Of a stretch of 64,000 nucleotides of DNA, positions 1-64,000 are shown in pieces; positions within the stretch are counted from its first letter, which is position 1, and every line of letters begins with the position of its first letter. The position numbers and the translations under genes were made by a program. The DNA lies in assembly GCA_964560025.1 (NCBI GenBank), contig CAZLKC010000001.1, positions 89,010 through 153,009 of the forward strand, in the 5' to 3' direction. The DNA comes from an uncultured Dehalococcoidia bacterium (GTDB lineage Bacteria; Chloroflexota; Dehalococcoidia; Lucifugimonadales; Australimonadaceae). The notes beneath the pieces were generated by a model. The model did no database searches. It was not told the DNA's origin and saw only the letters and a program-made list of their open reading frames with translations.

Positions 1-1178
1 TCTTCATCAACCCTATGCGGGAGGACTTGGGGTTCGACCGCACCGTGTTCGGGTGGGCGTCGTCGGCGCGGACAGCGGGCGCGGCGCTCGGCGGCATCTT
101 CATCGGCAGGCTGATCGACCGCCATGGCGCACGCGTGCTGCTGGCGCTGTTCGGCGGCGGGGGCGCGCTGCTCATCGCCGCACTGGCCTACGTAACCACG
201 GAGTGGCACTTGGTGGCCGTCTACGCCATCGTCGGCCTGCTGGGCATGCAGGGCGGCGCGAACATCTACACCGGCCCCGTCGTCTCCAAGTGGTTCGTCC
301 GCAATCGCGCCCGCGCCATGTCGATGACCTACCTCGGCCTGCCTGTGGCGCTCATCGCCGCCTTTCCGCTCACGCAGCAGTTGATCGAGGCGTTCGGGTG
401 GCGCACGGCGTGGGCGGTCATCGGCCTCATCGGCGTCGCGCTCATCGTCCCCGCATCGCTCCTCTTCCTGCGCCGCCAGCCCGGCGACCTGGGCATGGGC
501 GTGGACGGCGGCGCTCCGGAGGCGCCGGAGGAGAGCGGCGCGGCGCCGTCCGAGGAGGCGGGGGAGCGGTCATGGACGCGCGGCGAGGCGCTGCGCTCGA
601 TGACCTTCTGGCGGCTGACGCTGGCGTTCGGCCTGCATATGGCGGGGCAGCAGTCGGTGTCGCTCTTCCGCTTTCCGCACTACGAGGATCAGGGCGTGAG
701 CGCGACGCTCATCGGCTACGCCGCGTCGCTGGAGGGCGTGGCGTCCATCGCGTCTGCCTTCACGGTCGCGTTCGTCGCGGGGCGCTTGGGCCTGCAATGG
801 ACGGCGGCGGTTGGATTCGCGCTGATGATCGCGTCGCACGTCTTCACCATCATCGCGTCCAACGGCGTGGAGGTAGCGGCAGCGGTGGCGCTGTTCGGCC
901 TGGCGGTTACCTACCTGGTCGTCGCGCAGAACCTCATTTACCCCGCCTTCTTCGGCAGGCGGCACATCGGCGCTATCCGAGGCGTATCGCTCGCCGTGTC
1001 GATGGGCTTGGGCGCCGTCTCCGCGCCCCTCACCGGCTACGTCGCCGACATCACCGGCGACTTCGCGCCGATCTGGTGGGGCGCGGTAGGCGTGCTAGCC
1101 CTCAGCGGCGTCCTAATAGCCACGACGAAAGCGCCCGCGCCAAAGCGCGATTCCCGCCTACCGGAGAGCGTTGCATAA
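1..1178 (+). CDS. MFS transporter, 5' end cut by window edge
   Basis: Track ORF 15..1178. The frame stays open back to base 3 (F-I-N-P before the first Met). Multi-helix hydrophobic profile with an MFS-like loop (GRLIDRHGAR). Only about 11 helices are visible, so the true start probably lies upstream of the window. Confidence 0.7.
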   Translation, partial: FINPMREDLGFDRTVFGWASSARTAGAALGGIFIGRLIDRHGARVLLALFGGGGALLIAALAYVTTEWHLVAVYAIVGLLGMQGGANIYTGPVVSKWFVRNRARAMSMTYLGLPVALIAAFPLTQQLIEAFGWRTAWAVIGLIGVALIVPASLLFLRRQPGDLGMGVDGGAPEAPEESGAAPSEEAGERSWTRGEALRSMTFWRLTLAFGLHMAGQQSVSLFRFPHYEDQGVSATLIGYAASLEGVASIASAFTVAFVAGRLGLQWTAAVGFALMIASHVFTIIASNGVEVAAAVALFGLAVTYLVVAQNLIYPAFFGRRHIGAIRGVSLAVSMGLGAVSAPLTGYVADITGDFAPIWWGAVGVLALSGVLIATTKAPAPKRDSRLPESVA

Positions 1179-1280
1179 GCGTGCCTCTCCCTCGTGCCTT
1201 ATGTCGTCGGGGCGGGTTTTGCAGTTGCAAAGCGCCACGCTTCAAGGGGTGCTCCAACCAGACACTATTAAGGCAACTGA

Positions 1281-2150
1281 GTGAAGACTGCTTCTAGCCC
1301 ACCCCCTCCCCTCTCCCGCTCCCTCTCCCCCACCCCTATCGTCGGCGACATCGCGTTTGCGGAGGGGCCGGCGTTCGACTGGCGGGGCGACCTGTACTTC
1401 GTGAACTACCGGCGCTTGGGGACTATCGGGCGGCTGCCCGCCGACGGGGGCGAGGCGGAGGTGTGGATAGAGACGGGCGGGCAGGCGAACGGGTTGAAGT
1501 GCGATTCGGCGGGGCGCATCGTGTGCGCCGACTTCGGCGCCAAGCGCGTAACGCGGTTCCACACGGCCACGCGCGCTATGGAGGTGCTGACCGATTCCTA
1601 CTGCGGCGAGGCGTACCTCGGGCCGAACGACCTGTGCCTCGACCGGGCGGGCAACGTCTACTTCTCCGACCCGGCGGGCAGTTCGGCGGAGTCGCCCGTC
1701 GGCGCGGTCTACCGCATCGCCATGGACGCGGCGGGGCGTCCCGGCGGCGTGCGGCGCGTCGCGGAGGGTCTCGCCTTCCCCAACGGCCTCGCCGTCCACC
1801 CCGACGGGCGGCGCTTGTTTGTCGCCGAGACGGGGACGAACAGCCTGCTCGCCTACGATCTGCTGCCCGATGGCGGACTTGCGAACAGGCGGACGGCGTT
1901 GGAGTTCGCCACGCCGAGCCTCGACGGGGTGGTATTCGACGAGCACGCGCGCCTGTGGGTCGCCCGCTGGGCGAACGGCACGGTGGACGCGGTGGACGTT
2001 GACGGGGGGCGCGTGCTCGCCTCCTACCCGGTGGGCGACCGCGCGACGAATCTGTGCTGGCGGGGCAAGGCTCTCTACGTAACGGTGGCGGGCTTGAACG
2101 CTGTCGTGCGGCTGGACGTAGGCGTGCGCGGCTATGACCCGGCGGGATAG
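1281..2150 (+). CDS. SMP-30/gluconolactonase/LRE-like beta-propeller hydrolase
   Basis: Track ORF. Motifs typical of the SGL family: GPNDLCLDRAGNVYFSD, FPNGLAVHPDGRRLFVAET, LDGVVFDEHARLWVA. The GTG start is uncertain. Confidence 0.75.
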   Translation: MKTASSPPPPLSRSLSPTPIVGDIAFAEGPAFDWRGDLYFVNYRRLGTIGRLPADGGEAEVWIETGGQANGLKCDSAGRIVCADFGAKRVTRFHTATRAMEVLTDSYCGEAYLGPNDLCLDRAGNVYFSDPAGSSAESPVGAVYRIAMDAAGRPGGVRRVAEGLAFPNGLAVHPDGRRLFVAETGTNSLLAYDLLPDGGLANRRTALEFATPSLDGVVFDEHARLWVARWANGTVDAVDVDGGRVLASYPVGDRATNLCWRGKALYVTVAGLNAVVRLDVGVRGYDPAG

Positions 2151-2250
2151 GCGCGCGGGGGCGTGTTGCGGGAAACGCGCCGCTTGCCGATAATGGCGGC
2201 GCCGCGCCCGCAGGCCGAACGGCGCGGCTGAAACGCAGGAGGCCCAACCC

Positions 2251-3120
2251 GTGCATCCCTTCCAGTACCTAGCGCCAACGTCGGTGGCGGAGGCCGTAGA
2301 CGCGCTGGCGCGTTACGGCGACCGCGCGCGAGCGCTCGCTGGCGGCACCGACGTGCTCGTGCAGACTCGAACCGGCCGCTTCAACCTCGACGCCGTCGTG
2401 GACGTGAAGCGCGTGCCCGAGGTGACGGCGCTGACGCTCGGCGAGGACAGCCTGAGCATCGGCGCGGCGGTTCCCTGCTACCGCATCTACGAGGACGCGG
2501 AGATAGCGGCGCTGTACCCGGGCATCATCGACGCGGCGTCGCTGATAGGCGGCATCCAGATACAGTCGCGCGCCAGCCTCGGCGGCAACCTATGCAACGC
2601 CTCACCCAGCGCGGACGGCATCTGCCCGCTCATCGTGCACTACGGGCAGGCGCACAGCGCGGGGCCGAACGGGCGGCGCTCCACGCCGGTCGAGGAGTTC
2701 TGCCTCGCGCCGGGGCAAACGGTGCTCGAACCGGGCGAATTCCTCGTCAGCATCGAACTGCCGCGTCCGGCGGCGGGATTCGGCGCGGCCTACCAGCGCT
2801 TCATCCCGCGCAACGAGATGGACATCGCCGTCGTGGGCGTCGGCAGTTCGCTCACGCTGAACGCGGCGGGCGACCGGATCGAATCGGCGCGCGTGGCGCT
2901 GGCCGCCGTCGGCCCCACGCCCATCCTCGCGCTCGAGGCGGGCGAGTCGCTCGTCGGCAAGCAGCCGGGCCTCGACGCCTTCCGCGAGGCGGGCGAACTG
3001 GCGGCGAACGCGGCGCGCCCCATCAGCGACATGCGCGGCGACGTCGCATTCCGCAAGGAACTGGTGCGCGTGCTCACGCGGCGCACCCTCACTACCGCAT
3101 TGGAGCGTGCCCAACTATGA
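2251..3120 (+). CDS. Molybdenum hydroxylase set 1, FAD-binding medium subunit (CoxM/XdhB-like)
   Basis: N-terminus MHPFQYLAPTSVAEAV..LAGGTDVLVQ and C-terminal DMRGDVAFRKELVRVL are typical of the FAD_binding_5/CO_deh_flav_C family. AGGAGG lies 8 nt upstream of the GTG. The stop overlaps the next start (ATGA). Confidence 0.9.
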   Translation: MHPFQYLAPTSVAEAVDALARYGDRARALAGGTDVLVQTRTGRFNLDAVVDVKRVPEVTALTLGEDSLSIGAAVPCYRIYEDAEIAALYPGIIDAASLIGGIQIQSRASLGGNLCNASPSADGICPLIVHYGQAHSAGPNGRRSTPVEEFCLAPGQTVLEPGEFLVSIELPRPAAGFGAAYQRFIPRNEMDIAVVGVGSSLTLNAAGDRIESARVALAAVGPTPILALEAGESLVGKQPGLDAFREAGELAANAARPISDMRGDVAFRKELVRVLTRRTLTTALERAQL

Positions 3121-3599
3121 CCACGGCGCCGGCCTCCCAGAAGATCATCCTGAACACGACCGTCAACGGACAGGAGCACCAGTTGCTCGTCGCGCCCTAT
3201 CACAGCCTGTTGGAGGCGCTGCGCGAGGCGGCGGGCCTAACGGGCGTGAAGGAGGGGTGCAACGACGGCAACTGCGGCGCGTGCACGGTGTCGCTCGACG
3301 GGCGCATCGTCGACTCGTGCCTCGTCCTCGCCGCGGAGGCGGAGGGCAAGCAGGTGCAGACGGTGGAAGGAATCGCGCCGGACGGCCAGACGCTTCACCC
3401 GCTGCAACAGGCGTTCTTGGAGGAGGCGGCGCTCCAGTGCGGCATCTGCACGCCGGGTTTCCTGGTGGCGGCCAAGGCGCTGCTCGACCGCGAGCCGGAC
3501 GCCGACGAAGACCGCATCCGCCTGTGGCTGGCGGGCAACCTATGCCGCTGCACGGGCTACGACAAGATCATCCGCGCCGTCCAAAAGGCGCAGGGCTAG
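3117..3599 (+). CDS. Molybdenum hydroxylase set 1, [2Fe-2S] small subunit (CoxS-like)
   Basis: Internal start MTTAPASQKIILNTTVNG within track ORF 2592..3599; the upstream 175 codons overlap the M1 gene and are Arg/Gly-rich filler. Cys motifs CNDGNCGACTV, QCGICTPGF and NLCRCTGY are present. Confidence 0.9.
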   Translation: MTTAPASQKIILNTTVNGQEHQLLVAPYHSLLEALREAAGLTGVKEGCNDGNCGACTVSLDGRIVDSCLVLAAEAEGKQVQTVEGIAPDGQTLHPLQQAFLEEAALQCGICTPGFLVAAKALLDREPDADEDRIRLWLAGNLCRCTGYDKIIRAVQKAQG

Positions 3600-3637
3600 A
3601 CGCCGCCCATCACCTTCACCCCAGGAGCAGACGACCT

Positions 3638-5929
3638 ATGACCACCATCGAGCAGCCCAAAGAGTACAAGGTCATCGGCACGCGGCCCATCAGGCACGAC
3701 GGGCTGGACAAGGTCATCGGCAAGGCGCAGTACGGCGCCGACCTGAAGCTCCCCGGCATGATCTGGGGCGCCCTGGCGCGCAGCCCCTACGCCCACGCGC
3801 GCATCAAGCGCATCGACACCTCCAAGGCGGAGCAGGCGCCGGGCGTGATGGCCGTCATCACCGGCGCAGACATGCCCGTGGCCGAGGCCATCGAGATTGA
3901 GACGGGCGAAGATGTCACCAACCTCGCCCACGCCAGCGACAAACTCATGGCGCGCGACAAGGTGGTCTACAAGGGGCACCCGGTGGCCGCCGTCGCCGCC
4001 GCCGACCAGAACGCCGCCGTCGAAGCGGCGCGCCTCATCGAGGTGGAGTACGAGGTGCTGCAACCCGTGCTGACGGTGGACGAGGCCATGGCGCCCGGCG
4101 CGCCCCTGGTGCACGAGGACTACCCCGGCAAAGACCTGGGCGAGGAGACGCGCAACACCAACGTCGCCGACCACTTCCGCCACGAGACGGGCGACGTGGC
4201 GGCGGGGTTCGCGGAGGCGTCGGTGGTCGTGGAGCGCGAGTTCGAGTTGACGATGGTGCACCAGGGCTACATCGAGCCCCACAACGCCACCGCCATCTGG
4301 AAGTCGGACGGCAAGATCGAGATATGGACATCCACGCAAGGCGCGTTCGGCGTGCGCAACTCCGTCGCGCCCATCCTGCGCGTGCCGGACACGGACATCC
4401 GCGTAACGCCGCTGGAGATCGGCGGCGGGTTCGGCGGCAAGATCCCCATCTACCTCGAACCCATCTGCGCGATGCTCTCCAAGAAGGCGGGGCGTCCCGT
4501 CAAGATCGTGATGGACCGCAAGTCGGTGTTCGAGGCGACCGGCCCGACGCCCGGCGGGCGTATCCGCGTGAAGATGGGCGCAAACGACAAGGGCGACATC
4601 ACCGCCGCCGAGGTTGACCTCTACTACGAGGCGGGCGCCTACCCCGGCTCGCCCGTCGGCGCGGGCGCGATGTGCGCCCTTGCCTGCTACCGCGTCACCA
4701 ACGCGCGCGTCGACGGCTACGACGTGCTCGTCAACAAGCCTAAGACCGCCGCCTACCGCGCCCCCGGCGCGACCCAAGCCGCCTACGCCGTCGAGTCGGT
4801 GGTGGACGAGATATGCCAGGCGCTCGGCATCGACCCGCTCGACTTCCGCCTGCACAACGCGACGCGCGAAGGCGACCGCCGCGCCGACGGCCCCGTCTAT
4901 CCGCGCATCGGCAACCTCGAGCAACTCCAAGCGCTCAAGGACTCACCCCACTACCGCACGCCCCTCGAGCGCGAGGGCGCGGACGGCAAGCTGCGCGGGC
5001 GCGGCGTCGCCAACGGCTTCTGGTTCAACGGCGGCATGCAGTCCTGCGTAACCATCAACGTCAACAGCGACGGCGAGGTCGGCCTCGTCGAAGGCTCCGT
5101 CGACATCGGCGGCACCCGCGCCTCCATCGCCATGCAAGCCGCCGAGGTGCTCGGCCTCAAGGCGGAGGAGGTGCACCCCGTCGTCGTGGACACCGACAGC
5201 GTCGGCTACACCGATATGACCGGCGGCAGCCGCACCACGAACGCCACCGGCTACGCCGCGTACCTCGCCGCGCAGAACGTCATCGCCGGAATGAAGGAGC
5301 GCGCCGCCATCCTCTGGGAGAGCAACGCGGACGACGTGGAGTTCGAGGACGGCGTCTTTTCCAGCAAGCACGACTCGGAGCTCAAGATCACCTTCAAGGA
5401 ACTGGCCGCCAAGCTCACCGAGACCGGCGGGCCTCTCGCCGCCAGCGGCTCCATCCGCCAGCGCGGCAGCGGCGGCGGTTTCGGCGCCCACCTCGTGGAT
5501 GTGGAGATTGACCCCGAAACGGGCAAGGTGGACGTGATCCGCTACACCGCCGCGCAGGACGTGGGCAAGGCCATCCATCCCTCCTACGTGGAAGGGCAGA
5601 TACAGGGCGGCGCCGCGCAGGGCATCGGCTGGGCGCTCAACGAGGAGTACTTCTGGAGCGACCAGGGCGTGATGGAGAACTCCACCTTCCTCGACTACCG
5701 CATGCCGACGGCGCTCGACCTGCCGATGATCGACACGATTGTCGTCGAGGTGCCGAACCCCACCCACCCCTTCGGCGTGCGCGGCGTCGGCGAGACGCCC
5801 ATCGTCGCCCCCGTCGGCGCGGTCGCCAACGCGATCCACGACGCGGTGGGCGTGCGCCTCACCCAAGCGCCGATGAAGCCGCAGCGCGTCCTCGCCGCCA
5901 TCAAGGAGAAGAACGGTAACGGCGCGTAA
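3638..5929 (+). CDS. Molybdenum hydroxylase set 1, molybdopterin-binding large subunit (763 aa)
   Basis: Start MTTIEQPKEYKVIGTRPIRHDG within track ORF 3107..5929. Contains EIGGGFGGK, GVRGVGETPIV and other Ald_Xan_dh_C/C2-type motifs. I did not see the AYxCSFR motif of genuine form I CO dehydrogenases. Confidence 0.9.
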   Translation: MTTIEQPKEYKVIGTRPIRHDGLDKVIGKAQYGADLKLPGMIWGALARSPYAHARIKRIDTSKAEQAPGVMAVITGADMPVAEAIEIETGEDVTNLAHASDKLMARDKVVYKGHPVAAVAAADQNAAVEAARLIEVEYEVLQPVLTVDEAMAPGAPLVHEDYPGKDLGEETRNTNVADHFRHETGDVAAGFAEASVVVEREFELTMVHQGYIEPHNATAIWKSDGKIEIWTSTQGAFGVRNSVAPILRVPDTDIRVTPLEIGGGFGGKIPIYLEPICAMLSKKAGRPVKIVMDRKSVFEATGPTPGGRIRVKMGANDKGDITAAEVDLYYEAGAYPGSPVGAGAMCALACYRVTNARVDGYDVLVNKPKTAAYRAPGATQAAYAVESVVDEICQALGIDPLDFRLHNATREGDRRADGPVYPRIGNLEQLQALKDSPHYRTPLEREGADGKLRGRGVANGFWFNGGMQSCVTINVNSDGEVGLVEGSVDIGGTRASIAMQAAEVLGLKAEEVHPVVVDTDSVGYTDMTGGSRTTNATGYAAYLAAQNVIAGMKERAAILWESNADDVEFEDGVFSSKHDSELKITFKELAAKLTETGGPLAASGSIRQRGSGGGFGAHLVDVEIDPETGKVDVIRYTAAQDVGKAIHPSYVEGQIQGGAAQGIGWALNEEYFWSDQGVMENSTFLDYRMPTALDLPMIDTIVVEVPNPTHPFGVRGVGETPIVAPVGAVANAIHDAVGVRLTQAPMKPQRVLAAIKEKNGNGA

Positions 5930-5933
5930 CCGC

Positions 5934-6197
5934 ATGCCGACCCTCTTCATTCCCATCCATTTGCGCAAGTTCACCGGCGGCGCGGAGCGCGTGGAGGTCG
6001 AGGGCGTGACGCTCCGCCGCGCGCTCGCTCAATTGACCGAACTCTACCCGGCTTTGGTGGCCGAAATCGTCCAGGGCGACCGCATCCGCCCTGGCCTCGC
6101 CGCAGTGGTGGACGGCGAACAGACGGTGGAGGGGCTGCGCGCGCCCCTCAAGCCCGCCTCCGAGGTCCACTTTCTGCGTCCCATCTCCGGGGGCTGA
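5934..6197 (+). CDS. MoaD/ThiS-family ubiquitin-like sulfur-carrier protein (C-terminal Gly-Gly)
   Basis: 87 aa ending ...EVHFLRPISGG-stop, the MoaD/ThiS pattern (PxSGG). It starts 5 nt after the L1 stop codon. Confidence 0.65.
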   Translation: MPTLFIPIHLRKFTGGAERVEVEGVTLRRALAQLTELYPALVAEIVQGDRIRPGLAAVVDGEQTVEGLRAPLKPASEVHFLRPISGG

Positions 6198-6207
6198 TGC
6201 TGCGCCT

Positions 6208-7368
6208 ATGAGACTCGCCGCCCGCATGTCGCGCTTGGGAACGGAGACGGCGTTCGAGGCGCTTGCGCGCGCCAGGGCGCTCGAGGCGCAGGGCCGCAGC
6301 ATCATTCACCTCGGCATCGGCGAGCCCGACTTCGACACGCCGGAGCACGTCCGCGACGCGGCCAAGCAGGCGCTCGACCAGGGCCACACGCACTACACGC
6401 CGTCGCCCGGCGTTATGGAGGTGCGCGAGGCCATTGCGCGCCATCAGACGCTGCGCCAGGGCTACGAAGTCTCGCCCGGCAGCGTCATCGTAACCCCCGG
6501 CGGTAAGCCCGTTATGTTCTTCACCATCCTCGCCCTCGCCGAACCGGGCGACGAGGTCATCTATCCCAACCCCGGCTTCCCCATCTACGAATCGATGATC
6601 CGCTTCGCCGGGGCGGCGCCTGTGGCGTGGCCGCTGCGCGAAGAGAACGATTTCGCCGCCGACGTGGACGAACTGCGCTCGCTGATCTCGCCGCGCACCA
6701 AACTCATCATCGTCAACTCGCCCAACAACCCTTGCGGCAGCGTGATTCCTCCCGACGGCCTGCGCCGCATCGCCGAGATAGCGAACGAGGCGGACGCGGT
6801 CGTGCTGAGCGACGAGATCTACAAAGACTTCTACTTCGAGGGCGAGCACGTCTCCATCACCGGCTTCCCTGGGATGCGCGAGCGCAGCGTCATCCTGGAC
6901 GGCCTCTCCAAGTCCTACGCAATGACGGGCTGGCGTCTCGGCTACGGCGTCTTCCCCGATCCGCTGGTGGAGCCGGTGTCGCGCCTGATGACCAACAGCG
7001 TCTCCTGCACGGCGGCGTTCACGCAGATGGCCGCCATCACCGCGCTCGAGGCGCCGCAAGACGGCGTGCGGGTGATGGTGGAGGAGTTCGCGGAGCGCCG
7101 CGACATCATCGTCGACGGCCTCAACGCGCTGCCCGGCGTGCGCTGCCTCACGCCCAAGGGCGCGTTCTACGCCTTCCCCAACGTCGAGGGCACGGGCTTA
7201 TCGAGCCAGGAGTTCGAGCGCACGATGCTGAACGACGCGGGCGTCTCGCTGCTCTCCGGCACGGCGTTCGGCGAACTGGGCCAGGGCTACGTCCGCATCT
7301 CCTTCGCCAACTCCGCCCCCAATCTCCGCGAAGCGCTAGCGCGTATGGAGCGAGTGTTGGCGGGGTAG
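6208..7368 (+). CDS. Class I/II pyridoxal-phosphate aminotransferase (aspartate aminotransferase-like)
   Basis: GIGEPDFDTP, NSPNNPCG and the PLP-lysine context LSKSYAMTGWRLGY. Confidence 0.9.
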   Translation: MRLAARMSRLGTETAFEALARARALEAQGRSIIHLGIGEPDFDTPEHVRDAAKQALDQGHTHYTPSPGVMEVREAIARHQTLRQGYEVSPGSVIVTPGGKPVMFFTILALAEPGDEVIYPNPGFPIYESMIRFAGAAPVAWPLREENDFAADVDELRSLISPRTKLIIVNSPNNPCGSVIPPDGLRRIAEIANEADAVVLSDEIYKDFYFEGEHVSITGFPGMRERSVILDGLSKSYAMTGWRLGYGVFPDPLVEPVSRLMTNSVSCTAAFTQMAAITALEAPQDGVRVMVEEFAERRDIIVDGLNALPGVRCLTPKGAFYAFPNVEGTGLSSQEFERTMLNDAGVSLLSGTAFGELGQGYVRISFANSAPNLREALARMERVLAG

Positions 7369-7387
7369 CGGAGAGGGGGCGCCTCTC

Positions 7388-7420
7388 CGTTCGCCCTTCG
7401 AGTTCCCTCAGGGCGAACGG
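7388..7420. repeat. Dispersed palindromic repeat, copy A (hairpin CCGTTCGCCCT-N11-AGGGCGAACGG)
   Basis: Perfect 11-bp inverted arms at 7388-7398 and 7410-7420. Lies between the aminotransferase stop and the next gene. Same family as copies at 32759, 44761, 45772, 54778, 62149 and 63758. Confidence 0.75.
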
Positions 7421-7456
7421 ATAAGGGCGCGGGCTATACTTGAGGGCAGAGGGCGA

Positions 7457-7816
7457 TTGGCTATGGGAACCTTCACGAGCGCGATACGGGTAACGGGCAT
7501 GGACGGCCTGCGCTCCGCCGACGTTGAGGCGGTGGTGGACACGGGCGCGGCCTGCACGACGCTGCCCGGCCGCCTGCTGGGCGAGTTGGGCGTCGCGCCT
7601 ATGGGCAATCGTCGTTTCCTGCTAGCCGACGGCCGCCGCACCGATATGGACTACGGCCGGGCTTGGGTGACCATTGATGGCGAGAGCGAGGTAACTATCG
7701 TAGTCTTCGGCGAGGACAAGGCACCTGCCTTGCTAGGCGCATACACGTTGGAGGGCCTGGCCCTGGCCGGCCCCGTGGCGCGACGCCTCGTCCCGACCAA
7801 CCTGATTATGTACTAG
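7457..7816 (+). CDS. Retropepsin-like (clan AA) single-domain aspartic protease
   Basis: 119 aa with the catalytic-type motif VVDTGAACTTLP and a later ...LLGAYTLEGL flap-like segment, as in bacterial gag-polyprotein-like aspartyl protease domains. Confidence 0.55.
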   Translation: MAMGTFTSAIRVTGMDGLRSADVEAVVDTGAACTTLPGRLLGELGVAPMGNRRFLLADGRRTDMDYGRAWVTIDGESEVTIVVFGEDKAPALLGAYTLEGLALAGPVARRLVPTNLIMY

Positions 7817-7846
7817 GCACCCAGGGATACAGGCCTCGCGCCTGCC

Positions 7847-9322
7847 CTATTCCGTCCGCCGCGCTCGGGGCACGCCTCGGCGCACCTTGCCGTCGGGCGT
7901 GAAGAGGTCGGGCCATTGGGCGCGGAGGGCGTCGGCCTCGGCGCGCGTCTTGCGGGCGACGCCGGGGAACGACGTGAGGCGGTCGTAGGGGCGGCAGGCG
8001 TCGATGACCATGCGGTTGTTGTAGTAGCGCCCCGCTTCGCCTCCGTAAGACATCGGGTCGAGCGACGTGCTCCACATCTTGCGCAGTACGTCGACATCCT
8101 CCGTAACCTCCGTGCGCGTGCAGAGCGCCCACAGCACCTCGTTCGTGTCGGTGGGGTCGATGTCGTCGTCCACGACGATGACGAAGCGATTGGCGTAGGC
8201 GCCCGCGTGGACGGAGGTCGCCGCGTGGCCCACCTGCTTGGCGTGGCCGGGGTAGAGCTGAGTTACGGCGACGACGTTGAGCAGGCGTCCGCCGCCCGCC
8301 TCGTGCGACCACGCGCCGACGATGCCGGGGATGCCCGCGCGCTCCAACTCGTTCCATAGCAGTGCGGCGCGCATCGGGCTGCGGAAGTAGGTGTTGTCGT
8401 TCGGCGGCTTGCCGGGGAGACAGCCGAGCACGATGGGGTCGTTGCGCCACAGCACGGACGAGACGTTGATGACGGGCATCTCCCGCTCGCCGCCCGCGTA
8501 GTAGCCCGTCCACTCACCGAACGGCCCTTCCGCATGCGTCTCACCGATAGGAATCTCGCCCTCGATGACCAACTCCGACGTTGCGGGGACGGGCAAGCCC
8601 GTCTCCGGCGCCGCGATAACCTCGAGCGCCTCTCCGCGCACGCCGCCCGCGACGGCGTACTCGTCCACGCCGTAGTCCACCTCGATGCCGCCGAGCACCA
8701 GCAGCAGCGGGTCGTGGCCGAACGAGACGGCCACCGGGCACGCCTCGCCGCGCGCCCAATACTTGTCGCGGATGAGCCGTCCGTGCTTGCCCGGCGAGAT
8801 CATGATGCCCAGCGTCTTCTCGTCGTGCACTTGCACGCGATAGGTTCCCGCGTTCACCCAGCCGGTGTCCGGGTCCTTCGTCAGCACGATGCAGCCGGTG
8901 CCCAGGAAGCGCCCGCCGTCGTCCGTGTGCCACAACGGAGCGGGGAATTGGGTAACGTCGACGCGCTCCCCCACGGCGCGGTTCTCCAACACCGGGCCGT
9001 CCTCCACCAGCACGGGCGGGAGAGGCTCCATCCGTTGGATCCTGTCGCGCCACTCGCGGACGAACTCCTGCCGCGTCAGGTGCGTGGGCAGTCCGAGCGT
9101 GAGCAGCACGCGGGGCAGCGAGGTCAGCACATTGGCGGCGAGACGATGCCCGTCCGCGTGTCCCTTGATGCGCTCGAAGAGCAGCGCGGGGTTCTCCATC
9201 TCCCACTGGAACAGATCGACGATGCCGCCCAACTCGAGGTGCGGGTCGGCGCCCTCGACGCGGGTCAGTTCGCCCAGCGCCTCGACTCGCCCCAGCCACT
9301 CGCGCAGGTCTCCCACGGCCAT
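7847..9322 (-). CDS. ubiD: UbiD-family (prFMN-dependent) reversible decarboxylase
   Basis: 491 aa. The N-terminus DLREWLGRVEALGELTRVEGADPHLELGGI is the UbiD signature pattern. Length and the motifs GTYRVQVHD and GPFGEWTGYY fit the family. Confidence 0.9.
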   Translation of the reverse strand: MAVGDLREWLGRVEALGELTRVEGADPHLELGGIVDLFQWEMENPALLFERIKGHADGHRLAANVLTSLPRVLLTLGLPTHLTRQEFVREWRDRIQRMEPLPPVLVEDGPVLENRAVGERVDVTQFPAPLWHTDDGGRFLGTGCIVLTKDPDTGWVNAGTYRVQVHDEKTLGIMISPGKHGRLIRDKYWARGEACPVAVSFGHDPLLLVLGGIEVDYGVDEYAVAGGVRGEALEVIAAPETGLPVPATSELVIEGEIPIGETHAEGPFGEWTGYYAGGEREMPVINVSSVLWRNDPIVLGCLPGKPPNDNTYFRSPMRAALLWNELERAGIPGIVGAWSHEAGGGRLLNVVAVTQLYPGHAKQVGHAATSVHAGAYANRFVIVVDDDIDPTDTNEVLWALCTRTEVTEDVDVLRKMWSTSLDPMSYGGEAGRYYNNRMVIDACRPYDRLTSFPGVARKTRAEADALRAQWPDLFTPDGKVRRGVPRARRTE

Positions 9323-9327
9323 AGCGC

Positions 9328-9777
9328 CTACTCCGTTCCCAACTCGGCGGCGATGCGCCGGGTGAACTCCTGCCGCGTCTCCTCCGCTTTGCGCTTGACG
9401 GCGGAGTTGCCTAGCGTCGCCATACGCCCCGTCAGCGCGAAGTCGAGGCCATACTTGACCAGCGTTCCGCCGCTGGCCGCCTCTTCCAATTCAAGGGAGA
9501 GGCGATTGAGCTTGAGTCGGTTGCCCATCCGGTCTTGGCCGCCCCCCGACACCACCACCCGCTCCATCTCCACCGCCTCCTCGACGGCGAGGTCGAGGTC
9601 GAAGGCGACCTTGAACGGGCCGACGCGCTGGACGACGCGGGCGCGGTAGGCGTCCGGCCCGGCCGATTCGATCGACTCGCAGCCCGGCAGGCAGCGGGCG
9701 ACGCGCGGCAGGTCCCAGAAGAGGCGCCACACTTCGCTCGGCGGCGCGCCCACGCTGAATTCGTCGCTCATCTGCAT
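9328..9777 (-). CDS. CoxG-like SRPBCC family protein (carbon monoxide dehydrogenase subunit G family)
   Basis: 149 aa, FSVGAPPSEVWRLFWDLPRVARCLPGCES... matches the CoxG/SRPBCC N-terminal pattern. Sits between the LLM and UbiD genes on the same strand with 3-6 nt gaps. Confidence 0.7.
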   Translation of the reverse strand: MQMSDEFSVGAPPSEVWRLFWDLPRVARCLPGCESIESAGPDAYRARVVQRVGPFKVAFDLDLAVEEAVEMERVVVSGGGQDRMGNRLKLNRLSLELEEAASGGTLVKYGLDFALTGRMATLGNSAVKRKAEETRQEFTRRIAAELGTE

Positions 9778-9780
9778 GCC

Positions 9781-10788
9781 CTACCCCTTCCCTTTCCCAG
9801 GCGCATTAATCACGCCCTCGGCGAACCGCAGCAGGTACTCCTTGCGCGCCTCGAGGCCCTTCGGCAGGTTGTAGAAAGTCACGTTCACGAAGTCTATGCC
9901 TTGCTCGGCCAACGCGCCGAACCCCTCTAAGCAGTCCTGCGCATTGCCCGTAACCGCCCAGTCCTCGACATTGGACTCCTCGCCGATGTTGATGCGCACC
10001 ATCGTGTCCTCCTGCATGTCCCACGTGCGGTACATACGGTAGGACGCCTCGGCGGCCTCGGCGGCCTGCTCGGCCGCGATGCGCTTGTCGTCCGCGAACG
10101 CCACGCCGCGCGAGATAGTCAGGCGACCTGGACTGGCGTTGTGCGCCGCGCGTTCGTCGCGGTAGGCCACGGCGAGCGCGGGCACGTCGGCGAACCCTAT
10201 TTGCGGTGCGAGGTAGCAGGCGTCGGCGATGCGCGCCGCCCGCCTGACGGCGCCGCCGCTCTGGCACGCGATCCAGATGGGCGGGTGCGGCTTCTGCACC
10301 GGTGTGAAGCCCATCCGCGCGCCCTCCAACCGCCAGTGCTCGCCTGCGTGATCGACCGCCTCCCCCTGCCACAAGCGCTTCATCGCCTCGATCGACTCGG
10401 TCAGACGCGGGGCGCGCTCCTTGCGCGTCGCCCCCACCACGGCCAGTTCCGCCTCGCGGTAGCCGATGCCCACGCCGAAGATGACGCGCCCCTTGGAGAG
10501 CTGGTCAAGCGTCGCCACCTCCTCGGCGGCCAGCACCGGGTTGTACAGCGGCAGCAGCACGATGCCCGTCAGCAGGTTCATCTCGCCCGTCTCGGGAACG
10601 AGACGGGCGAGCGTCTGGAAGGGCTGCGGCCACACGGTGGGGTGCGAGATCCAGTGCTGCGGCATCGTTACGGTCGAGAATCCCGCGTCGCGCGCAACGT
10701 GGCATATCTCCACCAGGTCGTCGAACTGCTCGTGGAGAGGCCGCGCGCGGTCGGTGAGGAAGGAGCGGAGGTAGAGGCCGTACTGCAT
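9781..10788 (-). CDS. LLM-class (luciferase-like) flavin/F420-dependent oxidoreductase
   Basis: 335 aa, MQYGLYLRSF...GFSTVTMPQHW...GRVIFGVGIGY is the typical bacterial luciferase-like fold pattern. Confidence 0.85.
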   Translation of the reverse strand: MQYGLYLRSFLTDRARPLHEQFDDLVEICHVARDAGFSTVTMPQHWISHPTVWPQPFQTLARLVPETGEMNLLTGIVLLPLYNPVLAAEEVATLDQLSKGRVIFGVGIGYREAELAVVGATRKERAPRLTESIEAMKRLWQGEAVDHAGEHWRLEGARMGFTPVQKPHPPIWIACQSGGAVRRAARIADACYLAPQIGFADVPALAVAYRDERAAHNASPGRLTISRGVAFADDKRIAAEQAAEAAEASYRMYRTWDMQEDTMVRINIGEESNVEDWAVTGNAQDCLEGFGALAEQGIDFVNVTFYNLPKGLEARKEYLLRFAEGVINAPGKGKG

Positions 10789-10911
10789 AGATAGAGCGCC
10801 TGCGCTAGGTAGGGGTTGGTGGTCAGGCTATCACGAACGGGCGCCCGCCTTGTAGCGGCGGGGCGCGCCGCCTAGCATAGCGCCCGCCAATCACTTGAAA
10901 GCGAATCGCCC

Positions 10912-11769
10912 GTGAGACCCTTCAGCCTCCACGAACCAACCTCTGCCGCGGAGGCGTCCGCCGTGCTGCTGGAGCGCGGCGATTCGGCGCGCCTCTACGC
11001 GGGCGGCACCGAGTTGCTGCTGGCGATGAAGGGCGGCTTCCTGCCCTGCGACCACCTGGTGAACGTGAAGACCATCCCCGGCATGGACGCTATCGCGCTC
11101 GACGGCAGCGCCCTGGTCATCGGCGCGGCGGCCACGCACGCGGCCATCGAGCGAGCGCCTATCGTGCGCGAGCGCTTCCCGCTCGTCGCGCAGGTCGAAC
11201 GCCGCGTCGCCAACGTGCGCGTCCGCAACGTCGGCACGCTCGCGGGCAACCTCTGTTTCGCCGAACCGCACTCCGACCCTGCCGCGCTGCTGCTGCTCTA
11301 CGACGCGGAGGCGGCAGTCGAGAGCGCGTCCGCCAAACGGCGCATCCCCATCGCCGACCTGCAGACCGCGCCGTACGAAGCGGCGCTCGAACCCTGCGAA
11401 ATAATGACCGCCGTCCGCATCCCGCCGCTGCCCGAAGGCGCGCAGGCGGCCTACCTGAAGTTCGGCATCCACCACCGGCCCACCGTCGGCGTCGGCGCGA
11501 TGCTGCGCGTCGTGGACGGCGTGGTCGCCGAGGCGCGCCTATCGCTGGGCAGCGTCCCGCCGGTGGCGCGGCGCCTCCCCGAGGCTGAGACGTTGCTGCT
11601 CGGCGAGCGCGCCAATTGCCTAGACGTAGACTCCCCCGCCGCGAGAGCCGCCGCCGACGCAGCGTCGGCGCGGGCGGACGCGGTGGACGACCTCCACGGC
11701 AGCGCGGAGTACAAGCGCCACCTGGTGCGCGTGTTCGTGCGCCGCGCCATAGCGCAGGCGGCGGCATGA
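10912..11769 (+). CDS. Molybdenum hydroxylase set 2, FAD-binding medium subunit
   Basis: GTG start. MRPFSLHEPTSAAEA..YAGGTELLLAMK and the C-terminal DDLHGSAEYKRHLVRVFVRR motif. The stop overlaps the next ATG. Confidence 0.9.
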   Translation: MRPFSLHEPTSAAEASAVLLERGDSARLYAGGTELLLAMKGGFLPCDHLVNVKTIPGMDAIALDGSALVIGAAATHAAIERAPIVRERFPLVAQVERRVANVRVRNVGTLAGNLCFAEPHSDPAALLLLYDAEAAVESASAKRRIPIADLQTAPYEAALEPCEIMTAVRIPPLPEGAQAAYLKFGIHHRPTVGVGAMLRVVDGVVAEARLSLGSVPPVARRLPEAETLLLGERANCLDVDSPAARAAADAASARADAVDDLHGSAEYKRHLVRVFVRRAIAQAAA

Positions 11770-12248
11770 GCAACGCAACGACCCGGATCCGTGTCGCCTT
11801 CGAGGTCAACGGACGCTCCGTCGAGGCGGACGTCGAGCCACGCGCGTTCCTCATCGACCTGCTGCGCGACGAGTTTGGGCTGACGAGCGTCAAGCGCTCC
11901 TGCGACGTGCAGGTGTGCGGCGCGTGCGCCGTGCTGCTGGACGGGCAGCCGGTGAGTTCCTGCACGCTTCCCGCGTTCGAGACGCGCGGGCGCAGTGTGC
12001 TGACGGCGGAGGGCCTGGCGGACGAACCGCTGGGCGAGGCACTCGCCCGCGCGTTCGCACAGCATGCCGCATTCCAATGCGGCTTCTGCACGCCCGGCCT
12101 GCTGCTCACCGCCAAGGCGCTGCTTGACGCCATCCCCACGCCTTCTCCCGACGAGGTTGCCGAACACCTGGAGGGCAACCTATGCCGCTGCACCGGCTAC
12201 AAGAAGATCGTCGAGGCCGTCTTGGCCGCTGCGGAGACCGCCCGATGA
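11766..12248 (+). CDS. Molybdenum hydroxylase set 2, [2Fe-2S] small subunit
   Basis: Start MSNATTRIRVAFEVNG inside track ORF 11616..12248. Motifs CDVQVCGACAV, QCGFCTPGL and NLCRCTGY. Confidence 0.9.
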   Translation: MSNATTRIRVAFEVNGRSVEADVEPRAFLIDLLRDEFGLTSVKRSCDVQVCGACAVLLDGQPVSSCTLPAFETRGRSVLTAEGLADEPLGEALARAFAQHAAFQCGFCTPGLLLTAKALLDAIPTPSPDEVAEHLEGNLCRCTGYKKIVEAVLAAAETAR

Positions 12249-14485
12249 GCGGGCCCTTCTTCCACACGGTGGGCCAGGCCGTCCCGCGCGTCGACGCGGA
12301 GGAGAAGACGTCGGGCCGCGCCAAGTACACGACCGACCTCGCGCTGCCCGGCATGGCCTACGCCAAGCTCGCCCTCAGCCCCTTGCCCCACGCGCGCATC
12401 GTGAGCATCGACGCCTCCCGCGCCCGCGTCCTCCCCGGCGTCTACGCCGTCCTCACCGCCGCCGACCTCACCGGGATGGAGACGCACTACGGCTCCGACC
12501 GCAAAGACCGCCCCATCGTAGCGATGGGCAAGGTGCGCTTCGAAGGCGAACCTATCGCGGCGGTGGCCGCCGCCGACCTGTCCACCGCCGAAGCCGCCGT
12601 CGAGCTCATCGAGGCGGAGTACGAGGAGTTGCCGCCGGTCATCGGCCTCGACGCGGCGCTCGCCGCGAGCGGAGAGCCTGTGCAGGAGAGCAACGTCTGC
12701 CACCGCTACGAGGTGGCGTGGGGCGACGCGGCGCGCGCTATGGCGAAGTGCGACCACGTGTTCGAGGACACATTCACCTTCCCGATGGTCTACCACTACG
12801 CGATGGAGCCGCACGCAGTCGTCGCCGACTACCAGCCCGACCGTCTCAGCGTCTGGTCGTCGGCGCAGCACCCTTTCCTGGTGCGCGCGGAGTTGGCGCG
12901 CGTCTTCCGCAAGCGCCTCGACCAGGTGCGCGTGGTGGTTCCCTACGTGGGCGGCGGCTACGGCAGCAAGTCCTACACCAAGATAGAGCCGCTCGCCGCC
13001 GCGCTCAGCCGCCTCGCCGCGCGCCCCGTGCGCCTTGCGCTGTCGGTGGAGGAGGCGATGAAGACCGTGCGCCGCCACGGCACGCGCGCCACGATCCGCA
13101 CCGGCGTGCGCGCCGACGGAACGTTCGTCGCGCGCGAGTGCCGCGTCGAACTCGACACCGGCGCCTACACCGACAACGGCGTGCGCGTAACCGAACGCGC
13201 CGCCGACCGCCTCCCCGGCCCCTACCGCTTCGAGCACCTGCGCAGCGAGGCCGTCGGCCTCTTCACCAACACCACGCCGGCCGGGTCGTTCCGCTCCATC
13301 GGCGGCCCGCAAGGCGCGTGGGCGTGCGAATCGCACACCGACAACATCGCCCACACGCTTGGCATAGACCCCCTCGAATTGCGCTTGAAGAACCTCGCTC
13401 GTCCGGGCGAGGAGTTGCTGCGCGGGTGCCGCCCCCTCGAGGCCGACCTGGCCGCGCCGCTTGCGGAGACGGCGCGCGAGTTCGGCTGGCACGACTACAA
13501 GCCCGCCCCGGCGACGCCCCACCTCAAGCGTGGCGTCGGCATGGCCTGCGCTGTCGCCAACGCGGGCGCGAGCCCCATCTCCGGCGCGTTCGTCCGCCTC
13601 CATGCGGACGGCAGCGCCACCGTGCACGTGGGCACGACGGAGATCGGCCAAGGCTCCCGCTCCGCCTTGGCGCAGATTGCCGCCGAGGAGCTGCGGTTGC
13701 CCCTGGGTAGCGTGCGCGTCATCGCGTCCGACACGGACGCAGTTCCCTACGACCGCTCCACCGGCGCGAGCCGTTCCACTACGCTCGCGGGCCTCGCCGT
13801 CCATGACGCGGCGGCGGACGCGCGGGCGCAGGCGGCGGACGCGGCGGCGCGCTACTTCGAGACGTTCGCGGAGCAGGTGACGCTCGCGGAGGGCGCCGCC
13901 TCGTTCGGGGGCGAGAGCGTCTCCTACGGCGCGCTCATCGCGCAGGTGTTCGGCGGCGCGGGAGGCGAGATCGTCGGGCGCAGCGCCATCACGCCCAACC
14001 ATCCCTCCGGCAAACTGGCCGAGGATCCGGTCTTCTGGGAGGTGAGCATGGGCTTCGCCGAGGTGGAGGTGGACACCGAGACGGGGCGCGTGCGCGTCCT
14101 GCGCTACACCTCCGTCGCCGACCCCGGCAAGGCGATCAACCCCGCGCAAGTGGAAGGCCAGGACGAGGGCGCGGCGATGCAAGGCGTCGGCCACACGCTA
14201 TTCGAGGAGATGCGCTACGAGGAAGGGCAGTTGATGAACCCGAACCTGATCGACTACCGCGTGCCTACGTTCGGGGACCTGCCGGACGAATTCCACACGG
14301 TGCTGTTGGAGCGCGGCGACGGGCCCGGCCCCTACGGCGCCAAGGGCGTCGGCGAGGGGGGAATCGTCGCCGTAGCCCCGGCGGTCGCCAACGCGCTCTT
14401 CAACGCAACCGGCGCGCGCGTCCGCGACCTGCCTCTCACCCCGGAGCGGGTGTGGCGCGCGCTGAGGGAGGCCGCCGATGCGTAG
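12245..14485 (+). CDS. Molybdenum hydroxylase set 2, molybdopterin-binding large subunit
   Basis: Start MSGPFFHTVGQAVPRVDAEEKTSGRAKYT inside track ORF 12182..14485 (ATGA overlap with S2). Motifs YVGGGYGSK and GAKGVGEGGIV. Confidence 0.9.
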   Translation: MSGPFFHTVGQAVPRVDAEEKTSGRAKYTTDLALPGMAYAKLALSPLPHARIVSIDASRARVLPGVYAVLTAADLTGMETHYGSDRKDRPIVAMGKVRFEGEPIAAVAAADLSTAEAAVELIEAEYEELPPVIGLDAALAASGEPVQESNVCHRYEVAWGDAARAMAKCDHVFEDTFTFPMVYHYAMEPHAVVADYQPDRLSVWSSAQHPFLVRAELARVFRKRLDQVRVVVPYVGGGYGSKSYTKIEPLAAALSRLAARPVRLALSVEEAMKTVRRHGTRATIRTGVRADGTFVARECRVELDTGAYTDNGVRVTERAADRLPGPYRFEHLRSEAVGLFTNTTPAGSFRSIGGPQGAWACESHTDNIAHTLGIDPLELRLKNLARPGEELLRGCRPLEADLAAPLAETAREFGWHDYKPAPATPHLKRGVGMACAVANAGASPISGAFVRLHADGSATVHVGTTEIGQGSRSALAQIAAEELRLPLGSVRVIASDTDAVPYDRSTGASRSTTLAGLAVHDAAADARAQAADAAARYFETFAEQVTLAEGAASFGGESVSYGALIAQVFGGAGGEIVGRSAITPNHPSGKLAEDPVFWEVSMGFAEVEVDTETGRVRVLRYTSVADPGKAINPAQVEGQDEGAAMQGVGHTLFEEMRYEEGQLMNPNLIDYRVPTFGDLPDEFHTVLLERGDGPGPYGAKGVGEGGIVAVAPAVANALFNATGARVRDLPLTPERVWRALREAADA

Positions 14486-15044
14486 GATCATCCTCGCTAT
14501 CACCGGCTCGTCCGCGCCTATCTACGGCGTCGCGGCGCTCGAGGCGTTGCGCGCGAGCGAGGGCGTGGAGACGCACCTGGTGGTGTCGGAGGGCGCGCGG
14601 GAGTCGCTCCGCCACGAGGCGCCGGAGTGGACGCCGGAGCGCCTGGCGGCGCTGGCGGACGTCTCCTACGCGCCGAACGACATGGCGGCGGCAATATCGA
14701 GCGGCTCCTTCAAGACGGACGGCATGCTGATCGCGCCCTGCTCGATGAAGACGCTGGCCGCCGTCGCCAACGGCTACTCCGGCGACCTCATCGCCCGCGC
14801 CGCCGACGTGTGCCTCAAGGAGCGCCGCCGCCTCGTGCTGCTGCCGCGCGAGACGCCCCTCAACCGCGCGCACCTGGTCAATATGCTTGCGGTCAACGAT
14901 ATGGGCGGGGTGCTGCTCCCCCCCGTGCCCGCCTTCTACGGACGCCCCGAATCCATCCGCGACCTGGTCGACCACGCCATCGGCAAGGCGCTCGACCTGC
15001 TCGGCGTTCCCCACGCGCTGTTCCGACGGTGGGGCGGGGGATAA
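14478..15044 (+). CDS. ubiX: UbiX flavin prenyltransferase (prFMN synthase)
   Basis: 188 aa. RIILAITGSSAPIYG, CSMKTLAAVANG and LVLLPRETPL are classic UbiX/Pad1 motifs. The start overlaps the 3' end of L2 by 8 nt. Confidence 0.9.
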   Translation: MRRIILAITGSSAPIYGVAALEALRASEGVETHLVVSEGARESLRHEAPEWTPERLAALADVSYAPNDMAAAISSGSFKTDGMLIAPCSMKTLAAVANGYSGDLIARAADVCLKERRRLVLLPRETPLNRAHLVNMLAVNDMGGVLLPPVPAFYGRPESIRDLVDHAIGKALDLLGVPHALFRRWGGG

Positions 15045-15049
15045 GCGCG

Positions 15050-15463
15050 ATGTCCCGCTCCGTCGGCGTCACGCTGCCTGAGCCGCTGCTCGCGGCGTTG
15101 GCCGCTCCCGCAGCCGCTGAGCGCGCCGCGGTAGCGCTGACCGTAGACGCGGCGGGGCGCCCCCACCCGGCGCTGCTGACCTACGACTCCGTGCGCCCGC
15201 AAGGCGACGGCGCGCTGCGCGTGGAATTCGCGGATGAGAGCGCATCCGCCGCCAACCTGCGCGCCAACGGGGTGCTCACGCTCGCCTTCGTGGACGAGGC
15301 GATGGCCTACTACGTCAAGTGCGGCGGCGCGGTGATTGACGGGGGCGCCGCGCGCATGGCGCGCTTCCTGCTGCGCGTGGATGAGGTGCTCGCCGACGCT
15401 CCGGCGGCGCACGAGGTTGGCGCTTCCATCCGAACAGGGATAACCTTTCACGGCGGCGCTTAG
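15050..15463 (+). CDS. Small protein, possibly a PNPOx-like split-barrel flavin-binding protein
   Basis: Start MSRSVGVTLPEP inside track ORF 14627..15463. The segment ALTVDAAGRPHPALLTYDSV resembles the 'T-vd-dG-P-h' pattern of the pyridoxamine-phosphate-oxidase-like family. The assignment is weak. Confidence 0.45.
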   Translation: MSRSVGVTLPEPLLAALAAPAAAERAAVALTVDAAGRPHPALLTYDSVRPQGDGALRVEFADESASAANLRANGVLTLAFVDEAMAYYVKCGGAVIDGGAARMARFLLRVDEVLADAPAAHEVGASIRTGITFHGGA

Positions 15464-15477
15464 CCCGCTCCCTGTCT

Positions 15478-16341
15478 ATGCGCAACTTCGAATACGCCCA
15501 ACCCGCCACCGCCAGCGAGGCAAGCCGCCTGCTTGCCGGCAGCGACGACGCCATGGCGCTCGGCGGCGGCACCGCCGCGGTGGTGCTGCTCCACCTAGGC
15601 CTGCTGCGCCCGGGCCTGGTCGTCGACCTGGGCGGCGCGGCGGAACTCCACGGCGTGGAGCGACGCAACGGGGGCATGCGCGTCGGCGCGCTGACCACCA
15701 TCCGCGCGCTGGAGACCTCCACCGCGATTGGCGCTGCCTATCCGATCCTGGCCGAGGCCGCGTCGCAGGTGGGCAGCGTGCGCGTCCGCAACGCCGCCAC
15801 CGTCGGCGGCGCTGTCGCCTACGGCGAGCCGCAGACCGACGTTCCTAGCGCCCTCATCGCCCTTGGCGCGCAGATCGAGGCGCAGCACGGCGATGAGCGG
15901 CGCTCGCTGCCTCTGGCCGACTTCTTCCACGGCCCCTACGAGACCGACCTGGCGCACGGCGAAATCGTGAGCGCCCTATCGCTTCCCGCGCCTCAAGCGC
16001 GCACGGGCGGCTGCCACGTCAAGTTCACCATCGGCTCGATGGAGCACAAGCCTGTGGCCAATGCCTCCGCCGTCGTAACGCTGGACGCGGACGGCGCGTG
16101 CCGCGAAGCGCGCGTCGTCGTCGGCGCCGTCGGGCCCACGCCGCTAGTAGCGAAGCGGGCTGCTCACGCACTGCTGGGCGCGCCCATCGGCGAGGCCGCC
16201 GCGCAAGAGGCGGCGCGCATAGCAAGCGAGGACGCCGAGCCCATCGACGACCTGCGCGGCTCCGCGTGGTACAAGCGCCGCATCGTCCGCGTGCTCGTCG
16301 AGCGGGCGCTGCGCCGCGCAGCAGAGCGGGCGGCGGCATGA
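15478..16341 (+). CDS. Molybdenum hydroxylase set 3, FAD-binding medium subunit
   Basis: MRNFEYAQPATASEA..LGGGTAAVVLL and the C-terminal DDLRGSAWYKRRIVRVLVER. The stop overlaps the next ATG. Confidence 0.9.
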   Translation: MRNFEYAQPATASEASRLLAGSDDAMALGGGTAAVVLLHLGLLRPGLVVDLGGAAELHGVERRNGGMRVGALTTIRALETSTAIGAAYPILAEAASQVGSVRVRNAATVGGAVAYGEPQTDVPSALIALGAQIEAQHGDERRSLPLADFFHGPYETDLAHGEIVSALSLPAPQARTGGCHVKFTIGSMEHKPVANASAVVTLDADGACREARVVVGAVGPTPLVAKRAAHALLGAPIGEAAAQEAARIASEDAEPIDDLRGSAWYKRRIVRVLVERALRRAAERAAA

Positions 16342-18632
16342 GGGTCGTCGGCAGTTCGCCCCCCACGCTCGAGGCGGAGGACAAGGTCGCCGGGCGCACG
16401 CGCTACCTGCCCGACGAGGTAATCCCGGGGATGGCGCACGCCAAGGTGCTGCGCAGCCCCTACGCCCACGCGCTCCTCGTCTCCATCGACGCGTCGCAAG
16501 CGCGCGCCCTGCCCGGCGTGGTCTGCGTGCTGACGCGCGACGAGGTGCTGGCCGACCCGCGCGTCGAGAACCTCTACGGCTACGTGTTCAGGGACGCGCC
16601 GCTGGTCGCCATCGATCGCGTGCGCTACCAGGGCGACATCGTCGCGGTGGTCGTCGCCGAGGACGCGCACACGGCGGAAGAGGCGCTCGAACTCATCGAC
16701 GTTGAATACGAGGAGCTGCCGCGCCTGCTGGACGCAGAGGACGCGATGCGTCCGGACGCGCCCCTCATCCACGAGCATATGTATCCCATCGCGTCGGAAC
16801 TGCGCCCCATCGAGGGGACGAACGTCTGCCACCGCTCGACTTTGGAGACGGGCGACGTGGAGCAGGGGTTCGCGGAGGCGGACGCGGTGTTCGAGGACGT
16901 GTACGAGGCGCCGCCCGTCCAGCACTGCGCGCTGGAACTGCACGCCGTGGTAGCCGACGTGCGCGACGACACGACGACCGTCTGGACGAACTGCCAGGCG
17001 CCGTTCCCCTTGAAGGCGGAGTTGGAGCGCATCTTCAAGCGCCCGGCGCGCGTCATCGTCTCCTATGTCGGCGGCGGGTTCGGCAGCAAGAGCCGCGACC
17101 GCATCGAGTCGGTCGTCGCAGCGGCGTCCAACTTAGCCAAGCGCCCGGTGCGGCTCGTGCTCACGCAGGAGGAGACCTTCCTCGCCGGGTACATCCGCCC
17201 CGCGTTCAAGTGCTGGATCAAGACGGGCGTAACGCGCGAGGGAATCATCACCGCGCGCTCCTACCGCTTCATCACCGACGTAGGCGCCTACGCCATCACC
17301 GGCGCGCGCAGCGCCAACAACACCGTCAAGGTGGCCACCGGCCCCTACCGCATCCCCAACGCCTTCGTCGAGTGCTTCGCCGTCTACACCAACAAGCCTC
17401 CCTCCGCGCCTTATCGCGGCCTGCCCACCACCCAGCACACGATGGCCTACGAAACGCAGTTCGACCGCATCGCCGACGAACTCGGCGTCGACCGCGTCGA
17501 GATACGCAAGCGCAACCTGCTGAAGGACGGCGACGTCCACGTAACGGGCGACCTCATCCGCTCCTCGCACGTGGCCGAGTGCCTAGACGGCGCGGTGGAG
17601 GCGCTGAGCGGCCCCGCGCCCGCCAACGACGAGCGGACGCTGCGAGGGCGCGGCTTCGGCTGCACCATCAAGTACACGCTCACGCCGCCTCAGCCCTCTG
17701 TCGAATCGGAAGCCGCCGTCGAGTTGGGCGCGGACGGGCGCTTCGAGGTGCGCGTCGCCACCGTCAACATCGGCCAAGGCTCCGACACTACGATGGCGCA
17801 GATAGCGGCGGAGGCGCTGGGCGTCGGCTTGGAGCGCGTGCGCGTCGTCCACAGCGACACCGCCCTCGTGCCGCCCGACAGCAGCACCACCGCCAGCCGC
17901 TCCACCTACCATATGGGCAACGCCGTGCTGGACGCCGCCTCGCGGCTGCGCGCCGAGGTGCTGGAGGTCGCGGCGGGGCTCTTGGAGGAGGAGCCGGACG
18001 CGCTCCGCCTCGACGGCGGCGGGGTGCGCCTCGCGTCCGCCCCCGAGCGGCGCGTCGCGCTCGACGAACTGGTCGCCGCCAACGGCGCGCCCCTTGTCCA
18101 ATACGGCCAATGCGAGGTCGGCGGCGAGTATGTGGACGAGCAGGGCAAGCGCTACCCCGTCGCCTCCACCTTCTGGACGTTCGCGGCGGCGGGCGCCGAG
18201 GTTGCGGTGTCGCGGGAGACGGGGCAGATCACGCTGTCGAGGGTCTCCTGCGCCGTGAACGTCGGCAAGGCGGTCAACCCCGTCTCCGTCCACAAGCAGA
18301 TCGAGGGCGGCCTGGGCATGGAGCTCGGCCCCACGCTGTTCGAGCGCCTCGTGTGGGACGGCGACGGCCAACTGCTCACCTCCTCGCTGCTCGACTACCC
18401 GCTGCCCACGATGTCCACGATGCCGCGCTACGAGACGGCGCTAGTGGAGCCCGGCTTCCCCGGCGGCCCCTACGGCGCCAAGGGGATGGGCGAGGTCGGC
18501 TCCGTCGTCCTGCCCGCCGCCGTGCTCAACGCCGTCTACGACGCCACCGGCGTCCGTTTCCACAGCGTCCCGCTCCACCCCGAGGCCGTCCTGCGCGCGC
18601 TGGAAGAGGCGGGAGAGGCGGCCGATGGCTAG
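16338..18632 (+). CDS. Molybdenum hydroxylase set 3, molybdopterin-binding large subunit
   Basis: Start MRVVGSSPPTLEAEDKVAGRTRYLPD inside track ORF 16098..18632. Motifs YVGGGFGSK and GAKGMGEVGSV. Confidence 0.9.
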   Translation: MRVVGSSPPTLEAEDKVAGRTRYLPDEVIPGMAHAKVLRSPYAHALLVSIDASQARALPGVVCVLTRDEVLADPRVENLYGYVFRDAPLVAIDRVRYQGDIVAVVVAEDAHTAEEALELIDVEYEELPRLLDAEDAMRPDAPLIHEHMYPIASELRPIEGTNVCHRSTLETGDVEQGFAEADAVFEDVYEAPPVQHCALELHAVVADVRDDTTTVWTNCQAPFPLKAELERIFKRPARVIVSYVGGGFGSKSRDRIESVVAAASNLAKRPVRLVLTQEETFLAGYIRPAFKCWIKTGVTREGIITARSYRFITDVGAYAITGARSANNTVKVATGPYRIPNAFVECFAVYTNKPPSAPYRGLPTTQHTMAYETQFDRIADELGVDRVEIRKRNLLKDGDVHVTGDLIRSSHVAECLDGAVEALSGPAPANDERTLRGRGFGCTIKYTLTPPQPSVESEAAVELGADGRFEVRVATVNIGQGSDTTMAQIAAEALGVGLERVRVVHSDTALVPPDSSTTASRSTYHMGNAVLDAASRLRAEVLEVAAGLLEEEPDALRLDGGGVRLASAPERRVALDELVAANGAPLVQYGQCEVGGEYVDEQGKRYPVASTFWTFAAAGAEVAVSRETGQITLSRVSCAVNVGKAVNPVSVHKQIEGGLGMELGPTLFERLVWDGDGQLLTSSLLDYPLPTMSTMPRYETALVEPGFPGGPYGAKGMGEVGSVVLPAAVLNAVYDATGVRFHSVPLHPEAVLRALEEAGEAADG

Positions 18633-19113
18633 CGCCCCCCTACGCGTCGAACTCGCCGTCAACGGCGCGGCGCACAGCGTTACCGCGCAGCCGCGCGAGA
18701 CGCTGCTCGACGTGCTGCGCGAGCGCCTTGGCCTCACCGGCGCCAAGAGCTACTGCCACTCGGGAGCGTGCGGCGCATGCACGGTGCTGCTGGACGGCGA
18801 AGCCGTATCCGCGTGCAGCACCCTTATCGGCCAGGTCCGCGGCCGGGCGGTTACGACCGTCGAGGGGCTATCCGAAGACGGCGGCCTGCATCCGATACAG
18901 CAGGCGTTCATCGACCACTGGGGCTTCCAGTGCGGCTACTGCACGCCGGGCATGCTTCTGCTCGCCAAGTCGCTGCTGGACGCGAACCCCACCCCGACGG
19001 ACGAGCAGATAGTGGAGCATATGAGCGGCAACATCTGCCGCTGCACCGGCTACGCAGGCATCCTCGAATCGGTGCGCGCCGCCGCCCAAACGCTAGCGAG
19101 CGAGCGCCGCTAG
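18625..19113 (+). CDS. Molybdenum hydroxylase set 3, [2Fe-2S] small subunit (encoded after the large subunit)
   Basis: 162 aa with CHSGACGACTV, QCGYCTPGM and NICRCTGY. The start overlaps L3 by 8 nt. Confidence 0.9.
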   Translation: MASAPLRVELAVNGAAHSVTAQPRETLLDVLRERLGLTGAKSYCHSGACGACTVLLDGEAVSACSTLIGQVRGRAVTTVEGLSEDGGLHPIQQAFIDHWGFQCGYCTPGMLLLAKSLLDANPTPTDEQIVEHMSGNICRCTGYAGILESVRAAAQTLASERR

Positions 19114-19859
19114 CCTGAGGCCGCGGCGACGCGCCCCTGCGTGCGCTCGGCGTAGGCCTCGATCTCGCGCAGCACCTCCGCTAGGGGGAGCACGTCGGCG
19201 TACTTCTCGTGCATGTCGAACAGGTTGATGGCGTGCGGCGCCTCGTCGCGGTCGAACACGCACTCCTCCGCCACGATCATCCGGTAGCGGTAGCTGCATC
19301 CGTCCACCACCGTCGCGCGGACGCAGCCGCTCGTCGTCTCTCCCGCCACGATGACCGTGTCCACGCCCTCCTTGACGAAGTGGCTGACCAACGGCGTGCC
19401 GAAGAAGGCGCTGGGCGCCGTCTTGTAGAGCACCGCCTCGCCGGGGAGGGGCGCGACTTCGTCGATGATGTCGTACATACGGCGCTCGCGGTCGGCGCGC
19501 CCCTCGTCCACGTGCTTGGGCGCGGGGCGGCCGCCCCTGTTGGCGTAGCGCCAGTCCTTCACGCCCGACGACTGCTCCGAGAGGCCGGTGACGTAGGCGA
19601 CGGGGACGCCCGCGCCGCGCGCCGCCGCGAGGAGTTGCTGCACGTGCGGCAGCGCCTCCCAACCCGCCAGGCCGCAGCTGCCCGGCCAGCGCTTCACCGC
19701 CTCGAGCAGCGGCTCCGGCTCGTCGCCGAACACCCAGCGGTACATATCCACCAGCAGCAACCCAGGCTTCGCTCCAAAGCCGACCGGCGGCTGCATCAGC
19801 GACGCCGCCCGCGCGCGGTCTTGCTCCGACAGGTAACGCTCCCATATCCGCTCGGCCAT
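19110..19859 (-). CDS. Isochorismatase-family cysteine hydrolase (amidase; NicF/N-carbamoylsarcosine-amidase-like)
   Basis: PGLLLVDMY (Asp), KTAPSAFFGT (Lys) and VIVAGETTSGCVRATVVD (nucleophile Cys). I prefer the start MAERIWERY at 19859 because GGGAGGG sits 6 nt upstream; the track ORF extends to 19898. Confidence 0.85.
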   Translation of the reverse strand: MAERIWERYLSEQDRARAASLMQPPVGFGAKPGLLLVDMYRWVFGDEPEPLLEAVKRWPGSCGLAGWEALPHVQQLLAAARGAGVPVAYVTGLSEQSSGVKDWRYANRGGRPAPKHVDEGRADRERRMYDIIDEVAPLPGEAVLYKTAPSAFFGTPLVSHFVKEGVDTVIVAGETTSGCVRATVVDGCSYRYRMIVAEECVFDRDEAPHAINLFDMHEKYADVLPLAEVLREIEAYAERTQGRVAAASG

Positions 19860-19923
19860 CTCGCGCCCTCCCAACGTAGTGCGCCCCAACGCTAGCACAC
19901 CCGGCGGGCACGCGGGGCTGCGC

Positions 19924-20712
19924 CTACGGCAGCGCCGCCAGCTGCCGCAGGTAGGCCCATAGGCCGCTCTGCGCCTGCGTGCGCGCCGCGCCTAGGCCCT
20001 CCACGTGCGCCTCGGCGGCTTGGAAGTGCGGTTGGCGGCTGCGCGAGCGGGAGGACTCGACCCAGTCGTCCACCTCTTCCGGCGACAAGCGGGGGTGGTC
20101 CGGTCCGGCGGCGCAGCGCGCCCACCAGTTCATCCGCGCCTGCTCCTCCAACTCCAGCATGCTCACCACCGCCTCCTCCAGCGACGCGCCGACGGTTACC
20201 GCGCCGTGGCCGCGCAGCAGCGCCGCCCGCGCCCCGCCGAGCGTCTCCGCCACCGCCACGCCGTCCGCCTCCGACACGATGAGGCGCGGATGCGGATAGA
20301 CGGGCAGCGGGTCGCGCACCAACACGTTCCCCTCGTTGCACATCGGCGCGATGCCGCCGCCCAGCACGCTCAGTAGCGTCGCGTAGCGCAGATGCACGTG
20401 CACGACCGCCTGCGCGTCGGGTCGCGCGCGCAGGATGCACGCGTGCAGCATCACCTCGCTCACTTGCGATACGCCCGGCGGCGCTTCGACCAGCGTCCCG
20501 TCCAACGCGCAGACGACCATATCCTCCGCGCGCATCACCGCCAGCGCGTCCACCGCGTAGCCCCGCCCCTTGGTGACGAACCGCTCCGGCTCGCCCGGCA
20601 ACCGCAAAGAGGCGTGCCCAAGCGAAGCGAGCACGCCCGCCGCCAACCCCGTCTGCGCGAGGATGCGGTTCGCCTCCGCCGTCTGCTCCTTCGCGTCGTC
20701 CAGGCTGCTCAT
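19924..20712 (-). CDS. Class II aldolase/adducin-domain protein
   Basis: GHASLRLP, VMLHACILRARPDAQAVVHVHLRY and LLRGHGAVTVG (metal-binding His pattern). Start MSSLDDAKEQ has AAGGAG 7 nt upstream; the track ORF extends to 20745. Confidence 0.85.
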   Translation of the reverse strand: MSSLDDAKEQTAEANRILAQTGLAAGVLASLGHASLRLPGEPERFVTKGRGYAVDALAVMRAEDMVVCALDGTLVEAPPGVSQVSEVMLHACILRARPDAQAVVHVHLRYATLLSVLGGGIAPMCNEGNVLVRDPLPVYPHPRLIVSEADGVAVAETLGGARAALLRGHGAVTVGASLEEAVVSMLELEEQARMNWWARCAAGPDHPRLSPEEVDDWVESSRSRSRQPHFQAAEAHVEGLGAARTQAQSGLWAYLRQLAALP

Positions 20713-20741
20713 CGGCGGCTCCTTCATCGGGCAGGGCGGCC

Positions 20742-21197
20742 TCACGCCTGGCTTTCGTCTCTGATGAGGTCGTCCAGGGCGACGATGGGCAATTCTTGGA
20801 CACGGCGGAAGTCGGCGTCATTGGTGATGAAGAGAGCGCACCCGGCTTGCTTGGCGGTTGCCGCGTGGAGCGCGTCGGGCGTCTCTAGCCCCGTCTCGGC
20901 GCGAAGTCGGGCCGCCTCTTCAACTATCGCGTACGAAACGCCAATTAGTGTAACGACCTCAGAGCTGAATATCTCGTGGTATTGCTTTTCAATATCCGTG
21001 TTGCTGTCTCGGAGCGGTTTTACTAGTGTTTCGATCACAATGACGGGACTGCTTACGATTATGAGATTTCCAGTCTGCGCTTGCTCCCACATCGGCTCCA
21101 GCAGCGCTCGATAAGGCTTGATGCGTTCAACGCTGTAGATGAGACTGCTGGCGTCGAGATAGATTAGTCCACTGGACGGAAGCGTCAGCGCCCCCAC
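20742..21197 (-). CDS. vapC: PIN-domain ribonuclease toxin (VapC-like)
   Basis: 151 aa with LIYLDASSLIY (first acidic residue), ...ETP-DALHAATA and FITNDADF, the PIN acidic quartet pattern. GTG start overlaps the upstream antitoxin gene by 13 nt. The local sequence is visibly more AT-rich. Confidence 0.8.
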   Translation of the reverse strand: MGALTLPSSGLIYLDASSLIYSVERIKPYRALLEPMWEQAQTGNLIIVSSPVIVIETLVKPLRDSNTDIEKQYHEIFSSEVVTLIGVSYAIVEEAARLRAETGLETPDALHAATAKQAGCALFITNDADFRRVQELPIVALDDLIRDESQA

Positions 21198-21538
21198 GAT
21201 GCCTTCTCTCCCGCTAGATACTCCCGCACCTCTTCGGCGGTCTGAAAGAGGCGGCGCTCGGGGCCGCTGTTGAGGATGTCAAGGATGGAGCGCTTCTCCG
21301 AAGGTGAGCGTTCCCACGAAGCCTTCTCTTCGGCCAAGTACTCCCGCACTTCCTCGGCTGTCTTGAAGAGGCGGTGGCCCGGCGCCTCCGCGAGGATGTC
21401 AACGACGGAGCGCTTCTCCGAGGGCGCGGGACAGTGCACCTCCACTTCCACCGACTGCCCCGGCTCCAGCTCGGGGCAGACAATCTCCACTTTGCCGCCG
21501 GGGAGGACGGTCGCCGTTTGGCGCAGCACTTTCTCCAT
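21185..21538 (-). CDS. vapB: Putative antitoxin (AF2212/DUF104-like N-terminus) with a duplicated 40-aa C-terminal module
   Basis: 117 aa directly upstream of and overlapping the PIN gene. The N-terminus TATVLPGGKVEIVCPELEPGQSVEVEV resembles small antitoxin beta-domains. The C-terminus is two tandem copies of PSEKRS(V/I)(V/L)DIL...RLF(K/Q)TAEEVREYLA(E/G)EKASW. Confidence 0.65.
   Translation of the reverse strand: MEKVLRQTATVLPGGKVEIVCPELEPGQSVEVEVHCPAPSEKRSVVDILAEAPGHRLFKTAEEVREYLAEEKASWERSPSEKRSILDILNSGPERRLFQTAEEVREYLAGEKASWGR
21188..21424 (-). repeat. Intragenic tandem duplication (2 x about 120 bp) within the antitoxin gene
   Basis: 21193-21312 and 21313-21432 align base-for-base with scattered substitutions (for example CCCACGATGCCTTCTCT.. 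vs CCCACGAAGCCTTCTCT.. and GGAGCGCTTCTCCGA in both). Confidence 0.85.
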
Positions 21539-21710
21539 AATTGCGGTCCTCGTTTCGGCTGTGCGCTGCGCCTAGTCTACACCAGCGTGAGGCGGGGATA
21601 GGGCGGCTGCGGCGGCCCTGCGCCCGTCTGCGGTACAGTGCCTCAGACGGGCAACCTACGCTGGCTCACGACTCGGCGGGAGGGCAAGCCGTCGCAAGGA
21701 GGAGGTCATC

Positions 21711-22157
21711 ATGCCGCACGAAGCATTCATCGAAGCAGCCATCGCCGAGGCGCTCGCTTCCAAGGCGGACGGCGGGCAGCCGTTCGGCGCGGTGCTGGTC
21801 AAGGACGGCGAGGTCGTGGCGCGCGGGCGCAACCGCGTGAACCAGGACGGCGACCCCACCTCGCACGCCGAGCTGAACCTGCTGCGCGACTTCTGCTCGT
21901 CGCGGCGCCAGGCCGACCTGCGCAGCTACGCCGTCTACGCCAGTTTCGAGCCGTGCGCGATGTGCGCCGCCGCCATCGCGTGGGCGGGCGTGTCCCTCGT
22001 CGCCTACGGCGCCGACGCCGGCGACCTGCCCTCCGCCTACCCGCGCCGCGCCAACCCGCTCTCTTGCGCCGAGGTGCTGGAGCGGTTCGGCAGCGAGGCG
22101 GTCGTCGCGCCGCACGTGCTCCGCGCGCAAGCCGCCGCCGTGTTCGGGGACGGCTAG
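21711..22157 (+). CDS. CMP/dCMP-type zinc deaminase (nucleoside/guanine/tRNA-adenosine deaminase family)
   Basis: 148 aa with the HAELNLL (H-A-E) and PCAMCAAAI (PCxxC) zinc-binding motifs. GGAGGAGG is 6 nt upstream of the ATG. Confidence 0.85.
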   Translation: MPHEAFIEAAIAEALASKADGGQPFGAVLVKDGEVVARGRNRVNQDGDPTSHAELNLLRDFCSSRRQADLRSYAVYASFEPCAMCAAAIAWAGVSLVAYGADAGDLPSAYPRRANPLSCAEVLERFGSEAVVAPHVLRAQAAAVFGDG

Positions 22158-22211
22158 CGGCGCATTCCCTATACTGCCCTCCGGCGATTACAACGCGTCG
22201 GGAGGGCAAGC

Positions 22212-23066
22212 GTGCCATTCATTTCCACGAGCGGGCTGACCGAACAGGCCACCGAGAAGACCATCGAGATCGACGGCGTGCCCGTGGTCTACCACGACGT
22301 AGGCGAGGGGCCGCCCGCGCTCTTCCTCCATTCGCACGGCCCCGGCACGACCGCGTGGATCACGTGGCACAAGGTGGTGGACGAGTTCGCCAAGCACTTC
22401 CGCTGCATCCTCTACGATATGCCCAACTTCACGAAGACGGGGCCGATGGTCTACGAGGACGGCAGCCACGCCGTCCAGGCGCGCGTCGGCGCGCAGTTGC
22501 TGGACGCGCTGGGCATCGAACGCTGTCCGTGGGTCGGCAACTCGCAGGGCGGCCAATCCGCCCTCAGCGCTGCCATTCGCCACCCCGAGCGCGTCTCGAA
22601 GTTCGTCCTGGGCGGCAGCCACATCGCCACCGGCGGCGACATCTACTTCCTCGCCACGCGCCCCGACGAGGCGGGCTACTTCACCGAATTGGCTCGGCGC
22701 GACCCGACGCGGGAGCATATGCGCCTCTACCTCTCGCGGCACATCTACAACCCGGCGCTGATTACGGACGAGTTAGTGGACTATGTGCGCGACCACTACG
22801 TCTCGCGTCCCGACCTGATAGAAGCGCGCAACGCCTCCAAGAGCGTGCCGCACGACTACCGCCCGCAGGTTCCGAGCGTGCGCGCGCCCGCGATGCTGGT
22901 GCATGGCCGCCACGACAAGATGGTGCCGCTGGAGATCAGCATCACGCTGGTGGGCTTGCTGCCGGACGCGCGGTTGCTCGTATTCAACGACACGGCGCAC
23001 TGGACGCCCTTCGAGAATCCCAGGGAGTACGCGCGGCACGTCCTGCCCTTCCTGCTCGACGGCTAG
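22212..23066 (+). CDS. Alpha/beta-fold hydrolase (C-C/C-N bond hydrolase, BphD/NicD-like)
   Basis: 284 aa, GTG start. LFLHSHGPG, nucleophile elbow VGNSQGG and C-terminal FNDTAHWTPFENP (His). Confidence 0.8.
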   Translation: MPFISTSGLTEQATEKTIEIDGVPVVYHDVGEGPPALFLHSHGPGTTAWITWHKVVDEFAKHFRCILYDMPNFTKTGPMVYEDGSHAVQARVGAQLLDALGIERCPWVGNSQGGQSALSAAIRHPERVSKFVLGGSHIATGGDIYFLATRPDEAGYFTELARRDPTREHMRLYLSRHIYNPALITDELVDYVRDHYVSRPDLIEARNASKSVPHDYRPQVPSVRAPAMLVHGRHDKMVPLEISITLVGLLPDARLLVFNDTAHWTPFENPREYARHVLPFLLDG

Positions 23067-23072
23067 CGGCGC

Positions 23073-24497
23073 ATGGCCCAGGCGCCGACGGCATCGGGGT
23101 GGCGGCGCGGCCGCCAGATGGGGCTGCAATGGCTCTTCGACATCGCAGGCCCCTTCCACATCAGCGGCGCGGTCGTCCTGCTGCCTTTCATCCAGGACGA
23201 CTACGCCATCTCCACCGCCGCCGTCGCGTGGGCCGTCGTCGTCTACTTCCTCTCCAGCGCCGTCTTCACCCTCCCCGCCGCCTACCTTGGCAACGCCGCC
23301 GGGCGCAAGAAACTCGTACTCATCGGCGTCGCCATCGACATGCTCTCGCAGTTCGCCCTCTTCCTCGCGCCTCCCTTCTGGCTGTTCGTGCTGGTGCGCA
23401 TGGCAGGCGGGGCAGGGAATGCGATGGTCGTCCCGAACCTCAACCCCATCACCATCGGCGTGTTTCCTCGCCAGCGGCGCGGGCGCGCTATCGGCTACAT
23501 CATGCTTGGCCTCGGATTCGGCATCGTCCTCAGCACCGTCGTCGCCGGCGTGATTGCCGACGCCGCCGGGTGGCGCTACCTGTTCCTGCTCACGGGCGTT
23601 ATGTACACGGCGCTGTTCGCAGGCGTGGCGCTCTTCTCGCGCGAATCGGAGGCGCCGAGCTCGCTGCCGGGCGCCCTCAAGCGCATGGACTATTCCGGCA
23701 TGGTGTTGCTCACGGCGCTGCTGGTGTGCCTCACCGTCGGCGTGCAGCGCCTGGGCAGCTCGCTGACCGACCCGTTGGGGTGGTCGCTCGGCGGCGTGGC
23801 TATCCCGCTCGCGGCGGTGTTCGTCTACGCCGAGCGCCGAGCCGCCCGCCCCTTGGCGCCGCTCGACCTGTTTGCGCAGAAGGGATTCTCCGCCGCCGTG
23901 GGCCAGCTCTTCACAATGACGATCATGCGCTCCGCCCACGCCTTCCTCCTGCCTTTCTACCTCATCCAAGGCCTGGGCTGGAGCGGGTCGCTCGCGGGCA
24001 GCATCCAGATTGCCTTGAACGCGGGGCAGCCGGTGTTCGGCCCCATTGTCGGGGCGCTGGCGGACAGGACGGGCGCGCGCGTCTTCATCCTGCTTGCGCA
24101 GGCGCTGATGGCGGGAGGCACCATCGCGCTGATGTCGCTCGGCGCGGCGCCCGGCCCCGTGCTCGTGGCGCTCTCACTCGGCCTCATCGGCGCATCCCTC
24201 GGCGTCTTCAGGCCGCCCAACCTGAAAGTCATCTACGACGCGGTGCCGCCCGAGCGGATGAGCCTCGCCCCTGGCGTGCAGGTGCTGACCGCGCACACCA
24301 GCAACGCCATCGGCTCGTCGTTCGTCGCCGTCATGCTCGCCTTCTTCCTGAGCAGCGGCGCGGCCAACGCCGCCGCCTACCGGAATTCCCTGCTGGTGAT
24401 GCTCGCCGGGTTTCTCATCGTCAACGGCGCGATATGGGTGTTTGTTCGCGGCGGACGCGCGGCGGCGCGCGCTGAACGCGACGCAAGGGCAAGATAG
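23073..24497 (+). CDS. MFS transporter (14-helix drug/metabolite:H+ antiporter-like)
   Basis: 474 aa, strongly hydrophobic. Has the MFS motif A-like GNAAGRKKLVLIG and length typical of the DHA2-type. Confidence 0.8.
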   Translation: MAQAPTASGWRRGRQMGLQWLFDIAGPFHISGAVVLLPFIQDDYAISTAAVAWAVVVYFLSSAVFTLPAAYLGNAAGRKKLVLIGVAIDMLSQFALFLAPPFWLFVLVRMAGGAGNAMVVPNLNPITIGVFPRQRRGRAIGYIMLGLGFGIVLSTVVAGVIADAAGWRYLFLLTGVMYTALFAGVALFSRESEAPSSLPGALKRMDYSGMVLLTALLVCLTVGVQRLGSSLTDPLGWSLGGVAIPLAAVFVYAERRAARPLAPLDLFAQKGFSAAVGQLFTMTIMRSAHAFLLPFYLIQGLGWSGSLAGSIQIALNAGQPVFGPIVGALADRTGARVFILLAQALMAGGTIALMSLGAAPGPVLVALSLGLIGASLGVFRPPNLKVIYDAVPPERMSLAPGVQVLTAHTSNAIGSSFVAVMLAFFLSSGAANAAAYRNSLLVMLAGFLIVNGAIWVFVRGGRAAARAERDARAR

Positions 24498-24506
24498 ACT
24501 ACGCGT

Positions 24507-24674
24507 ATGGAGGCCTCCCCGCACGACCGCTCCAAGCGAGAGGCCAAGCTGCGCGCCATCGCCGACACCGCCCGGCATCAGTTCCCGACTGCGGACATCG
24601 AGGTGATGCTCGCGGAGATTGACGCGGGGCGGCGGCTGAGCTCCGCGTTCGAGGCGCATCGCGAACAGGGGTGA
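24507..24674 (+). CDS. Possible small ORF (55 aa), unknown function
   Basis: ATG at 24507 to TGA at 24672-24674, translating to MEASPHDRSKREAKLRAIADTARHQFPTADIEVMLAEIDAGRRLSSAFEAHREQG. Below the track's length cut-off; non-repetitive, helical-looking composition. No homology evidence. Confidence 0.25.
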   Translation: MEASPHDRSKREAKLRAIADTARHQFPTADIEVMLAEIDAGRRLSSAFEAHREQG

Positions 24675-24748
24675 CGCCCGCCCTTGCGTGTGGCGCGCCG
24701 CCCGTTGACACTGCGCTTCGCGGCGCATCTGCGCCCTAGGAGCGCGCC

Positions 24749-25678
24749 ATGCAGACCATCAAGCCCGATATGGGCGACCTCCCCTACGTCATCGGCCCCT
24801 ACAAGGAGCCTATCGCCTCCGTTAGCCCCGGCGAGACCTTCCGCGTCGAGACGCTCGACGCTTTCGCTGACCGCGTCGACTCGCCCGACGCCGACCTCGC
24901 CAAGATCGTCCGCGTCCCTTACGTCAACCCCTGCACCGGCCCCATCTACGTCGAGGGCGCGGAGCCCGGCGACACGCTCACCGTGCGCGTCGACGACATC
25001 GTCCTGCCGCGCGACTACGCCGTCAGCGCCATCATCCCCGACTTCGGCGGCGTGTGCGGCACCGTGCTCACCCGCGTCCTGAACGCGCCGTTGGAGCAGC
25101 GCCTGCTGCTGCACCCCATCACGAGCGAGGGCATCGTCCACGACCCCAGCCTCAATATCCCGCCCATCCCCATCGAAGCGTTCTACGGCACCATCGGCAC
25201 GGCGCCCGCCGTCGAGGCCGTCTCCACGCTCTCCGCCGGGTTCCACGGCGGCAACCTCGACGCCGCCGACGTTTGCCCCGGCAACGTCGTGATGCTGCCA
25301 GTGCAAGTCCCCGGCGCGCTGCTGTTCATCGGCGACGGCCACGCCGCCCAGGGCGACGCGGAGATATGCGGCGTGGCCGCCGAGACGCCGACCATCGGCA
25401 CGCTCACCGTTGGCCTAGTCAAAGGGCGCGCCATCGCCACGCCTCGCATCGAAAACGACGAGTTCATCATGTCCGTCGGCAGCGCGCGCCCCTTGGAGGA
25501 CGCGGCGCGCGTCGCTTTCTACGACCTGGTCACCTGGGTCGAGGCGGACTACGGCGTCGACCGCTTCGCCGCCTACCAACTCGCCTCGCAAGTGGCCAAG
25601 GTGCGCCTCGCCAACGTGGTGGACGTGCTCTACTCCATCGTCGCCAAGTTCCCCAAGCGCTACCTCCCGCCCGCGTAG
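24749..25678 (+). CDS. Acetamidase/formamidase-family amidohydrolase
   Basis: 309 aa. PGETFRVETLDAF, NPCTGPIYVEGAEPGDTL and FIGDGHAAQGDAEICG are characteristic of the FmdA/AmdA family. Confidence 0.85.
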   Translation: MQTIKPDMGDLPYVIGPYKEPIASVSPGETFRVETLDAFADRVDSPDADLAKIVRVPYVNPCTGPIYVEGAEPGDTLTVRVDDIVLPRDYAVSAIIPDFGGVCGTVLTRVLNAPLEQRLLLHPITSEGIVHDPSLNIPPIPIEAFYGTIGTAPAVEAVSTLSAGFHGGNLDAADVCPGNVVMLPVQVPGALLFIGDGHAAQGDAEICGVAAETPTIGTLTVGLVKGRAIATPRIENDEFIMSVGSARPLEDAARVAFYDLVTWVEADYGVDRFAAYQLASQVAKVRLANVVDVLYSIVAKFPKRYLPPA

Positions 25679-25741
25679 GCGAGGCATAACCAACCCTTAG
25701 CGCCTGCCTAACGCCCCCTTCCCATCGGGGCGCTACGCTGC

Positions 25742-26599
25742 ATGCGCAACCCGTACTTGCGGGAAGGCGCTATGGAGCGGGCTCCCATCAGAATCATCGC
25801 CCACCGAGGCGCAAGCGCGTGCGCCCCTGAGAACACGCTCGCCGCGTTCGACGCCGCCGTCCGTATGGGGGTCCACGAGGTCGAGGCCGACGCGCGCCTC
25901 TCTGCCGACGGCCACCCGGTGCTGATCCACGACGCCGCGTTGGAGCGCACGACGAACGGCGCGGGACTCGTCCGCCACACCTCTCTCTCCGACCTCGCGA
26001 GCCTCGACGCGGGTTCGTGGTGGGCGCCGCTGCCCGACAAGCTCGCCCCCTTTGCCGGACAACCGCCGCTCGGCGGATTCGAGGGCGAGGCCGTGCCTGC
26101 GCTGCGCGACCTGTTCAATGCCTTCGGCGACGCGCCGGTCTACCACGTAGACCTCAAAGACGACGGCCCAGCCCTCGCGCGCCGCGTCGCCGGCACGGCA
26201 GCCGCCGTCGGCCTCTCCTCCAACGTCATCGTAACCGGCCACAGCCTCGCCGCTCTCGAAGAGGCGCGCCGCATCGAGAGCCGCATCCGCATCGGATGGA
26301 CGATGACCCGCGCGGGAGGGACGCTCGACTCCGACCATGTCCGCCTCGCCGCCGAACGCTGCGTCACCGAGGTGGTGATGAACGCGGCGGAGGCGCCGCG
26401 CTGGCTCGTGCGCTACGCGCGCCGCCAGGGCTTGCACGTTCGTCTGTTCGGGTTGGCGGACGGCGACGCGGTGGCGGAGGCCGTGCACGCCGGCGCGTCC
26501 GCCCTCACGCTGGACTATCCCAGCGCCGCCGCCGTGGAGCGCATCGGCGCGCGCGCCGAGTTCGAACCCCTGCCTTCGCGGTTGGGGTTGGCGGCGTGA
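25742..26599 (+). CDS. Glycerophosphodiester phosphodiesterase (GDPD family)
   Basis: IIAHRGASACAPENTLAAFDAA and VEADARLSADGHPVLIHD motifs. The real start may be the second Met at 25772. Confidence 0.85.
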   Translation: MRNPYLREGAMERAPIRIIAHRGASACAPENTLAAFDAAVRMGVHEVEADARLSADGHPVLIHDAALERTTNGAGLVRHTSLSDLASLDAGSWWAPLPDKLAPFAGQPPLGGFEGEAVPALRDLFNAFGDAPVYHVDLKDDGPALARRVAGTAAAVGLSSNVIVTGHSLAALEEARRIESRIRIGWTMTRAGGTLDSDHVRLAAERCVTEVVMNAAEAPRWLVRYARRQGLHVRLFGLADGDAVAEAVHAGASALTLDYPSAAAVERIGARAEFEPLPSRLGLAA

Positions 26600-27876
26600 C
26601 GGAGCTGCTGCTCGCGGCGGAGCTGAGCGCTACGGGCGTCGGCTCCGTTCTCCACGTCAACGACAAGGGCGGCTCCTTCGGCGGCACGGAGCAGTACATC
26701 GCCAGCGTCGCCGCGGGGTTGGCCGAGGCGGGCATCGCCAATCACCTCGCCTACGGCGAACTCAGCGGCCCAACGGCGCCGCATCTCTCCCACTTCCGCA
26801 TCGACGGCCTCGCCTCCCGCACGCCCGATCCGCACGCGCCCGCGCAGTTGGCCGACCTCGTGCGGCGGACGCGCCCCGATCTGGTCTACGTGCACAACGT
26901 CTTCGACCACCGCATCATCGAGGCGCTCGACCCGCCCGGCCGCCGCAACCTGCTCGTCTGGTACGTCCACGACCACTACCTCACCTGCTTGGCCGAACTC
27001 CGCACTATCCGCTCCGGCGGCGCTCACGCAGAGTGCGAACTACCCCTGTCGAGCGGCTGCCTCGCGCATATGGCCGTCGGCGGCTGCTGGCGGCGCGGCG
27101 GCGAGACGGCGCTGCCCCACCTGTCCGCGCGGGAGGCGCTGCTCCGATCGGCGCGGCGCGCCGACGCGCTGGTCGTCGTCAGCGCCTATATGCGGCGCAG
27201 CCTCGAGTCGCAGCCCTCGCTGCGAAACTCCCCCGTCTACACGCTGCCCCGCCACATCGAAGCGCCGCCCCCCGGCGCGACGCCTGACGGCGAGCGGGGA
27301 CGCAGCATCCTGTTCGCCGGGCGCATCGCGCCGATGAAGGGATTGCACCTCGCCATCGACGCAGCGGCGCAGGCCGGCGGCGCCAAGCTGCTGGTCGCGG
27401 GACCCGTAGAGGACGAGGGCTACTGGCGGCGGTGCACGGCGCAAGCCGAGGAGGCGCGGCGGCGCGACCCGTCGTTCGCTATGGCCTATCTGGGCCACCT
27501 GAGCGTGCGGGAGCTGAGCGGGTTGTACGCCCGCGCAGCGGTGACCGTCGTCCCCTCCATCTGGGCCGAGCCGCTGGGCGTCGTCCCCGCCGAGGCGGTG
27601 ACGCGCGGCTCGGCGGTGGCGGCATTCGACCGGGGCGGCCTTTCCACGTGGTTCGAAGGGGGCGCAACGGGGCTGCTGGTGGAGCCGGGCGACGCGGACG
27701 CGCTCGCGCGCGCCATCCGCACGCTGCTCGACGACGACGCGCTGCGCCGCCAGGCCGTCGAACGGGGCGCGCGGCTGGTGCGCAAGCGCTACTCGACCGC
27801 CGCGCACCTCGAGGCGCTGGGGCACGTCTGCCTCGCCGCGAGGGCGAACCGCGCAGCGCCTGTGCCTACGCCGTAA
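26596..27876 (+). CDS. GT4-family (group 1) glycosyltransferase
   Basis: GTG start inside track ORF 26017..27876, overlapping the GDPD stop (GTGA). The C-terminal half has the GT-B/GT4 motifs ILFAGRIAPMKG and VVPSIWAEPLGVVPAEA...G (E-x7-E region). Confidence 0.8.
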   Translation: MTELLLAAELSATGVGSVLHVNDKGGSFGGTEQYIASVAAGLAEAGIANHLAYGELSGPTAPHLSHFRIDGLASRTPDPHAPAQLADLVRRTRPDLVYVHNVFDHRIIEALDPPGRRNLLVWYVHDHYLTCLAELRTIRSGGAHAECELPLSSGCLAHMAVGGCWRRGGETALPHLSAREALLRSARRADALVVVSAYMRRSLESQPSLRNSPVYTLPRHIEAPPPGATPDGERGRSILFAGRIAPMKGLHLAIDAAAQAGGAKLLVAGPVEDEGYWRRCTAQAEEARRRDPSFAMAYLGHLSVRELSGLYARAAVTVVPSIWAEPLGVVPAEAVTRGSAVAAFDRGGLSTWFEGGATGLLVEPGDADALARAIRTLLDDDALRRQAVERGARLVRKRYSTAAHLEALGHVCLAARANRAAPVPTP

Positions 27877-28006
27877 AGGAACCCGTCCCTTTGACGGCGC
27901 TTTCCGTAGAGACGCTGCTTAACCGCGCCTTAAAGTCGCCGCGCGTCCTCCGTTAACAGCCGCCTCGTAACCTCTCGGCGTACCCATCGGTTGGAGTGAT
28001 ACCCGC

Positions 28007-29935
28007 ATGAACCTGACGAACTCGTTCCTCAACCCGCGCCGCCTGGCGCTCGTCGCACTCGTAGCCATGGCCGCCGTGCTCGCCGCGTGCGGCAGCGACC
28101 CGACGCCCACGCCCAGGCCGACGGCGACGCCCACGCCCTCCTCGGGCGGCGGGCAGCCCGCCGCTCCCACGGCCACGCCCGTGCCGACGGCGACGCCCGT
28201 CCCCAGCCTCTCGGGCAGCATCGAGGTGGACGGCTCGTCCACCGTCTTCCCCGTTACCGAGGCCGTCGCCGAGGAGTTCCGCAAGGTTCACCCGCGCGTC
28301 CAGGTCAACGTCGCCGTCTCCGGCACCGGCGGTGGCTTCAAGCGCTTCACCGTCGGCGAGACCGACATCTCCAACGCCTCCCGGCCCATCAAGTCGTCCG
28401 AGGCGGACGCTGCCGCCGCCAACGGCATCGAGTACGTCGAACTGCGCGTCGGCACCGACGGCCTCTCCGTTATGGTCAACCCGCAGAACGACTTCGTCGA
28501 CTGCTTGACCGTCGAAGAGTTGAAGATGATCTGGGAGCCCGGCTCCACCATCGACAACTGGAACGAGGTGCGGAGCAGCTTCCCCGACGCGCGCATCCGT
28601 CTGTACGGGCCTGACACCGACTCCGGCACGTTCGACTACTTCACCGAAGAGATCAACGGCGAGGCGCAGGCCTCCCGCTCCGACTACACCGCCAGCGCCG
28701 ACGACAACGTGCTCGTCCAAGGCATCAGCGGCGACCGCAACGCCCTCGGCTACTTCGGCTACGCCTACTACCAGGAGAACGCCGACAAGTTGCGCGCCAT
28801 CGCCGTCGACAACGGCGACGGATGCGTCGCGCCCGAGCCCGCCACCATCGAGAACGGCTCCTACACGCCGCTCTCTCGCCCGCTGTTCATCTACGTGAAC
28901 CTTGCCTCACTCGAGCGGCCGGAGATGCTCGCCTTCGTGGACTTCTACATGCAGCACGGCGCGGCGCTGGCCGCCGAGGTAGGCTACGTCCCCGCCGATG
29001 CCGCCACCTACAACAACAATCTCCGCCTCATCCGCGGCGAGATTGCGGCACTTCCCACTCCCACTCCCGCGCCGAGGCCAACCGCGACGCCCGTTCCCAG
29101 CCTCTCGGGCAGCATCGAAGTGGACGGCTCGTCCACCGTCTTCCCCGTTACCGAGGCCGTCGCCGAGGAGTTCCGCAAGGTTCACCCGCGCGTCCAGGTC
29201 AACGTCGCCGTCTCCGGCACCGGCGGTGGCTTCAAGCGCTTCACCGTCGGCGAGACCGACATCTCCAACGCCTCCCGGCCCATCAAGTCGTCCGAGGCGG
29301 ACGCTGCCGCCGCCAACGGCATCGAGTACGTCGAACTGCGCGTCGGCACCGACGGCCTCTCCGTTATGGTCAACCCGCAGAACGACTTCGTCGACTGCTT
29401 GACCGTCGAAGAGTTGAAGATGATCTGGGAGCCCGGCTCCACCATCGACAACTGGAACGAGGTGCGGAGCAGCTTCCCCGACGCGCGCATCCGTCTGTAC
29501 GGGCCTGACACCGACTCCGGCACGTTCGACTACTTCACCGAAGAGATCAACGGCGAGGCGCAGGCCTCCCGCTCCGACTACACCGCCAGCGCCGACGACA
29601 ACGTGCTCGTCCAAGGCATCAGCGGCGACCGCAACGCCCTCGGCTACTTCGGCTACGCCTACTACCAGGAGAACGCCGACAAGTTGCGCGCCATCGCCGT
29701 CGACAACGGCGACGGATGCGTCGCGCCCGAGCCCGCCACCATCGAGAACGGCTCCTACACGCCGCTCTCCCGCCCGCTGTTCATCTACGTGAACCTTGCT
29801 TCTATGGCGCGTCCCGAGATGCGCGCGTTCGTGGACTTCTACATGGAGCACGGCGCGGCGCTGACCGCTGAGGTAGGCTACGTCGCCGCCGACGCCGCCA
29901 CCTACGCAGCCAACAGGAGGGAAGCGGGCCTCTAA
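28007..29935 (+). CDS. pstS: Lipoprotein with two tandem PstS-family (phosphate-binding, PBP type 2) domains
   Basis: 642 aa. Signal peptide with lipobox LAAC, a PT-rich linker, then two roughly 270-aa copies starting [28 protein letters not shown]...[10 protein letters not shown]...SNASRPIK, the PstS-type anion-binding motifs. A second PT linker separates the copies. Confidence 0.85.
28190..29010 (+). repeat. Tandem direct repeat, copy 1 (PstS domain unit; period 894 bp)
   Basis: Aligns with 29084..29904 at a constant offset of 894 bp. By reading I found only 3 substitutions between about 28200 and 28895. The reverse-strand track ORFs 28288..28629 and 29182..29523 give identical 113-aa translations. 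Confidence 0.9.
29084..29904 (+). repeat. Tandem direct repeat, copy 2
   Basis: See copy 1. Divergence is concentrated in the last ~110 bp ([13 protein letters not shown].. vs [13 protein letters not shown]..). Confidence 0.9.
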
Positions 29936-30050
29936 CCTCAACGAGAACGCAGCGGCTAGTCCGCTGCCTCTCCCAACAGCCGGCCGCGGTCCACCCACTC
30001 TCCTCCCACCGGGCCGCGGTCGGCTGACCTTTACCCCCCCACAGCCGTCT

Positions 30051-30908
30051 ATGCGAACACCGACCCTGCTGCGCGCCTGCATCGCCGAGACCGCCGGAAC
30101 CTACCTTCTCGTCCTCTTCAGCATCGCCACCGTCGCCTCGGCCGTCCTCACTCCGTCGGGGCTGCACCTGTGGCAGGTGGCGTCCATCACCGGATTCGGC
30201 GTCGCGCTGGCGATCTACGTAACCGCCGCCGCCTCCGGCGCGCACCTGAACCCCGCCGTCAGCCTCGCCTTCGCCCTGCGCCGCCCGCGCGACTTTCCGC
30301 CGCGCCGCCTGCCCGCCTACTGGGCGGCGCAGTTGGTCGGCGCCGTCCTGGCGGGCGCGACGCTCTACGCCGTCTACGGCGCGCTCATACGCCGCTTCGA
30401 GACCGCCAACGGCATCACGCGCGGCGAGCCGGAGAGCGCCCTCTCCGCCATGGTGTTCGGACAGTACTTCCCCGACCCTGGGATGTTCGGCGCGGGCGCT
30501 GACGCCACCTTCTCCATCTCGCCTTGGGCCGCCGCGGGCGTCGAGGCGTTCGGAACGGTCATCCTCGTGCTGGTCATCTTCGCCCTGGTGGACGCGCGCA
30601 ACACGAGCCTCGCCGCCAAGTCGCTCGCCCCCTTCTTCATCGGCTTCACCGTAGCGGTGCTCATCGCCCTCTTCGCACCGCTCACCCAAGCGGGCTGGAA
30701 CCCCGCCCGCGACTTCGGCCCGCGCCTGATCACCCTGTTCGCCGGGTGGGGCGCCGTCGCCATCCCCGGCCCCTCTAACGGCTTCTGGGTCTACACCGTC
30801 GGGCCGATGATCGGCGCGCCCATCGGCGCTCTGCTCTACGACATCCTCATACGTCCCGCCTTGCCCCAACGCGGCGGCAGCGGCAACGCCGACGGAGACG
30901 CTCTATGA
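30051..30908 (+). CDS. MIP-family channel, aquaglyceroporin type (GlpF/AqpS-like)
   Basis: 285 aa with two NPA boxes, HLNPAVSLA and GWNPARDFGPR; the NPARD form is typical of glycerol/As(III)-conducting members. The stop overlaps the arsC start (ATGA). Confidence 0.85.
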   Translation: MRTPTLLRACIAETAGTYLLVLFSIATVASAVLTPSGLHLWQVASITGFGVALAIYVTAAASGAHLNPAVSLAFALRRPRDFPPRRLPAYWAAQLVGAVLAGATLYAVYGALIRRFETANGITRGEPESALSAMVFGQYFPDPGMFGAGADATFSISPWAAAGVEAFGTVILVLVIFALVDARNTSLAAKSLAPFFIGFTVAVLIALFAPLTQAGWNPARDFGPRLITLFAGWGAVAIPGPSNGFWVYTVGPMIGAPIGALLYDILIRPALPQRGGSGNADGDAL

Positions 30909-31321
30909 CCGCTCCCTACGTCCTCTTCCTCTGCGTCCACAACGCGGGGCGCAGCCAGATGGCCCGCGCCCTCTTCGACCGCGCGGCCATCGAGCGCGGC
31001 CTCGCCGTGCGCGCCCACTCCGCCGGGACGCAGCCCGCCGGGCGCGTCCATCCTGTCGTCGAGGAGGCCATGCGCGAACTCGGCGAAGACCTCTCCGCCG
31101 CCGCGCCCCAGTTGATGACCAATGCGATGGTCGAGCAGGCCGTCCGCGTCATCACGATGGGCTGCGCCGTAGACGCGGAAGCATGCCCCGCCATAGCCCT
31201 CCGCGACGTTGAAGACTGGGGCCTCCCCGACCCCAAAGGCCAACCCCTAGCCGACGTGCGCCGCATCCGCGACGACATCGCCGCGCGCGTCAACGCCCTG
31301 CTCGACGCTCTAGCGCGTTAG
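30905..31321 (+). CDS. arsC: Arsenate reductase, LMW-PTPase family, thioredoxin-coupled type
   Basis: 138 aa. P-loop LFLCVHNAGRSQMA (CX5R) plus the downstream Cys pair in MGCAVDAEAC, matching the three-cysteine relay of the pI258/B. subtilis type. Confidence 0.85.
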   Translation: MTAPYVLFLCVHNAGRSQMARALFDRAAIERGLAVRAHSAGTQPAGRVHPVVEEAMRELGEDLSAAAPQLMTNAMVEQAVRVITMGCAVDAEACPAIALRDVEDWGLPDPKGQPLADVRRIRDDIAARVNALLDALAR

Positions 31322-31349
31322 CGCAAGGCCGGGCCGCGCCAATCCCCGC

Positions 31350-31378
31350 TTGACTTGCCCCCACCCCCGGCGCATAGT
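31350..31378 (+). promoter_or_regulatory. Sigma70-like promoter candidate (TTGACT-17 nt-CATAGT)
   Basis: TTGACT at 31350-31355, a 17-nt spacer and CATAGT at 31373-31378, 28 nt upstream of the GTG at 31406, which is itself preceded by AGGAG. Confidence 0.3.
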
Positions 31379-31405
31379 GGTTCCCGAGCGAGCTAGGAGA
31401 CCGCC

Positions 31406-31756
31406 GTGGCAACCATAGAAGAACGGGTGAGCCGTATGGGAGGCGCCTACGAGCACTTCGCCTCCAAAGCGGACGTGCAGGAGGTGAAGACCGAGCTCGC
31501 CATCTTCAAGAGCGAGGTGCTGGTGTCCTTCACAGAGGTGCGCCAGGCCATCAGCCTCCTCGTCGCCGAGGAGGCCGCGCTCAAGAGCGACGTGGCCGAG
31601 TTCAAGGCCGAAGTCAGGAGCGACATCGCCCAACTCAAGGCCGAGGTCGCCGAGATTAAGAACAGCGTCGCCACGCTCGTGAACGCTGTGTCCGCAATCC
31701 AGGAGCTCCTTTCCCGCCCGCGCCAGGCCGGGTTCCAGCCTCCCCAGTCCGGCTGA
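31406..31756 (+). CDS. Coiled-coil protein of unknown function (DUF1640-like heptad repeats)
   Basis: 116 aa, GTG start with AGGAG upstream. Repeated (S/A)D(V/I)A(E/Q)(F/L)KAEV segments. No TM or catalytic motif. Confidence 0.55.
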   Translation: MATIEERVSRMGGAYEHFASKADVQEVKTELAIFKSEVLVSFTEVRQAISLLVAEEAALKSDVAEFKAEVRSDIAQLKAEVAEIKNSVATLVNAVSAIQELLSRPRQAGFQPPQSG

Positions 31757-31801
31757 GGCGCGCGCGCGAGGCGCCCACCCACACTCCTCAGGAGGCCCCT
31801 T

Positions 31802-32689
31802 ATGCCCCAAACCATCTGGACTGCGCTCCTGGGCGCCGAGGTTCGGTTCGTGCAGGGCGCGAAGTACCGCACGCGCATCGTCGAGGCGGGGACGGAGCAC
31901 GACACGACGCTCGTCATGGCGCATGGCGGCGGCGGCCACCTCGAAACCTTCGCTTACAACGTTATGCCCCTCGCCGAGCACTTCCACGTCATCGGCATGG
32001 AGATGGTCTGCCACGGCCTCTCCAGCGTCCCCGACGTGGTGGGCGACTTCAACGCCCTGGTGTCGGAGCAGGTGCTCGACGTGATGGACGCGCTCGGCCT
32101 CGACAAGGTGTGGGTCCACGGCGAGGCGGGCGGCGGCTCCGGCATCACGCCGTTGGTGATGGAGCATCCGGAACGCCTGCACGGCGTCATCTTCGAATCG
32201 GGCATCGCCGTCAACCTTAAGGAGGGAACCTACGCGCCGCCTGCCCCGCCCGTCGGCGGCATGACGATGCGCGACCGCACGCTCCAACTGCTCGACAACC
32301 CGACGTGGGAGGGCATCCACGCGCGGTTGCTGATGGTGATGCACCGCGACCACCCCGAGCGCGTTACGGACGAACTGGTGGACGTACGCCTAGCCCACTA
32401 TTCCCGCCCTTCGACGAACGAGGGGCAGCGCAAGTACTACTCGCGCCCCAACGCGGCGGCGCACAACTACACCGAGGAGCAGATAGCGACCATCCGCCTC
32501 CCGGTGCTGGTGCTGTGGTGCGACGGCAACAGCGGCCTCGGCCCCGACGCGGGCGAGCGCGTGGCGAGCATCATCCCCAACGCCCAATTCATGCTGATGC
32601 CCGAGACCGGCTGGTGGGCGCACTGGGAGAAGCCCGGCCTCTTCAACGATGCCGTAACCCGCTTCATCAAAGGCGAGCGCGTAGCCTAG
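31802..32689 (+). CDS. Alpha/beta-fold hydrolase (meta-cleavage-product hydrolase-like)
   Basis: 295 aa with LVMAHGGGGH, an atypical nucleophile elbow VHGEAGGG, and a C-terminal ETGWWAHWEKP His region. Confidence 0.7.
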   Translation: MPQTIWTALLGAEVRFVQGAKYRTRIVEAGTEHDTTLVMAHGGGGHLETFAYNVMPLAEHFHVIGMEMVCHGLSSVPDVVGDFNALVSEQVLDVMDALGLDKVWVHGEAGGGSGITPLVMEHPERLHGVIFESGIAVNLKEGTYAPPAPPVGGMTMRDRTLQLLDNPTWEGIHARLLMVMHRDHPERVTDELVDVRLAHYSRPSTNEGQRKYYSRPNAAAHNYTEEQIATIRLPVLVLWCDGNSGLGPDAGERVASIIPNAQFMLMPETGWWAHWEKPGLFNDAVTRFIKGERVA

Positions 32690-32711
32690 GCGCGGCGGCC
32701 CAGTCCTTCGT

Positions 32712-32790
32712 AGGGGCGACCGGCAGGTCGCCCCTTTCCCCCGCTCGCCCTCCTCCCCCGTTCGCCCTGAGGGAACTCGAAGGGCGGACG
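32712..32790. repeat. Composite intergenic repeat: hairpin 1 (AGGGGCGACC-GGCA-GGTCGCCCCT), C-rich linker, hairpin 2 (copy B of the CGTTCGCCCT palindrome)
   Basis: Hairpin 1 at 32712-32735 is a perfect 10-bp stem. Hairpin 2 at 32759-32790 is a 10-bp stem with one G-T pair. The composite lies exactly between two convergent stop codons (32689 and 32799). Confidence 0.75.
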
Positions 32791-32798
32791 CCCCTGGG

Positions 32799-33722
32799 CT
32801 ACTCCGACACGTCCATCTTGATGAGCGGCAGGGGCCCGCGCTTCTCCGCAGGCGGCACGTACGGCCAGTACTTGGCCAGCGCGCCCGCGTCCACTCCCCA
32901 GTCGGTGCCGGTGACGAGGCGCGCGTAGTCGGAGCACATCCACGCCACCACGTGGCCGTAGTCGGTCGGCGTCGGCAGTTCGCCCAACGGCGACATCGCC
33001 ACGAAGTCCGCCGTTCCGCCCGTGCGGAATTCCTCGACGGGCTGCCCGCCCGCGTTCTCACGCGGCGATTGGCCGGGCAGGGGCGGAAAGCCCATCGGCC
33101 CGCGCACGCCCGCCGCCTCCCGCGCCCGCAGGATGTCCGGATTGTCCACCTGTGTCGCAGTGGGCGTGAAGCTGTTGATGCGGATGCCGTAGGGCGCGAG
33201 GTCCATCGCCGCCGCGCGCACGAACTGGATGATGCCGCCCTTGCTGGAGCAGTAGCCCACGCTGTTCGCGCGCCCCTGCCAGCCCGCCGTCGAGATGATG
33301 CAGATGATGCTCCCCTTGATCCCCTTCTCCACCATGTGCCGCCCCACCCACTTCGTATTGAAGAAGTTCCCCGACAGGTTGACCGCGATCTGCCGCGTCC
33401 ACCGCTCCGCCTCGAACTCCAGCACGCTCGCGCCGCCGTCGATCCCCGCGCAGTTGATGAGGATGTCGATGTGGCCCCACTCGTCCACGACGCGCTGCAC
33501 GTACGCCTTCACCTCCTCCTCGTTCGACACGTCGCCGGGGATGCTTAGCGCCTCGACGCCGTTGCGCTCGAGGCGCTCGACGGTGGCCTGCGCCACCTCG
33601 GGGCGAACGTCGTTGCACGCCACCTTCGCCCCGTACTTGCCCAGCATCAGCGCCAGCCCGCTCCCGATGTTCGGGCCTACCCCCGTAACCAGCGCAACCT
33701 TGCCGTTCAGGTTCACGTCCAT
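32799..33722 (-). CDS. Short-chain dehydrogenase/reductase (SDR) with extended C-terminus
   Basis: Start MDVNLNGKVALVTGVGPNIGSG (TGxxxxxG) inside track ORF 32799..34013; also NCAG and YCSSK (YxxxK). The upstream 97 codons of the track ORF overlap the divergent promoter region and are rejected. Confidence 0.85.
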   Translation of the reverse strand: MDVNLNGKVALVTGVGPNIGSGLALMLGKYGAKVACNDVRPEVAQATVERLERNGVEALSIPGDVSNEEEVKAYVQRVVDEWGHIDILINCAGIDGGASVLEFEAERWTRQIAVNLSGNFFNTKWVGRHMVEKGIKGSIICIISTAGWQGRANSVGYCSSKGGIIQFVRAAAMDLAPYGIRINSFTPTATQVDNPDILRAREAAGVRGPMGFPPLPGQSPRENAGGQPVEEFRTGGTADFVAMSPLGELPTPTDYGHVVAWMCSDYARLVTGTDWGVDAGALAKYWPYVPPAEKRGPLPLIKMDVSE

Positions 33723-33831
33723 ATGCGCGCACTCCTCGCCTCGTCTGTAGTGGCGCGCAGGGTAGCAGACGCGGCGCCCCTTTTGGCCGCCGGGGAGGGC
33801 AGGCGGCGCGCCCACACCGTACAATGCGCCT

Positions 33832-34575
33832 ATGTCCGACCTCCAACGCCCGCCCGCGTCGCTCATCGTCCGCCTCCGCGCCGTCGGCAGCGCCACCGCC
33901 TCCACCGAACTGCGCGCTATTGGCGTCCGCGATTCCCACATCCTCGGCCCCGCCTCCATCACGCCAGGCATCGCCGTCGCCGGGCCTGCCGTCACCTTGC
34001 AGTTCATGCCCAAGCGCGAAGACCTGCACCCTGAGGTCGACGTGTACGCCGACCCCGAATCGCAACTCCACCGCCACGCCCTCTACGCCGCGCAGGCGGG
34101 CGACGTGGTGGTCGTGGACGCGCGCGGCGATATGTCCAGCGGCGTCTTCGGCGAGATGATGCTCACCTACTTCCGGCGCAAGGGCGGCGCGGGTGTCGTC
34201 GTGGACGGCAGCATCCGCGACGTTGCCTATGCCAAGCAACTCGGCCTCGGCGTATGGGTGCGCGGCGCGACGCCCAACTTCCACGTCCAGACCAACATCG
34301 TCCCATTCGCGGTCAACGTCCCCGTCGCGTGCGGCGGGCGCTTCGTGGCGCCGGGCGACGTCATCGTGGCGGACGACGACGGCGCGGTGGTCGTGCCCGC
34401 CGCGATGGCCGCCGACGTCGCCGACCGCGCCGAGGCGCACGCCGGGTGGGAGGAGTTCAGCCGTGAGCGCCTCGAGCAGGGCGGCGACCTCCGCAAGTAC
34501 TACCCCATCCGCGCCGACGCCCAAGCCGAGTACGAGGCGTGGCGGGCGCGGCGCAGCGAAGAACCCGGCGGTTAG
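33832..34575 (+). CDS. RraA-family protein / 4-hydroxy-4-methyl-2-oxoglutarate-type aldolase-like
   Basis: 247 aa. GDVVVVDARGDMSSGVFGEMM and GAGVVVDGSIRD are RraA/HMG-aldolase family motifs. Confidence 0.75.
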   Translation: MSDLQRPPASLIVRLRAVGSATASTELRAIGVRDSHILGPASITPGIAVAGPAVTLQFMPKREDLHPEVDVYADPESQLHRHALYAAQAGDVVVVDARGDMSSGVFGEMMLTYFRRKGGAGVVVDGSIRDVAYAKQLGLGVWVRGATPNFHVQTNIVPFAVNVPVACGGRFVAPGDVIVADDDGAVVVPAAMAADVADRAEAHAGWEEFSRERLEQGGDLRKYYPIRADAQAEYEAWRARRSEEPGG

Positions 34576-34585
34576 GAGCATCTCT

Positions 34586-35569
34586 ATGGAGTACGCGCGC
34601 CTCGGCCCCACCGGCCTCAACGTCTCCCGCGTCTGCCTCGGCGCGGCGCTCTTCGGCCTCGCCCCGCTGGAGGAGGACGCCCCCGCCCTCGTCAACCGCG
34701 CCCTCGACCTGGGAATCAACTTCTTCGACGTGGCCAACTCCTACGGCAACCGCCCCAGCTTCGACCGCCCCGGCCTTCCCACGCACGACCAGCGCAAGTC
34801 GGCAGAGGAGATCATCGGCGCGATCCTGCGCCCCCGCCGCGCCGAGGTGGTGCTCGCCTCCAAGTTGGGCGAACCTATCTACGACGGCCCCAACGGGCGC
34901 GGCCTCAGCCGCGTCCACGTTATGCGCGCCGCCGAGGACTCGCTCCGCCGCCTCGGCACCGACTACATCGACCTTTACTACGCGCACCACCCCGACCCCA
35001 ACACGCCCATCGACGAAACGCTCCGCGCGATGGAGGACCTCATCCGCGCGGGCAAGGTGCGCTACTTCGCCCTCTCCAACTACGCCGGCTGGCAGACCGC
35101 CGAGGCCGTCCTGACGGCGCGGGCGCTCGGCGGCGCGGCAGCGCCCGTCTGCAACCAGGTGCGCTACAGCCTCGCCTCTCGCGCCGTCGAGCGCGAGGTT
35201 GTCCCCGCCTGCGAGCGCTTCGGCCTCAGCGTGCTGCCGTACAGTCCGTTGGGCGGCGGCCTACTCAGCGGCGCGGCCAACACGCGCCGCCCCATCGCGG
35301 GCGTTCAGCGCTGGCGCGGCGGCGGCCCCGGCTACACGCCCGACCAGGTGGCCGTCGCCGAGCGGATGGACGCCCTCGGCGCCGAGTGGGGCCATCACCC
35401 CACGCGCCTCGCCCTCGCGTGGCTGCTCGCCAAGCCCGCCGTCGCAAGCGTCGTCATCGGCGCGAGCCGCATCGCCTCCTTGGAGGAGAGCGTCGGAGCG
35501 GCCGACGTGCGCCTCGCCCTTGAGCAACTGGAGACGCTGGACGACGTAGGCGCGGAACTGACCGCGTAA
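34586..35569 (+). CDS. Aldo/keto reductase
   Basis: Start MEYARLGPTGLNVSRVCLG inside track ORF 34193..35569. Contains FFDVANSYG, DYIDLYYAHHPD and ALSNYAGWQ. Confidence 0.9.
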   Translation: MEYARLGPTGLNVSRVCLGAALFGLAPLEEDAPALVNRALDLGINFFDVANSYGNRPSFDRPGLPTHDQRKSAEEIIGAILRPRRAEVVLASKLGEPIYDGPNGRGLSRVHVMRAAEDSLRRLGTDYIDLYYAHHPDPNTPIDETLRAMEDLIRAGKVRYFALSNYAGWQTAEAVLTARALGGAAAPVCNQVRYSLASRAVEREVVPACERFGLSVLPYSPLGGGLLSGAANTRRPIAGVQRWRGGGPGYTPDQVAVAERMDALGAEWGHHPTRLALAWLLAKPAVASVVIGASRIASLEESVGAADVRLALEQLETLDDVGAELTA

Positions 35570-35631
35570 GCGTCCAACACACCGCCGGAGGCGCTACCCC
35601 GCGCAGCGGCGGATAGCATAGACTGCGCATC

Positions 35632-36537
35632 GTGGAACTTTTCCCTCTCCTCGAAGCGCGCCAGCTCACCAAGCACTATGGCGCCACCATCGCGCTCGAG
35701 TCGGCTTCCTTCCAGATACGCGAGGGGATAACGGGACTGCTAGGCCCCAATGGCGCGGGTAAGAGCACCACCTTCAAACTCTTCCTCGGCCTCACCAGGC
35801 CCACCTCCGGCAGCGCGTGGGTGGCGGGCGAGGAGCCGTACAGCAACGTCGAGAACCGCGCCCGCCTCGGCTACATGCCTGAGTACGAAGCGCTGCCCGC
35901 CAGCGTAACCGCCTCCGAGTTCCTGATGCATATGGCTCAGGTGAGCGGCCTGCCCCCGTCGCAGGCGCGAACGCGCGCGGCGGACATCCTGCGCCACGTC
36001 GGCCTCGACGAGGAGCGCTACCGTCCGATGGGCGAGTACTCCACCGGTATGAAGCAGCGCGTCAAACTCGCCCAAGCCCTCGTCCACGACCCTATCCTCG
36101 TCCTCCTCGACGAACCCACCGCCGGGCTCGACCCGGGCGGGCGCGTCGAGATGCTCGACCTCATACGCCGCACCGGGCGCGACTTCGGCATCAGCATCGT
36201 CCTCTCAACCCACCTGATGGGCGACATCGAGCGCACCGCCGATCGCATCGTCGTCCTCGAAGGCGGCCATGTCACGGAAGAGGGCGAGGTGGCCGGGTTC
36301 ACGCAGGAGACGGAAGACCTGCAGATCGAGGTGGACGACAAGCGCGAAGAGGTGCTGGCCGCGCTGTCGGCCAGGCGCGTGAACGCGCGCGAAGCAGGCG
36401 CACTGATGGTGGTCGAGAACGCGGACGACGCCGCCTACGACGCTATCCGCGACGCGCTCGCCGAGACGGGCGCGCGTCTGCGCCGCCTCTCCCCGCGCCG
36501 CCGCTCCCTCACCGAGATATTCCAGGACGAAGCGTAG
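35632..36537 (+). CDS. ABC transporter ATP-binding protein (first of two)
   Basis: GTG start. Walker A GPNGAGKST, signature YSTGMKQR and Walker B ILVLLDEPTAGLD. Confidence 0.9.
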   Translation: MELFPLLEARQLTKHYGATIALESASFQIREGITGLLGPNGAGKSTTFKLFLGLTRPTSGSAWVAGEEPYSNVENRARLGYMPEYEALPASVTASEFLMHMAQVSGLPPSQARTRAADILRHVGLDEERYRPMGEYSTGMKQRVKLAQALVHDPILVLLDEPTAGLDPGGRVEMLDLIRRTGRDFGISIVLSTHLMGDIERTADRIVVLEGGHVTEEGEVAGFTQETEDLQIEVDDKREEVLAALSARRVNAREAGALMVVENADDAAYDAIRDALAETGARLRRLSPRRRSLTEIFQDEA

Positions 36538-36539
36538 CC

Positions 36540-37517
36540 GTGCAGCCCCAAGGCGAACTCTTCGACATCGGCTATCAGCGCTACGACGGCCCCCGCGAGG
36601 GCCGCCCCCGCGCGCGCCGCACCATCTTCGAGGACGGCATGCGCACCATCCTCGGCGTCGGGCGCGGGGGCCGCGCCAAGATTCTCCCCGCGCTGCTCTT
36701 CCTCTCCGCCATCATCCCCGCCCTCGTCTTCGTGCTCATCCTCTCTTTCGCCGGGCCCGGCGCGGACTTCCTGCCCGGCCCCGCCGACTACTACTCGGTC
36801 ATCTCTTTCCTCATGCTCATCTTCGCCGCCATCTCAGCCCCCGAACTGCTTGTCTCCGATCGGCGCAACAACGTCATCTACCTCTACCTCGTGCGCCCTC
36901 TCACCGTGAACGACTACCTGCTCGGGCGCTTCCTCGCCTTCTTCGTCCTCGTAACCGCGCTCGCCTACTCCGGCCAGATCATCCTCCAAGTCGGCATCAT
37001 CCTCACTGCGGCCGACCCCGTGCAGCACCTCCAAGACGAATGGACGGACATCCCGCGCTTCGTGGTCGCAGGGCTGGTGGTGGCGCTGTTCATCACGGCG
37101 CTGCCGATGGCCGCCGCCGCCTTCACCAACCGCCGCGCCTACGCCGCCGTCATCGTCATCGGCCTCTTCTTCATCTCTTCAGGCGTCGCCGATACCCTCA
37201 CCTCCTCCATCCCTACCTGCACGACGAGCGAAGTGCGCGACGAGGCGGGCAATGTCGTGGAGGTGGAGACGGTCTGTGAGTCGGAGGGATCCATAACGGG
37301 CGACGCCGCCAAGTGGTACTCGCTCATCAACCTGTCCGAGGCGCCCCTGCGCATCAACAATATGATCTTCGACATCGAGATTACCGGTGACGAAGGCTCG
37401 CCCTCCGCCATCGCCGGGGAGGAGCTGCCCGCCATCGTGCCCATCGCCGTCTATCTCTTCTTCACGGCGGGGCCGTTGGGGCTGCTGTGGCTGCGCTACC
37501 GGAGGATCCGCGCATGA
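36540..37517 (+). CDS. ABC-2-type membrane permease-like protein (first of two)
   Basis: 325 aa, GTG start. N-terminal LFDIGYQRYDGPREGR cytoplasmic segment followed by about 6 hydrophobic helices. Adjacent to and overlapping the neighbouring ATPase genes. Confidence 0.65.
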   Translation: MQPQGELFDIGYQRYDGPREGRPRARRTIFEDGMRTILGVGRGGRAKILPALLFLSAIIPALVFVLILSFAGPGADFLPGPADYYSVISFLMLIFAAISAPELLVSDRRNNVIYLYLVRPLTVNDYLLGRFLAFFVLVTALAYSGQIILQVGIILTAADPVQHLQDEWTDIPRFVVAGLVVALFITALPMAAAAFTNRRAYAAVIVIGLFFISSGVADTLTSSIPTCTTSEVRDEAGNVVEVETVCESEGSITGDAAKWYSLINLSEAPLRINNMIFDIEITGDEGSPSAIAGEELPAIVPIAVYLFFTAGPLGLLWLRYRRIRA

Positions 37518-38443
37518 CCGCGAGCAACGGCGCAACCATCGAGGTCAAGGGCGTCTCCAAGTGGTTCGGCAGCGTCGTCGCCGTCAACGACGTCTCCCTC
37601 AGCGTCTCCCCCGGGGTAACCGGCCTCCTCGGGCCCAACGGCGCGGGCAAGACCACGCTGCTGCATATGATTGCCGGTCTCTCTGCCGCGTCCAAGGGCG
37701 AGGTGCGCGTGCTCGGCGAGCCGGTGCGCAGCAACCACCGCATCTACGCGCGCCTCGGCGTGATGTCCGAGCACGAGGCCGTCTACGGCTTCCTCACCGG
37801 CCGCCAGTTCGTCGAATTCTCCGCCCGCTTGCAGGGCGTGAAGAACGTCCGCGCCAATACCGACTGGGCTATCGGCGCGGTGAACCTGCTTCCCGCCCAA
37901 GACCGCGCCTTGAACACCTACTCGCGCGGCATGCGCCAGCGCATGCGCCTCGCCGCCGCCCTCGTCCACGACCCCGCGGTGCTCATCCTCGACGAACCCC
38001 TCAACGGCACCGACCCGCGCCAGCGCATCGAGTTCCAAGACCTGATGCGCCGCGAGGGGCAGCAGGGCCGCACCATCCTGATTTCGTCGCACATCCTCGA
38101 GGAGGTGGAGACGCTGGCCGATTCCATCCTGCTCATTGTGAGCGGCAAGCTGGCCGCCGCGGGCGACTTCCGCGCCATCCGCGAGAAGCTGGAGGAGCGC
38201 CCCTTCCAAGTGCGCGTCCTCACCGGGGACACGCGCGCCGTCGCCGCCGCCCTTATGGCGCTCCCCGCCGTCGACTCCGTCGCCGTCGAGCCGGACGGCG
38301 CGCTCATCGTCCTCAGCCGCGACATCGGCGCGCTCCAACGCTCCATCCCGCGCCTCGCCCAGCAAGCAGGCGCGCGCCTCTACAGCGTCGAGCCTCTCGA
38401 CGAATCCCTCGACAGCGTATTCAGCTACGTGGTGCGCCGATGA
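37514..38443 (+). CDS. ABC transporter ATP-binding protein (second)
   Basis: Start MTASNGATIEVKG (ATGA overlap with the permease stop). Walker A GPNGAGKTT, signature YSRGMRQR and Walker B VLILDEPLNGTD. Confidence 0.9.
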   Translation: MTASNGATIEVKGVSKWFGSVVAVNDVSLSVSPGVTGLLGPNGAGKTTLLHMIAGLSAASKGEVRVLGEPVRSNHRIYARLGVMSEHEAVYGFLTGRQFVEFSARLQGVKNVRANTDWAIGAVNLLPAQDRALNTYSRGMRQRMRLAAALVHDPAVLILDEPLNGTDPRQRIEFQDLMRREGQQGRTILISSHILEEVETLADSILLIVSGKLAAAGDFRAIREKLEERPFQVRVLTGDTRAVAAALMALPAVDSVAVEPDGALIVLSRDIGALQRSIPRLAQQAGARLYSVEPLDESLDSVFSYVVRR

Positions 38444-38483
38444 ACCACGCTCTCCACAGCATGTCCGGCTGCGAGGCGCCCCG

Positions 38484-39218
38484 ATGATGGCGACGATGCT
38501 CCGCTTCTCGCTCAACCAGATGGTGGACAGACGCCGCATCGCCCTCGTGAGCATCCTCGCCCTCATCCCCGTCGGTCTGATGTTCATCATCAGCCAGCGG
38601 GTGGAGGCCGGAGACTCCCTCGACCCGAGTCCCATCCTCGACGGCCTCGTCATCGCCGGAGTGCTGCCGCTGATCGTCATGGCGCTCGCCACCTCCGCCT
38701 TCGGCAACGAACTCGAAGACCGCACGCTCAACAACCTCGTGCTCAAGCCCGTTAGCCGCGTCCTCATCGTGCTGCCCAAGATGGCCGCGTCGATGATCGT
38801 AGCCGTTCCCATCGTCCTGCTAGCCGGAGTCGCCGTTACGGCGTTGGCGCTGGGCGCGGGCGGCGCAGGCGTGGACACGCGCGCTGTGCTTGCCGCGAGC
38901 GCCGCCATACTCGCGGGCGCCGTCGCCTACGCCACTCTCTTCACCTGGCTCGGCCTCGCCACTGCCCGCGCCCTGCCTCTCGCCCTCGTCTACGTCTTCC
39001 TGTGGGAGGGCATCCTCGTTTCGTTCGTGAGCGGCACGCGCTACCTCAGCATCCGCGGCTACGCCCTAGGCATCCTCTACGGCCTAGACGACCAAACCTT
39101 CGCCGCCATAGGCAACCGCGCCATAGAGCTCCCCGCAGCAGCAGCCGGCGCCGTCCTAGTAACCATCGCCTTCGCCCTCCTCACCATCCGCCGCCTCCAA
39201 AAGATGGACGTGCCGTAG
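38484..39218 (+). CDS. ABC-2-type membrane permease-like protein (second)
   Basis: 244 aa with six predicted hydrophobic segments and the FGNELEDRTL motif common in ABC-2 permeases. Confidence 0.65.
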   Translation: MMATMLRFSLNQMVDRRRIALVSILALIPVGLMFIISQRVEAGDSLDPSPILDGLVIAGVLPLIVMALATSAFGNELEDRTLNNLVLKPVSRVLIVLPKMAASMIVAVPIVLLAGVAVTALALGAGGAGVDTRAVLAASAAILAGAVAYATLFTWLGLATARALPLALVYVFLWEGILVSFVSGTRYLSIRGYALGILYGLDDQTFAAIGNRAIELPAAAAGAVLVTIAFALLTIRRLQKMDVP

Positions 39219-39291
39219 GGGGCGGTGGGATAAGCGACTACGTTGTGAGTGATAGTGGGTCAAGGTTTGGAAAACGCCAGAGGCGAATCCC

Positions 39292-40992
39292 CTACCCCAC
39301 AAACACCGACAGCGCCACCAACTGTCCGCTGTATGTCGCGCCCCCGTCATCGCGCCACACCACGACCGTGTACACGCCTGCGCGACGGAGCAGCGTGCCC
39401 GTGCTCGTCTCCAACGTGAACCCGTGCTCCGTCTCTGTCCACTCGACGTCGGCGACCACCTCATTCGGGTCTAGGTCGGTGTAGTAGTAGCCGGGCTGCG
39501 GCGGCTCCAGGATGCGCGCAACCGCTTCGATGCCGTCGCACTGGTCGGTGAACCCGCCGCCGATGCAGTAGGCGTTGAGCTTCTCTATCTCCCCCGGCCT
39601 CTTGGGCGTGGGCGGCGGGTCATAGTAGATGGACACCACCGCGCCGACGCGCACGCCCTGCTCGCGCTTGACCAGGCTCAAGCGCAGCCGTCCGTTTTCA
39701 CTCAGCGAGGGCGGCTCGACCGCCTCCACCGCGCCGCCCTCGAAGTGCTGGACGAACGTCACGCGCCTGCCGTTGAACGCAATCCCGATGTTCACCGCGC
39801 GGTGGCTGGCGCGGAGGATGTTGTCGCGGTGTCCCCAATCCGCGTGCGCGTCGTCGTACATCATCAGGTAGTGCAACTCGCCGACCGCGTCGCGCACGTC
39901 GGGAACCTCGCACCTCACCCGCACGGAATCGCAGTTCCCTGCCCGCCACTCGCGGTCCGTCCAGCCCCACGTAGCGACGTTCTCCGCCGCGTAGCTTCCC
40001 CCGCCCGTCTGCGTATACACCATGTACGGCTTGCGCCCGTCCGCCCACCAATGGCCGTACGTGTCGTTGGCGATCATATCGTCCGCGTGCATTTGCGCGG
40101 CGGGGTTCGTCCCCAGCACCACCGGGGCGGCGCCGTGCGTGGCGCGGTCGCGGTTGACGAGGTCGAGTGCGAATTCGCGCAGTTCCTGCAACCGCCGCAG
40201 CGAGCCTCCGAGCGGCGTAGGCGTAGGGGCGGGCGTCACCGTTGGCGTGGGCGTCGGGGTGGGCGTAGGGGTCAGTGTCGGCGTAGCCGTAGGTACGGGT
40301 GTAGGCGATGGTGTAGGAGTCGGCGAGGGGGTGGGCGTGGGCACGGGCGTAGGCAGAGGCGCGTTGCGGCGCAGAGCCACCTCCGCGCCGTTCAGCAGGT
40401 TGAGCGGCGATTCGGCGGACTTGAACGCCCAAGCGTCGTACTCGATCCCACCGATGCTCACGAAATCGCGGATGCGCTCCCACATTGTGACGTTCACGCC
40501 TCCGCTCCCGTCGATGGCGATCAACCGCGGGTAGTGGCTCGGCTGAAGTACGGCGAGGAACCGCTCCCCTCGCGCGATAGGCCCGACGGCCAACTGTGCA
40601 GCGTCCCAGGGGTAGCGCTGCGCGAACTCGCGCACGTACTCCTCCGTAACCTGCCCGCGCGACGTGGCGAGCACCACCCAGATGCTCGGCGGCGGGATGT
40701 CCGGCGTCGGCGTAGGCGTGGGTGGAGGTGTCGGCGTAGGCGATGGCGTAGGCGTGGCCGCAGGAGGCGCAGCAGCAGGCAACGGCGTAGGCGTAGGCGC
40801 AAGGGCCGGGGTTGGCGTAAGCGTGGGCGTCGCCGTCGGCGGGGGCGCCGCTATCTGGGGGAGAGGTTGCTCCGGCAAGCCGTAGAGGTAGACGTAGGCC
40901 GCCGCTCCGCCGCCCGCGATCAGCAGCGCACCAACCAAGACGCCGAGCAGGAACATCCGCGAGCCTCGACGCTGCGGACGCGCGGCGCTCAT
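39292..40992 (-). CDS. Membrane-anchored, PT-linker-rich extracellular protein with a CAP/SCP (PR-1-like) domain
   Basis: 566 aa. N-terminal anchor [23 protein letters not shown], two Pro/Thr linkers, and a central block [15 protein letters not shown]...[23 protein letters not shown]...YAAENVA matching the bacterial CAP (YkwD-like) pattern. The flanking domains are unassigned. Confidence 0.7.
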
Positions 40993-41076
40993 CTGCTGCC
41001 GGCCCTCGCGCGCTTCCTGTTGACGCTCCCGCCGGTCGAGTGCTCTTGCCTTCCGCTCATGCTCCTTCTGCTCGCG

Positions 41077-41688
41077 CTACTCGCGCCTCTCCCGTGATTC
41101 CTGTTTGCGTTCCTCACGCGCCAGCCGCTCGCGCTCTTCGCGCTCGCGTTCTTCCCGCTCACGCCGCCCTCGCTCCCACTCCTCGCCTACTTGCTCAACC
41201 TGCTCCCATAGTTGCCGTTTGCGCTCTTCCGCTCGCTGCGCCTGCTCCGAGGCCGGTCGCTGCCAATCGTGTTCGCCCTGCGCCTCTGACGCCTGCCGCC
41301 GCCGCTCCTGCTCCCACTCGCGGTAGCGAACCAACTCCCCGTCGTAGCCGGAGCCGAAGCAATGCGGGCAGCGTAGCCACTGTCCGCCGGGGTCGTTGCC
41401 GACCTCCTGCGCGTGGACGCGCCCTCCGCCGTCGCACGTGCGGCAGACGGCGCCATCGATGACCTGCACCTGATGGCCCGAGCGTCGGTGCTCGACCAGG
41501 TGCGGCCCGCACAACGGCAGCGATTCGTGGATGCAGAATCCCGCCGCCTGCTCCGTGCAATAGGTGAGGGCGCAGCCGGCGCGGTTTGGGTTATGCGTGT
41601 GCACCGTCCACGCCGAGCGCGTGAAACTGCCCCCGCATTCGCGGCAATAGACGAGGCCGCTGCCCTCTCGGCTATCCACGGGGCGCAT
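41077..41688 (-). CDS. Cys-rich protein with DnaJ-type CxxCxGxG zinc-finger repeats and a long Glu/Arg-rich tail
   Basis: 203 aa with CRECGG, CRTCDGGG and CPHCFGSG motifs. The last ~80 aa are an E/R/Q-rich charged helix (…EREEREREERERLAREERKQESRERRE). Confidence 0.55.
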   Translation of the reverse strand: MRPVDSREGSGLVYCRECGGSFTRSAWTVHTHNPNRAGCALTYCTEQAAGFCIHESLPLCGPHLVEHRRSGHQVQVIDGAVCRTCDGGGRVHAQEVGNDPGGQWLRCPHCFGSGYDGELVRYREWEQERRRQASEAQGEHDWQRPASEQAQRAEERKRQLWEQVEQVGEEWERGRREREEREREERERLAREERKQESRERRE

Positions 41689-41731
41689 CTTACGTCCGCA
41701 GCGCCGCGCTAGGAGAAGGGCGCGGGAACGC

Positions 41732-41806
<75 letters not shown>

Positions 41807-41952
41807 GCGCTCTTTCCATCGTAAGGGCGGCGAGGCGCGCGCGTCAACGCGGCGCGGGCGCCTGCGCCCCCGAAGCCTGGCAACAAACAGGCCTTGCGAA
41901 GGCAGATACCTCAAACGACGGTACGCGCCTACAGCCCCACCGCCACACGTAG

Positions 41953-41973
41953 GGACAGGTTTCAAACCTGTCC
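41953..41973. repeat. Near-perfect palindrome GGACAGGTTT-C-AAACCTGTCC
   Basis: 10-bp arms around one central base. This is the 'GLKPVP'-type short palindrome seen as intergenic filler in several phyla. Only one copy occurs in this window. Confidence 0.5.
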
Positions 41974-41995
41974 TTGCCCCCTCCCCCTCATTTCG

Positions 41996-42024
41996 TTGAC
42001 CGCGCAACCACTGCGCCGTACACT
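41996..42024 (+). promoter_or_regulatory. Sigma70-like promoter candidate (TTGACC-17 nt-TACACT) for the MFS gene
   Basis: TTGACC at 41996-42001, an exact 17-nt spacer and TACACT at 42019-42024. The ATG at 42040 is only 16 nt past the -10 box, so the transcript would be leaderless or nearly so, and no SD sequence is visible. Confidence 0.4.
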
Positions 42025-42039
42025 GGGCGCCGCCCCCCT

Positions 42040-43323
42040 ATGAACCACCAACAGCGCACGCCTGCCGCCATCCGCGAACGCGGAGGGCAGCGCCCGCAGT
42101 GGCGCAGCGCCTTCAGCGCCCTGCGCCACCCCAACTTCCGCCTGCTATGGACGAGCACCCTCTTCGTCAGCGGCGGCAACTGGGTGCAGCAGGTCACGCT
42201 CGGCTGGCTCGCCTTCCACCTCAGCGGCTCCGCCCTCCAGGTCTCCGTCGTGCTGGGGCTGCGCGCCATCCCCCTGCTGCTCGCCCCCGTCGCAGGGGTG
42301 CTCGCCGACCGCTTCGACCGCCGCAAGGTCTTGCTCATCGACCAAGCCTTCCTCGCCATGCTCGCCGTCGGGTTCGCCCTCGTCGTCCTCGCCGATATCG
42401 TGCAGATGTGGCACCTCTACCTCTTCTCCCTCCTCACCGGCATAGGCTGGAGCATCAACAACCCCACGCGCCAAACCCTCGTCAGCAACGCCGTCCCCCG
42501 CGAAAGCCTGATGAACGCCGTCGCGCTCAACTCAATGGCGTTCAACACCACCCGCATCTTCGGCCCCGCAGCCGGAGGCTTCCTCATCACCTTCTTCGGC
42601 CCCGGCGTCAACTTCTTGCTCCAAGCCTTCTTCTACGTCGGCGTTATGGCGCTCATCATCCCCTTCCGCGCCGAGTACGCCTCGGGCGAACGCGCCAGCC
42701 GCGACGTCTCCATCCTCCACAACCTCCGCGAGGGCTTCGCCTACGTAACCAGCGACCGCACCACCCTCACCGTCATCCTCGTCGCCCTCGTCCCCACGCT
42801 CACCATGATGTCCTCCACGATGACGCTTATGCCCGTCTACGCCGTCGAAGTCCTCGGTCAGGCGCGCGACGAAGGCAACGAACTCGGCCTGCTGCTCACC
42901 GGGGCAGGCATCGGCGGATTCCTCGGCACCCTGCTTATGGCGATGTTCAGCCAGGTGCGCGCCAAGGGGCGTCTCATCCTCGCCGCCCTCACCATCGGCG
43001 GCCTCGGCATCATCGTCTTCTCCCAACTCGACACCCTCGCCGCCGCGATGGGCGCCCTCGTCGTCGTCCAGGCCGCCCTGATGGTCAATATGACCACCAA
43101 CAACACCGTCCTCCAGATGATCACGCCCGACTGGATGCGCGGGCGCGTGATGGGCGTCTATATGATGGACATCGGCATGATGCCCCTCGGCGGCGTCGTC
43201 GCCGGCCTCGTCGCCGACTCCTTCGGCGTCCAAACCGCCCTTTGGGCCAGCGCCTCCATCGGCCTAGCCGCCGTAGCCATCGTCGCCGCCCTCAACCCAG
43301 GGTTCCGCCGACTGCGCGTCTAG
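42040..43323 (+). CDS. MFS transporter (EntS/MFS_3-like)
   Basis: Start MNHQQRTPAAIRERGG inside track ORF 41974..43323. NFRLLWTSTLFVSGGNWVQQVTLGWL and GVLADRFDRRKVL are typical of this subfamily. 12 hydrophobic segments. Confidence 0.8.
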   Translation: MNHQQRTPAAIRERGGQRPQWRSAFSALRHPNFRLLWTSTLFVSGGNWVQQVTLGWLAFHLSGSALQVSVVLGLRAIPLLLAPVAGVLADRFDRRKVLLIDQAFLAMLAVGFALVVLADIVQMWHLYLFSLLTGIGWSINNPTRQTLVSNAVPRESLMNAVALNSMAFNTTRIFGPAAGGFLITFFGPGVNFLLQAFFYVGVMALIIPFRAEYASGERASRDVSILHNLREGFAYVTSDRTTLTVILVALVPTLTMMSSTMTLMPVYAVEVLGQARDEGNELGLLLTGAGIGGFLGTLLMAMFSQVRAKGRLILAALTIGGLGIIVFSQLDTLAAAMGALVVVQAALMVNMTTNNTVLQMITPDWMRGRVMGVYMMDIGMMPLGGVVAGLVADSFGVQTALWASASIGLAAVAIVAALNPGFRRLRV

Positions 43324-43328
43324 CGTCC

Positions 43329-44705
43329 CTACCCCGTCCCCAGCGCCGCCTTGAGCGCCGCTCCCAACGCCGCCCCCTGGCCCGGCAGCACCGTCCGCAG
43401 GTCGAGCAGCAGGCGGTCAGCCTCGATGCGCCCCAACACCGCTGGATCGCCCGTCCGCAGCCGCCGCGCCAGCCCCTCCGCGCCGCCGCGCGCCTCCTCT
43501 CCGCCGACGCTCACTAACCGCGTCGGCAGCGTATCGCCCGGCAGACTGCCGCCGCCAACCGTGGACAACCCCTCGACCACGCGCGCGTCGCCGCCCGCCG
43601 CCTCCGCCACTGTGCGCGCCCGCGTCTCCAACTCCTCCACGCCCGCCGCGATCATCCGCCACACCGGCAATTCGCGCTCCGCCTCCCCGCGCGCGTAGTG
43701 GAGCAACGTCGCGTGCAACGCCGCCAGCGTCATCTTGTCCGCCCGCAAAGGACGCGCCAGCGGGTGCCGCGCCAATCGCTCCACCAGCGCCGCCTTGCCC
43801 AACGCGACACCCGCCTGCGGCCCTCCCAGCAGCTTGTCGCCCGACACGAACACCAACCCCGCGCCCGCCGCTATGCTCTCCCGAGGCGTCCACTCGTGCA
43901 CCAACCCGTAGGCCGCCGTATCCAGCAACGCCCCGCTGCCCAGGTCGTGCAGCAGCGGCACGCCTTGCGCCTTGGCGACCGCCGCAACCTCCCCCAACGC
44001 CGCCTCGTGCGTGAACCCCACCACGCGGAAGTTCGAGCGGTGCACGACCAGCACAGCGGCGGTATCCTCGCCGATAGCCTCGTCGTAATCACGCGCGTAG
44101 GTGCGGTTCACCGTCCCCACCTCGACCATCCGCGCCCCGCTCTGCCGCAGCACGTCCGGAATGCGGAACCCGCCCCCTATCTCGCTCGCCTCTCCCCGCG
44201 CCACCACCACCTCCCTGCCCGCCCCCAACGCCGCCATCGCCAGCAGCACCGCCCCCGCGTTGTTGTTCACCACCATCGCGTCCTCCGCCCCCGTCAACCG
44301 GCGCAGCAGCGCCGCAACCGCCCGATGCCGCGAAGACCGCTTGCCCGACTCGAGGTCGAGCTCGAGGTCGGAGTACTCAGTCGCCGCCGCGGCCGCCGCC
44401 CGCGCGCTCGCGTCGGAAAGCGGCGCCCGCCCCAGGTTCGTGTGCAGGATCACGCCCGTCGCGTTGATGACCGGCGCAGGCCAAGCCCTCCGCTCCCGCG
44501 CCAACTGCCCCGCAGCCGCAGCCGCCACCTCCCCGGCGTCCGGCGCTCCCTCGCCCGCCGCCAGCGACGCGCGAGACGCCTCCAGCGCCTCCCGCACCGC
44601 CTCCACCACGACAGCGCGGTCATAGACCGCGAGCGTCTCCGCGAGCGCCTCTTCCGTCAGCACCCGATCGACGCTCGGCAACCTGCGATACGGATTCGCC
44701 GCCAC
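43329..44705 (-). CDS. selA: L-seryl-tRNA(Sec) selenium transferase
   Basis: 458 aa, GTG start. LPSVDRVL, VINATGVILHTNLGRAPL, EYSDLELDLESGKRSSR, MVVNNNAGAVLL, VVHRSNFRVVGF and the PLP-Lys context SGDKLLGGPQAG are all SelA signatures. Confidence 0.9.
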   Translation of the reverse strand: MAANPYRRLPSVDRVLTEEALAETLAVYDRAVVVEAVREALEASRASLAAGEGAPDAGEVAAAAAGQLARERRAWPAPVINATGVILHTNLGRAPLSDASARAAAAAATEYSDLELDLESGKRSSRHRAVAALLRRLTGAEDAMVVNNNAGAVLLAMAALGAGREVVVARGEASEIGGGFRIPDVLRQSGARMVEVGTVNRTYARDYDEAIGEDTAAVLVVHRSNFRVVGFTHEAALGEVAAVAKAQGVPLLHDLGSGALLDTAAYGLVHEWTPRESIAAGAGLVFVSGDKLLGGPQAGVALGKAALVERLARHPLARPLRADKMTLAALHATLLHYARGEAERELPVWRMIAAGVEELETRARTVAEAAGGDARVVEGLSTVGGGSLPGDTLPTRLVSVGGEEARGGAEGLARRLRTGDPAVLGRIEADRLLLDLRTVLPGQGAALGAALKAALGTG

Positions 44706-44760
44706 CCCGCCATTATCGCACGCCCCCGCCTACCCTATCCGCTCGCCCTGCACCCTCCCA

Positions 44761-44775
44761 TCCGTTCGCCCTGAG
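44761..44775. repeat. Truncated copy D of the CCGTTCGCCCTGAG palindromic repeat, cut by the IS relic
   Basis: TCCGTTCGCCCTGAG matches the left arm and loop start of copy B, then continues directly into the IS inverted repeat. The preceding CCGCTCGCCCTGCACCCTCCCA resembles the C-rich linker of copy B. Confidence 0.55.
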
Positions 44776-45147
44776 AGGGTGTCCTAAGAAGGGGCAGGGT
44801 GCGCTAATCGGTATAGGCGGATATTGGTCATCGCTAGGTAGCCCCACGCCTCCGTCGTTTGCGGCAGTTCCTCGTAGTCCCTGCTCAAACGGCGGTAGCG
44901 TCCTAGCCACGCGAACGTCCGCTCGACCACCCATCGGTGCGCAGGACGTACAAGGTGGCGTTGACCACCTCGCGCCGGGGGTAGATGATGCGGCACCCTA
45001 TGGGGGAAGGCGCAGGCAGCAGGGGTTCGAGCAGGCTCCATTCGGCATCGGTGAGGTCGCTGAGGTAGGCTTATCTGTCCATAGACAGGGCTTACGCCAA
45101 TTGCCCTCCCGCCCCTAGCGGTTTCGCTTCCCATTTTAGACATCCTC
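44775..45147 (-). mobile_element. Internally deleted IS5-family insertion sequence relic (~373 bp) with imperfect terminal inverted repeats
   Basis: Ends GAGGGTGTCCTAAGAAGGGG (44775-44794) versus the reverse complement of 45129-45147, GAGGATGTCTAAAATGGGA. Inside are N- and C-terminal transposase remnants only. Confidence 0.7.
44784..45058 (-). pseudogene. IS5-family (DDE) transposase remnant: N-terminal ~45 codons fused out of frame to C-terminal ~50 codons
   Basis: One frame reads [41 protein letters not shown] (the DUF4096-type N-terminus). Another reads [46 protein letters not shown] (the conserved IS5 C-terminus). The entire catalytic core is missing. Confidence 0.75.
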
Positions 45148-45334
45148 TAAGAGGCCTGCCTGGGTGGAGATGCTGGCAAGGCGGCGTCGCAAGACGCTCG
45201 TGGTTTGTGCGTCATACCACGCGAACATCCATGCCGGATGCCAGCTACAACCGAGCGTGCAGACAGCCTGATTGTTTCAATTGAGGACAAGCAGTTTATA
45301 CTTGACACCACCCCACGGCCGCACAGCAACGTCA

Positions 45335-45681
45335 CTACTCTTCGACAACGGCCTCTTCAACCAGCTTGCCCAAGAACGTGTCAGATCCCGAGGCCATGGC
45401 TAGGCATGCCATCTTGAGCATGCTGCGTAGGTCGTCGTCCGTTAGCGCCCCTAGCTCTCCCAATTCAGACAACCCCCCCGACGCCACCATCATTCGGCGC
45501 AAGGAGGCAACACTGAAGGAGCCGAAAGCGTCACGGCAGTCGTCGTACAGTTCTGGACTATAGGCGGCTTCGGCTGGTCCTTGCGGTCCGGTGGCCCCTG
45601 TGGTCCGGCTGGCCCGGTCATGCACGCAGTGGCAAACAATAGCACGACTAAGGTAAGAGTGGCTGTGGAAATAAACTTCAT
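45335..45681 (-). pseudogene. Small lipoprotein with collagen-like GXY triplets, interrupted by a 1-nt frameshift near 45590
   Basis: ATG at 45681 with GAGGA upstream. MKFISTATLTLVVLLFATAC is a signal peptide with a lipobox, followed by MTGPAGPQGPP. Restoring one base in CCACCGG^ACCGC continues GPQGPAEAAYSPELYDDC... into track ORF 45335..45625. The frame arithmetic (codon phase 0 to 1) fits a single-base loss. Confidence 0.55.
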
Positions 45682-45771
45682 GGCTACATCCTCACTTTTG
45701 CGCATTGCCTAGCCTTCTTAGGTTGTATACGTATGCTTATACTGGCATACGCATACCTCGTCAAGTCCCCT

Positions 45772-45800
45772 CCGTTCGCCTTGAGTGAACTCGAAGGGCG
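45772..45800. repeat. Degenerate copy C of the palindromic repeat (CCGTTCGCCTTGAGTGAACTCGAAGGGCG)
   Basis: Matches copy B at most positions, with 3 substitutions. Confidence 0.6.
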
Positions 45801-45850
45801 CCCCTCTGATACCCTCGCCCCGCTACACCTCTACCTCCAGGAGCGCCTTT

Positions 45851-46402
45851 ATGCCCCGCCTGCCCGAAATCACCCAGCGCGACCAGGTGGACGACGCCGC
45901 CAAGCCCCACTTCGACTCCATCATCGCCAGCAGAGGGCGCATCGGCGCCCCTTACCAATACCTGCTGCACTCGCCCGACCAGGCCGCCCGCGTCGCCCAC
46001 ACCATCGGCTTCGCCCGCTTCGATGCCACGCTCGACAGGCGCGTCTCCGAGATCGCCATCTGCGCCGTCGCCCGCGAACTCGACTGCCTCTACGAGTGGG
46101 CCGCCCACGAAGACGACGCCCGCGCCGCCGGGGTTGCCGAGCAGACCATCCAAGCCATCAAGCGCGGAAGCGCACCCGACGGGATTCCCGAAGAGGACGC
46201 CTCCATCGTCCGCTACGTCCAAGCCCTCTTGCGCCCGCCCCACCGCGTCGCAGACGCCGCATTCGACGCCCTCCGCCAGCGTCTAGGCGACCGCCACATG
46301 GCCGAACTCACCGCGGTCATCGGCAGCTACGCCATGCTCGCCTGCTGCCTCAACGCCTTCGACGTGCTCACGCCCGAGGGGCGCCCCATCCTCCCTGTCT
46401 AA
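45851..46402 (+). CDS. Carboxymuconolactone decarboxylase (CMD/AhpD-like) family protein
   Basis: Start MPRLPEITQRD inside track ORF 45785..46402 (whose first 22 codons run through repeat copy C). Two-repeat CMD pattern with EIAICAVARELDCLYEWAAH. Confidence 0.75.
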   Translation: MPRLPEITQRDQVDDAAKPHFDSIIASRGRIGAPYQYLLHSPDQAARVAHTIGFARFDATLDRRVSEIAICAVARELDCLYEWAAHEDDARAAGVAEQTIQAIKRGSAPDGIPEEDASIVRYVQALLRPPHRVADAAFDALRQRLGDRHMAELTAVIGSYAMLACCLNAFDVLTPEGRPILPV

Positions 46403-47457
46403 CCCACTGCGCGCGCCAGCGCCGGGCCGATGACCTCCCCGAACGCGCGCCGCTCCTCCTCCGGCCACTGGAACGACAGGTTCGCGTACATATAGACGCG
46501 TTCAACGCCCGACGCTTGCAACTCCAGGTAGCGCCCCGCCACGTAGTCCGGGTCGCCCAGCACCGCCATCGTGTCGCCCGCCGCCGCTTGCAATTCCGGC
46601 GGTATCGCCGCGTCCGCTATCTCCTCTGCCGCCACCCAGTCGTAGGGATGGCTCGCCGACGGCGCCAACCGCTGCATCGCCGCCCACCCCTCGCGCAGCC
46701 GCTCCGCGATGGGCGCCAGGTCGTACTCGACTCCGCGCGCCGCGAGCCACTCCTGCGCGTCCGGCCGCACCAGGTTCGGCAGCAGCTTGGGCGCGTGCGT
46801 GCGGTGTGCGAGGCGGCGCGTCTCGCGGATCATCGTCCGCACCTCTAGAACCAACTCCACCTCGGCGGGATCGCGCCCCGCCCTGGCCGCTCCGTCCGCC
46901 ACCCACTGCCTCGCCTGCGCCACCGACGCGGGGTCGGGCGACACGGCCAGCAGCGCGCCGTCGCACAGTTCGCCCGCGATGCCGAGCACCTTCGGGCCGC
47001 GGCCCGCAAGGAACACGGGCGGAGGCGGCCCATCGCTATGGTGCAGACGCACGTGCGGGTCGCCCCATATCCCCCACTCCCCCGCCATCGCCCGCTTAAT
47101 CTCCGAGACCGCCTGCCGCGTCTCCCGCAGCGTCAGCGCCGCCCGCCCGATGGTGGACGCCGCCGCGTCGCCGCGCCCGAGCCACACCTCGAACCGCCCC
47201 GGCCCCGCCTCCTGTGCCGTCCGCGCGGCGGACGCGATGACCGACGAGTGCCTCGGCCCCGGACAGGTGAGCGCCGGATGCACGACCAGCGCGTCCGTCG
47301 CCGCCAGCGCGTGCGACGACACGACGTAGGTGTCGCGGAAGTACAACTGCGAGTCGTTGAAACCGCAGGCGTAGAACCCTGCCTCTTCGCACTTGCGCGC
47401 GAACTCCGCCATCTCCCGCACCGGATGGCTCGGCGGCGTCCGCAGGTCTACCTTCAT
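46399..47457 (-). CDS. LLM-class F420/flavin-dependent oxidoreductase
   Basis: Start MKVDLRTPPSHP with GAGGAGG 5 nt upstream; the track ORF extends to 47496. Has FYACGFNDSQ and GRFEVWLGRGD luciferase-like patterns. Confidence 0.8.
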   Translation of the reverse strand: MKVDLRTPPSHPVREMAEFARKCEEAGFYACGFNDSQLYFRDTYVVSSHALAATDALVVHPALTCPGPRHSSVIASAARTAQEAGPGRFEVWLGRGDAAASTIGRAALTLRETRQAVSEIKRAMAGEWGIWGDPHVRLHHSDGPPPPVFLAGRGPKVLGIAGELCDGALLAVSPDPASVAQARQWVADGAARAGRDPAEVELVLEVRTMIRETRRLAHRTHAPKLLPNLVRPDAQEWLAARGVEYDLAPIAERLREGWAAMQRLAPSASHPYDWVAAEEIADAAIPPELQAAAGDTMAVLGDPDYVAGRYLELQASGVERVYMYANLSFQWPEEERRAFGEVIGPALARAVG

Positions 47458-47550
47458 CGCCCCTCCTCGCGCCCTATCGGCCCGGCTGCGCAGCATTCTA
47501 GCGGGCGCCTGCTATCCTGCGCCCACCCCACCCGGAGACGCCCCCGCGCT

Positions 47551-48747
47551 ATGACCACCACCGACGAGATCATCGCCGACTACCTCGACGAGGAGTACAT
47601 CATCGACACGCTGGTCGCGCTCCTCCGCACGCCGACCGACGTGCCGATGGGCGTCGACACGCTCATGGCGCCCGACGACCCGAAACTCGTCCACTTCGTC
47701 CAGGAGGTCATCCGCCCCGAACTGCTCGCCATCGGCGCCTACGGCGTCATCGAGGCGCCCCTCAACCAACTGGTCGTCCGCATGGGCGAGGGCGAATCCG
47801 ACCGCGCCCTCCTCGTTATGGCCTACACCCCCAGCCAGCACTCCAACCTGATGAGCGACCCCTTCGGCGGGCGCGTGGCGATGGGCACGGCGTTCGGCTT
47901 CGACGAACCCTGCGCTTTCGGCCAGGGTGCCACACAGAACAAGTCCCACTTCGCCGCTATGCTCGGCGTGCTGAAGATGCTCGTCGAATCGGGCGCGCCA
48001 CTGCGCGGCGCCCTCTACTTCGGCGTCAACAACGAGGGGCGCTCCAGCCACGCCTGCTCCGACGCCATCATCGGCGCGCTCCCGTCCAAGCCGACGCTCG
48101 GCGTGGTGCTCCAGCGCACCAACTTCCGCCTCCAACTCGGCAACCGCGGGCGCGTCGACGTCTACGTAACGGTCAAGGGCAAGGCATCCCACTCCAGCCG
48201 CCCCGACCTGGGCCTCAACGCCATTATGGGCGCCAACGAGGCCGTTAACCGCATCGCCAAGATGACCTTCTCCAAGACCCACCCCAAACTAGGCGGCCTC
48301 CACGCCGTGCCCTACCAAATCTCCTACGCGCCGCTAGCCCCGCACACGCTGCCGGACACCGCGCGCATCGTCGTCGACCGCCGCCTCCTCCCCGGCGACG
48401 ACATCGACGCGGCTGTGGACGAGGTGCGCGCCGCCGTAGGCGACCTCAGCCCGTTCGAGGTTACGGTGGAGCGCGGCGTCCATATGCTGCCCGCCCTCGT
48501 GGAGCCGGACGACCCCAACGTCCAGGCCATCATCGCCGCCCACGCGAGCGTCTTCGGCCAAGAGCCGGAGCACTACTACCACCCCGGCTCCTACGACGCA
48601 GGCGGCCCCAACGCCCACGGCATACCCACCGTCCAGTACGGAACCAACGGCGCCAACACCCTCCTAGGCGAGGACTTCGTCCCCCTATCGAGCGTCGTCA
48701 ACGAAGCCCGCGTCCTAGCAACGCTCGCGCTCGACTACCTGGCGTAG
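47551..48747 (+). CDS. M20-family metallopeptidase/deacylase (ArgE/DapE-like)
   Basis: Start MTTTDEIIADYLDEEY inside track ORF 47038..48747. GRVDVYVTVKGKASHSSRPDLGLNAI is the typical M20 dimerisation-domain motif. Confidence 0.8.
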   Translation: MTTTDEIIADYLDEEYIIDTLVALLRTPTDVPMGVDTLMAPDDPKLVHFVQEVIRPELLAIGAYGVIEAPLNQLVVRMGEGESDRALLVMAYTPSQHSNLMSDPFGGRVAMGTAFGFDEPCAFGQGATQNKSHFAAMLGVLKMLVESGAPLRGALYFGVNNEGRSSHACSDAIIGALPSKPTLGVVLQRTNFRLQLGNRGRVDVYVTVKGKASHSSRPDLGLNAIMGANEAVNRIAKMTFSKTHPKLGGLHAVPYQISYAPLAPHTLPDTARIVVDRRLLPGDDIDAAVDEVRAAVGDLSPFEVTVERGVHMLPALVEPDDPNVQAIIAAHASVFGQEPEHYYHPGSYDAGGPNAHGIPTVQYGTNGANTLLGEDFVPLSSVVNEARVLATLALDYLA

Positions 48748-48768
48748 GCGCCGCCGCCGGCGCCGCCC

Positions 48769-49395
48769 CTACCCGCCGAAGATGGTCACGCCCAACGGCT
48801 TGCAACGGCCATCGTTGATGGGGCCGTTGTCGTTGGGACAGGCCGATATCCCCGCAAGGATATCCATCTCCGCGCGCAGGATGATGTGATCGCCCGCCAC
48901 CGTCTCCGGCGCCTTGAACGTGAAGAGGCCGTTGGCGTCCATCTCCACGTTCATAAACATGTTGAACATGTCGTTGATGTCGTCCCCTGTCAAGCCGTAG
49001 GGCGCAAGCGCCTCCGTGATGTTCTGCTGGCAGCTGCGGTCGGGGTTGCCGTGGCCGGAGAGTTCGCCGAGGCGCGCGGTGCAGCGCCCGCCCATGTTGC
49101 CCCAGTGGTTCTTCACCGTGTCCTCCAGCACAGTCAGCATCACGTTCTCGCGGGGCGGCTTGGAGTAGAAGTGCTTGAAGGAGTGGGCGTCGCCCGTGCC
49201 CAGCATCACGTTGATCGCCCACGACTGGCCGACGTGGAACCACTCCTTGTAGTCGTGAGCGTTGTAGAACACGCAGTCGCCCACCTGGCGGTCCTCCACC
49301 AGGTACAGGCGGATGACCTGCCCCTTCTTTATCTCGAACGCCATCCCGTGCCGCGCAGGGATGATGGTGTCCAGCACAACCTCGCCGTAGCTCAT
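48769..49395 (-). CDS. DUF1989 (urea-carboxylase-associated/aminomethyltransferase-like) family protein
   Basis: Start MSYGEVVLDTIIPARHG with GAGGAGG 6 nt upstream. Contains GQVIRLYLVEDRQVGDCVFYNAHD, LTVLEDTV and DHIILRAEMD. Confidence 0.75.
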   Translation of the reverse strand: MSYGEVVLDTIIPARHGMAFEIKKGQVIRLYLVEDRQVGDCVFYNAHDYKEWFHVGQSWAINVMLGTGDAHSFKHFYSKPPRENVMLTVLEDTVKNHWGNMGGRCTARLGELSGHGNPDRSCQQNITEALAPYGLTGDDINDMFNMFMNVEMDANGLFTFKAPETVAGDHIILRAEMDILAGISACPNDNGPINDGRCKPLGVTIFGG

Positions 49396-49513
49396 CGTAT
49401 GCCTCCTCACGGGGCGCCGCGCGCCGGATAGCGTGGTTCTACCACACTGCCCGCTGCGCCGCTCTCCCGTTCCCCGCCGCCAGCGCGTTGGCGCATAATA
49501 TGAATGCGGCGGC

Positions 49514-49600
49514 GCCGAGGTGGCGGAATGGTAGACGCGGCGGACTTAAAATCCGCTGTCCCTGTGGGACGTGTGGGTTCGAAACCCTCCCTCGGCACCA
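49514..49600 (+). tRNA. tRNA-Leu (anticodon TAA), long variable arm, CCA encoded
   Basis: GCCGAGGTGGCGGAATGGTAGACGCGGCGGACTTAAAATCCGCTGTCCCTGTGGGACGTGTGGGTTCGAAACCCTCCCTCGGCACCA. Acceptor GCCGAGG/CCTCGGC, anticodon loop CTTAAAA. Confidence 0.9.
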
Positions 49601-49624
49601 ACACCGCCCGCAAGGAGGCGCGCT

Positions 49625-50221
49625 ATGGCCGTTGCGTGGGTCAAGACCGTCGAGGAGTCGGAGGCGGCAGGCGAGCTCGCCGAACTCTACGAGGAGGCGC
49701 GCCAACGGCTGGGCCGCGTCCCCCCGATGATCAAGGCGCTCAGCCTCCGCCCCAAGGTGGCCGCCGCCAAGGAGAACCTGCGGCGCAGCCTCATCGGTGA
49801 CGCGTCCTCCCTTGGCGCACGCCGCGCCGACATGATCAGCGTCGTCGTGTCGGGCCTCAACCGCTGCCGCTTCTGAGGCGCCGCCCACGCCGGATCGTTG
49901 GTCCGGCGCGGCGACGCCGACGAGGAATTCTCCGTCGCCCTCTACAACGACTGGCGCAGCGCCGACCTCGCCCCCGAGGAGCGCGTGATGCTCGCCTACG
50001 TGGAGAAACTCACCTTCCATCCCGCGATGACCACGGCGGACGACCTGCAAGTGCTGCGCGACGCCGGCTTCACCGACGAGCAGATAACCGACGTCGTGAT
50101 GCTGACCGGCTACCGCGCTATGCTCAACCGCCTCCACGACGGCCTCGGCCTCACCCTCGACGACCACGTGGAGCGCTCCGGCCATGCCTTCGTCGACCGC
50201 TTCCCCGGCGTGGCGGGCTAG
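49625..50221 (+). CDS. AhpD-like/CMD 'peroxidase-related' protein read through an in-frame TGA (putative selenocysteine, CxxU motif)
   Basis: Track ORFs 49571..49876 and 49898..50221 are in the same frame, separated only by TGA (49874-76) and 7 sense codons. The joined sequence reads ...VVVSGLNRCRF-U-GAAHAGSL..., matching the S-x2-N-x-C-x-(Y/F)-C-x3-H core of this family. AAGGAGG lies 7 nt before the ATG at 49625; the earlier Met at 49571 lies inside the tRNA. Confidence 0.7.
49879..49913 (+). promoter_or_regulatory. SECIS-like stem-loop immediately 3' of the in-frame TGA
   Basis: CGCCG(49879-83)-CCCA bulge-CGCCGGA(49888-94)-loop TCGTTGG-TCCGGCG(49902-08)-CGGCG(49909-13), giving 12 Watson-Crick pairs. 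The G/U-containing apical loop lies 21-27 nt after the U of UGA. Confidence 0.55.
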
Positions 50222-50233
50222 CCGCCGCGGGCG

Positions 50234-52438
50234 CTAGCCCCCCGGCCGCAGCAACCGCCGAATCAGCGCGCCGCGCAGCTGCCCCCACGCGTGCTCCGCG
50301 TGCATCCGCTGGCTCATACTGACTCGCCAAGGGCTGTAGCGGTAGGTCGTGTACGCCTCGCTGATGTCGAGCACCGCCCACGCGTGCGAGGGCATGCGCC
50401 GCGCCAGCGCTCGCCCATACTCCAACGGCGTCTGGTGCGGGCGCTGCGGCGTCCCCAGCAGCACGCCCAACCGCGTCATCTTGCCGTACAGCTCCGCCGT
50501 TCGGTCGAGGTTGGAGAGGCGCCACCACGCGCGGTGGTAGACGAACGTCAACGCCGCGAACAACAATCCGGCCAACGCGAGCGCCGCCAGCAGCGTCTGC
50601 GAGAGCCCGCCCCCACCCGTCGCGGCGACGCCCACCGGCACGGACGCAGGCTGATCCTCGAGGAACGTCCCCTCGACGAAATCGGCGTCGATGCCGCCCC
50701 GCGAATCGGCGGCGCCAGCCAGCTCGCCCCCGAATTCGATCGCTTCCGGCGGCGTCGGCTCGAACTGCTGCCAGCCGAACCCGGGGAAGTACACCTCCGG
50801 CCACGCGTGGTAATGGAACTCGCGGACGACGTATTCGTTGCGGTCTTGGTCGTACTGCCCCGGCGCATAGCCCAGCACGTAGCGCGCCGGCACGCCCAGC
50901 GAGCGCATCAGCACCACCATCGCCGAGGCGTAGTAGTCGCAGTAGCCCTCCCGCGTCTCGAACAGGAAGAAGTCCACCCCGTCGCTGCCCGCCGGGGGCT
51001 GCGGCACGCCCAATTCGTAGCGGTAGTTGGCCAGCAGGTAGTCGCGCACCGCCAGGGTCTGGTCGTAAGGCGTCTCCGCGCCGCTCGCCGCCTCCGCCGC
51101 AAGGTCGCGCACCCGCTGTGGGAGCGTCTCCGGCAACTGCAAGTACGCGCCGGCGACCCAATCGGGATACGGCTCGGACGCACTCCCGCGCAACCGCGAT
51201 GCACTCGCCAGCAGCACCGATCCCTCCGAGCGGTAGCGCAGATTGAGCCGCGTCTTGAAGTAGTCCAGCCCCTCGCCGTACTTCACCTGCAGCACGTCCC
51301 ACGGCGTATCCGGGTTGGCCAGCGCCAGCGCCGGAGCGTCAAACCGCAGCGGATGCCCCCCGGAGAACAGGCTGTCCGTCGCCGCGTCCAACCGGAACTC
51401 GTGCCGCACCACCACCCTGTCTCCGCTCACTGCCTCCTGCGGCGCGAAGTCGATGAACTCCGCCGCGCCCGTCGACCAACCGGAGCCGGTGTAGTCCGTA
51501 TAGGCGCGGACGCGCCACAACTGCGGCGGCCCGGCGACGCTGAACAGGCGCTGGTCGGACAGCTGCGGATTGCCCCGCAGCGTCGTCTCCTCTTCGTAGG
51601 TGAGCGTGGCGTAGTGGCGGCGCGAGGGCAGCGCATTGAACAGGCGGCCCAATGCCTCCTCCACGGCGTCCACGGACGATTGCGCACGCCGCGCCGCGCC
51701 GTCGAACGGCGTCCACGGGATAACCGGCAGCGTCGAGACCAGCAGCACCGCCGCCACGCCGAAGCCGAGGATGAACACCGAGTGCGAGAGCGCCAGCGAC
51801 GGCGCGTACTCGATCCCCCGCTCGCGCCAAACGTGCTGCCGCCGCAGCGTCGAGGTGTGGATAAGCAGCGCGAGGCTCGCGGCCATAAAGGCGGCCAGCC
51901 ACGCCGCGCCACCACCAGCCACGTTTTCAAGCACCGTAACTTGCACAAGCCCCGCCGGCACGATTAGCGGCCACGCCTGACGCCGGTGCAGCGCCAGCCC
52001 CGCCCCCCAGAATCCCAGCGCCCAGAAGAGCGCCGTCATTAAGATGGCGAACTCCACCCGCCCGGGCAGCGCCTCCTCGCTCGCGATAGCGCCAATCCAC
52101 GCCGCCGCCTCCGGCGCGAGTCCCGCGAGCCTCGCCCCCAGGCTCTCTTGCGGCATCACCGCAATTGCCGAGGCGATGACGAGCGCAACGCCGCCCGCGA
52201 GCGCCGCCGCTTGCGCCCGCGCGCGTGGCCACCTGAAGTAGTCGCTGACTACTAGCAGCGCCAACGCCAGCAGCGTAACCACGACGATCGGCGCCATCCC
52301 CGGAACCCAGCGAGCGCTCTGCACCGGCCACGCCACGCTGACTAGCAGCAACCCCATGAGCAGCACGCTCATGCCCTCGCCGCTGGCGAAGCGCTGCCAC
52401 AGCGAGAATTCGCGCAGACTCGCGGCTTGGGCGCTCAT
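50234..52438 (-). CDS. Transglutaminase-domain membrane protein (TgpA-like: DUF3488 N-terminal helices, TGase core, DUF4129-like C-terminus)
   Basis: Start MSAQAASLREFSLWQRF inside track ORF 50234..53167 (ATGA overlap with the DUF58 stop). About 6 N-terminal TM helices. Core REGYCDYYASAMVVLMRSLGVPARYVLGY...HAWPEVYF (Cys-His-Asp type) and a C-terminal TM helix. Confidence 0.85.
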   Translation of the reverse strand: MSAQAASLREFSLWQRFASGEGMSVLLMGLLLVSVAWPVQSARWVPGMAPIVVVTLLALALLVVSDYFRWPRARAQAAALAGGVALVIASAIAVMPQESLGARLAGLAPEAAAWIGAIASEEALPGRVEFAILMTALFWALGFWGAGLALHRRQAWPLIVPAGLVQVTVLENVAGGGAAWLAAFMAASLALLIHTSTLRRQHVWRERGIEYAPSLALSHSVFILGFGVAAVLLVSTLPVIPWTPFDGAARRAQSSVDAVEEALGRLFNALPSRRHYATLTYEEETTLRGNPQLSDQRLFSVAGPPQLWRVRAYTDYTGSGWSTGAAEFIDFAPQEAVSGDRVVVRHEFRLDAATDSLFSGGHPLRFDAPALALANPDTPWDVLQVKYGEGLDYFKTRLNLRYRSEGSVLLASASRLRGSASEPYPDWVAGAYLQLPETLPQRVRDLAAEAASGAETPYDQTLAVRDYLLANYRYELGVPQPPAGSDGVDFFLFETREGYCDYYASAMVVLMRSLGVPARYVLGYAPGQYDQDRNEYVVREFHYHAWPEVYFPGFGWQQFEPTPPEAIEFGGELAGAADSRGGIDADFVEGTFLEDQPASVPVGVAATGGGGLSQTLLAALALAGLLFAALTFVYHRAWWRLSNLDRTAELYGKMTRLGVLLGTPQRPHQTPLEYGRALARRMPSHAWAVLDISEAYTTYRYSPWRVSMSQRMHAEHAWGQLRGALIRRLLRPGG

Positions 52439-53676
52439 CCCGCCGCAACCCGCTCGATGTCGCCGATGGGCGCGTGCCCGGCGGAGGCGTAGTCCAACCG
52501 CCGCTGGATGTCGTCCCCTCGATGGATGACATACGCCTGCACGCCCGCGCCGGGCAGGCGGTAAGCGCCGCCGTGCATAGGCGGCTCGCCGCGAAAGCTC
52601 CCCGCCTCCAACAGGATCGGCACGGCGGTAACGTCGCGCGTCTGGTAGAAGGAGGCCGCCGCGGCGGCCTCGCCGGCGCTGCCTGCGGTAACCACCACGG
52701 CGGTCGTGTCGGGAAGCACCACGCCCCCCGAGCGCCTCACCGTCTCCAACAGCGGCCCCGATGCTCCCGGCTCGGCCAGAGCGAGCGCTTGCAGCACGCG
52801 CCCTAACTGCGCCGCCCCCGTGTCCGCGCTCACCTGCGTGTGCTCGCGCCCGCCTATCACCAGCCCCACCGTGCGCCCGCTGTCCAAGAAGCGGCGCGCG
52901 ACGGAGGCCGCGATGGTCACCGCGTATTCCACCGTGCTCTCCGTGCCTGCCCCCGCCTGCGCCGCCTCGTACAGGTCGACGACGACCCATATCGCGTCGG
53001 ATGGCCCGGCGGGCTCGCGATCGAACTCCTTGACCATCAGGCGCCCCATCCGCAACGTCGTCGGCCAGTGGACGCGGTTGGCCGCGTCGCCCGCCGAGAA
53101 GTCGCGCACTCCGGCGGCCACCGGGCTCGGCAGCAGCGTTCGCCCCGCCGCCACGCCCTCGCTCCAACCTCTGCCCGTAGGCACGTGGAAGCCGGGCAAT
53201 TCCACCGTCGCCGGGTAGATCAGCGTCGCCTCTCGTTTGCCCAGCACCCGGCGGCGCTCGAACAGCCCGAACGGATCGCGCAGCGTAACCTCGACCCTGC
53301 CGTGCTCATAGAGGCCGCGCCGCTCGGCGCGCGTCCGCGTCCTCCACGTCGTCTCCTGGTACGGCCACAGGCTCAGCACGCGCCCCGGCGAGGCGAACGG
53401 CGTGGTGGCGTGACGCACTTCGATGAGCAACTTGGGCCACCAGTGCAGACTGCGGAGGCTTATCTCCTCCTCAATGTAGTCGCCGACCTGGATGTAGGCG
53501 GTGATGCGCCGCACGCGCGCGTCCAACCCGCGCGCAGCAAGCCCCGCCATCCCAAAGCCGATGAGCGGAACCGCGAACAGCGCGTAGGACAGGCGGAAGG
53601 CGATGTCGGAGCCGGTGGCCAACCCCACGCTCAGCAACAGCGCCGCCAGCGCCAACCACAGCAGCCTTCCTTTCAC
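52435..53676 (-). CDS. DUF58-domain protein (vWA-like, MoxR-associated)
   Basis: Contains EDPFGLF-like DPFGLFERR, VRDFSAGDAANRVHWPTTLRMGRLMVKEF (the DUF58 signature) and IWVVVDL. Two N-terminal TM helices. The start is uncertain: GTG at 53676 with GGGAG upstream is preferred, while the track ORF reaches 53760 and overlaps moxR. Confidence 0.8.
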   Translation of the reverse strand: MKGRLLWLALAALLLSVGLATGSDIAFRLSYALFAVPLIGFGMAGLAARGLDARVRRITAYIQVGDYIEEEISLRSLHWWPKLLIEVRHATTPFASPGRVLSLWPYQETTWRTRTRAERRGLYEHGRVEVTLRDPFGLFERRRVLGKREATLIYPATVELPGFHVPTGRGWSEGVAAGRTLLPSPVAAGVRDFSAGDAANRVHWPTTLRMGRLMVKEFDREPAGPSDAIWVVVDLYEAAQAGAGTESTVEYAVTIAASVARRFLDSGRTVGLVIGGREHTQVSADTGAAQLGRVLQALALAEPGASGPLLETVRRSGGVVLPDTTAVVVTAGSAGEAAAAASFYQTRDVTAVPILLEAGSFRGEPPMHGGAYRLPGAGVQAYVIHRGDDIQRRLDYASAGHAPIGDIERVAAG

Positions 53677-53704
53677 CTCGGTCTCCCGCGACGGCGCGCG
53701 CCGC

Positions 53705-54676
53705 TCAAGCCGGGCTCGCCCCCGGCACAGGAACGCTGTCCAGAATGTCCCCGATCGCATCCTCAGCCGACGCGCCCTGGATGCGCGCCGACGAGCTGAG
53801 GATCAACCGGTGCCCCAACGCCGCCGGCGCGAGCTCCTTCACGTCGTCCGGCAGCGCGTAGTCCCTGCCCTCCATCAGCGCCTTGGCCTGCGCCAATCGA
53901 TAGAGCGCCAACGAACCCCGGGGCGACGCCCCTAGGTACAGGTTCGGGTGCGAGCGCGTGGCGCTCACCACCTGCACGATGTACTCGCGCACGGGCAACT
54001 CCACGTGCACGCTGCGCAGCCCGCGAAGCATCAGGTCGAAGTCGCCCGTGTCCACCACCGGCTCCAGCGTCTCGATGGGGTGTTGCTCCCGCTGCGCCTC
54101 CAGCACGTTCAGCTCGTCCGCGAAGCCGGGATAGCCCAGGTGCACGCGCACGAGGAAGCGGTCCAACTCCGTCTCCGGCAGCGGGAAGGTTCCCTCGTAC
54201 TCGATGGGGTTCTGCGTGGCGAGCACGATGAATGGGTCGGGCATCCGGTGCGTAACGCCGTCCACCGTTATCTGCCGCTCCTCCATGCACTCGAGCAAGG
54301 CGGCTTGGGTCTTGGGCGAGGCGCGGTTGATCTCGTCCGCCAGCACCACCTCCGCCACGATCGGCCCCTGTCGGTACTCGAACTCGCCGCTGCGCTGATT
54401 GAAGATGGACGACCCGATGATGTCGCTCGGCAGCAGGTCGGGCGTGAACTGGATGCGCCGGAAGTCGCCGCCGATGCTCTTGGCGATGCTCCGCGCGAGC
54501 ATCGTCTTGCCGACGCCCGGCACATCCTCGATGAGCAGGTGGCCGCGCGACATCAGCGCCATCACCGCCAACTGCACCTCGCGCGTCTTGCCAAAGATGA
54601 CCCGCTCGAGGTTCTCCTGGAGCCGCGCCGCCACCGGCCGGGCCAAGTCCGCCGACGTCTTCTGCGAATAGACCAA
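53705..54676 (-). CDS. moxR: MoxR-family AAA+ ATPase
   Basis: 323 aa, TTG start with GGAGGA upstream. Walker A GVPGVGKT, Walker B VVLADEINRASPKTQAALLE and FIVLATQNPIEYEGTFPLPETELDRF. Confidence 0.9.
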   Translation of the reverse strand: MVYSQKTSADLARPVAARLQENLERVIFGKTREVQLAVMALMSRGHLLIEDVPGVGKTMLARSIAKSIGGDFRRIQFTPDLLPSDIIGSSIFNQRSGEFEYRQGPIVAEVVLADEINRASPKTQAALLECMEERQITVDGVTHRMPDPFIVLATQNPIEYEGTFPLPETELDRFLVRVHLGYPGFADELNVLEAQREQHPIETLEPVVDTGDFDLMLRGLRSVHVELPVREYIVQVVSATRSHPNLYLGASPRGSLALYRLAQAKALMEGRDYALPDDVKELAPAALGHRLILSSSARIQGASAEDAIGDILDSVPVPGASPA

Positions 54677-54777
54677 CCGCTCCTCCGTTGGCGGGCCGAG
54701 CCCGGCGCGCTCCCCGCGCCGGGGCGCGCACGGCGATGTTAGCCCCGCCCTCCCGGAGCGTCAAACCGCTTTCCTCT

Positions 54778-54810
54778 CGGCCGCCCTGAGGGCAATCGCA
54801 AGGACGAAGG
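54778..54810. repeat. Degenerate copy F of the palindromic repeat (CGGCCGCCCTGAGGGCAATCGCAAGGACGAAGG)
   Basis: Shares GCCCTGAGGG-A-TCG-AAGG-CG-A with copies A/B, but the arms no longer pair well. Confidence 0.45.
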
Positions 54811-54814
54811 CCCC

Positions 54815-55507
54815 CTACCCACCCCACCCTTCCGCGCCGAGCAGCGGCACGAAGCGGCAAGCGCCCAGCCATCGCACCTCCGCCCCGTCTGCCGTCTTGG
54901 TGATTCGGGCGAGGCGCTGCTCGTGCGGCGGGCCAAGGGGAATCACCAGCCGCCCGCCCTCCCTTAGCTGCGCAAGCAGCGCGGGCGGCGCCGATGGCGC
55001 CGACGCGGCCACGGCGATGGCGTCGTAGGGCGCGTCCGGCGGCCAGCCGAGCCTATCCGGCGTGTGATGAACGACCGCATTGGCGATGCGCAGCGCCGCC
55101 AATCGCTCCCGCGCCAACTCCGCCAATTGCGGCACGCGCTCAACGCTGACGACGCGGCGCGCCAACCTAGACAACACCGCCGCCTGATAGCCCGAACCCG
55201 CGCCCACGTCCAGCGCCTTGTCTCCGGGCGCTGCGTCCAGCGCGTCGAGCATCAGCGCCACCATGAGCGGCTGCGAGACGGTCTGGCCGTAGCCGATGGC
55301 GAACGCCTCGTTATCGTAGGCGCGGCGGCGCAAGCGCCGCGGCATGAACACCTCGCGCGGCGTCTCCGCCATCGCCCGCAGCACGCGCTTGTCTTTCACC
55401 TCGCGCTCGATCGCCTCGATTAGACGCTCGCGTTCTCGAGCGAGTTCCCCCGATCGCTCTTGACGCTTGCCCAAGCGTAGGCCTCCGCGCAGCCAAAAGG
55501 GCATCAC
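54815..55507 (-). CDS. pcm: Protein-L-isoaspartate O-methyltransferase
   Basis: GYGQTVSQPLMVALMLDAL, ALDVGAGSGYQAAVLS and GGRLVIPLG. Confidence 0.9.
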   Translation of the reverse strand: MMPFWLRGGLRLGKRQERSGELARERERLIEAIEREVKDKRVLRAMAETPREVFMPRRLRRRAYDNEAFAIGYGQTVSQPLMVALMLDALDAAPGDKALDVGAGSGYQAAVLSRLARRVVSVERVPQLAELARERLAALRIANAVVHHTPDRLGWPPDAPYDAIAVAASAPSAPPALLAQLREGGRLVIPLGPPHEQRLARITKTADGAEVRWLGACRFVPLLGAEGWGG

Positions 55508-55618
55508 GCGCCGATTGTAGCCCTATCCGCCGCCATTGATGGGCGCTAGGCGCCGCGCGCCATACATCGCTAGCGCACGGCGCGCGCCTCCGAATCGCTC
55601 AGGGCGTACGATAGGGGG

Positions 55619-56281
55619 ATGAACGGCGGCGAGACGCAGCGCTACTATCCCGCGTTCCTCGACCTGCGCGGGCGGCGCTGCGTCGTGGTCGGCGGCGGCG
55701 CCGTCGGCGAGCGCAAGACCATCCAATTGCTCGCGGCGGGCGCCGTCGTTACGGTGGTCAGCCCCGCCGTGACTCCCGCCGTCCGCGCGTGGGCCGCCGA
55801 GGGGCGCGTCGAGTGGCGCGAGCGCCCCTACGCCCCGGGCGACCTGACCGGCGCGTTCGCCGCCATAGCGGGAACGGACGACGCGCACGCCAACGCAGCG
55901 GTGCGCGAGGAGGCGGCGCGCGAGCGCGTGCTGTTGAACGTGGTGGACGACGCGCCGTCGTGCGATTTCATCGCACCGGCTGTCGTCGAGCGCGGCGCGG
56001 TCACCATCGCCGTATCCACCGGCGGCGCAAGCCCCGCCCTCGCCCGTAAGCTGCGCGAGGCGCTCGAACGATGGCCCGCCCTCGCGTGGGCCGACGCCGC
56101 CGAGACGCTCGCCCAAGCCCGCGCCGACCTGCGCGCCGACGGCGCGAATCCGCCCACCGACGCATGGCAGGACGCGATGAGCGACGAGGTGCTGTCCCTC
56201 GTCCAAGCGGGCAAGCCCGACGAAGCCAAGGCGCTGCTCCTAGAGGCGCTGCGCGCCGCCGCGCAAGGCGCGGGCGGCTGA
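55619..56281 (+). CDS. sirC: Precorrin-2 dehydrogenase / sirohydrochlorin ferrochelatase (siroheme synthase N-terminal domain type)
   Basis: YYPAFLDLRGRRCVVVGGGAVGERKTIQLLAAGAVVTVVSP (Rossmann motif) and VSTGGASPALARKLRE. Confidence 0.8.
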   Translation: MNGGETQRYYPAFLDLRGRRCVVVGGGAVGERKTIQLLAAGAVVTVVSPAVTPAVRAWAAEGRVEWRERPYAPGDLTGAFAAIAGTDDAHANAAVREEAARERVLLNVVDDAPSCDFIAPAVVERGAVTIAVSTGGASPALARKLREALERWPALAWADAAETLAQARADLRADGANPPTDAWQDAMSDEVLSLVQAGKPDEAKALLLEALRAAAQGAGG

Positions 56282-56291
56282 GGCCGACGCG

Positions 56292-57218
56292 ATGGCGACC
56301 CCTATCCGCATCGGCACGCGCGGCAGCGCCCTAGCCCTCTTCCAAGCGCGGCAGGTGGCCGACGCCCTGCGCGCCGCCCTTCCGGAGCGCGGCTGCGAGG
56401 TGGAGAGCATCCGCAGCGCGGGCGACCAATCGCCCGACGCGCCCATCGCCTCCTTGGGAACGGGCGCCTTCACCGGCGTTCTCCAACAGGCGCTGCTCGA
56501 CGGGCGCGTCGACGCCGCCGTCCACAGCCTTAAAGACCTGCCCGTCGGTCCAACGCCCGGCGTAACCACCATCCCCGTCCTCGAACGCGCCGATCCGCGC
56601 GACGCGCTCATCGACCGCCTCAACCGCAGCCTGTTCAACCTGCCGCCGCACGCGCGCGTCGGCACCAGCAGCCCCCGCCGCACGGCGCAGTTACGGCGGG
56701 GACGCGGCGACCTCGACTATCTCCCTATCAGGGGCAACGTGGACACGCGCGTGCGCAAAGTGGTCGACGGCGAGTACGACGCCGTCGTCTTGGCTGCCGC
56801 GGGCTTGCTCCGCCTCGGACTTACGGGGCGCGTAACCGAGTTCTTCTCGCCCCGCGCCGTCGCGCCCGCGCCCGGCCAGGGCGCCCTGGCCGTCCAGGTG
56901 CGCTCCGACGACGAAGAGCTGCTGGCGGCGGCGCGTCTGCTTCGCCACGAACCGACGGCGGCCGCAGTGGAGGCGGAGCGCTGGGTGCTGCGCGCGGCGG
57001 GCGCGGGATGCCTCATCCCCATCGGCGCTTACGGCGAGGTCGGCGCCGACGGCGCGCTCTCCCTGTTCGCCGCGGTCACCTCTCTCGACGGCGCGGAGGC
57101 GTACCGCGCCGAGGTGAACGGCCCCGTCGAAGACCCCGGCGTTACGGGGCGCGCCGCCTACGCCGCCCTGCTCGAACAGGGCGCGGGCGCGTTGCTCGGC
57201 GTGGAGGGCGCGCAATGA
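56292..57218 (+). CDS. hemC: Hydroxymethylbilane synthase (porphobilinogen deaminase)
   Basis: IRIGTRGSALALFQA, AVHSLKDLP, GTSSPRRTAQL, RGNVDTRVRKV and the cofactor Cys context GAGCLIPIGAY. Confidence 0.9.
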   Translation: MATPIRIGTRGSALALFQARQVADALRAALPERGCEVESIRSAGDQSPDAPIASLGTGAFTGVLQQALLDGRVDAAVHSLKDLPVGPTPGVTTIPVLERADPRDALIDRLNRSLFNLPPHARVGTSSPRRTAQLRRGRGDLDYLPIRGNVDTRVRKVVDGEYDAVVLAAAGLLRLGLTGRVTEFFSPRAVAPAPGQGALAVQVRSDDEELLAAARLLRHEPTAAAVEAERWVLRAAGAGCLIPIGAYGEVGADGALSLFAAVTSLDGAEAYRAEVNGPVEDPGVTGRAAYAALLEQGAGALLGVEGAQ

Positions 57219-58741
57219 CCGGCAAGGTCATCCTCGTCGGCGCAGGACCCGGCGACCCCGGCCTCATCACCCTGCGCGGCGTGCGAGCGCTCAGCCAAGC
57301 CGACCTCGTGCTCTATGACCGCCTCGCCAACCCCACCCTGCTCGCCCACGCCGCCCCGAACGCCGAGACGCGCTACGTCGGCAAGGAATCGGATGCGCCG
57401 GGCGAACGCCAAGCCGCCGTGAATCGCCTGCTCGTGGCGGAGGCCAAGCGGGGCAAGACGGTCGTGCGCCTCAAGGGCGGCGACCCGTTCGTGTTCGGGC
57501 GTGGCGGCGAGGAACTCGAGGCGCTGGCCGAGGCGGGCGTCCCGTTCGAGGTTGTCCCGGGGGTGAGTTCCGCGGTCGCCGCCCCCGCCTATGCAGGGAT
57601 CCCCGTAACCCATCGCGGGCTGGCGGCGGCCTTCACCGTCGTCAGCGGCAGCGAAGACCCCGACAAGCCAGGCCCGCCCCTCGATTGGGCGGCCCTCGCC
57701 AAAACGCCCGGAACGCTCGTACTGCTTATGGGCGCACGCCGCCTCGACAAGATAGCCGCCGCCCTCATCCGCTATGGCCGCCCCGCCGACACGCCCGCCG
57801 CCGTCATCCAATGGGGCACGCTCCCCGCGCAGCGCACGGTGCGCGGCGTGCTCTCGGATATCGCGCGGCGCGCCGCCGATGCGGGCGTCGGCGCACCCGC
57901 CGTTGCGGTGATCGGCGAGGCGGCGCAACTGGGCGAGCGCCTGCGCTGGTTCGACCGCGCGCCCCTGTTCGGCCTGCGCGTCCTGGTTACGCGCCCCAGG
58001 CGGCAGATGAGCGCCCTGAGCCGCCTGCTTGCGGAGTACGGCGCCGAACCCGTGGAGGCGCCCGCCATCGAGATAGCGCCGTTGAACGACGCGGCTGAGC
58101 TGGACGCGGCGCTTGCGGCGCTCGGCTCGTTCGACTGGGTCGTCTTCACCAGCGTCAACGGCGTCGACGCGGTCTTCGAGCGCCTTGCGGCCCAGGGGCG
58201 CGACGCGCGCGCGTTCGGCGCGGCGCGGGTCGCCACCATCGGATTGGCCACCGCCGAGGCGCTGGCGCAGCGCGGCGTCGCCGCCGACTACGTGCCGCGA
58301 ACCTACACAACCGCCGCCGTCGCCGACGGCCTCAGCGGCCTCGACCTGCGCGGCAAGCGCGTACTGCTGCCCCGCGCCGACATCGCCCCCGCCGCCCTCG
58401 CGGACGCGCTGCGCGAACGCGGCGCGGAGACAACGAGCATAGCCGCCTACCGCACGCTCAAGCCCGCCGACGCGGACGCGCAGATTCGGGAAGCGCTCGG
58501 CTCTGGTACGATTGGCGCAGCAGCCTTCACCAGTTCGTCCACCGTCCAACACTTGGTGGAGGCGCTCGACGGAGACGCGGAGTTGCTCGACGGAGTGATG
58601 ATCGCAAGCATCGGCCCGGTAACCTCGGCGGCGGCGCGCGCGGCGGGGCTGCGCGTGGACGTAGAGGCGCCCGTGCATACCGTGCCCGGCCTGGTGGAGG
58701 CTATGGCCGCCGCCCGCGCCGCCGCTCAGGAGCCGCGATGA
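57215..58741 (+). CDS. cobA: Fused uroporphyrinogen-III C-methyltransferase / uroporphyrinogen-III synthase
   Basis: Start [22 protein letters not shown] inside track ORF 57008..58741 (ATGA overlap with hemC). N-terminal SUMT motifs ([25 protein letters not shown]). The C-terminal ~250 aa ([11 protein letters not shown]...[10 protein letters not shown]) is a HemD domain. Confidence 0.9.
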
Positions 58742-59763
58742 GCAGCCTCCTGCCCCGCAACGCGGAGACCACCGCCTCCGGCGCCGCGTTCCCGCGCGTG
58801 CGCCTGCGCCGCCTGCGCCGCTCGGCCGCTATGCGCAGGCTCGTCCGCGAGACGGCCCTCAACCCCGCTGACCTCGTTTACCCTCTTTTCGTAACCCACG
58901 GGCGCGACGTGCGCCTGCCCATCGAGCCGATGCCCGGCCAGGCGCAACTCTCCCTCGACCACCTGCTGACGGAGGCGGCGGAGGCGGCGGCGCTCGGCGT
59001 GTCGGCGGTGCTGCTCTTCGGCATCCCCGAGCACAAGGACGCGCTGGGCACGGAGGCCTACGACCCCAACGGCGTCATTCAGGAGGCCGTGGCCGCCATC
59101 AAGTCGGCCACGCCCGACCTCGTCGTCATCACCGACGTATGCCTGTGCGAGTACACTGACCACGGCCACTGTGGCGTGCTGACCGACGACGGCGTGGACA
59201 ACGACGCCACGCTCGAACTGCTCGCCCAGACCGCCGTCTCCCACGCCGACGCGGGCGCCGACGTGGTCGCGCCGTCGGCGATGATGGACGGCCAGATAGA
59301 CGCCATACGCCGCGCGCTCGACGACGCCGGGCACGGTCAGACCGCGACTATGGCCTACGCGTCCAAGGCCGCCTCCGCCTACTACGGCCCCTTCCGCGTC
59401 GCCGCCGAATCCGCCCCCCGCTCCGGCGACCGCCGCGCCTACCAGATGGACGGCGCGAACGCGCGCGAGGCGCTCCGCGAGTTGGAGCAGGACGCCGCCG
59501 AGGGCGCCGACATCCTGATGGTCAAGCCCGCTCTGCCCTACCTCGATGTGGTGGCGCGCGCGCGGGAGGCGTTCGCGCACCCCATCGCCGCCTACAACGT
59601 GTCGGGCGAGTACGCCATGCTCAAGGCCGCCGCCGCCAACGGTTGGCTCGACGAGCGCGCCGCGATGTTCGAGATGCTCACCGGCATCAAGCGCGCGGGC
59701 GCCGACATTGTCATCACCTATTTCGCCAAGGACGCGGCCAGAGCGCTGCGCAGCACGGGCTAG
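58738..59763 (+). CDS. hemB: Porphobilinogen synthase (5-aminolevulinate dehydratase)
   Basis: RLRRLRRS..MRRLVRET, DVCLCEYTDHGHCG (Zn-type Cys cluster), VAPSAMMDGQ, SKAASAYYGPFR and MVKPALPYLD (Schiff-base Lys). Confidence 0.9.
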   Translation: MSSLLPRNAETTASGAAFPRVRLRRLRRSAAMRRLVRETALNPADLVYPLFVTHGRDVRLPIEPMPGQAQLSLDHLLTEAAEAAALGVSAVLLFGIPEHKDALGTEAYDPNGVIQEAVAAIKSATPDLVVITDVCLCEYTDHGHCGVLTDDGVDNDATLELLAQTAVSHADAGADVVAPSAMMDGQIDAIRRALDDAGHGQTATMAYASKAASAYYGPFRVAAESAPRSGDRRAYQMDGANAREALRELEQDAAEGADILMVKPALPYLDVVARAREAFAHPIAAYNVSGEYAMLKAAAANGWLDERAAMFEMLTGIKRAGADIVITYFAKDAARALRSTG

Positions 59764-59767
59764 CGCA

Positions 59768-60205
59768 ATGGAGCGCGAGCAAGCGCGCCGCCACGTCATC
59801 GACGCGCTCACGCAGCGCAACGCCAACCTCTTCGCCCCCGTTGGACGCGTGCCCGGCGTAGACCTCGCCGCGCGCGTCGGCGACGGCTCCTACGTCGAAC
59901 TGCGCATCGCCGAAAGCGCCGCGCCCGGCGTCTTCAAGGCGGAGGTGCGCCGCCCCAAGCCGTCGCTCTTCGTGCTCGGCCTCGAAGAGACGGACGCGGG
60001 CGTCGAGGCGTGGGTGCTGCCTTCGGGCGCGTTCGAGCGGTTCGCCTTCGGCAACGTCCTCGAGTTGGACGAACCCGCAGACGAACCCCTGCGCGAGCGC
60101 CTCGCCATCTACCGCAACCGCTGGAGCCTCGTCGCCGACTACGCCAAGTACCGCACGACGCTGAACGACCCCGTCGCCCTGCGCGTGCAGCTGTCGCTGG
60201 GCTAG
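59768..60205 (+). CDS. Hypothetical protein (145 aa)
   Basis: Start MEREQARRHVIDAL inside track ORF 59546..60205. Balanced composition and no motif I recognise. The 3' end overlaps the convergent SOD gene by 4 nt. Confidence 0.45.
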   Translation: MEREQARRHVIDALTQRNANLFAPVGRVPGVDLAARVGDGSYVELRIAESAAPGVFKAEVRRPKPSLFVLGLEETDAGVEAWVLPSGAFERFAFGNVLELDEPADEPLRERLAIYRNRWSLVADYAKYRTTLNDPVALRVQLSLG

Positions 60206-60786
60206 GCCGCGTAGGCGGCTTCCGCGCTCTCCCAGTTCACCAGGTTCCACCACGCCGCGACGTATGCGGGGCGCGCGTTGCGGTAGTCGATGTAGTAGGC
60301 GTGCTCCCACACGTCGCAGGTGAGCAGCGGCGTCTGGCCGTTCGTCAGCGGGCAGCCCGCGTTGCTGGTGTTCTCGATGGACACCGAGCCGTCGCTGTTC
60401 TTCACCAGCCACGTCCAGCCGGAGCCGAAGTTGCCCGCCGCGCGGGCGGAGAACTCCTTCTTGAACTCGTCGAAGGAGCCGAACGCCTTGTCGATGGCCT
60501 CGCCCAGCGCGCCGCCGGGAGCGCCGCCGCCGTTGGGCTTCATGCTGTTCCAGTAGCAGGTGTGGTTCCACACCTGGGCCGCGTTGTTGAAGATGGGCCC
60601 GGCCGGCGCGTTGACGATGATCTCCTCCAGCGAGGAGTCCGCGAACTCGGTGTCGCCGACCATGTTGTTCAGGTTGTTGACGTAGGTCTGATGGTGCTTG
60701 CCGTAGTGGAACTGGATGGTCTCGCGCGAGATGTGCGGCTCCAGCGCCTCCTCTGCGTAAGGCAACGGCGGCAACTCGTGTGGCAT
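60202..60786 (-). CDS. sodB: Superoxide dismutase, Fe/Mn family (Fe-type signature)
   Basis: PYAEEALEPHISRETIQFHYGKHH, AAQVWNHTCYW (the A-Q pattern favours Fe-SOD) and DVWEHAYYIDYRNARP. Confidence 0.85.
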   Translation of the reverse strand: MPHELPPLPYAEEALEPHISRETIQFHYGKHHQTYVNNLNNMVGDTEFADSSLEEIIVNAPAGPIFNNAAQVWNHTCYWNSMKPNGGGAPGGALGEAIDKAFGSFDEFKKEFSARAAGNFGSGWTWLVKNSDGSVSIENTSNAGCPLTNGQTPLLTCDVWEHAYYIDYRNARPAYVAAWWNLVNWESAEAAYAA

Positions 60787-60907
60787 AGGGTTCCTCCTCA
60801 GCGGGCAGCGAGATTGGGGCGCGGCGGCGCCCGCGCGGGCGAGCCTCTCCGGCCCGCCGCGTTGCTAGGGTATCACCGCCGCCAGGCGCGTCAAGCGGAG
60901 CGCGTCC

Positions 60908-62068
60908 CTACCGCGCCCCGGCCATCAACCGCTCGCGCACGCCAGGCCCGGCCGCGTCGATCGCCGTCCACGCCAGGCTCAGCGCCGCGTCGTACACCGC
61001 CGCGTCCGCCGACGCCGTCGCGCACGCCGCCGCGAAGGCGGCCTGGTGGTTGACCGCGCCTTTGGAATCGATGCCCACACTGGGGTGGATGGAGGGCAGC
61101 GCCAGCGACACGTTGCCCATATCGCTCGACGCGGGGCGCTTCCACGCCTGCTCCGGCGTGATGAAGGCGCGCCCTAGTTGCTCCGCGTTGCGTTGGTACA
61201 GCGCCGACAGTTCGCCGTCGTGCTCCATGTGCGCGAACGGCTTCTTGCCGCCGTCAATCTCCAGCGTCGCCCCGGTGGCGAGCGCGCCCGCCTCGAACGC
61301 CCGCACCACCTTGCGGCGCACGTCGTCCAGGTCGTCGAGCGTCAGCGCGCGCACGCCGAATTCGCCCTTCACCAGCGCGGGGATGATGTTGAACGCTTCC
61401 CCTCCGTGGGTAACGATGCCGTGCACGCGGTCGGTGGAACGCAGCGTGGGCCGCAGCAGTCCGATGGCCGTCTGCGCGATGGTCATCGCGTCCGCCGCGT
61501 TGATGCCCTGGTCGGGCGAGGCGGAGGCGTGCGCCTCTTTGCCCCGGTAGGTGACTTCCAATCCCGTCGCCGCGATGATCGGCATCTGCGCCGCGTCGTG
61601 CGGCATGGGGTGCGCCATCATCGCGGCGTGGAGACCATCGAACGCGCCCGCCTCCAGCATCGTTATCTTGCCGCCCGACTTGATGTACTCCTCTGCGGGC
61701 GTGCCCAGCACGGTTACGGTTATCCCCGCGTTGTCGGCGACTGACGAGAGCGCGAGGGCGGCGCCGATGGACGACGCGGCGATGATATTGTGGCCGCAGG
61801 CGTGGCCGATGCCCGGCAGCGCGTCGAACTCGGCGCATATCCCGATGTGCAGCGGCCCCGAGCCGTAGGTCGCCTCGAACGCCGTCGGCAGCCCCGCTGT
61901 GCCCGTGCGCACGCCGAACCCCGCCGCGTCCAGCGCCTCGCTTAACCACGCGACGGCCTGCTCCTCTTCGTACGCGATCTCCGGGTTCGCGTGCAGGCGG
62001 TGACTGAGCGCGATCAGCCCGTCCCGCTCGCGGTCCATCCGCTCCCGCGCCGCCTCTTTCGCGTCCAT
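60908..62068 (-). CDS. M20D-family amidohydrolase (AbgB/hippurate-hydrolase-like)
   Basis: LHANPEIAYEE, ICAEFDALPGIGHACGHNIIAA and GTPAEE. Confidence 0.85.
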   Translation of the reverse strand: MDAKEAARERMDRERDGLIALSHRLHANPEIAYEEEQAVAWLSEALDAAGFGVRTGTAGLPTAFEATYGSGPLHIGICAEFDALPGIGHACGHNIIAASSIGAALALSSVADNAGITVTVLGTPAEEYIKSGGKITMLEAGAFDGLHAAMMAHPMPHDAAQMPIIAATGLEVTYRGKEAHASASPDQGINAADAMTIAQTAIGLLRPTLRSTDRVHGIVTHGGEAFNIIPALVKGEFGVRALTLDDLDDVRRKVVRAFEAGALATGATLEIDGGKKPFAHMEHDGELSALYQRNAEQLGRAFITPEQAWKRPASSDMGNVSLALPSIHPSVGIDSKGAVNHQAAFAAACATASADAAVYDAALSLAWTAIDAAGPGVRERLMAGAR

Positions 62069-62148
62069 CGCTCCCTCCCGCGTTCGGCTCAGCCGAGCCT
62101 ATGCCAACCCCCGCCGCCGGGCAAGCGCGCTCACGCCTGCGGCGGGCG

Positions 62149-62178
62149 CGCCCTTCGATTGCCCTCAGCGCGAACGGA
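62149..62178. repeat. Partial copy G of the palindromic repeat (GCCCTTCGATTGCCCTCAGCGCGAACGGA)
   Basis: Aligns with the loop and right arm of copy A (CCCTTCGAGTTCCCTCAGGGCGAACGGA). Overlaps the last 5 codons and the stop of the CDS at 62165..62521. Confidence 0.5.
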
Positions 62179-62521
62179 CCGGCTTATCCCGCGCGCGCGG
62201 CGGCGTGCGCAGCAGCGTCCACAGCGTGTAGCCGCTGATAATCGTCCCTACGGGAACGACGATGACGTTCAGCAGCGACGCGGCTATCAGCGCCGGGCGC
62301 CCCCACTCCCTGCTCCGTATCGCGCCCCAGCCCCCGGCGGCGCCGGGCAACTGAATCACCGCCAGCATCACCAACTGCGCCCCTACCCCGTCGCCCTCAA
62401 GGGCGGCGTTGAGGCCAAGGGAGAGCGCGATCAATCCGACGAGCAGGCTGTAAGCCAGCCACGCCCAGCCGAGTACGGACGAGGGCAAGCGCTGCCAAAG
62501 CGTCGAGCGCTGCGCGGCCAT
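62165..62521 (-). CDS. Small membrane protein (about 3-4 TM helices), unknown function
   Basis: 118 aa of hydrophobic segments (LGWAWLAYSLLVGLIALSLGL, LVMLAVIQLPGAAGGWGAI, ALIAASLLNVIVVPVGTIISGY). Four nt separate it from the upstream VOC gene. Confidence 0.55.
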   Translation of the reverse strand: MAAQRSTLWQRLPSSVLGWAWLAYSLLVGLIALSLGLNAALEGDGVGAQLVMLAVIQLPGAAGGWGAIRSREWGRPALIAASLLNVIVVPVGTIISGYTLWTLLRTPPRARDKPVRSR

Positions 62522-62525
62522 GTCC

Positions 62526-63317
62526 CTACGCGGGAACCTCCAGCAGTTGGATGACGGCGAAGTAGGCGCCTTGCGGGTCTTGGAGGAAGGCGAACGTCCC
62601 TACCGGCACCTCCGTCGGCGGGACAACCGTCTTGGCCCCCAACCGATTCGCCTCTTTCACGATCGCGTCGCAGTCGTCAACGGCGAAGTAGACCGACCAG
62701 TTCGGCGGTATCTCGCCCCAGATGGACGGTATCTCCGGCATCCCCGCCGCGTACTCGTCGCCCACCATGAAGACGTGGTAGAAGCTCCCGTCGCCCATCG
62801 GCTCCTTTTGCACGCGCCAGCCGACCAACTCGCTGTAGAAGCGCGATGCCGCGTCGCGGTCGGAGGTGTAGAGTTCGCACCAGGTGAGCGTGTTCGCCTC
62901 CGAGAAGACCTCGGCGCCGCCGTGGCTGCGCTTCTGCCAGAGGTTCACCGCCGCGCCTGTCGGGTCTTGGATAGCGGCCATCCGCCCCGCGTCCATCACG
63001 TCGAAGGGCGGCATCAGCACCTTGCCACCCAACCCCTCGACCTTCGCCGCCGCCGCGTCCACGTCCTCCACCGTCAGGTACGCCTGCCAGAAGGAGCGCC
63101 CCACCTGCTGGCGCATGTCCGGCCCCATCTCGGCGAGGGCGCACACGCTCTTGCCGCCCTTGTCGAACATCGTGTAGACGAACCCCTCGCCGGCCGGCAT
63201 GTCGGTCGCGTTCCAGCCGAACAGCGCGGTGTAGAACGCCTTGCCCCCTGCCGCGTCCGTGGTCATCACATCCGCCCACCAGAACATCCCCGCCTTGTGC
63301 TCTGTGATCTCGGCCAT
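62526..63317 (-). CDS. Two-domain VOC-superfamily protein (glyoxalase/bleomycin-resistance/dioxygenase fold)
   Basis: 263 aa with two repeats of the F(Y)..LFGW / F(Y)SELVGW beta-alpha-beta3 module and ...FLQDPQGAYFAV. GAAGGAG upstream of the ATG. Confidence 0.8.
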   Translation of the reverse strand: MAEITEHKAGMFWWADVMTTDAAGGKAFYTALFGWNATDMPAGEGFVYTMFDKGGKSVCALAEMGPDMRQQVGRSFWQAYLTVEDVDAAAAKVEGLGGKVLMPPFDVMDAGRMAAIQDPTGAAVNLWQKRSHGGAEVFSEANTLTWCELYTSDRDAASRFYSELVGWRVQKEPMGDGSFYHVFMVGDEYAAGMPEIPSIWGEIPPNWSVYFAVDDCDAIVKEANRLGAKTVVPPTEVPVGTFAFLQDPQGAYFAVIQLLEVPA

Positions 63318-63414
63318 CCTCTACTCCTTCGCTATCGCGCTGTCGTTATCCTACCGCAAACCTGCCCGTCCTGACGCTCTCCGCCGCCCGCCGAAGCCAA
63401 CCGAGGGGTGAGGG

Positions 63415-63437
63415 GAGGGCGACCAGCAGGTCGTCCC
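63415..63437. repeat. Second, imperfect copy of hairpin 1 (AGGGCGACC-AGCA-GGTCGTCCCT), opposite orientation to 32712
   Basis: The reverse complement CTTGTAGGGACGACCTGCTGGTCGCCCTCCCCTCACCCCTCGG parallels CTTCGTAGGGGCGACCGGCAGGTCGCCCCTTTCCCCCGCTCG at 32707. Confidence 0.6.
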
Positions 63438-63757
63438 TACAAGATGTGGCGCGCCGCGCCTCGACCCGCCCGGCATGGCCGCCTTCTGCGTGAAATTTCG
63501 CGGAAAAGTGCACCAGAGTGCTCCATTTACGCGTGAGAGTGGGCGCCGGGGCGTCAAGGAAAGGCACGGCTGCGGGGCAAATTCGCGGCGGCTGAGGGCG
63601 GCGGCGCGCCACATTTGGGCAGTGGGCTTGGCCGCCGCATGCAAGCGGAGAAGGCCGGAGAGGGGCAGCGGGATGAGCGCGCGTGCGTCCATACTGCAAG
63701 AGTCTCATACGAACGCCGTTCGCGAAACGGGCTGATGTCATAGAGGCGGCGGGGAGG

Positions 63758-63789
63758 CGTTCGCCCATCGAGTTACCACAGGGCGAACG
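63758..63789. repeat. Copy E of the palindromic repeat (CGTTCGCCC-N14-GGGCGAACG)
   Basis: Perfect 9-bp arms at 63758-63766 and 63781-63789. The loop ATCGAGTTACCACA is related to copy A's loop TCGAGTTCCCTC. Confidence 0.7.
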
Positions 63790-63849
63790 GGGGGGGCTTG
63801 CCCCGTGTCGTCGGGGCGTGTTTTACGAATCGGGGCGCCGCGCGTCGAG

Positions 63850-63869
63850 GTTCCCGCCGCCGCGGGAAC
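63850..63869 (-). terminator. GC-rich hairpin GTTCCCGC-CGCC-GCGGGAAC, 20 nt downstream of the partial CDS stop
   Basis: Perfect 8-bp stem with a 4-nt loop. There is no adjacent U-tract, so intrinsic-terminator function is uncertain. It resembles the 'FPxxRE' REP-type hairpins. Confidence 0.3.
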
Positions 63870-63888
63870 GACGGATGGGGGGCTCGCC

Positions 63889-64000
63889 TCAGTACTTCGA
63901 CGACTCCTCCGCGTACACGTGGTCGGGCATGTTGTAGGTGATGCCCTCCTCGTCGAACACCGACACGTCGAACAGCCCCGTCAGTTTGTTGTTCCGGCGC
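63889..64000 (-). CDS. 3' end of an unidentified CDS running off the window
   Basis: The reverse strand reads ...RRNNKLTGLFDVSVFDEEGITYNMPDHVYAEESSKY-stop (TGA at 63889-63891) with coding-like composition. Too short for the ORF track or a family call. Confidence 0.4.
   Translation of the reverse strand, partial: RRNNKLTGLFDVSVFDEEGITYNMPDHVYAEESSKY

Follow-up and report, generated by a model that had tools for sequence, protein, structure and literature searches.

The window, by which we mean the whole 64-kb stretch of DNA analyzed here, comes from a high-GC bacterium that is related to the Chloroflexota MAG RHO1_bin_38, and contains a gene for an AhpD-like protein with an in-frame UGA, a hairpin directly downstream of this codon and, 5 kb away, a selA gene (Table 1). 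The AhpD-like open reading frame runs from an ATG at 49625 to a TAG at 50219 to 50221 and comprises 198 sense codons, among which the putative selenocysteine (Sec) codon UGA is codon 84. The ORFs 5' and 3' of the UGA lie in a single frame and have GC3 values of 0.84 and 0.93, respectively, both of the coding type.

Table 1. Features of the AhpD-like locus and the selA gene in the window
Feature	Coordinates	Strand	Basis or details
selA (L-seryl-tRNA(Sec) selenium transferase)	43329..44705	-	Pfam SelA PF03841, 425 bits, E = 2.6e-127, plus Se-cys_synth_N
AhpD-like/peroxidase-related (TIGR01926, CMD fold) gene, probable selenoprotein	49625..50221	+	Translation, Pfam, NCBIfam
In-frame UGA, probably read as Sec codon	49874..49876	+	Frame shared with both flanking ORFs; TGA recurs in orthologues
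5' side of lower helices and spacer from UGA to upper stem, 11 nt	49877..49887	+	MFE structure of 49877-49918
Upper stem-loop of the putative SECIS, presumed SelB-binding part	49888..49908	+	9-bp stem CGCCGGAUC/GGUCCGGCG, loop GUU 49897-49899
3' side of lower helices	49909..49918	+	MFE structure of 49877-49918, -30.1 kcal/mol; conservation weak

For the Pfam and NCBIfam searches the UGA residue of the product was written as Cys (U to C). In this form the protein matches the Pfam CMD family PF02627 with an E value of 1.5e-7 and the NCBIfam model TIGR01926, "peroxidase-related enzyme," with 114.9 bits against a cut-off of 81.8. The motif around the UGA is NRCRF-U-GAAH. Relative to the AhpD-type redox motif CxxC...H, the UGA stands in place of the second Cys, which is also the residue that 15 full-length homologues with CRFCG[AT]AH have opposite the U. 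The same position aligns with the CxxC of the closest solved structures, PDB 6K40 (AhpD; residues 11 to 177, E = 8e-25) and PDB 2OYO (an uncharacterized peroxidase-related protein; residues 18 to 178, E = 1e-24). In the displayed 6K40 alignment, GLNRCRF[U]GAAH is placed on GLNRCVYCAVSH, with CVYCAVSH as the counterpart of C-R-F-U-G-A-A-H. Both structures differ from the window protein in that their second redox residue is Cys instead of Sec, and no solved structure of the Sec form of the AhpD family was found.

With a UGA for the second Cys of the CxxC redox motif and xxxH after it, the gene has the CxxU arrangement of the AhpD-like selenoproteins, and "AhpD-like protein, TIGR01926, CxxU" is a listed prokaryotic selenoprotein family (PMC13188914). 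AhpD-like selenoproteins were first reported from the Sargasso Sea, with 27 sequences and a predicted SECIS (PMC1088965), and the family was the fourth most abundant in GOS, with 299 sequences (PMC2398784). The window gene shares with these proteins (COG2128/TIGR01926, CxxU) the family model, the CxxU motif and the existence of many Cys homologues. The cataloguing of AhpD-like CxxU selenoproteins and of their SECIS elements goes back to 2005, and the window case adds little to it scientifically.

The hairpin downstream of the UGA had been described in the initial annotation as SECIS-like in its geometry. Positions 49874 to 49913 (40 nt) read TGA GG CGCCG CCCA CGCCGGA TCGTTGG TCCGGCG CGGCG, in exact agreement with the string drawn there, UGA-GG-[CGCCG]-CCCA-[CGCCGGA]-UCGUUGG-[UCCGGCG][CGGCG], and both of its arm pairs are perfectly complementary. 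The apical loop as drawn, UCGUUGG, occupies nt 22 to 28 when the U of UGA is taken as nt 1, i.e., 21 to 27 nt after the U, so the spacing given for it was right as well. In the minimum free energy (MFE) structure calculated by RNAfold, a U.G and a C-G pair extend the drawn upper stem to 9 bp, pairing 49888 to 49896 with 49900 to 49908 and leaving a GUU triloop; a 7-nt loop on a 7-bp stem is the alternative reading of the same stem-loop. The upper stem starts 11 nt (49877 to 49887) after the UGA, and the lower part folds into two 4-bp helices, one between 49877 to 49880 and 49915 to 49918 and the other between 49882 to 49885 and 49910 to 49913.

The hairpin is more stable than high-GC coding sequence yields by chance. 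The upper stem-loop with four flanking bases (49888 to 49912) has a folding energy of -15.1 kcal/mol and the 52 nt from 49874 to 49925 one of -31.5 kcal/mol. Positions 49870 to 49925 reach -34.2 kcal/mol in RNAfold, compared to -23.5 +/- 2.9 kcal/mol in dinucleotide shuffles (z = -3.65), and this stability is reached by 0 of 200 shuffles. The comparison with codon-preserving controls that had been proposed along with the hairpin also came out in its favor: synonymous resampling by the codon usage of the window gives an equally stable fold in 1 of 2,000 cases when 51 nt from the UGA are taken and in 97 of 2,000 when 42 nt are, and shuffling synonymous codons within the gene gives a z of -3.17 (p ~0.003). 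Among 12,477 in-frame 51-nt windows taken from the coding regions of the window, just 0.26% fold as well. The stem makes use of codons that are rare in the window, namely, GGA, which accounts for 8% of the Gly codons, and UUG, which accounts for 11% of the Leu codons, and the exact codon string for the peptide HAGSLVRR has a probability of ~4e-5 under local codon usage.

The initial annotation had cautioned that high-GC coding DNA forms many fortuitous stems, a reasonable caveat that these controls nevertheless answer. One rival reading is a functionless G+C-rich stem in a gene broken by a nonsense mutation, leaving a pseudogene or two small ORFs. Stems are common in a window of 70% G+C, and gene callers do split the gene into two ORFs of 83 and 107 aa in public assemblies. 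The TGA, on the other hand, falls exactly at a cysteine of the CxxC motif and recurs in three orthologues and in 99 distinct sequences of the family, the half of the gene downstream of it keeps both its coding GC3 and its amino acid conservation, and the stem ranks with the most stable 0.26% of coding windows and folds better than its codon shuffles. A chance stem in a broken gene is therefore largely refuted, and we give it next to no probability.

TGA occupies the same codon in the orthologues L001, L002 and L003, which have about 60 to 91% amino acid identity to the window gene, the highest value being that of L003, the gene of MAG RHO1_bin_38. Two database proteins that start just after the UGA position, P0016 and P0017, are C-terminal fragments of the TGA-bearing genes L001 and L002. 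The 21-nt upper stem-loop is identical in all three orthologues except for one A-to-G change in L002, which turns an A-U pair into G.U, and the RNAalifold consensus of the four TGA orthologues (the window gene included) keeps 9 of 9 upper-stem pairs with this single change. Conservation of the stem in TGA orthologues, which had been named as a check on the hairpin, thus holds in 3 of 3. It does not extend to everything that was drawn: the upper stem-loop proved to be the conserved core, whereas the lower stem, CGCCG/CGGCG, is not conserved in L001 and L002, pointing to the upper stem-loop as the predicted functional core of the element. Where the encoded amino acid is the same, the 8 hairpin codons are identical at 8/8, 7/8 and 8/8 positions in the three orthologue comparisons, compared to 65, 55 and 73% elsewhere in the gene, and the rare GGA and UUG are retained in the TGA orthologues. 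In the four distinct sequences that the sub-clade of the window offers, no upper-stem change is fully compensatory; true covariation is seen only between sub-clades, whose stems are in slightly different registers.

How general is the association between the TGA and the hairpin? Scans of genome and metagenome collections yielded 159 related loci, among which a motif search found 99 distinct sequences with TGA and 22 with TGC at the CxxU position; most of the loci missed by the motif pattern have TGA. We scanned 510 nt around this codon for uninterrupted hairpins of at least 6 bp with a loop of 3 to 8 nt. The TGA forms show a single sharp peak, with the apical loop starting at offsets 19 to 20 from the first nucleotide of the codon in 52 to 54% of them; the background per position is 2.4%. 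With the loop start allowed anywhere from offset 18 to 26, a hairpin of at least 6 bp is present in 93 of the 99 TGA forms but in only one of the 19 Cys forms scanned (Fisher p = 3e-15). The start of the 5' arm falls at offset 13 to 16 throughout, and GG or GU is found in the loop of 90 of 98 family hairpins. In the family, 42 hairpin sequences can be distinguished, and at stem positions 16 to 20 the pairs are of several Watson-Crick types.

This fixed spacing bears on the possibility that the hairpin has another role in the RNA, as a ribosome pause site, mRNA stabilizer, attenuator or terminator, and is unrelated to the decoding of the UGA. Stable intragenic hairpins can pause ribosomes, and the sequence by itself is no proof of SelB binding. 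A fixed distance from the TGA in 93 of 99 TGA forms and a near absence where the codon is TGC are nevertheless predicted by a SECIS and not by any of these other roles, which makes a role apart from UGA decoding very improbable. An intrinsic terminator in particular was rejected, there being no U-run after the stem.

Folding energies across the family have to be read with base composition in mind. Sec and Cys forms are not told apart by the raw MFE of nt +10 to +42 (Mann-Whitney p = 0.78), since the genomes with Cys forms are higher in GC, but they are by Z-scores (p = 0.004). An advantage in folding over their own codon shuffles is seen for TGA forms (Wilcoxon p = 2.5e-9) but not for Cys forms (p = 0.42). 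The position-specific hairpin count and the codon shuffles are the informative family tests. The family offers a clean natural experiment, with TGA forms that have the hairpin, Cys forms that lack it and one pair with an identical peptide. The Cys member of this pair, L082, encodes the same HAGSLVRR as the window gene with the codons GGT/CTC/GTG/CGA and is without a stem at this position.

Such a pair also bears on the view that the hairpin is a by-product of the conserved peptide and that the UGA is read through without SECIS or SelB, e.g., by near-cognate insertion of Trp or Cys. HAGSLVRR is invariant in the four TGA orthologues, which forces much of their nucleotide identity, and the excess over codon shuffles is modest across the family as a whole, with a mean z of -0.75. 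Against this, L082 has the same peptide in other codons and no stem, the exact codon string of the window is improbable under local usage and draws on rare GGA and UUG, the stem exceeds the rest of the gene in conservation at synonymous sites, Cys forms have no excess over codon shuffles, and selA is present in the window. We consider a mere by-product of the peptide, with readthrough by other means, to be quite improbable.

No Rfam match covers the element, either in a search of the whole window at the gathering threshold or in one of positions 49400 to 50400 at E <= 10. Bacterial SECIS elements have almost no sequence in common, and the lack of an Rfam match is expected for that reason. Likewise, a covariance model (R1) built from 30 SECIS hairpins of another sub-clade, with 6 bp and a 5-nt loop, did not recover the element when the window was searched with filters off, its best matches lying elsewhere with E values of 0.4 to 9; the sub-clades are therefore alike in geometry, not in sequence. 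In the largest sub-group, the main Sec clade, the loop (C/A)GGGU puts G23-U24 exactly as in E. coli fdhF.

[quoted passage not shown] The window element agrees with this model in size (a GUU loop on a 9-bp stem), in spacing (20 nt, 49877 to 49896, between UGA and loop) and in energy (-15.1 kcal/mol for 49888 to 49912). The G is in place in the MFE loop G-U-U, an agreement that depends on the extra pairs U.G and C-G, as the drawing with a 7-nt loop has G-U at loop positions 3 and 4. The element also lies where a bacterial SECIS is expected, inside an ORF and directly 3' of a UGA that is in frame and has Cys as its counterpart in homologues, and its stem is conserved as expected, in the TGA orthologues L001 to L003 as well as in the family (93/99 TGA forms versus 1/19 Cys forms). 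Compared to most bSECIS elements, the stem of the window is longer and more G+C-rich (9 bp with a triloop) and unrelated in sequence; it is typical of the class and differs in nothing essential.

The SECIS of E. coli fdhF is the experimentally defined prototype. The upper stem-loop of its minimal form begins 11 nt after the UGA, and its lower part is dispensable in E. coli (PMC8659212). The window element has the same 11-nt spacing and a G-U in the apical loop, and its lower part pairs back towards the UGA as that of fdhF does, without being conserved in the orthologues of the window. It differs in the length of the upper element (21 nt versus 17 nt in fdhF), in the absence of the bulged U17 from its MFE structure and in the position of the loop G-U, at nt 24 to 25 instead of 23 to 24, so that the sub-clade of the window is shifted one nucleotide downstream. 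By this comparison, the element is fdhF-like in geometry and not a sequence-level member of the fdhF type.

Genes of the Sec machinery other than selA, i.e., selB, selD and tRNA-Sec, were not found in the 64-kb window by ARAGORN, Rfam and Pfam searches, the last of which covered ~40 ORFs, with those at 57 to 64 kb included in part; they may sit elsewhere in the genome. An exact-match look-up of the SelA protein gave no match. No selB follows selA, whose neighbors are an MFS transporter gene (41974 to 43323, + strand) and ~1 kb with little coding signal (44706 to 45784). Within the selA ORF, ARAGORN calls an 85-nt tRNA-Arg(gcg) at 43698 to 43782 on the - strand, which finds no support from the Rfam tRNA model, whether at the gathering threshold or at E <= 1, and is probably a false positive.

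General reassignment of UGA was rejected, as TGA terminates 10 of 43 ORFs of the window in the ordinary way. In the stop codons of these 43 ORFs, all with coding GC3, TAG (27) is more frequent than TGA (10) and TAA (6). TGA is normally the dominant stop in sequence of 70% G+C, and TAG as the main stop is unusual at this composition.

Taking these lines together, the hairpin is very probably a bacterial SECIS located within the coding region of an oxidoreductase gene of the AhpD-like type (TIGR01926), whose UGA is read as selenocysteine; from the sequence evidence we put the probability of this reading at about 0.9. The suggestion in the initial annotation that the self-complementarity reflects selection on RNA structure is borne out by the folding controls, the TGA orthologues, the Cys forms, the features of the bSECIS model and the presence of selA. 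A selenoprotein gene together with selA would mark this organism as a user of selenocysteine.

By analogy with the E. coli fdhF system, from which we infer SelB binding, Sec insertion and the redox role of Sec, decoding may proceed as follows. As the ribosome nears the UGA at 49874 to 49876, the upper stem-loop at 49888 to 49908, with its GUU loop and 11 nt downstream, would be bound by the C-terminal domain of SelB. SelB would carry Sec-tRNA(Sec) and GTP, and the hairpin would tether this ternary complex at the A site. The UGA would then be decoded as selenocysteine in competition with release factor 2, and translation would go on for 114 more codons to give a 198-residue protein in which the CxxC redox centre has become CxxU.

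The consequence of the SECIS reading is mainly a matter of annotation, in that the locus would encode one 198-residue selenoprotein and not two small ORFs of 83 and 107 aa. Public assemblies call the gene as two adjacent ORFs of 83+107, 85+113 and 81+110 aa (L162 to L164, L001 5740-6342 and L002 4065-4646), so that the AhpD-like selenoprotein is systematically misannotated as two small hypothetical proteins. An exact-match look-up of the N-terminal 83-aa ORF retrieved three short, near-identical contigs that add no variation.

Several other features surround the AhpD-like gene. On the + strand, like the selenoprotein gene, a tRNA-Leu(UAA) gene at 49514 to 49600 ends 24 nt upstream of the ATG of the former, and the two may be cotranscribed. 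The rare UUG Leu codon at 49898 to 49900 spans the loop and the 3' arm of the putative SECIS, a coincidence with the neighboring tRNA-Leu(UAA). Between selA and the selenoprotein gene lies a second CMD-family ORF (PF02627; 45785 to 46402, + strand), which has neither CxxC nor CxxU and represents a different CMD type. Three gene sets for molybdoenzymes of the xanthine dehydrogenase/CO dehydrogenase family, with FAD-binding and MoCo-binding subunits, are located within 19 kb at 2194 to 5929, 10876 to 14485 and 15897 to 18632 (+ strand).

Another question is whether Sec was gained or lost in this branch of the family. The window gene belongs to a small Sec sub-clade (the window, L003, L001 and L002) with the motif CRF-U-G[AVM]AHAGSLVRR, which is distinct from the main CHY-U Sec clade and whose SECIS differs from that of the main clade in sequence and register. 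In a neighbor-joining (NJ) tree without bootstrap, this four-member sub-clade nests in a Cys-dominated clade and is well removed from the main CHY-U Sec clade. The window sub-clade may record a separate gain of Sec. It is possible, though on balance doubtful, that the sub-clade arose by an independent and fairly recent conversion of Cys to Sec in a Cys-dominated AhpD-like branch, its SECIS being built de novo almost entirely by synonymous changes. Starting from L082, the 9-bp stem takes four such changes (GGT to GGA, CTC to TTG, GTG to GTC and CGA to CGG). If a recent conversion did take place, the sub-clade would be a natural snapshot of the origin of a SECIS without change of the protein. 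Alternatively, Sec may be the ancestral state, with several losses since. L091, a Sec form with a hairpin of the main-clade type, stands at the base of the Cys-dominated clade in the same tree without bootstrap, and its position hints at ancestral Sec.

The only Cys form within the otherwise all-Sec main clade of the NJ tree is L079 3244, from an archaeal (Aenigmatarchaeota) MAG. TGA-containing AhpD-like genes also occur as paralogues: four Dehalococcoidia MAGs (L059, L070, L072 and L077) carry three of them each within a few kilobases, and L060, L135, L136, L138, L152, L159 and L160 carry two each.
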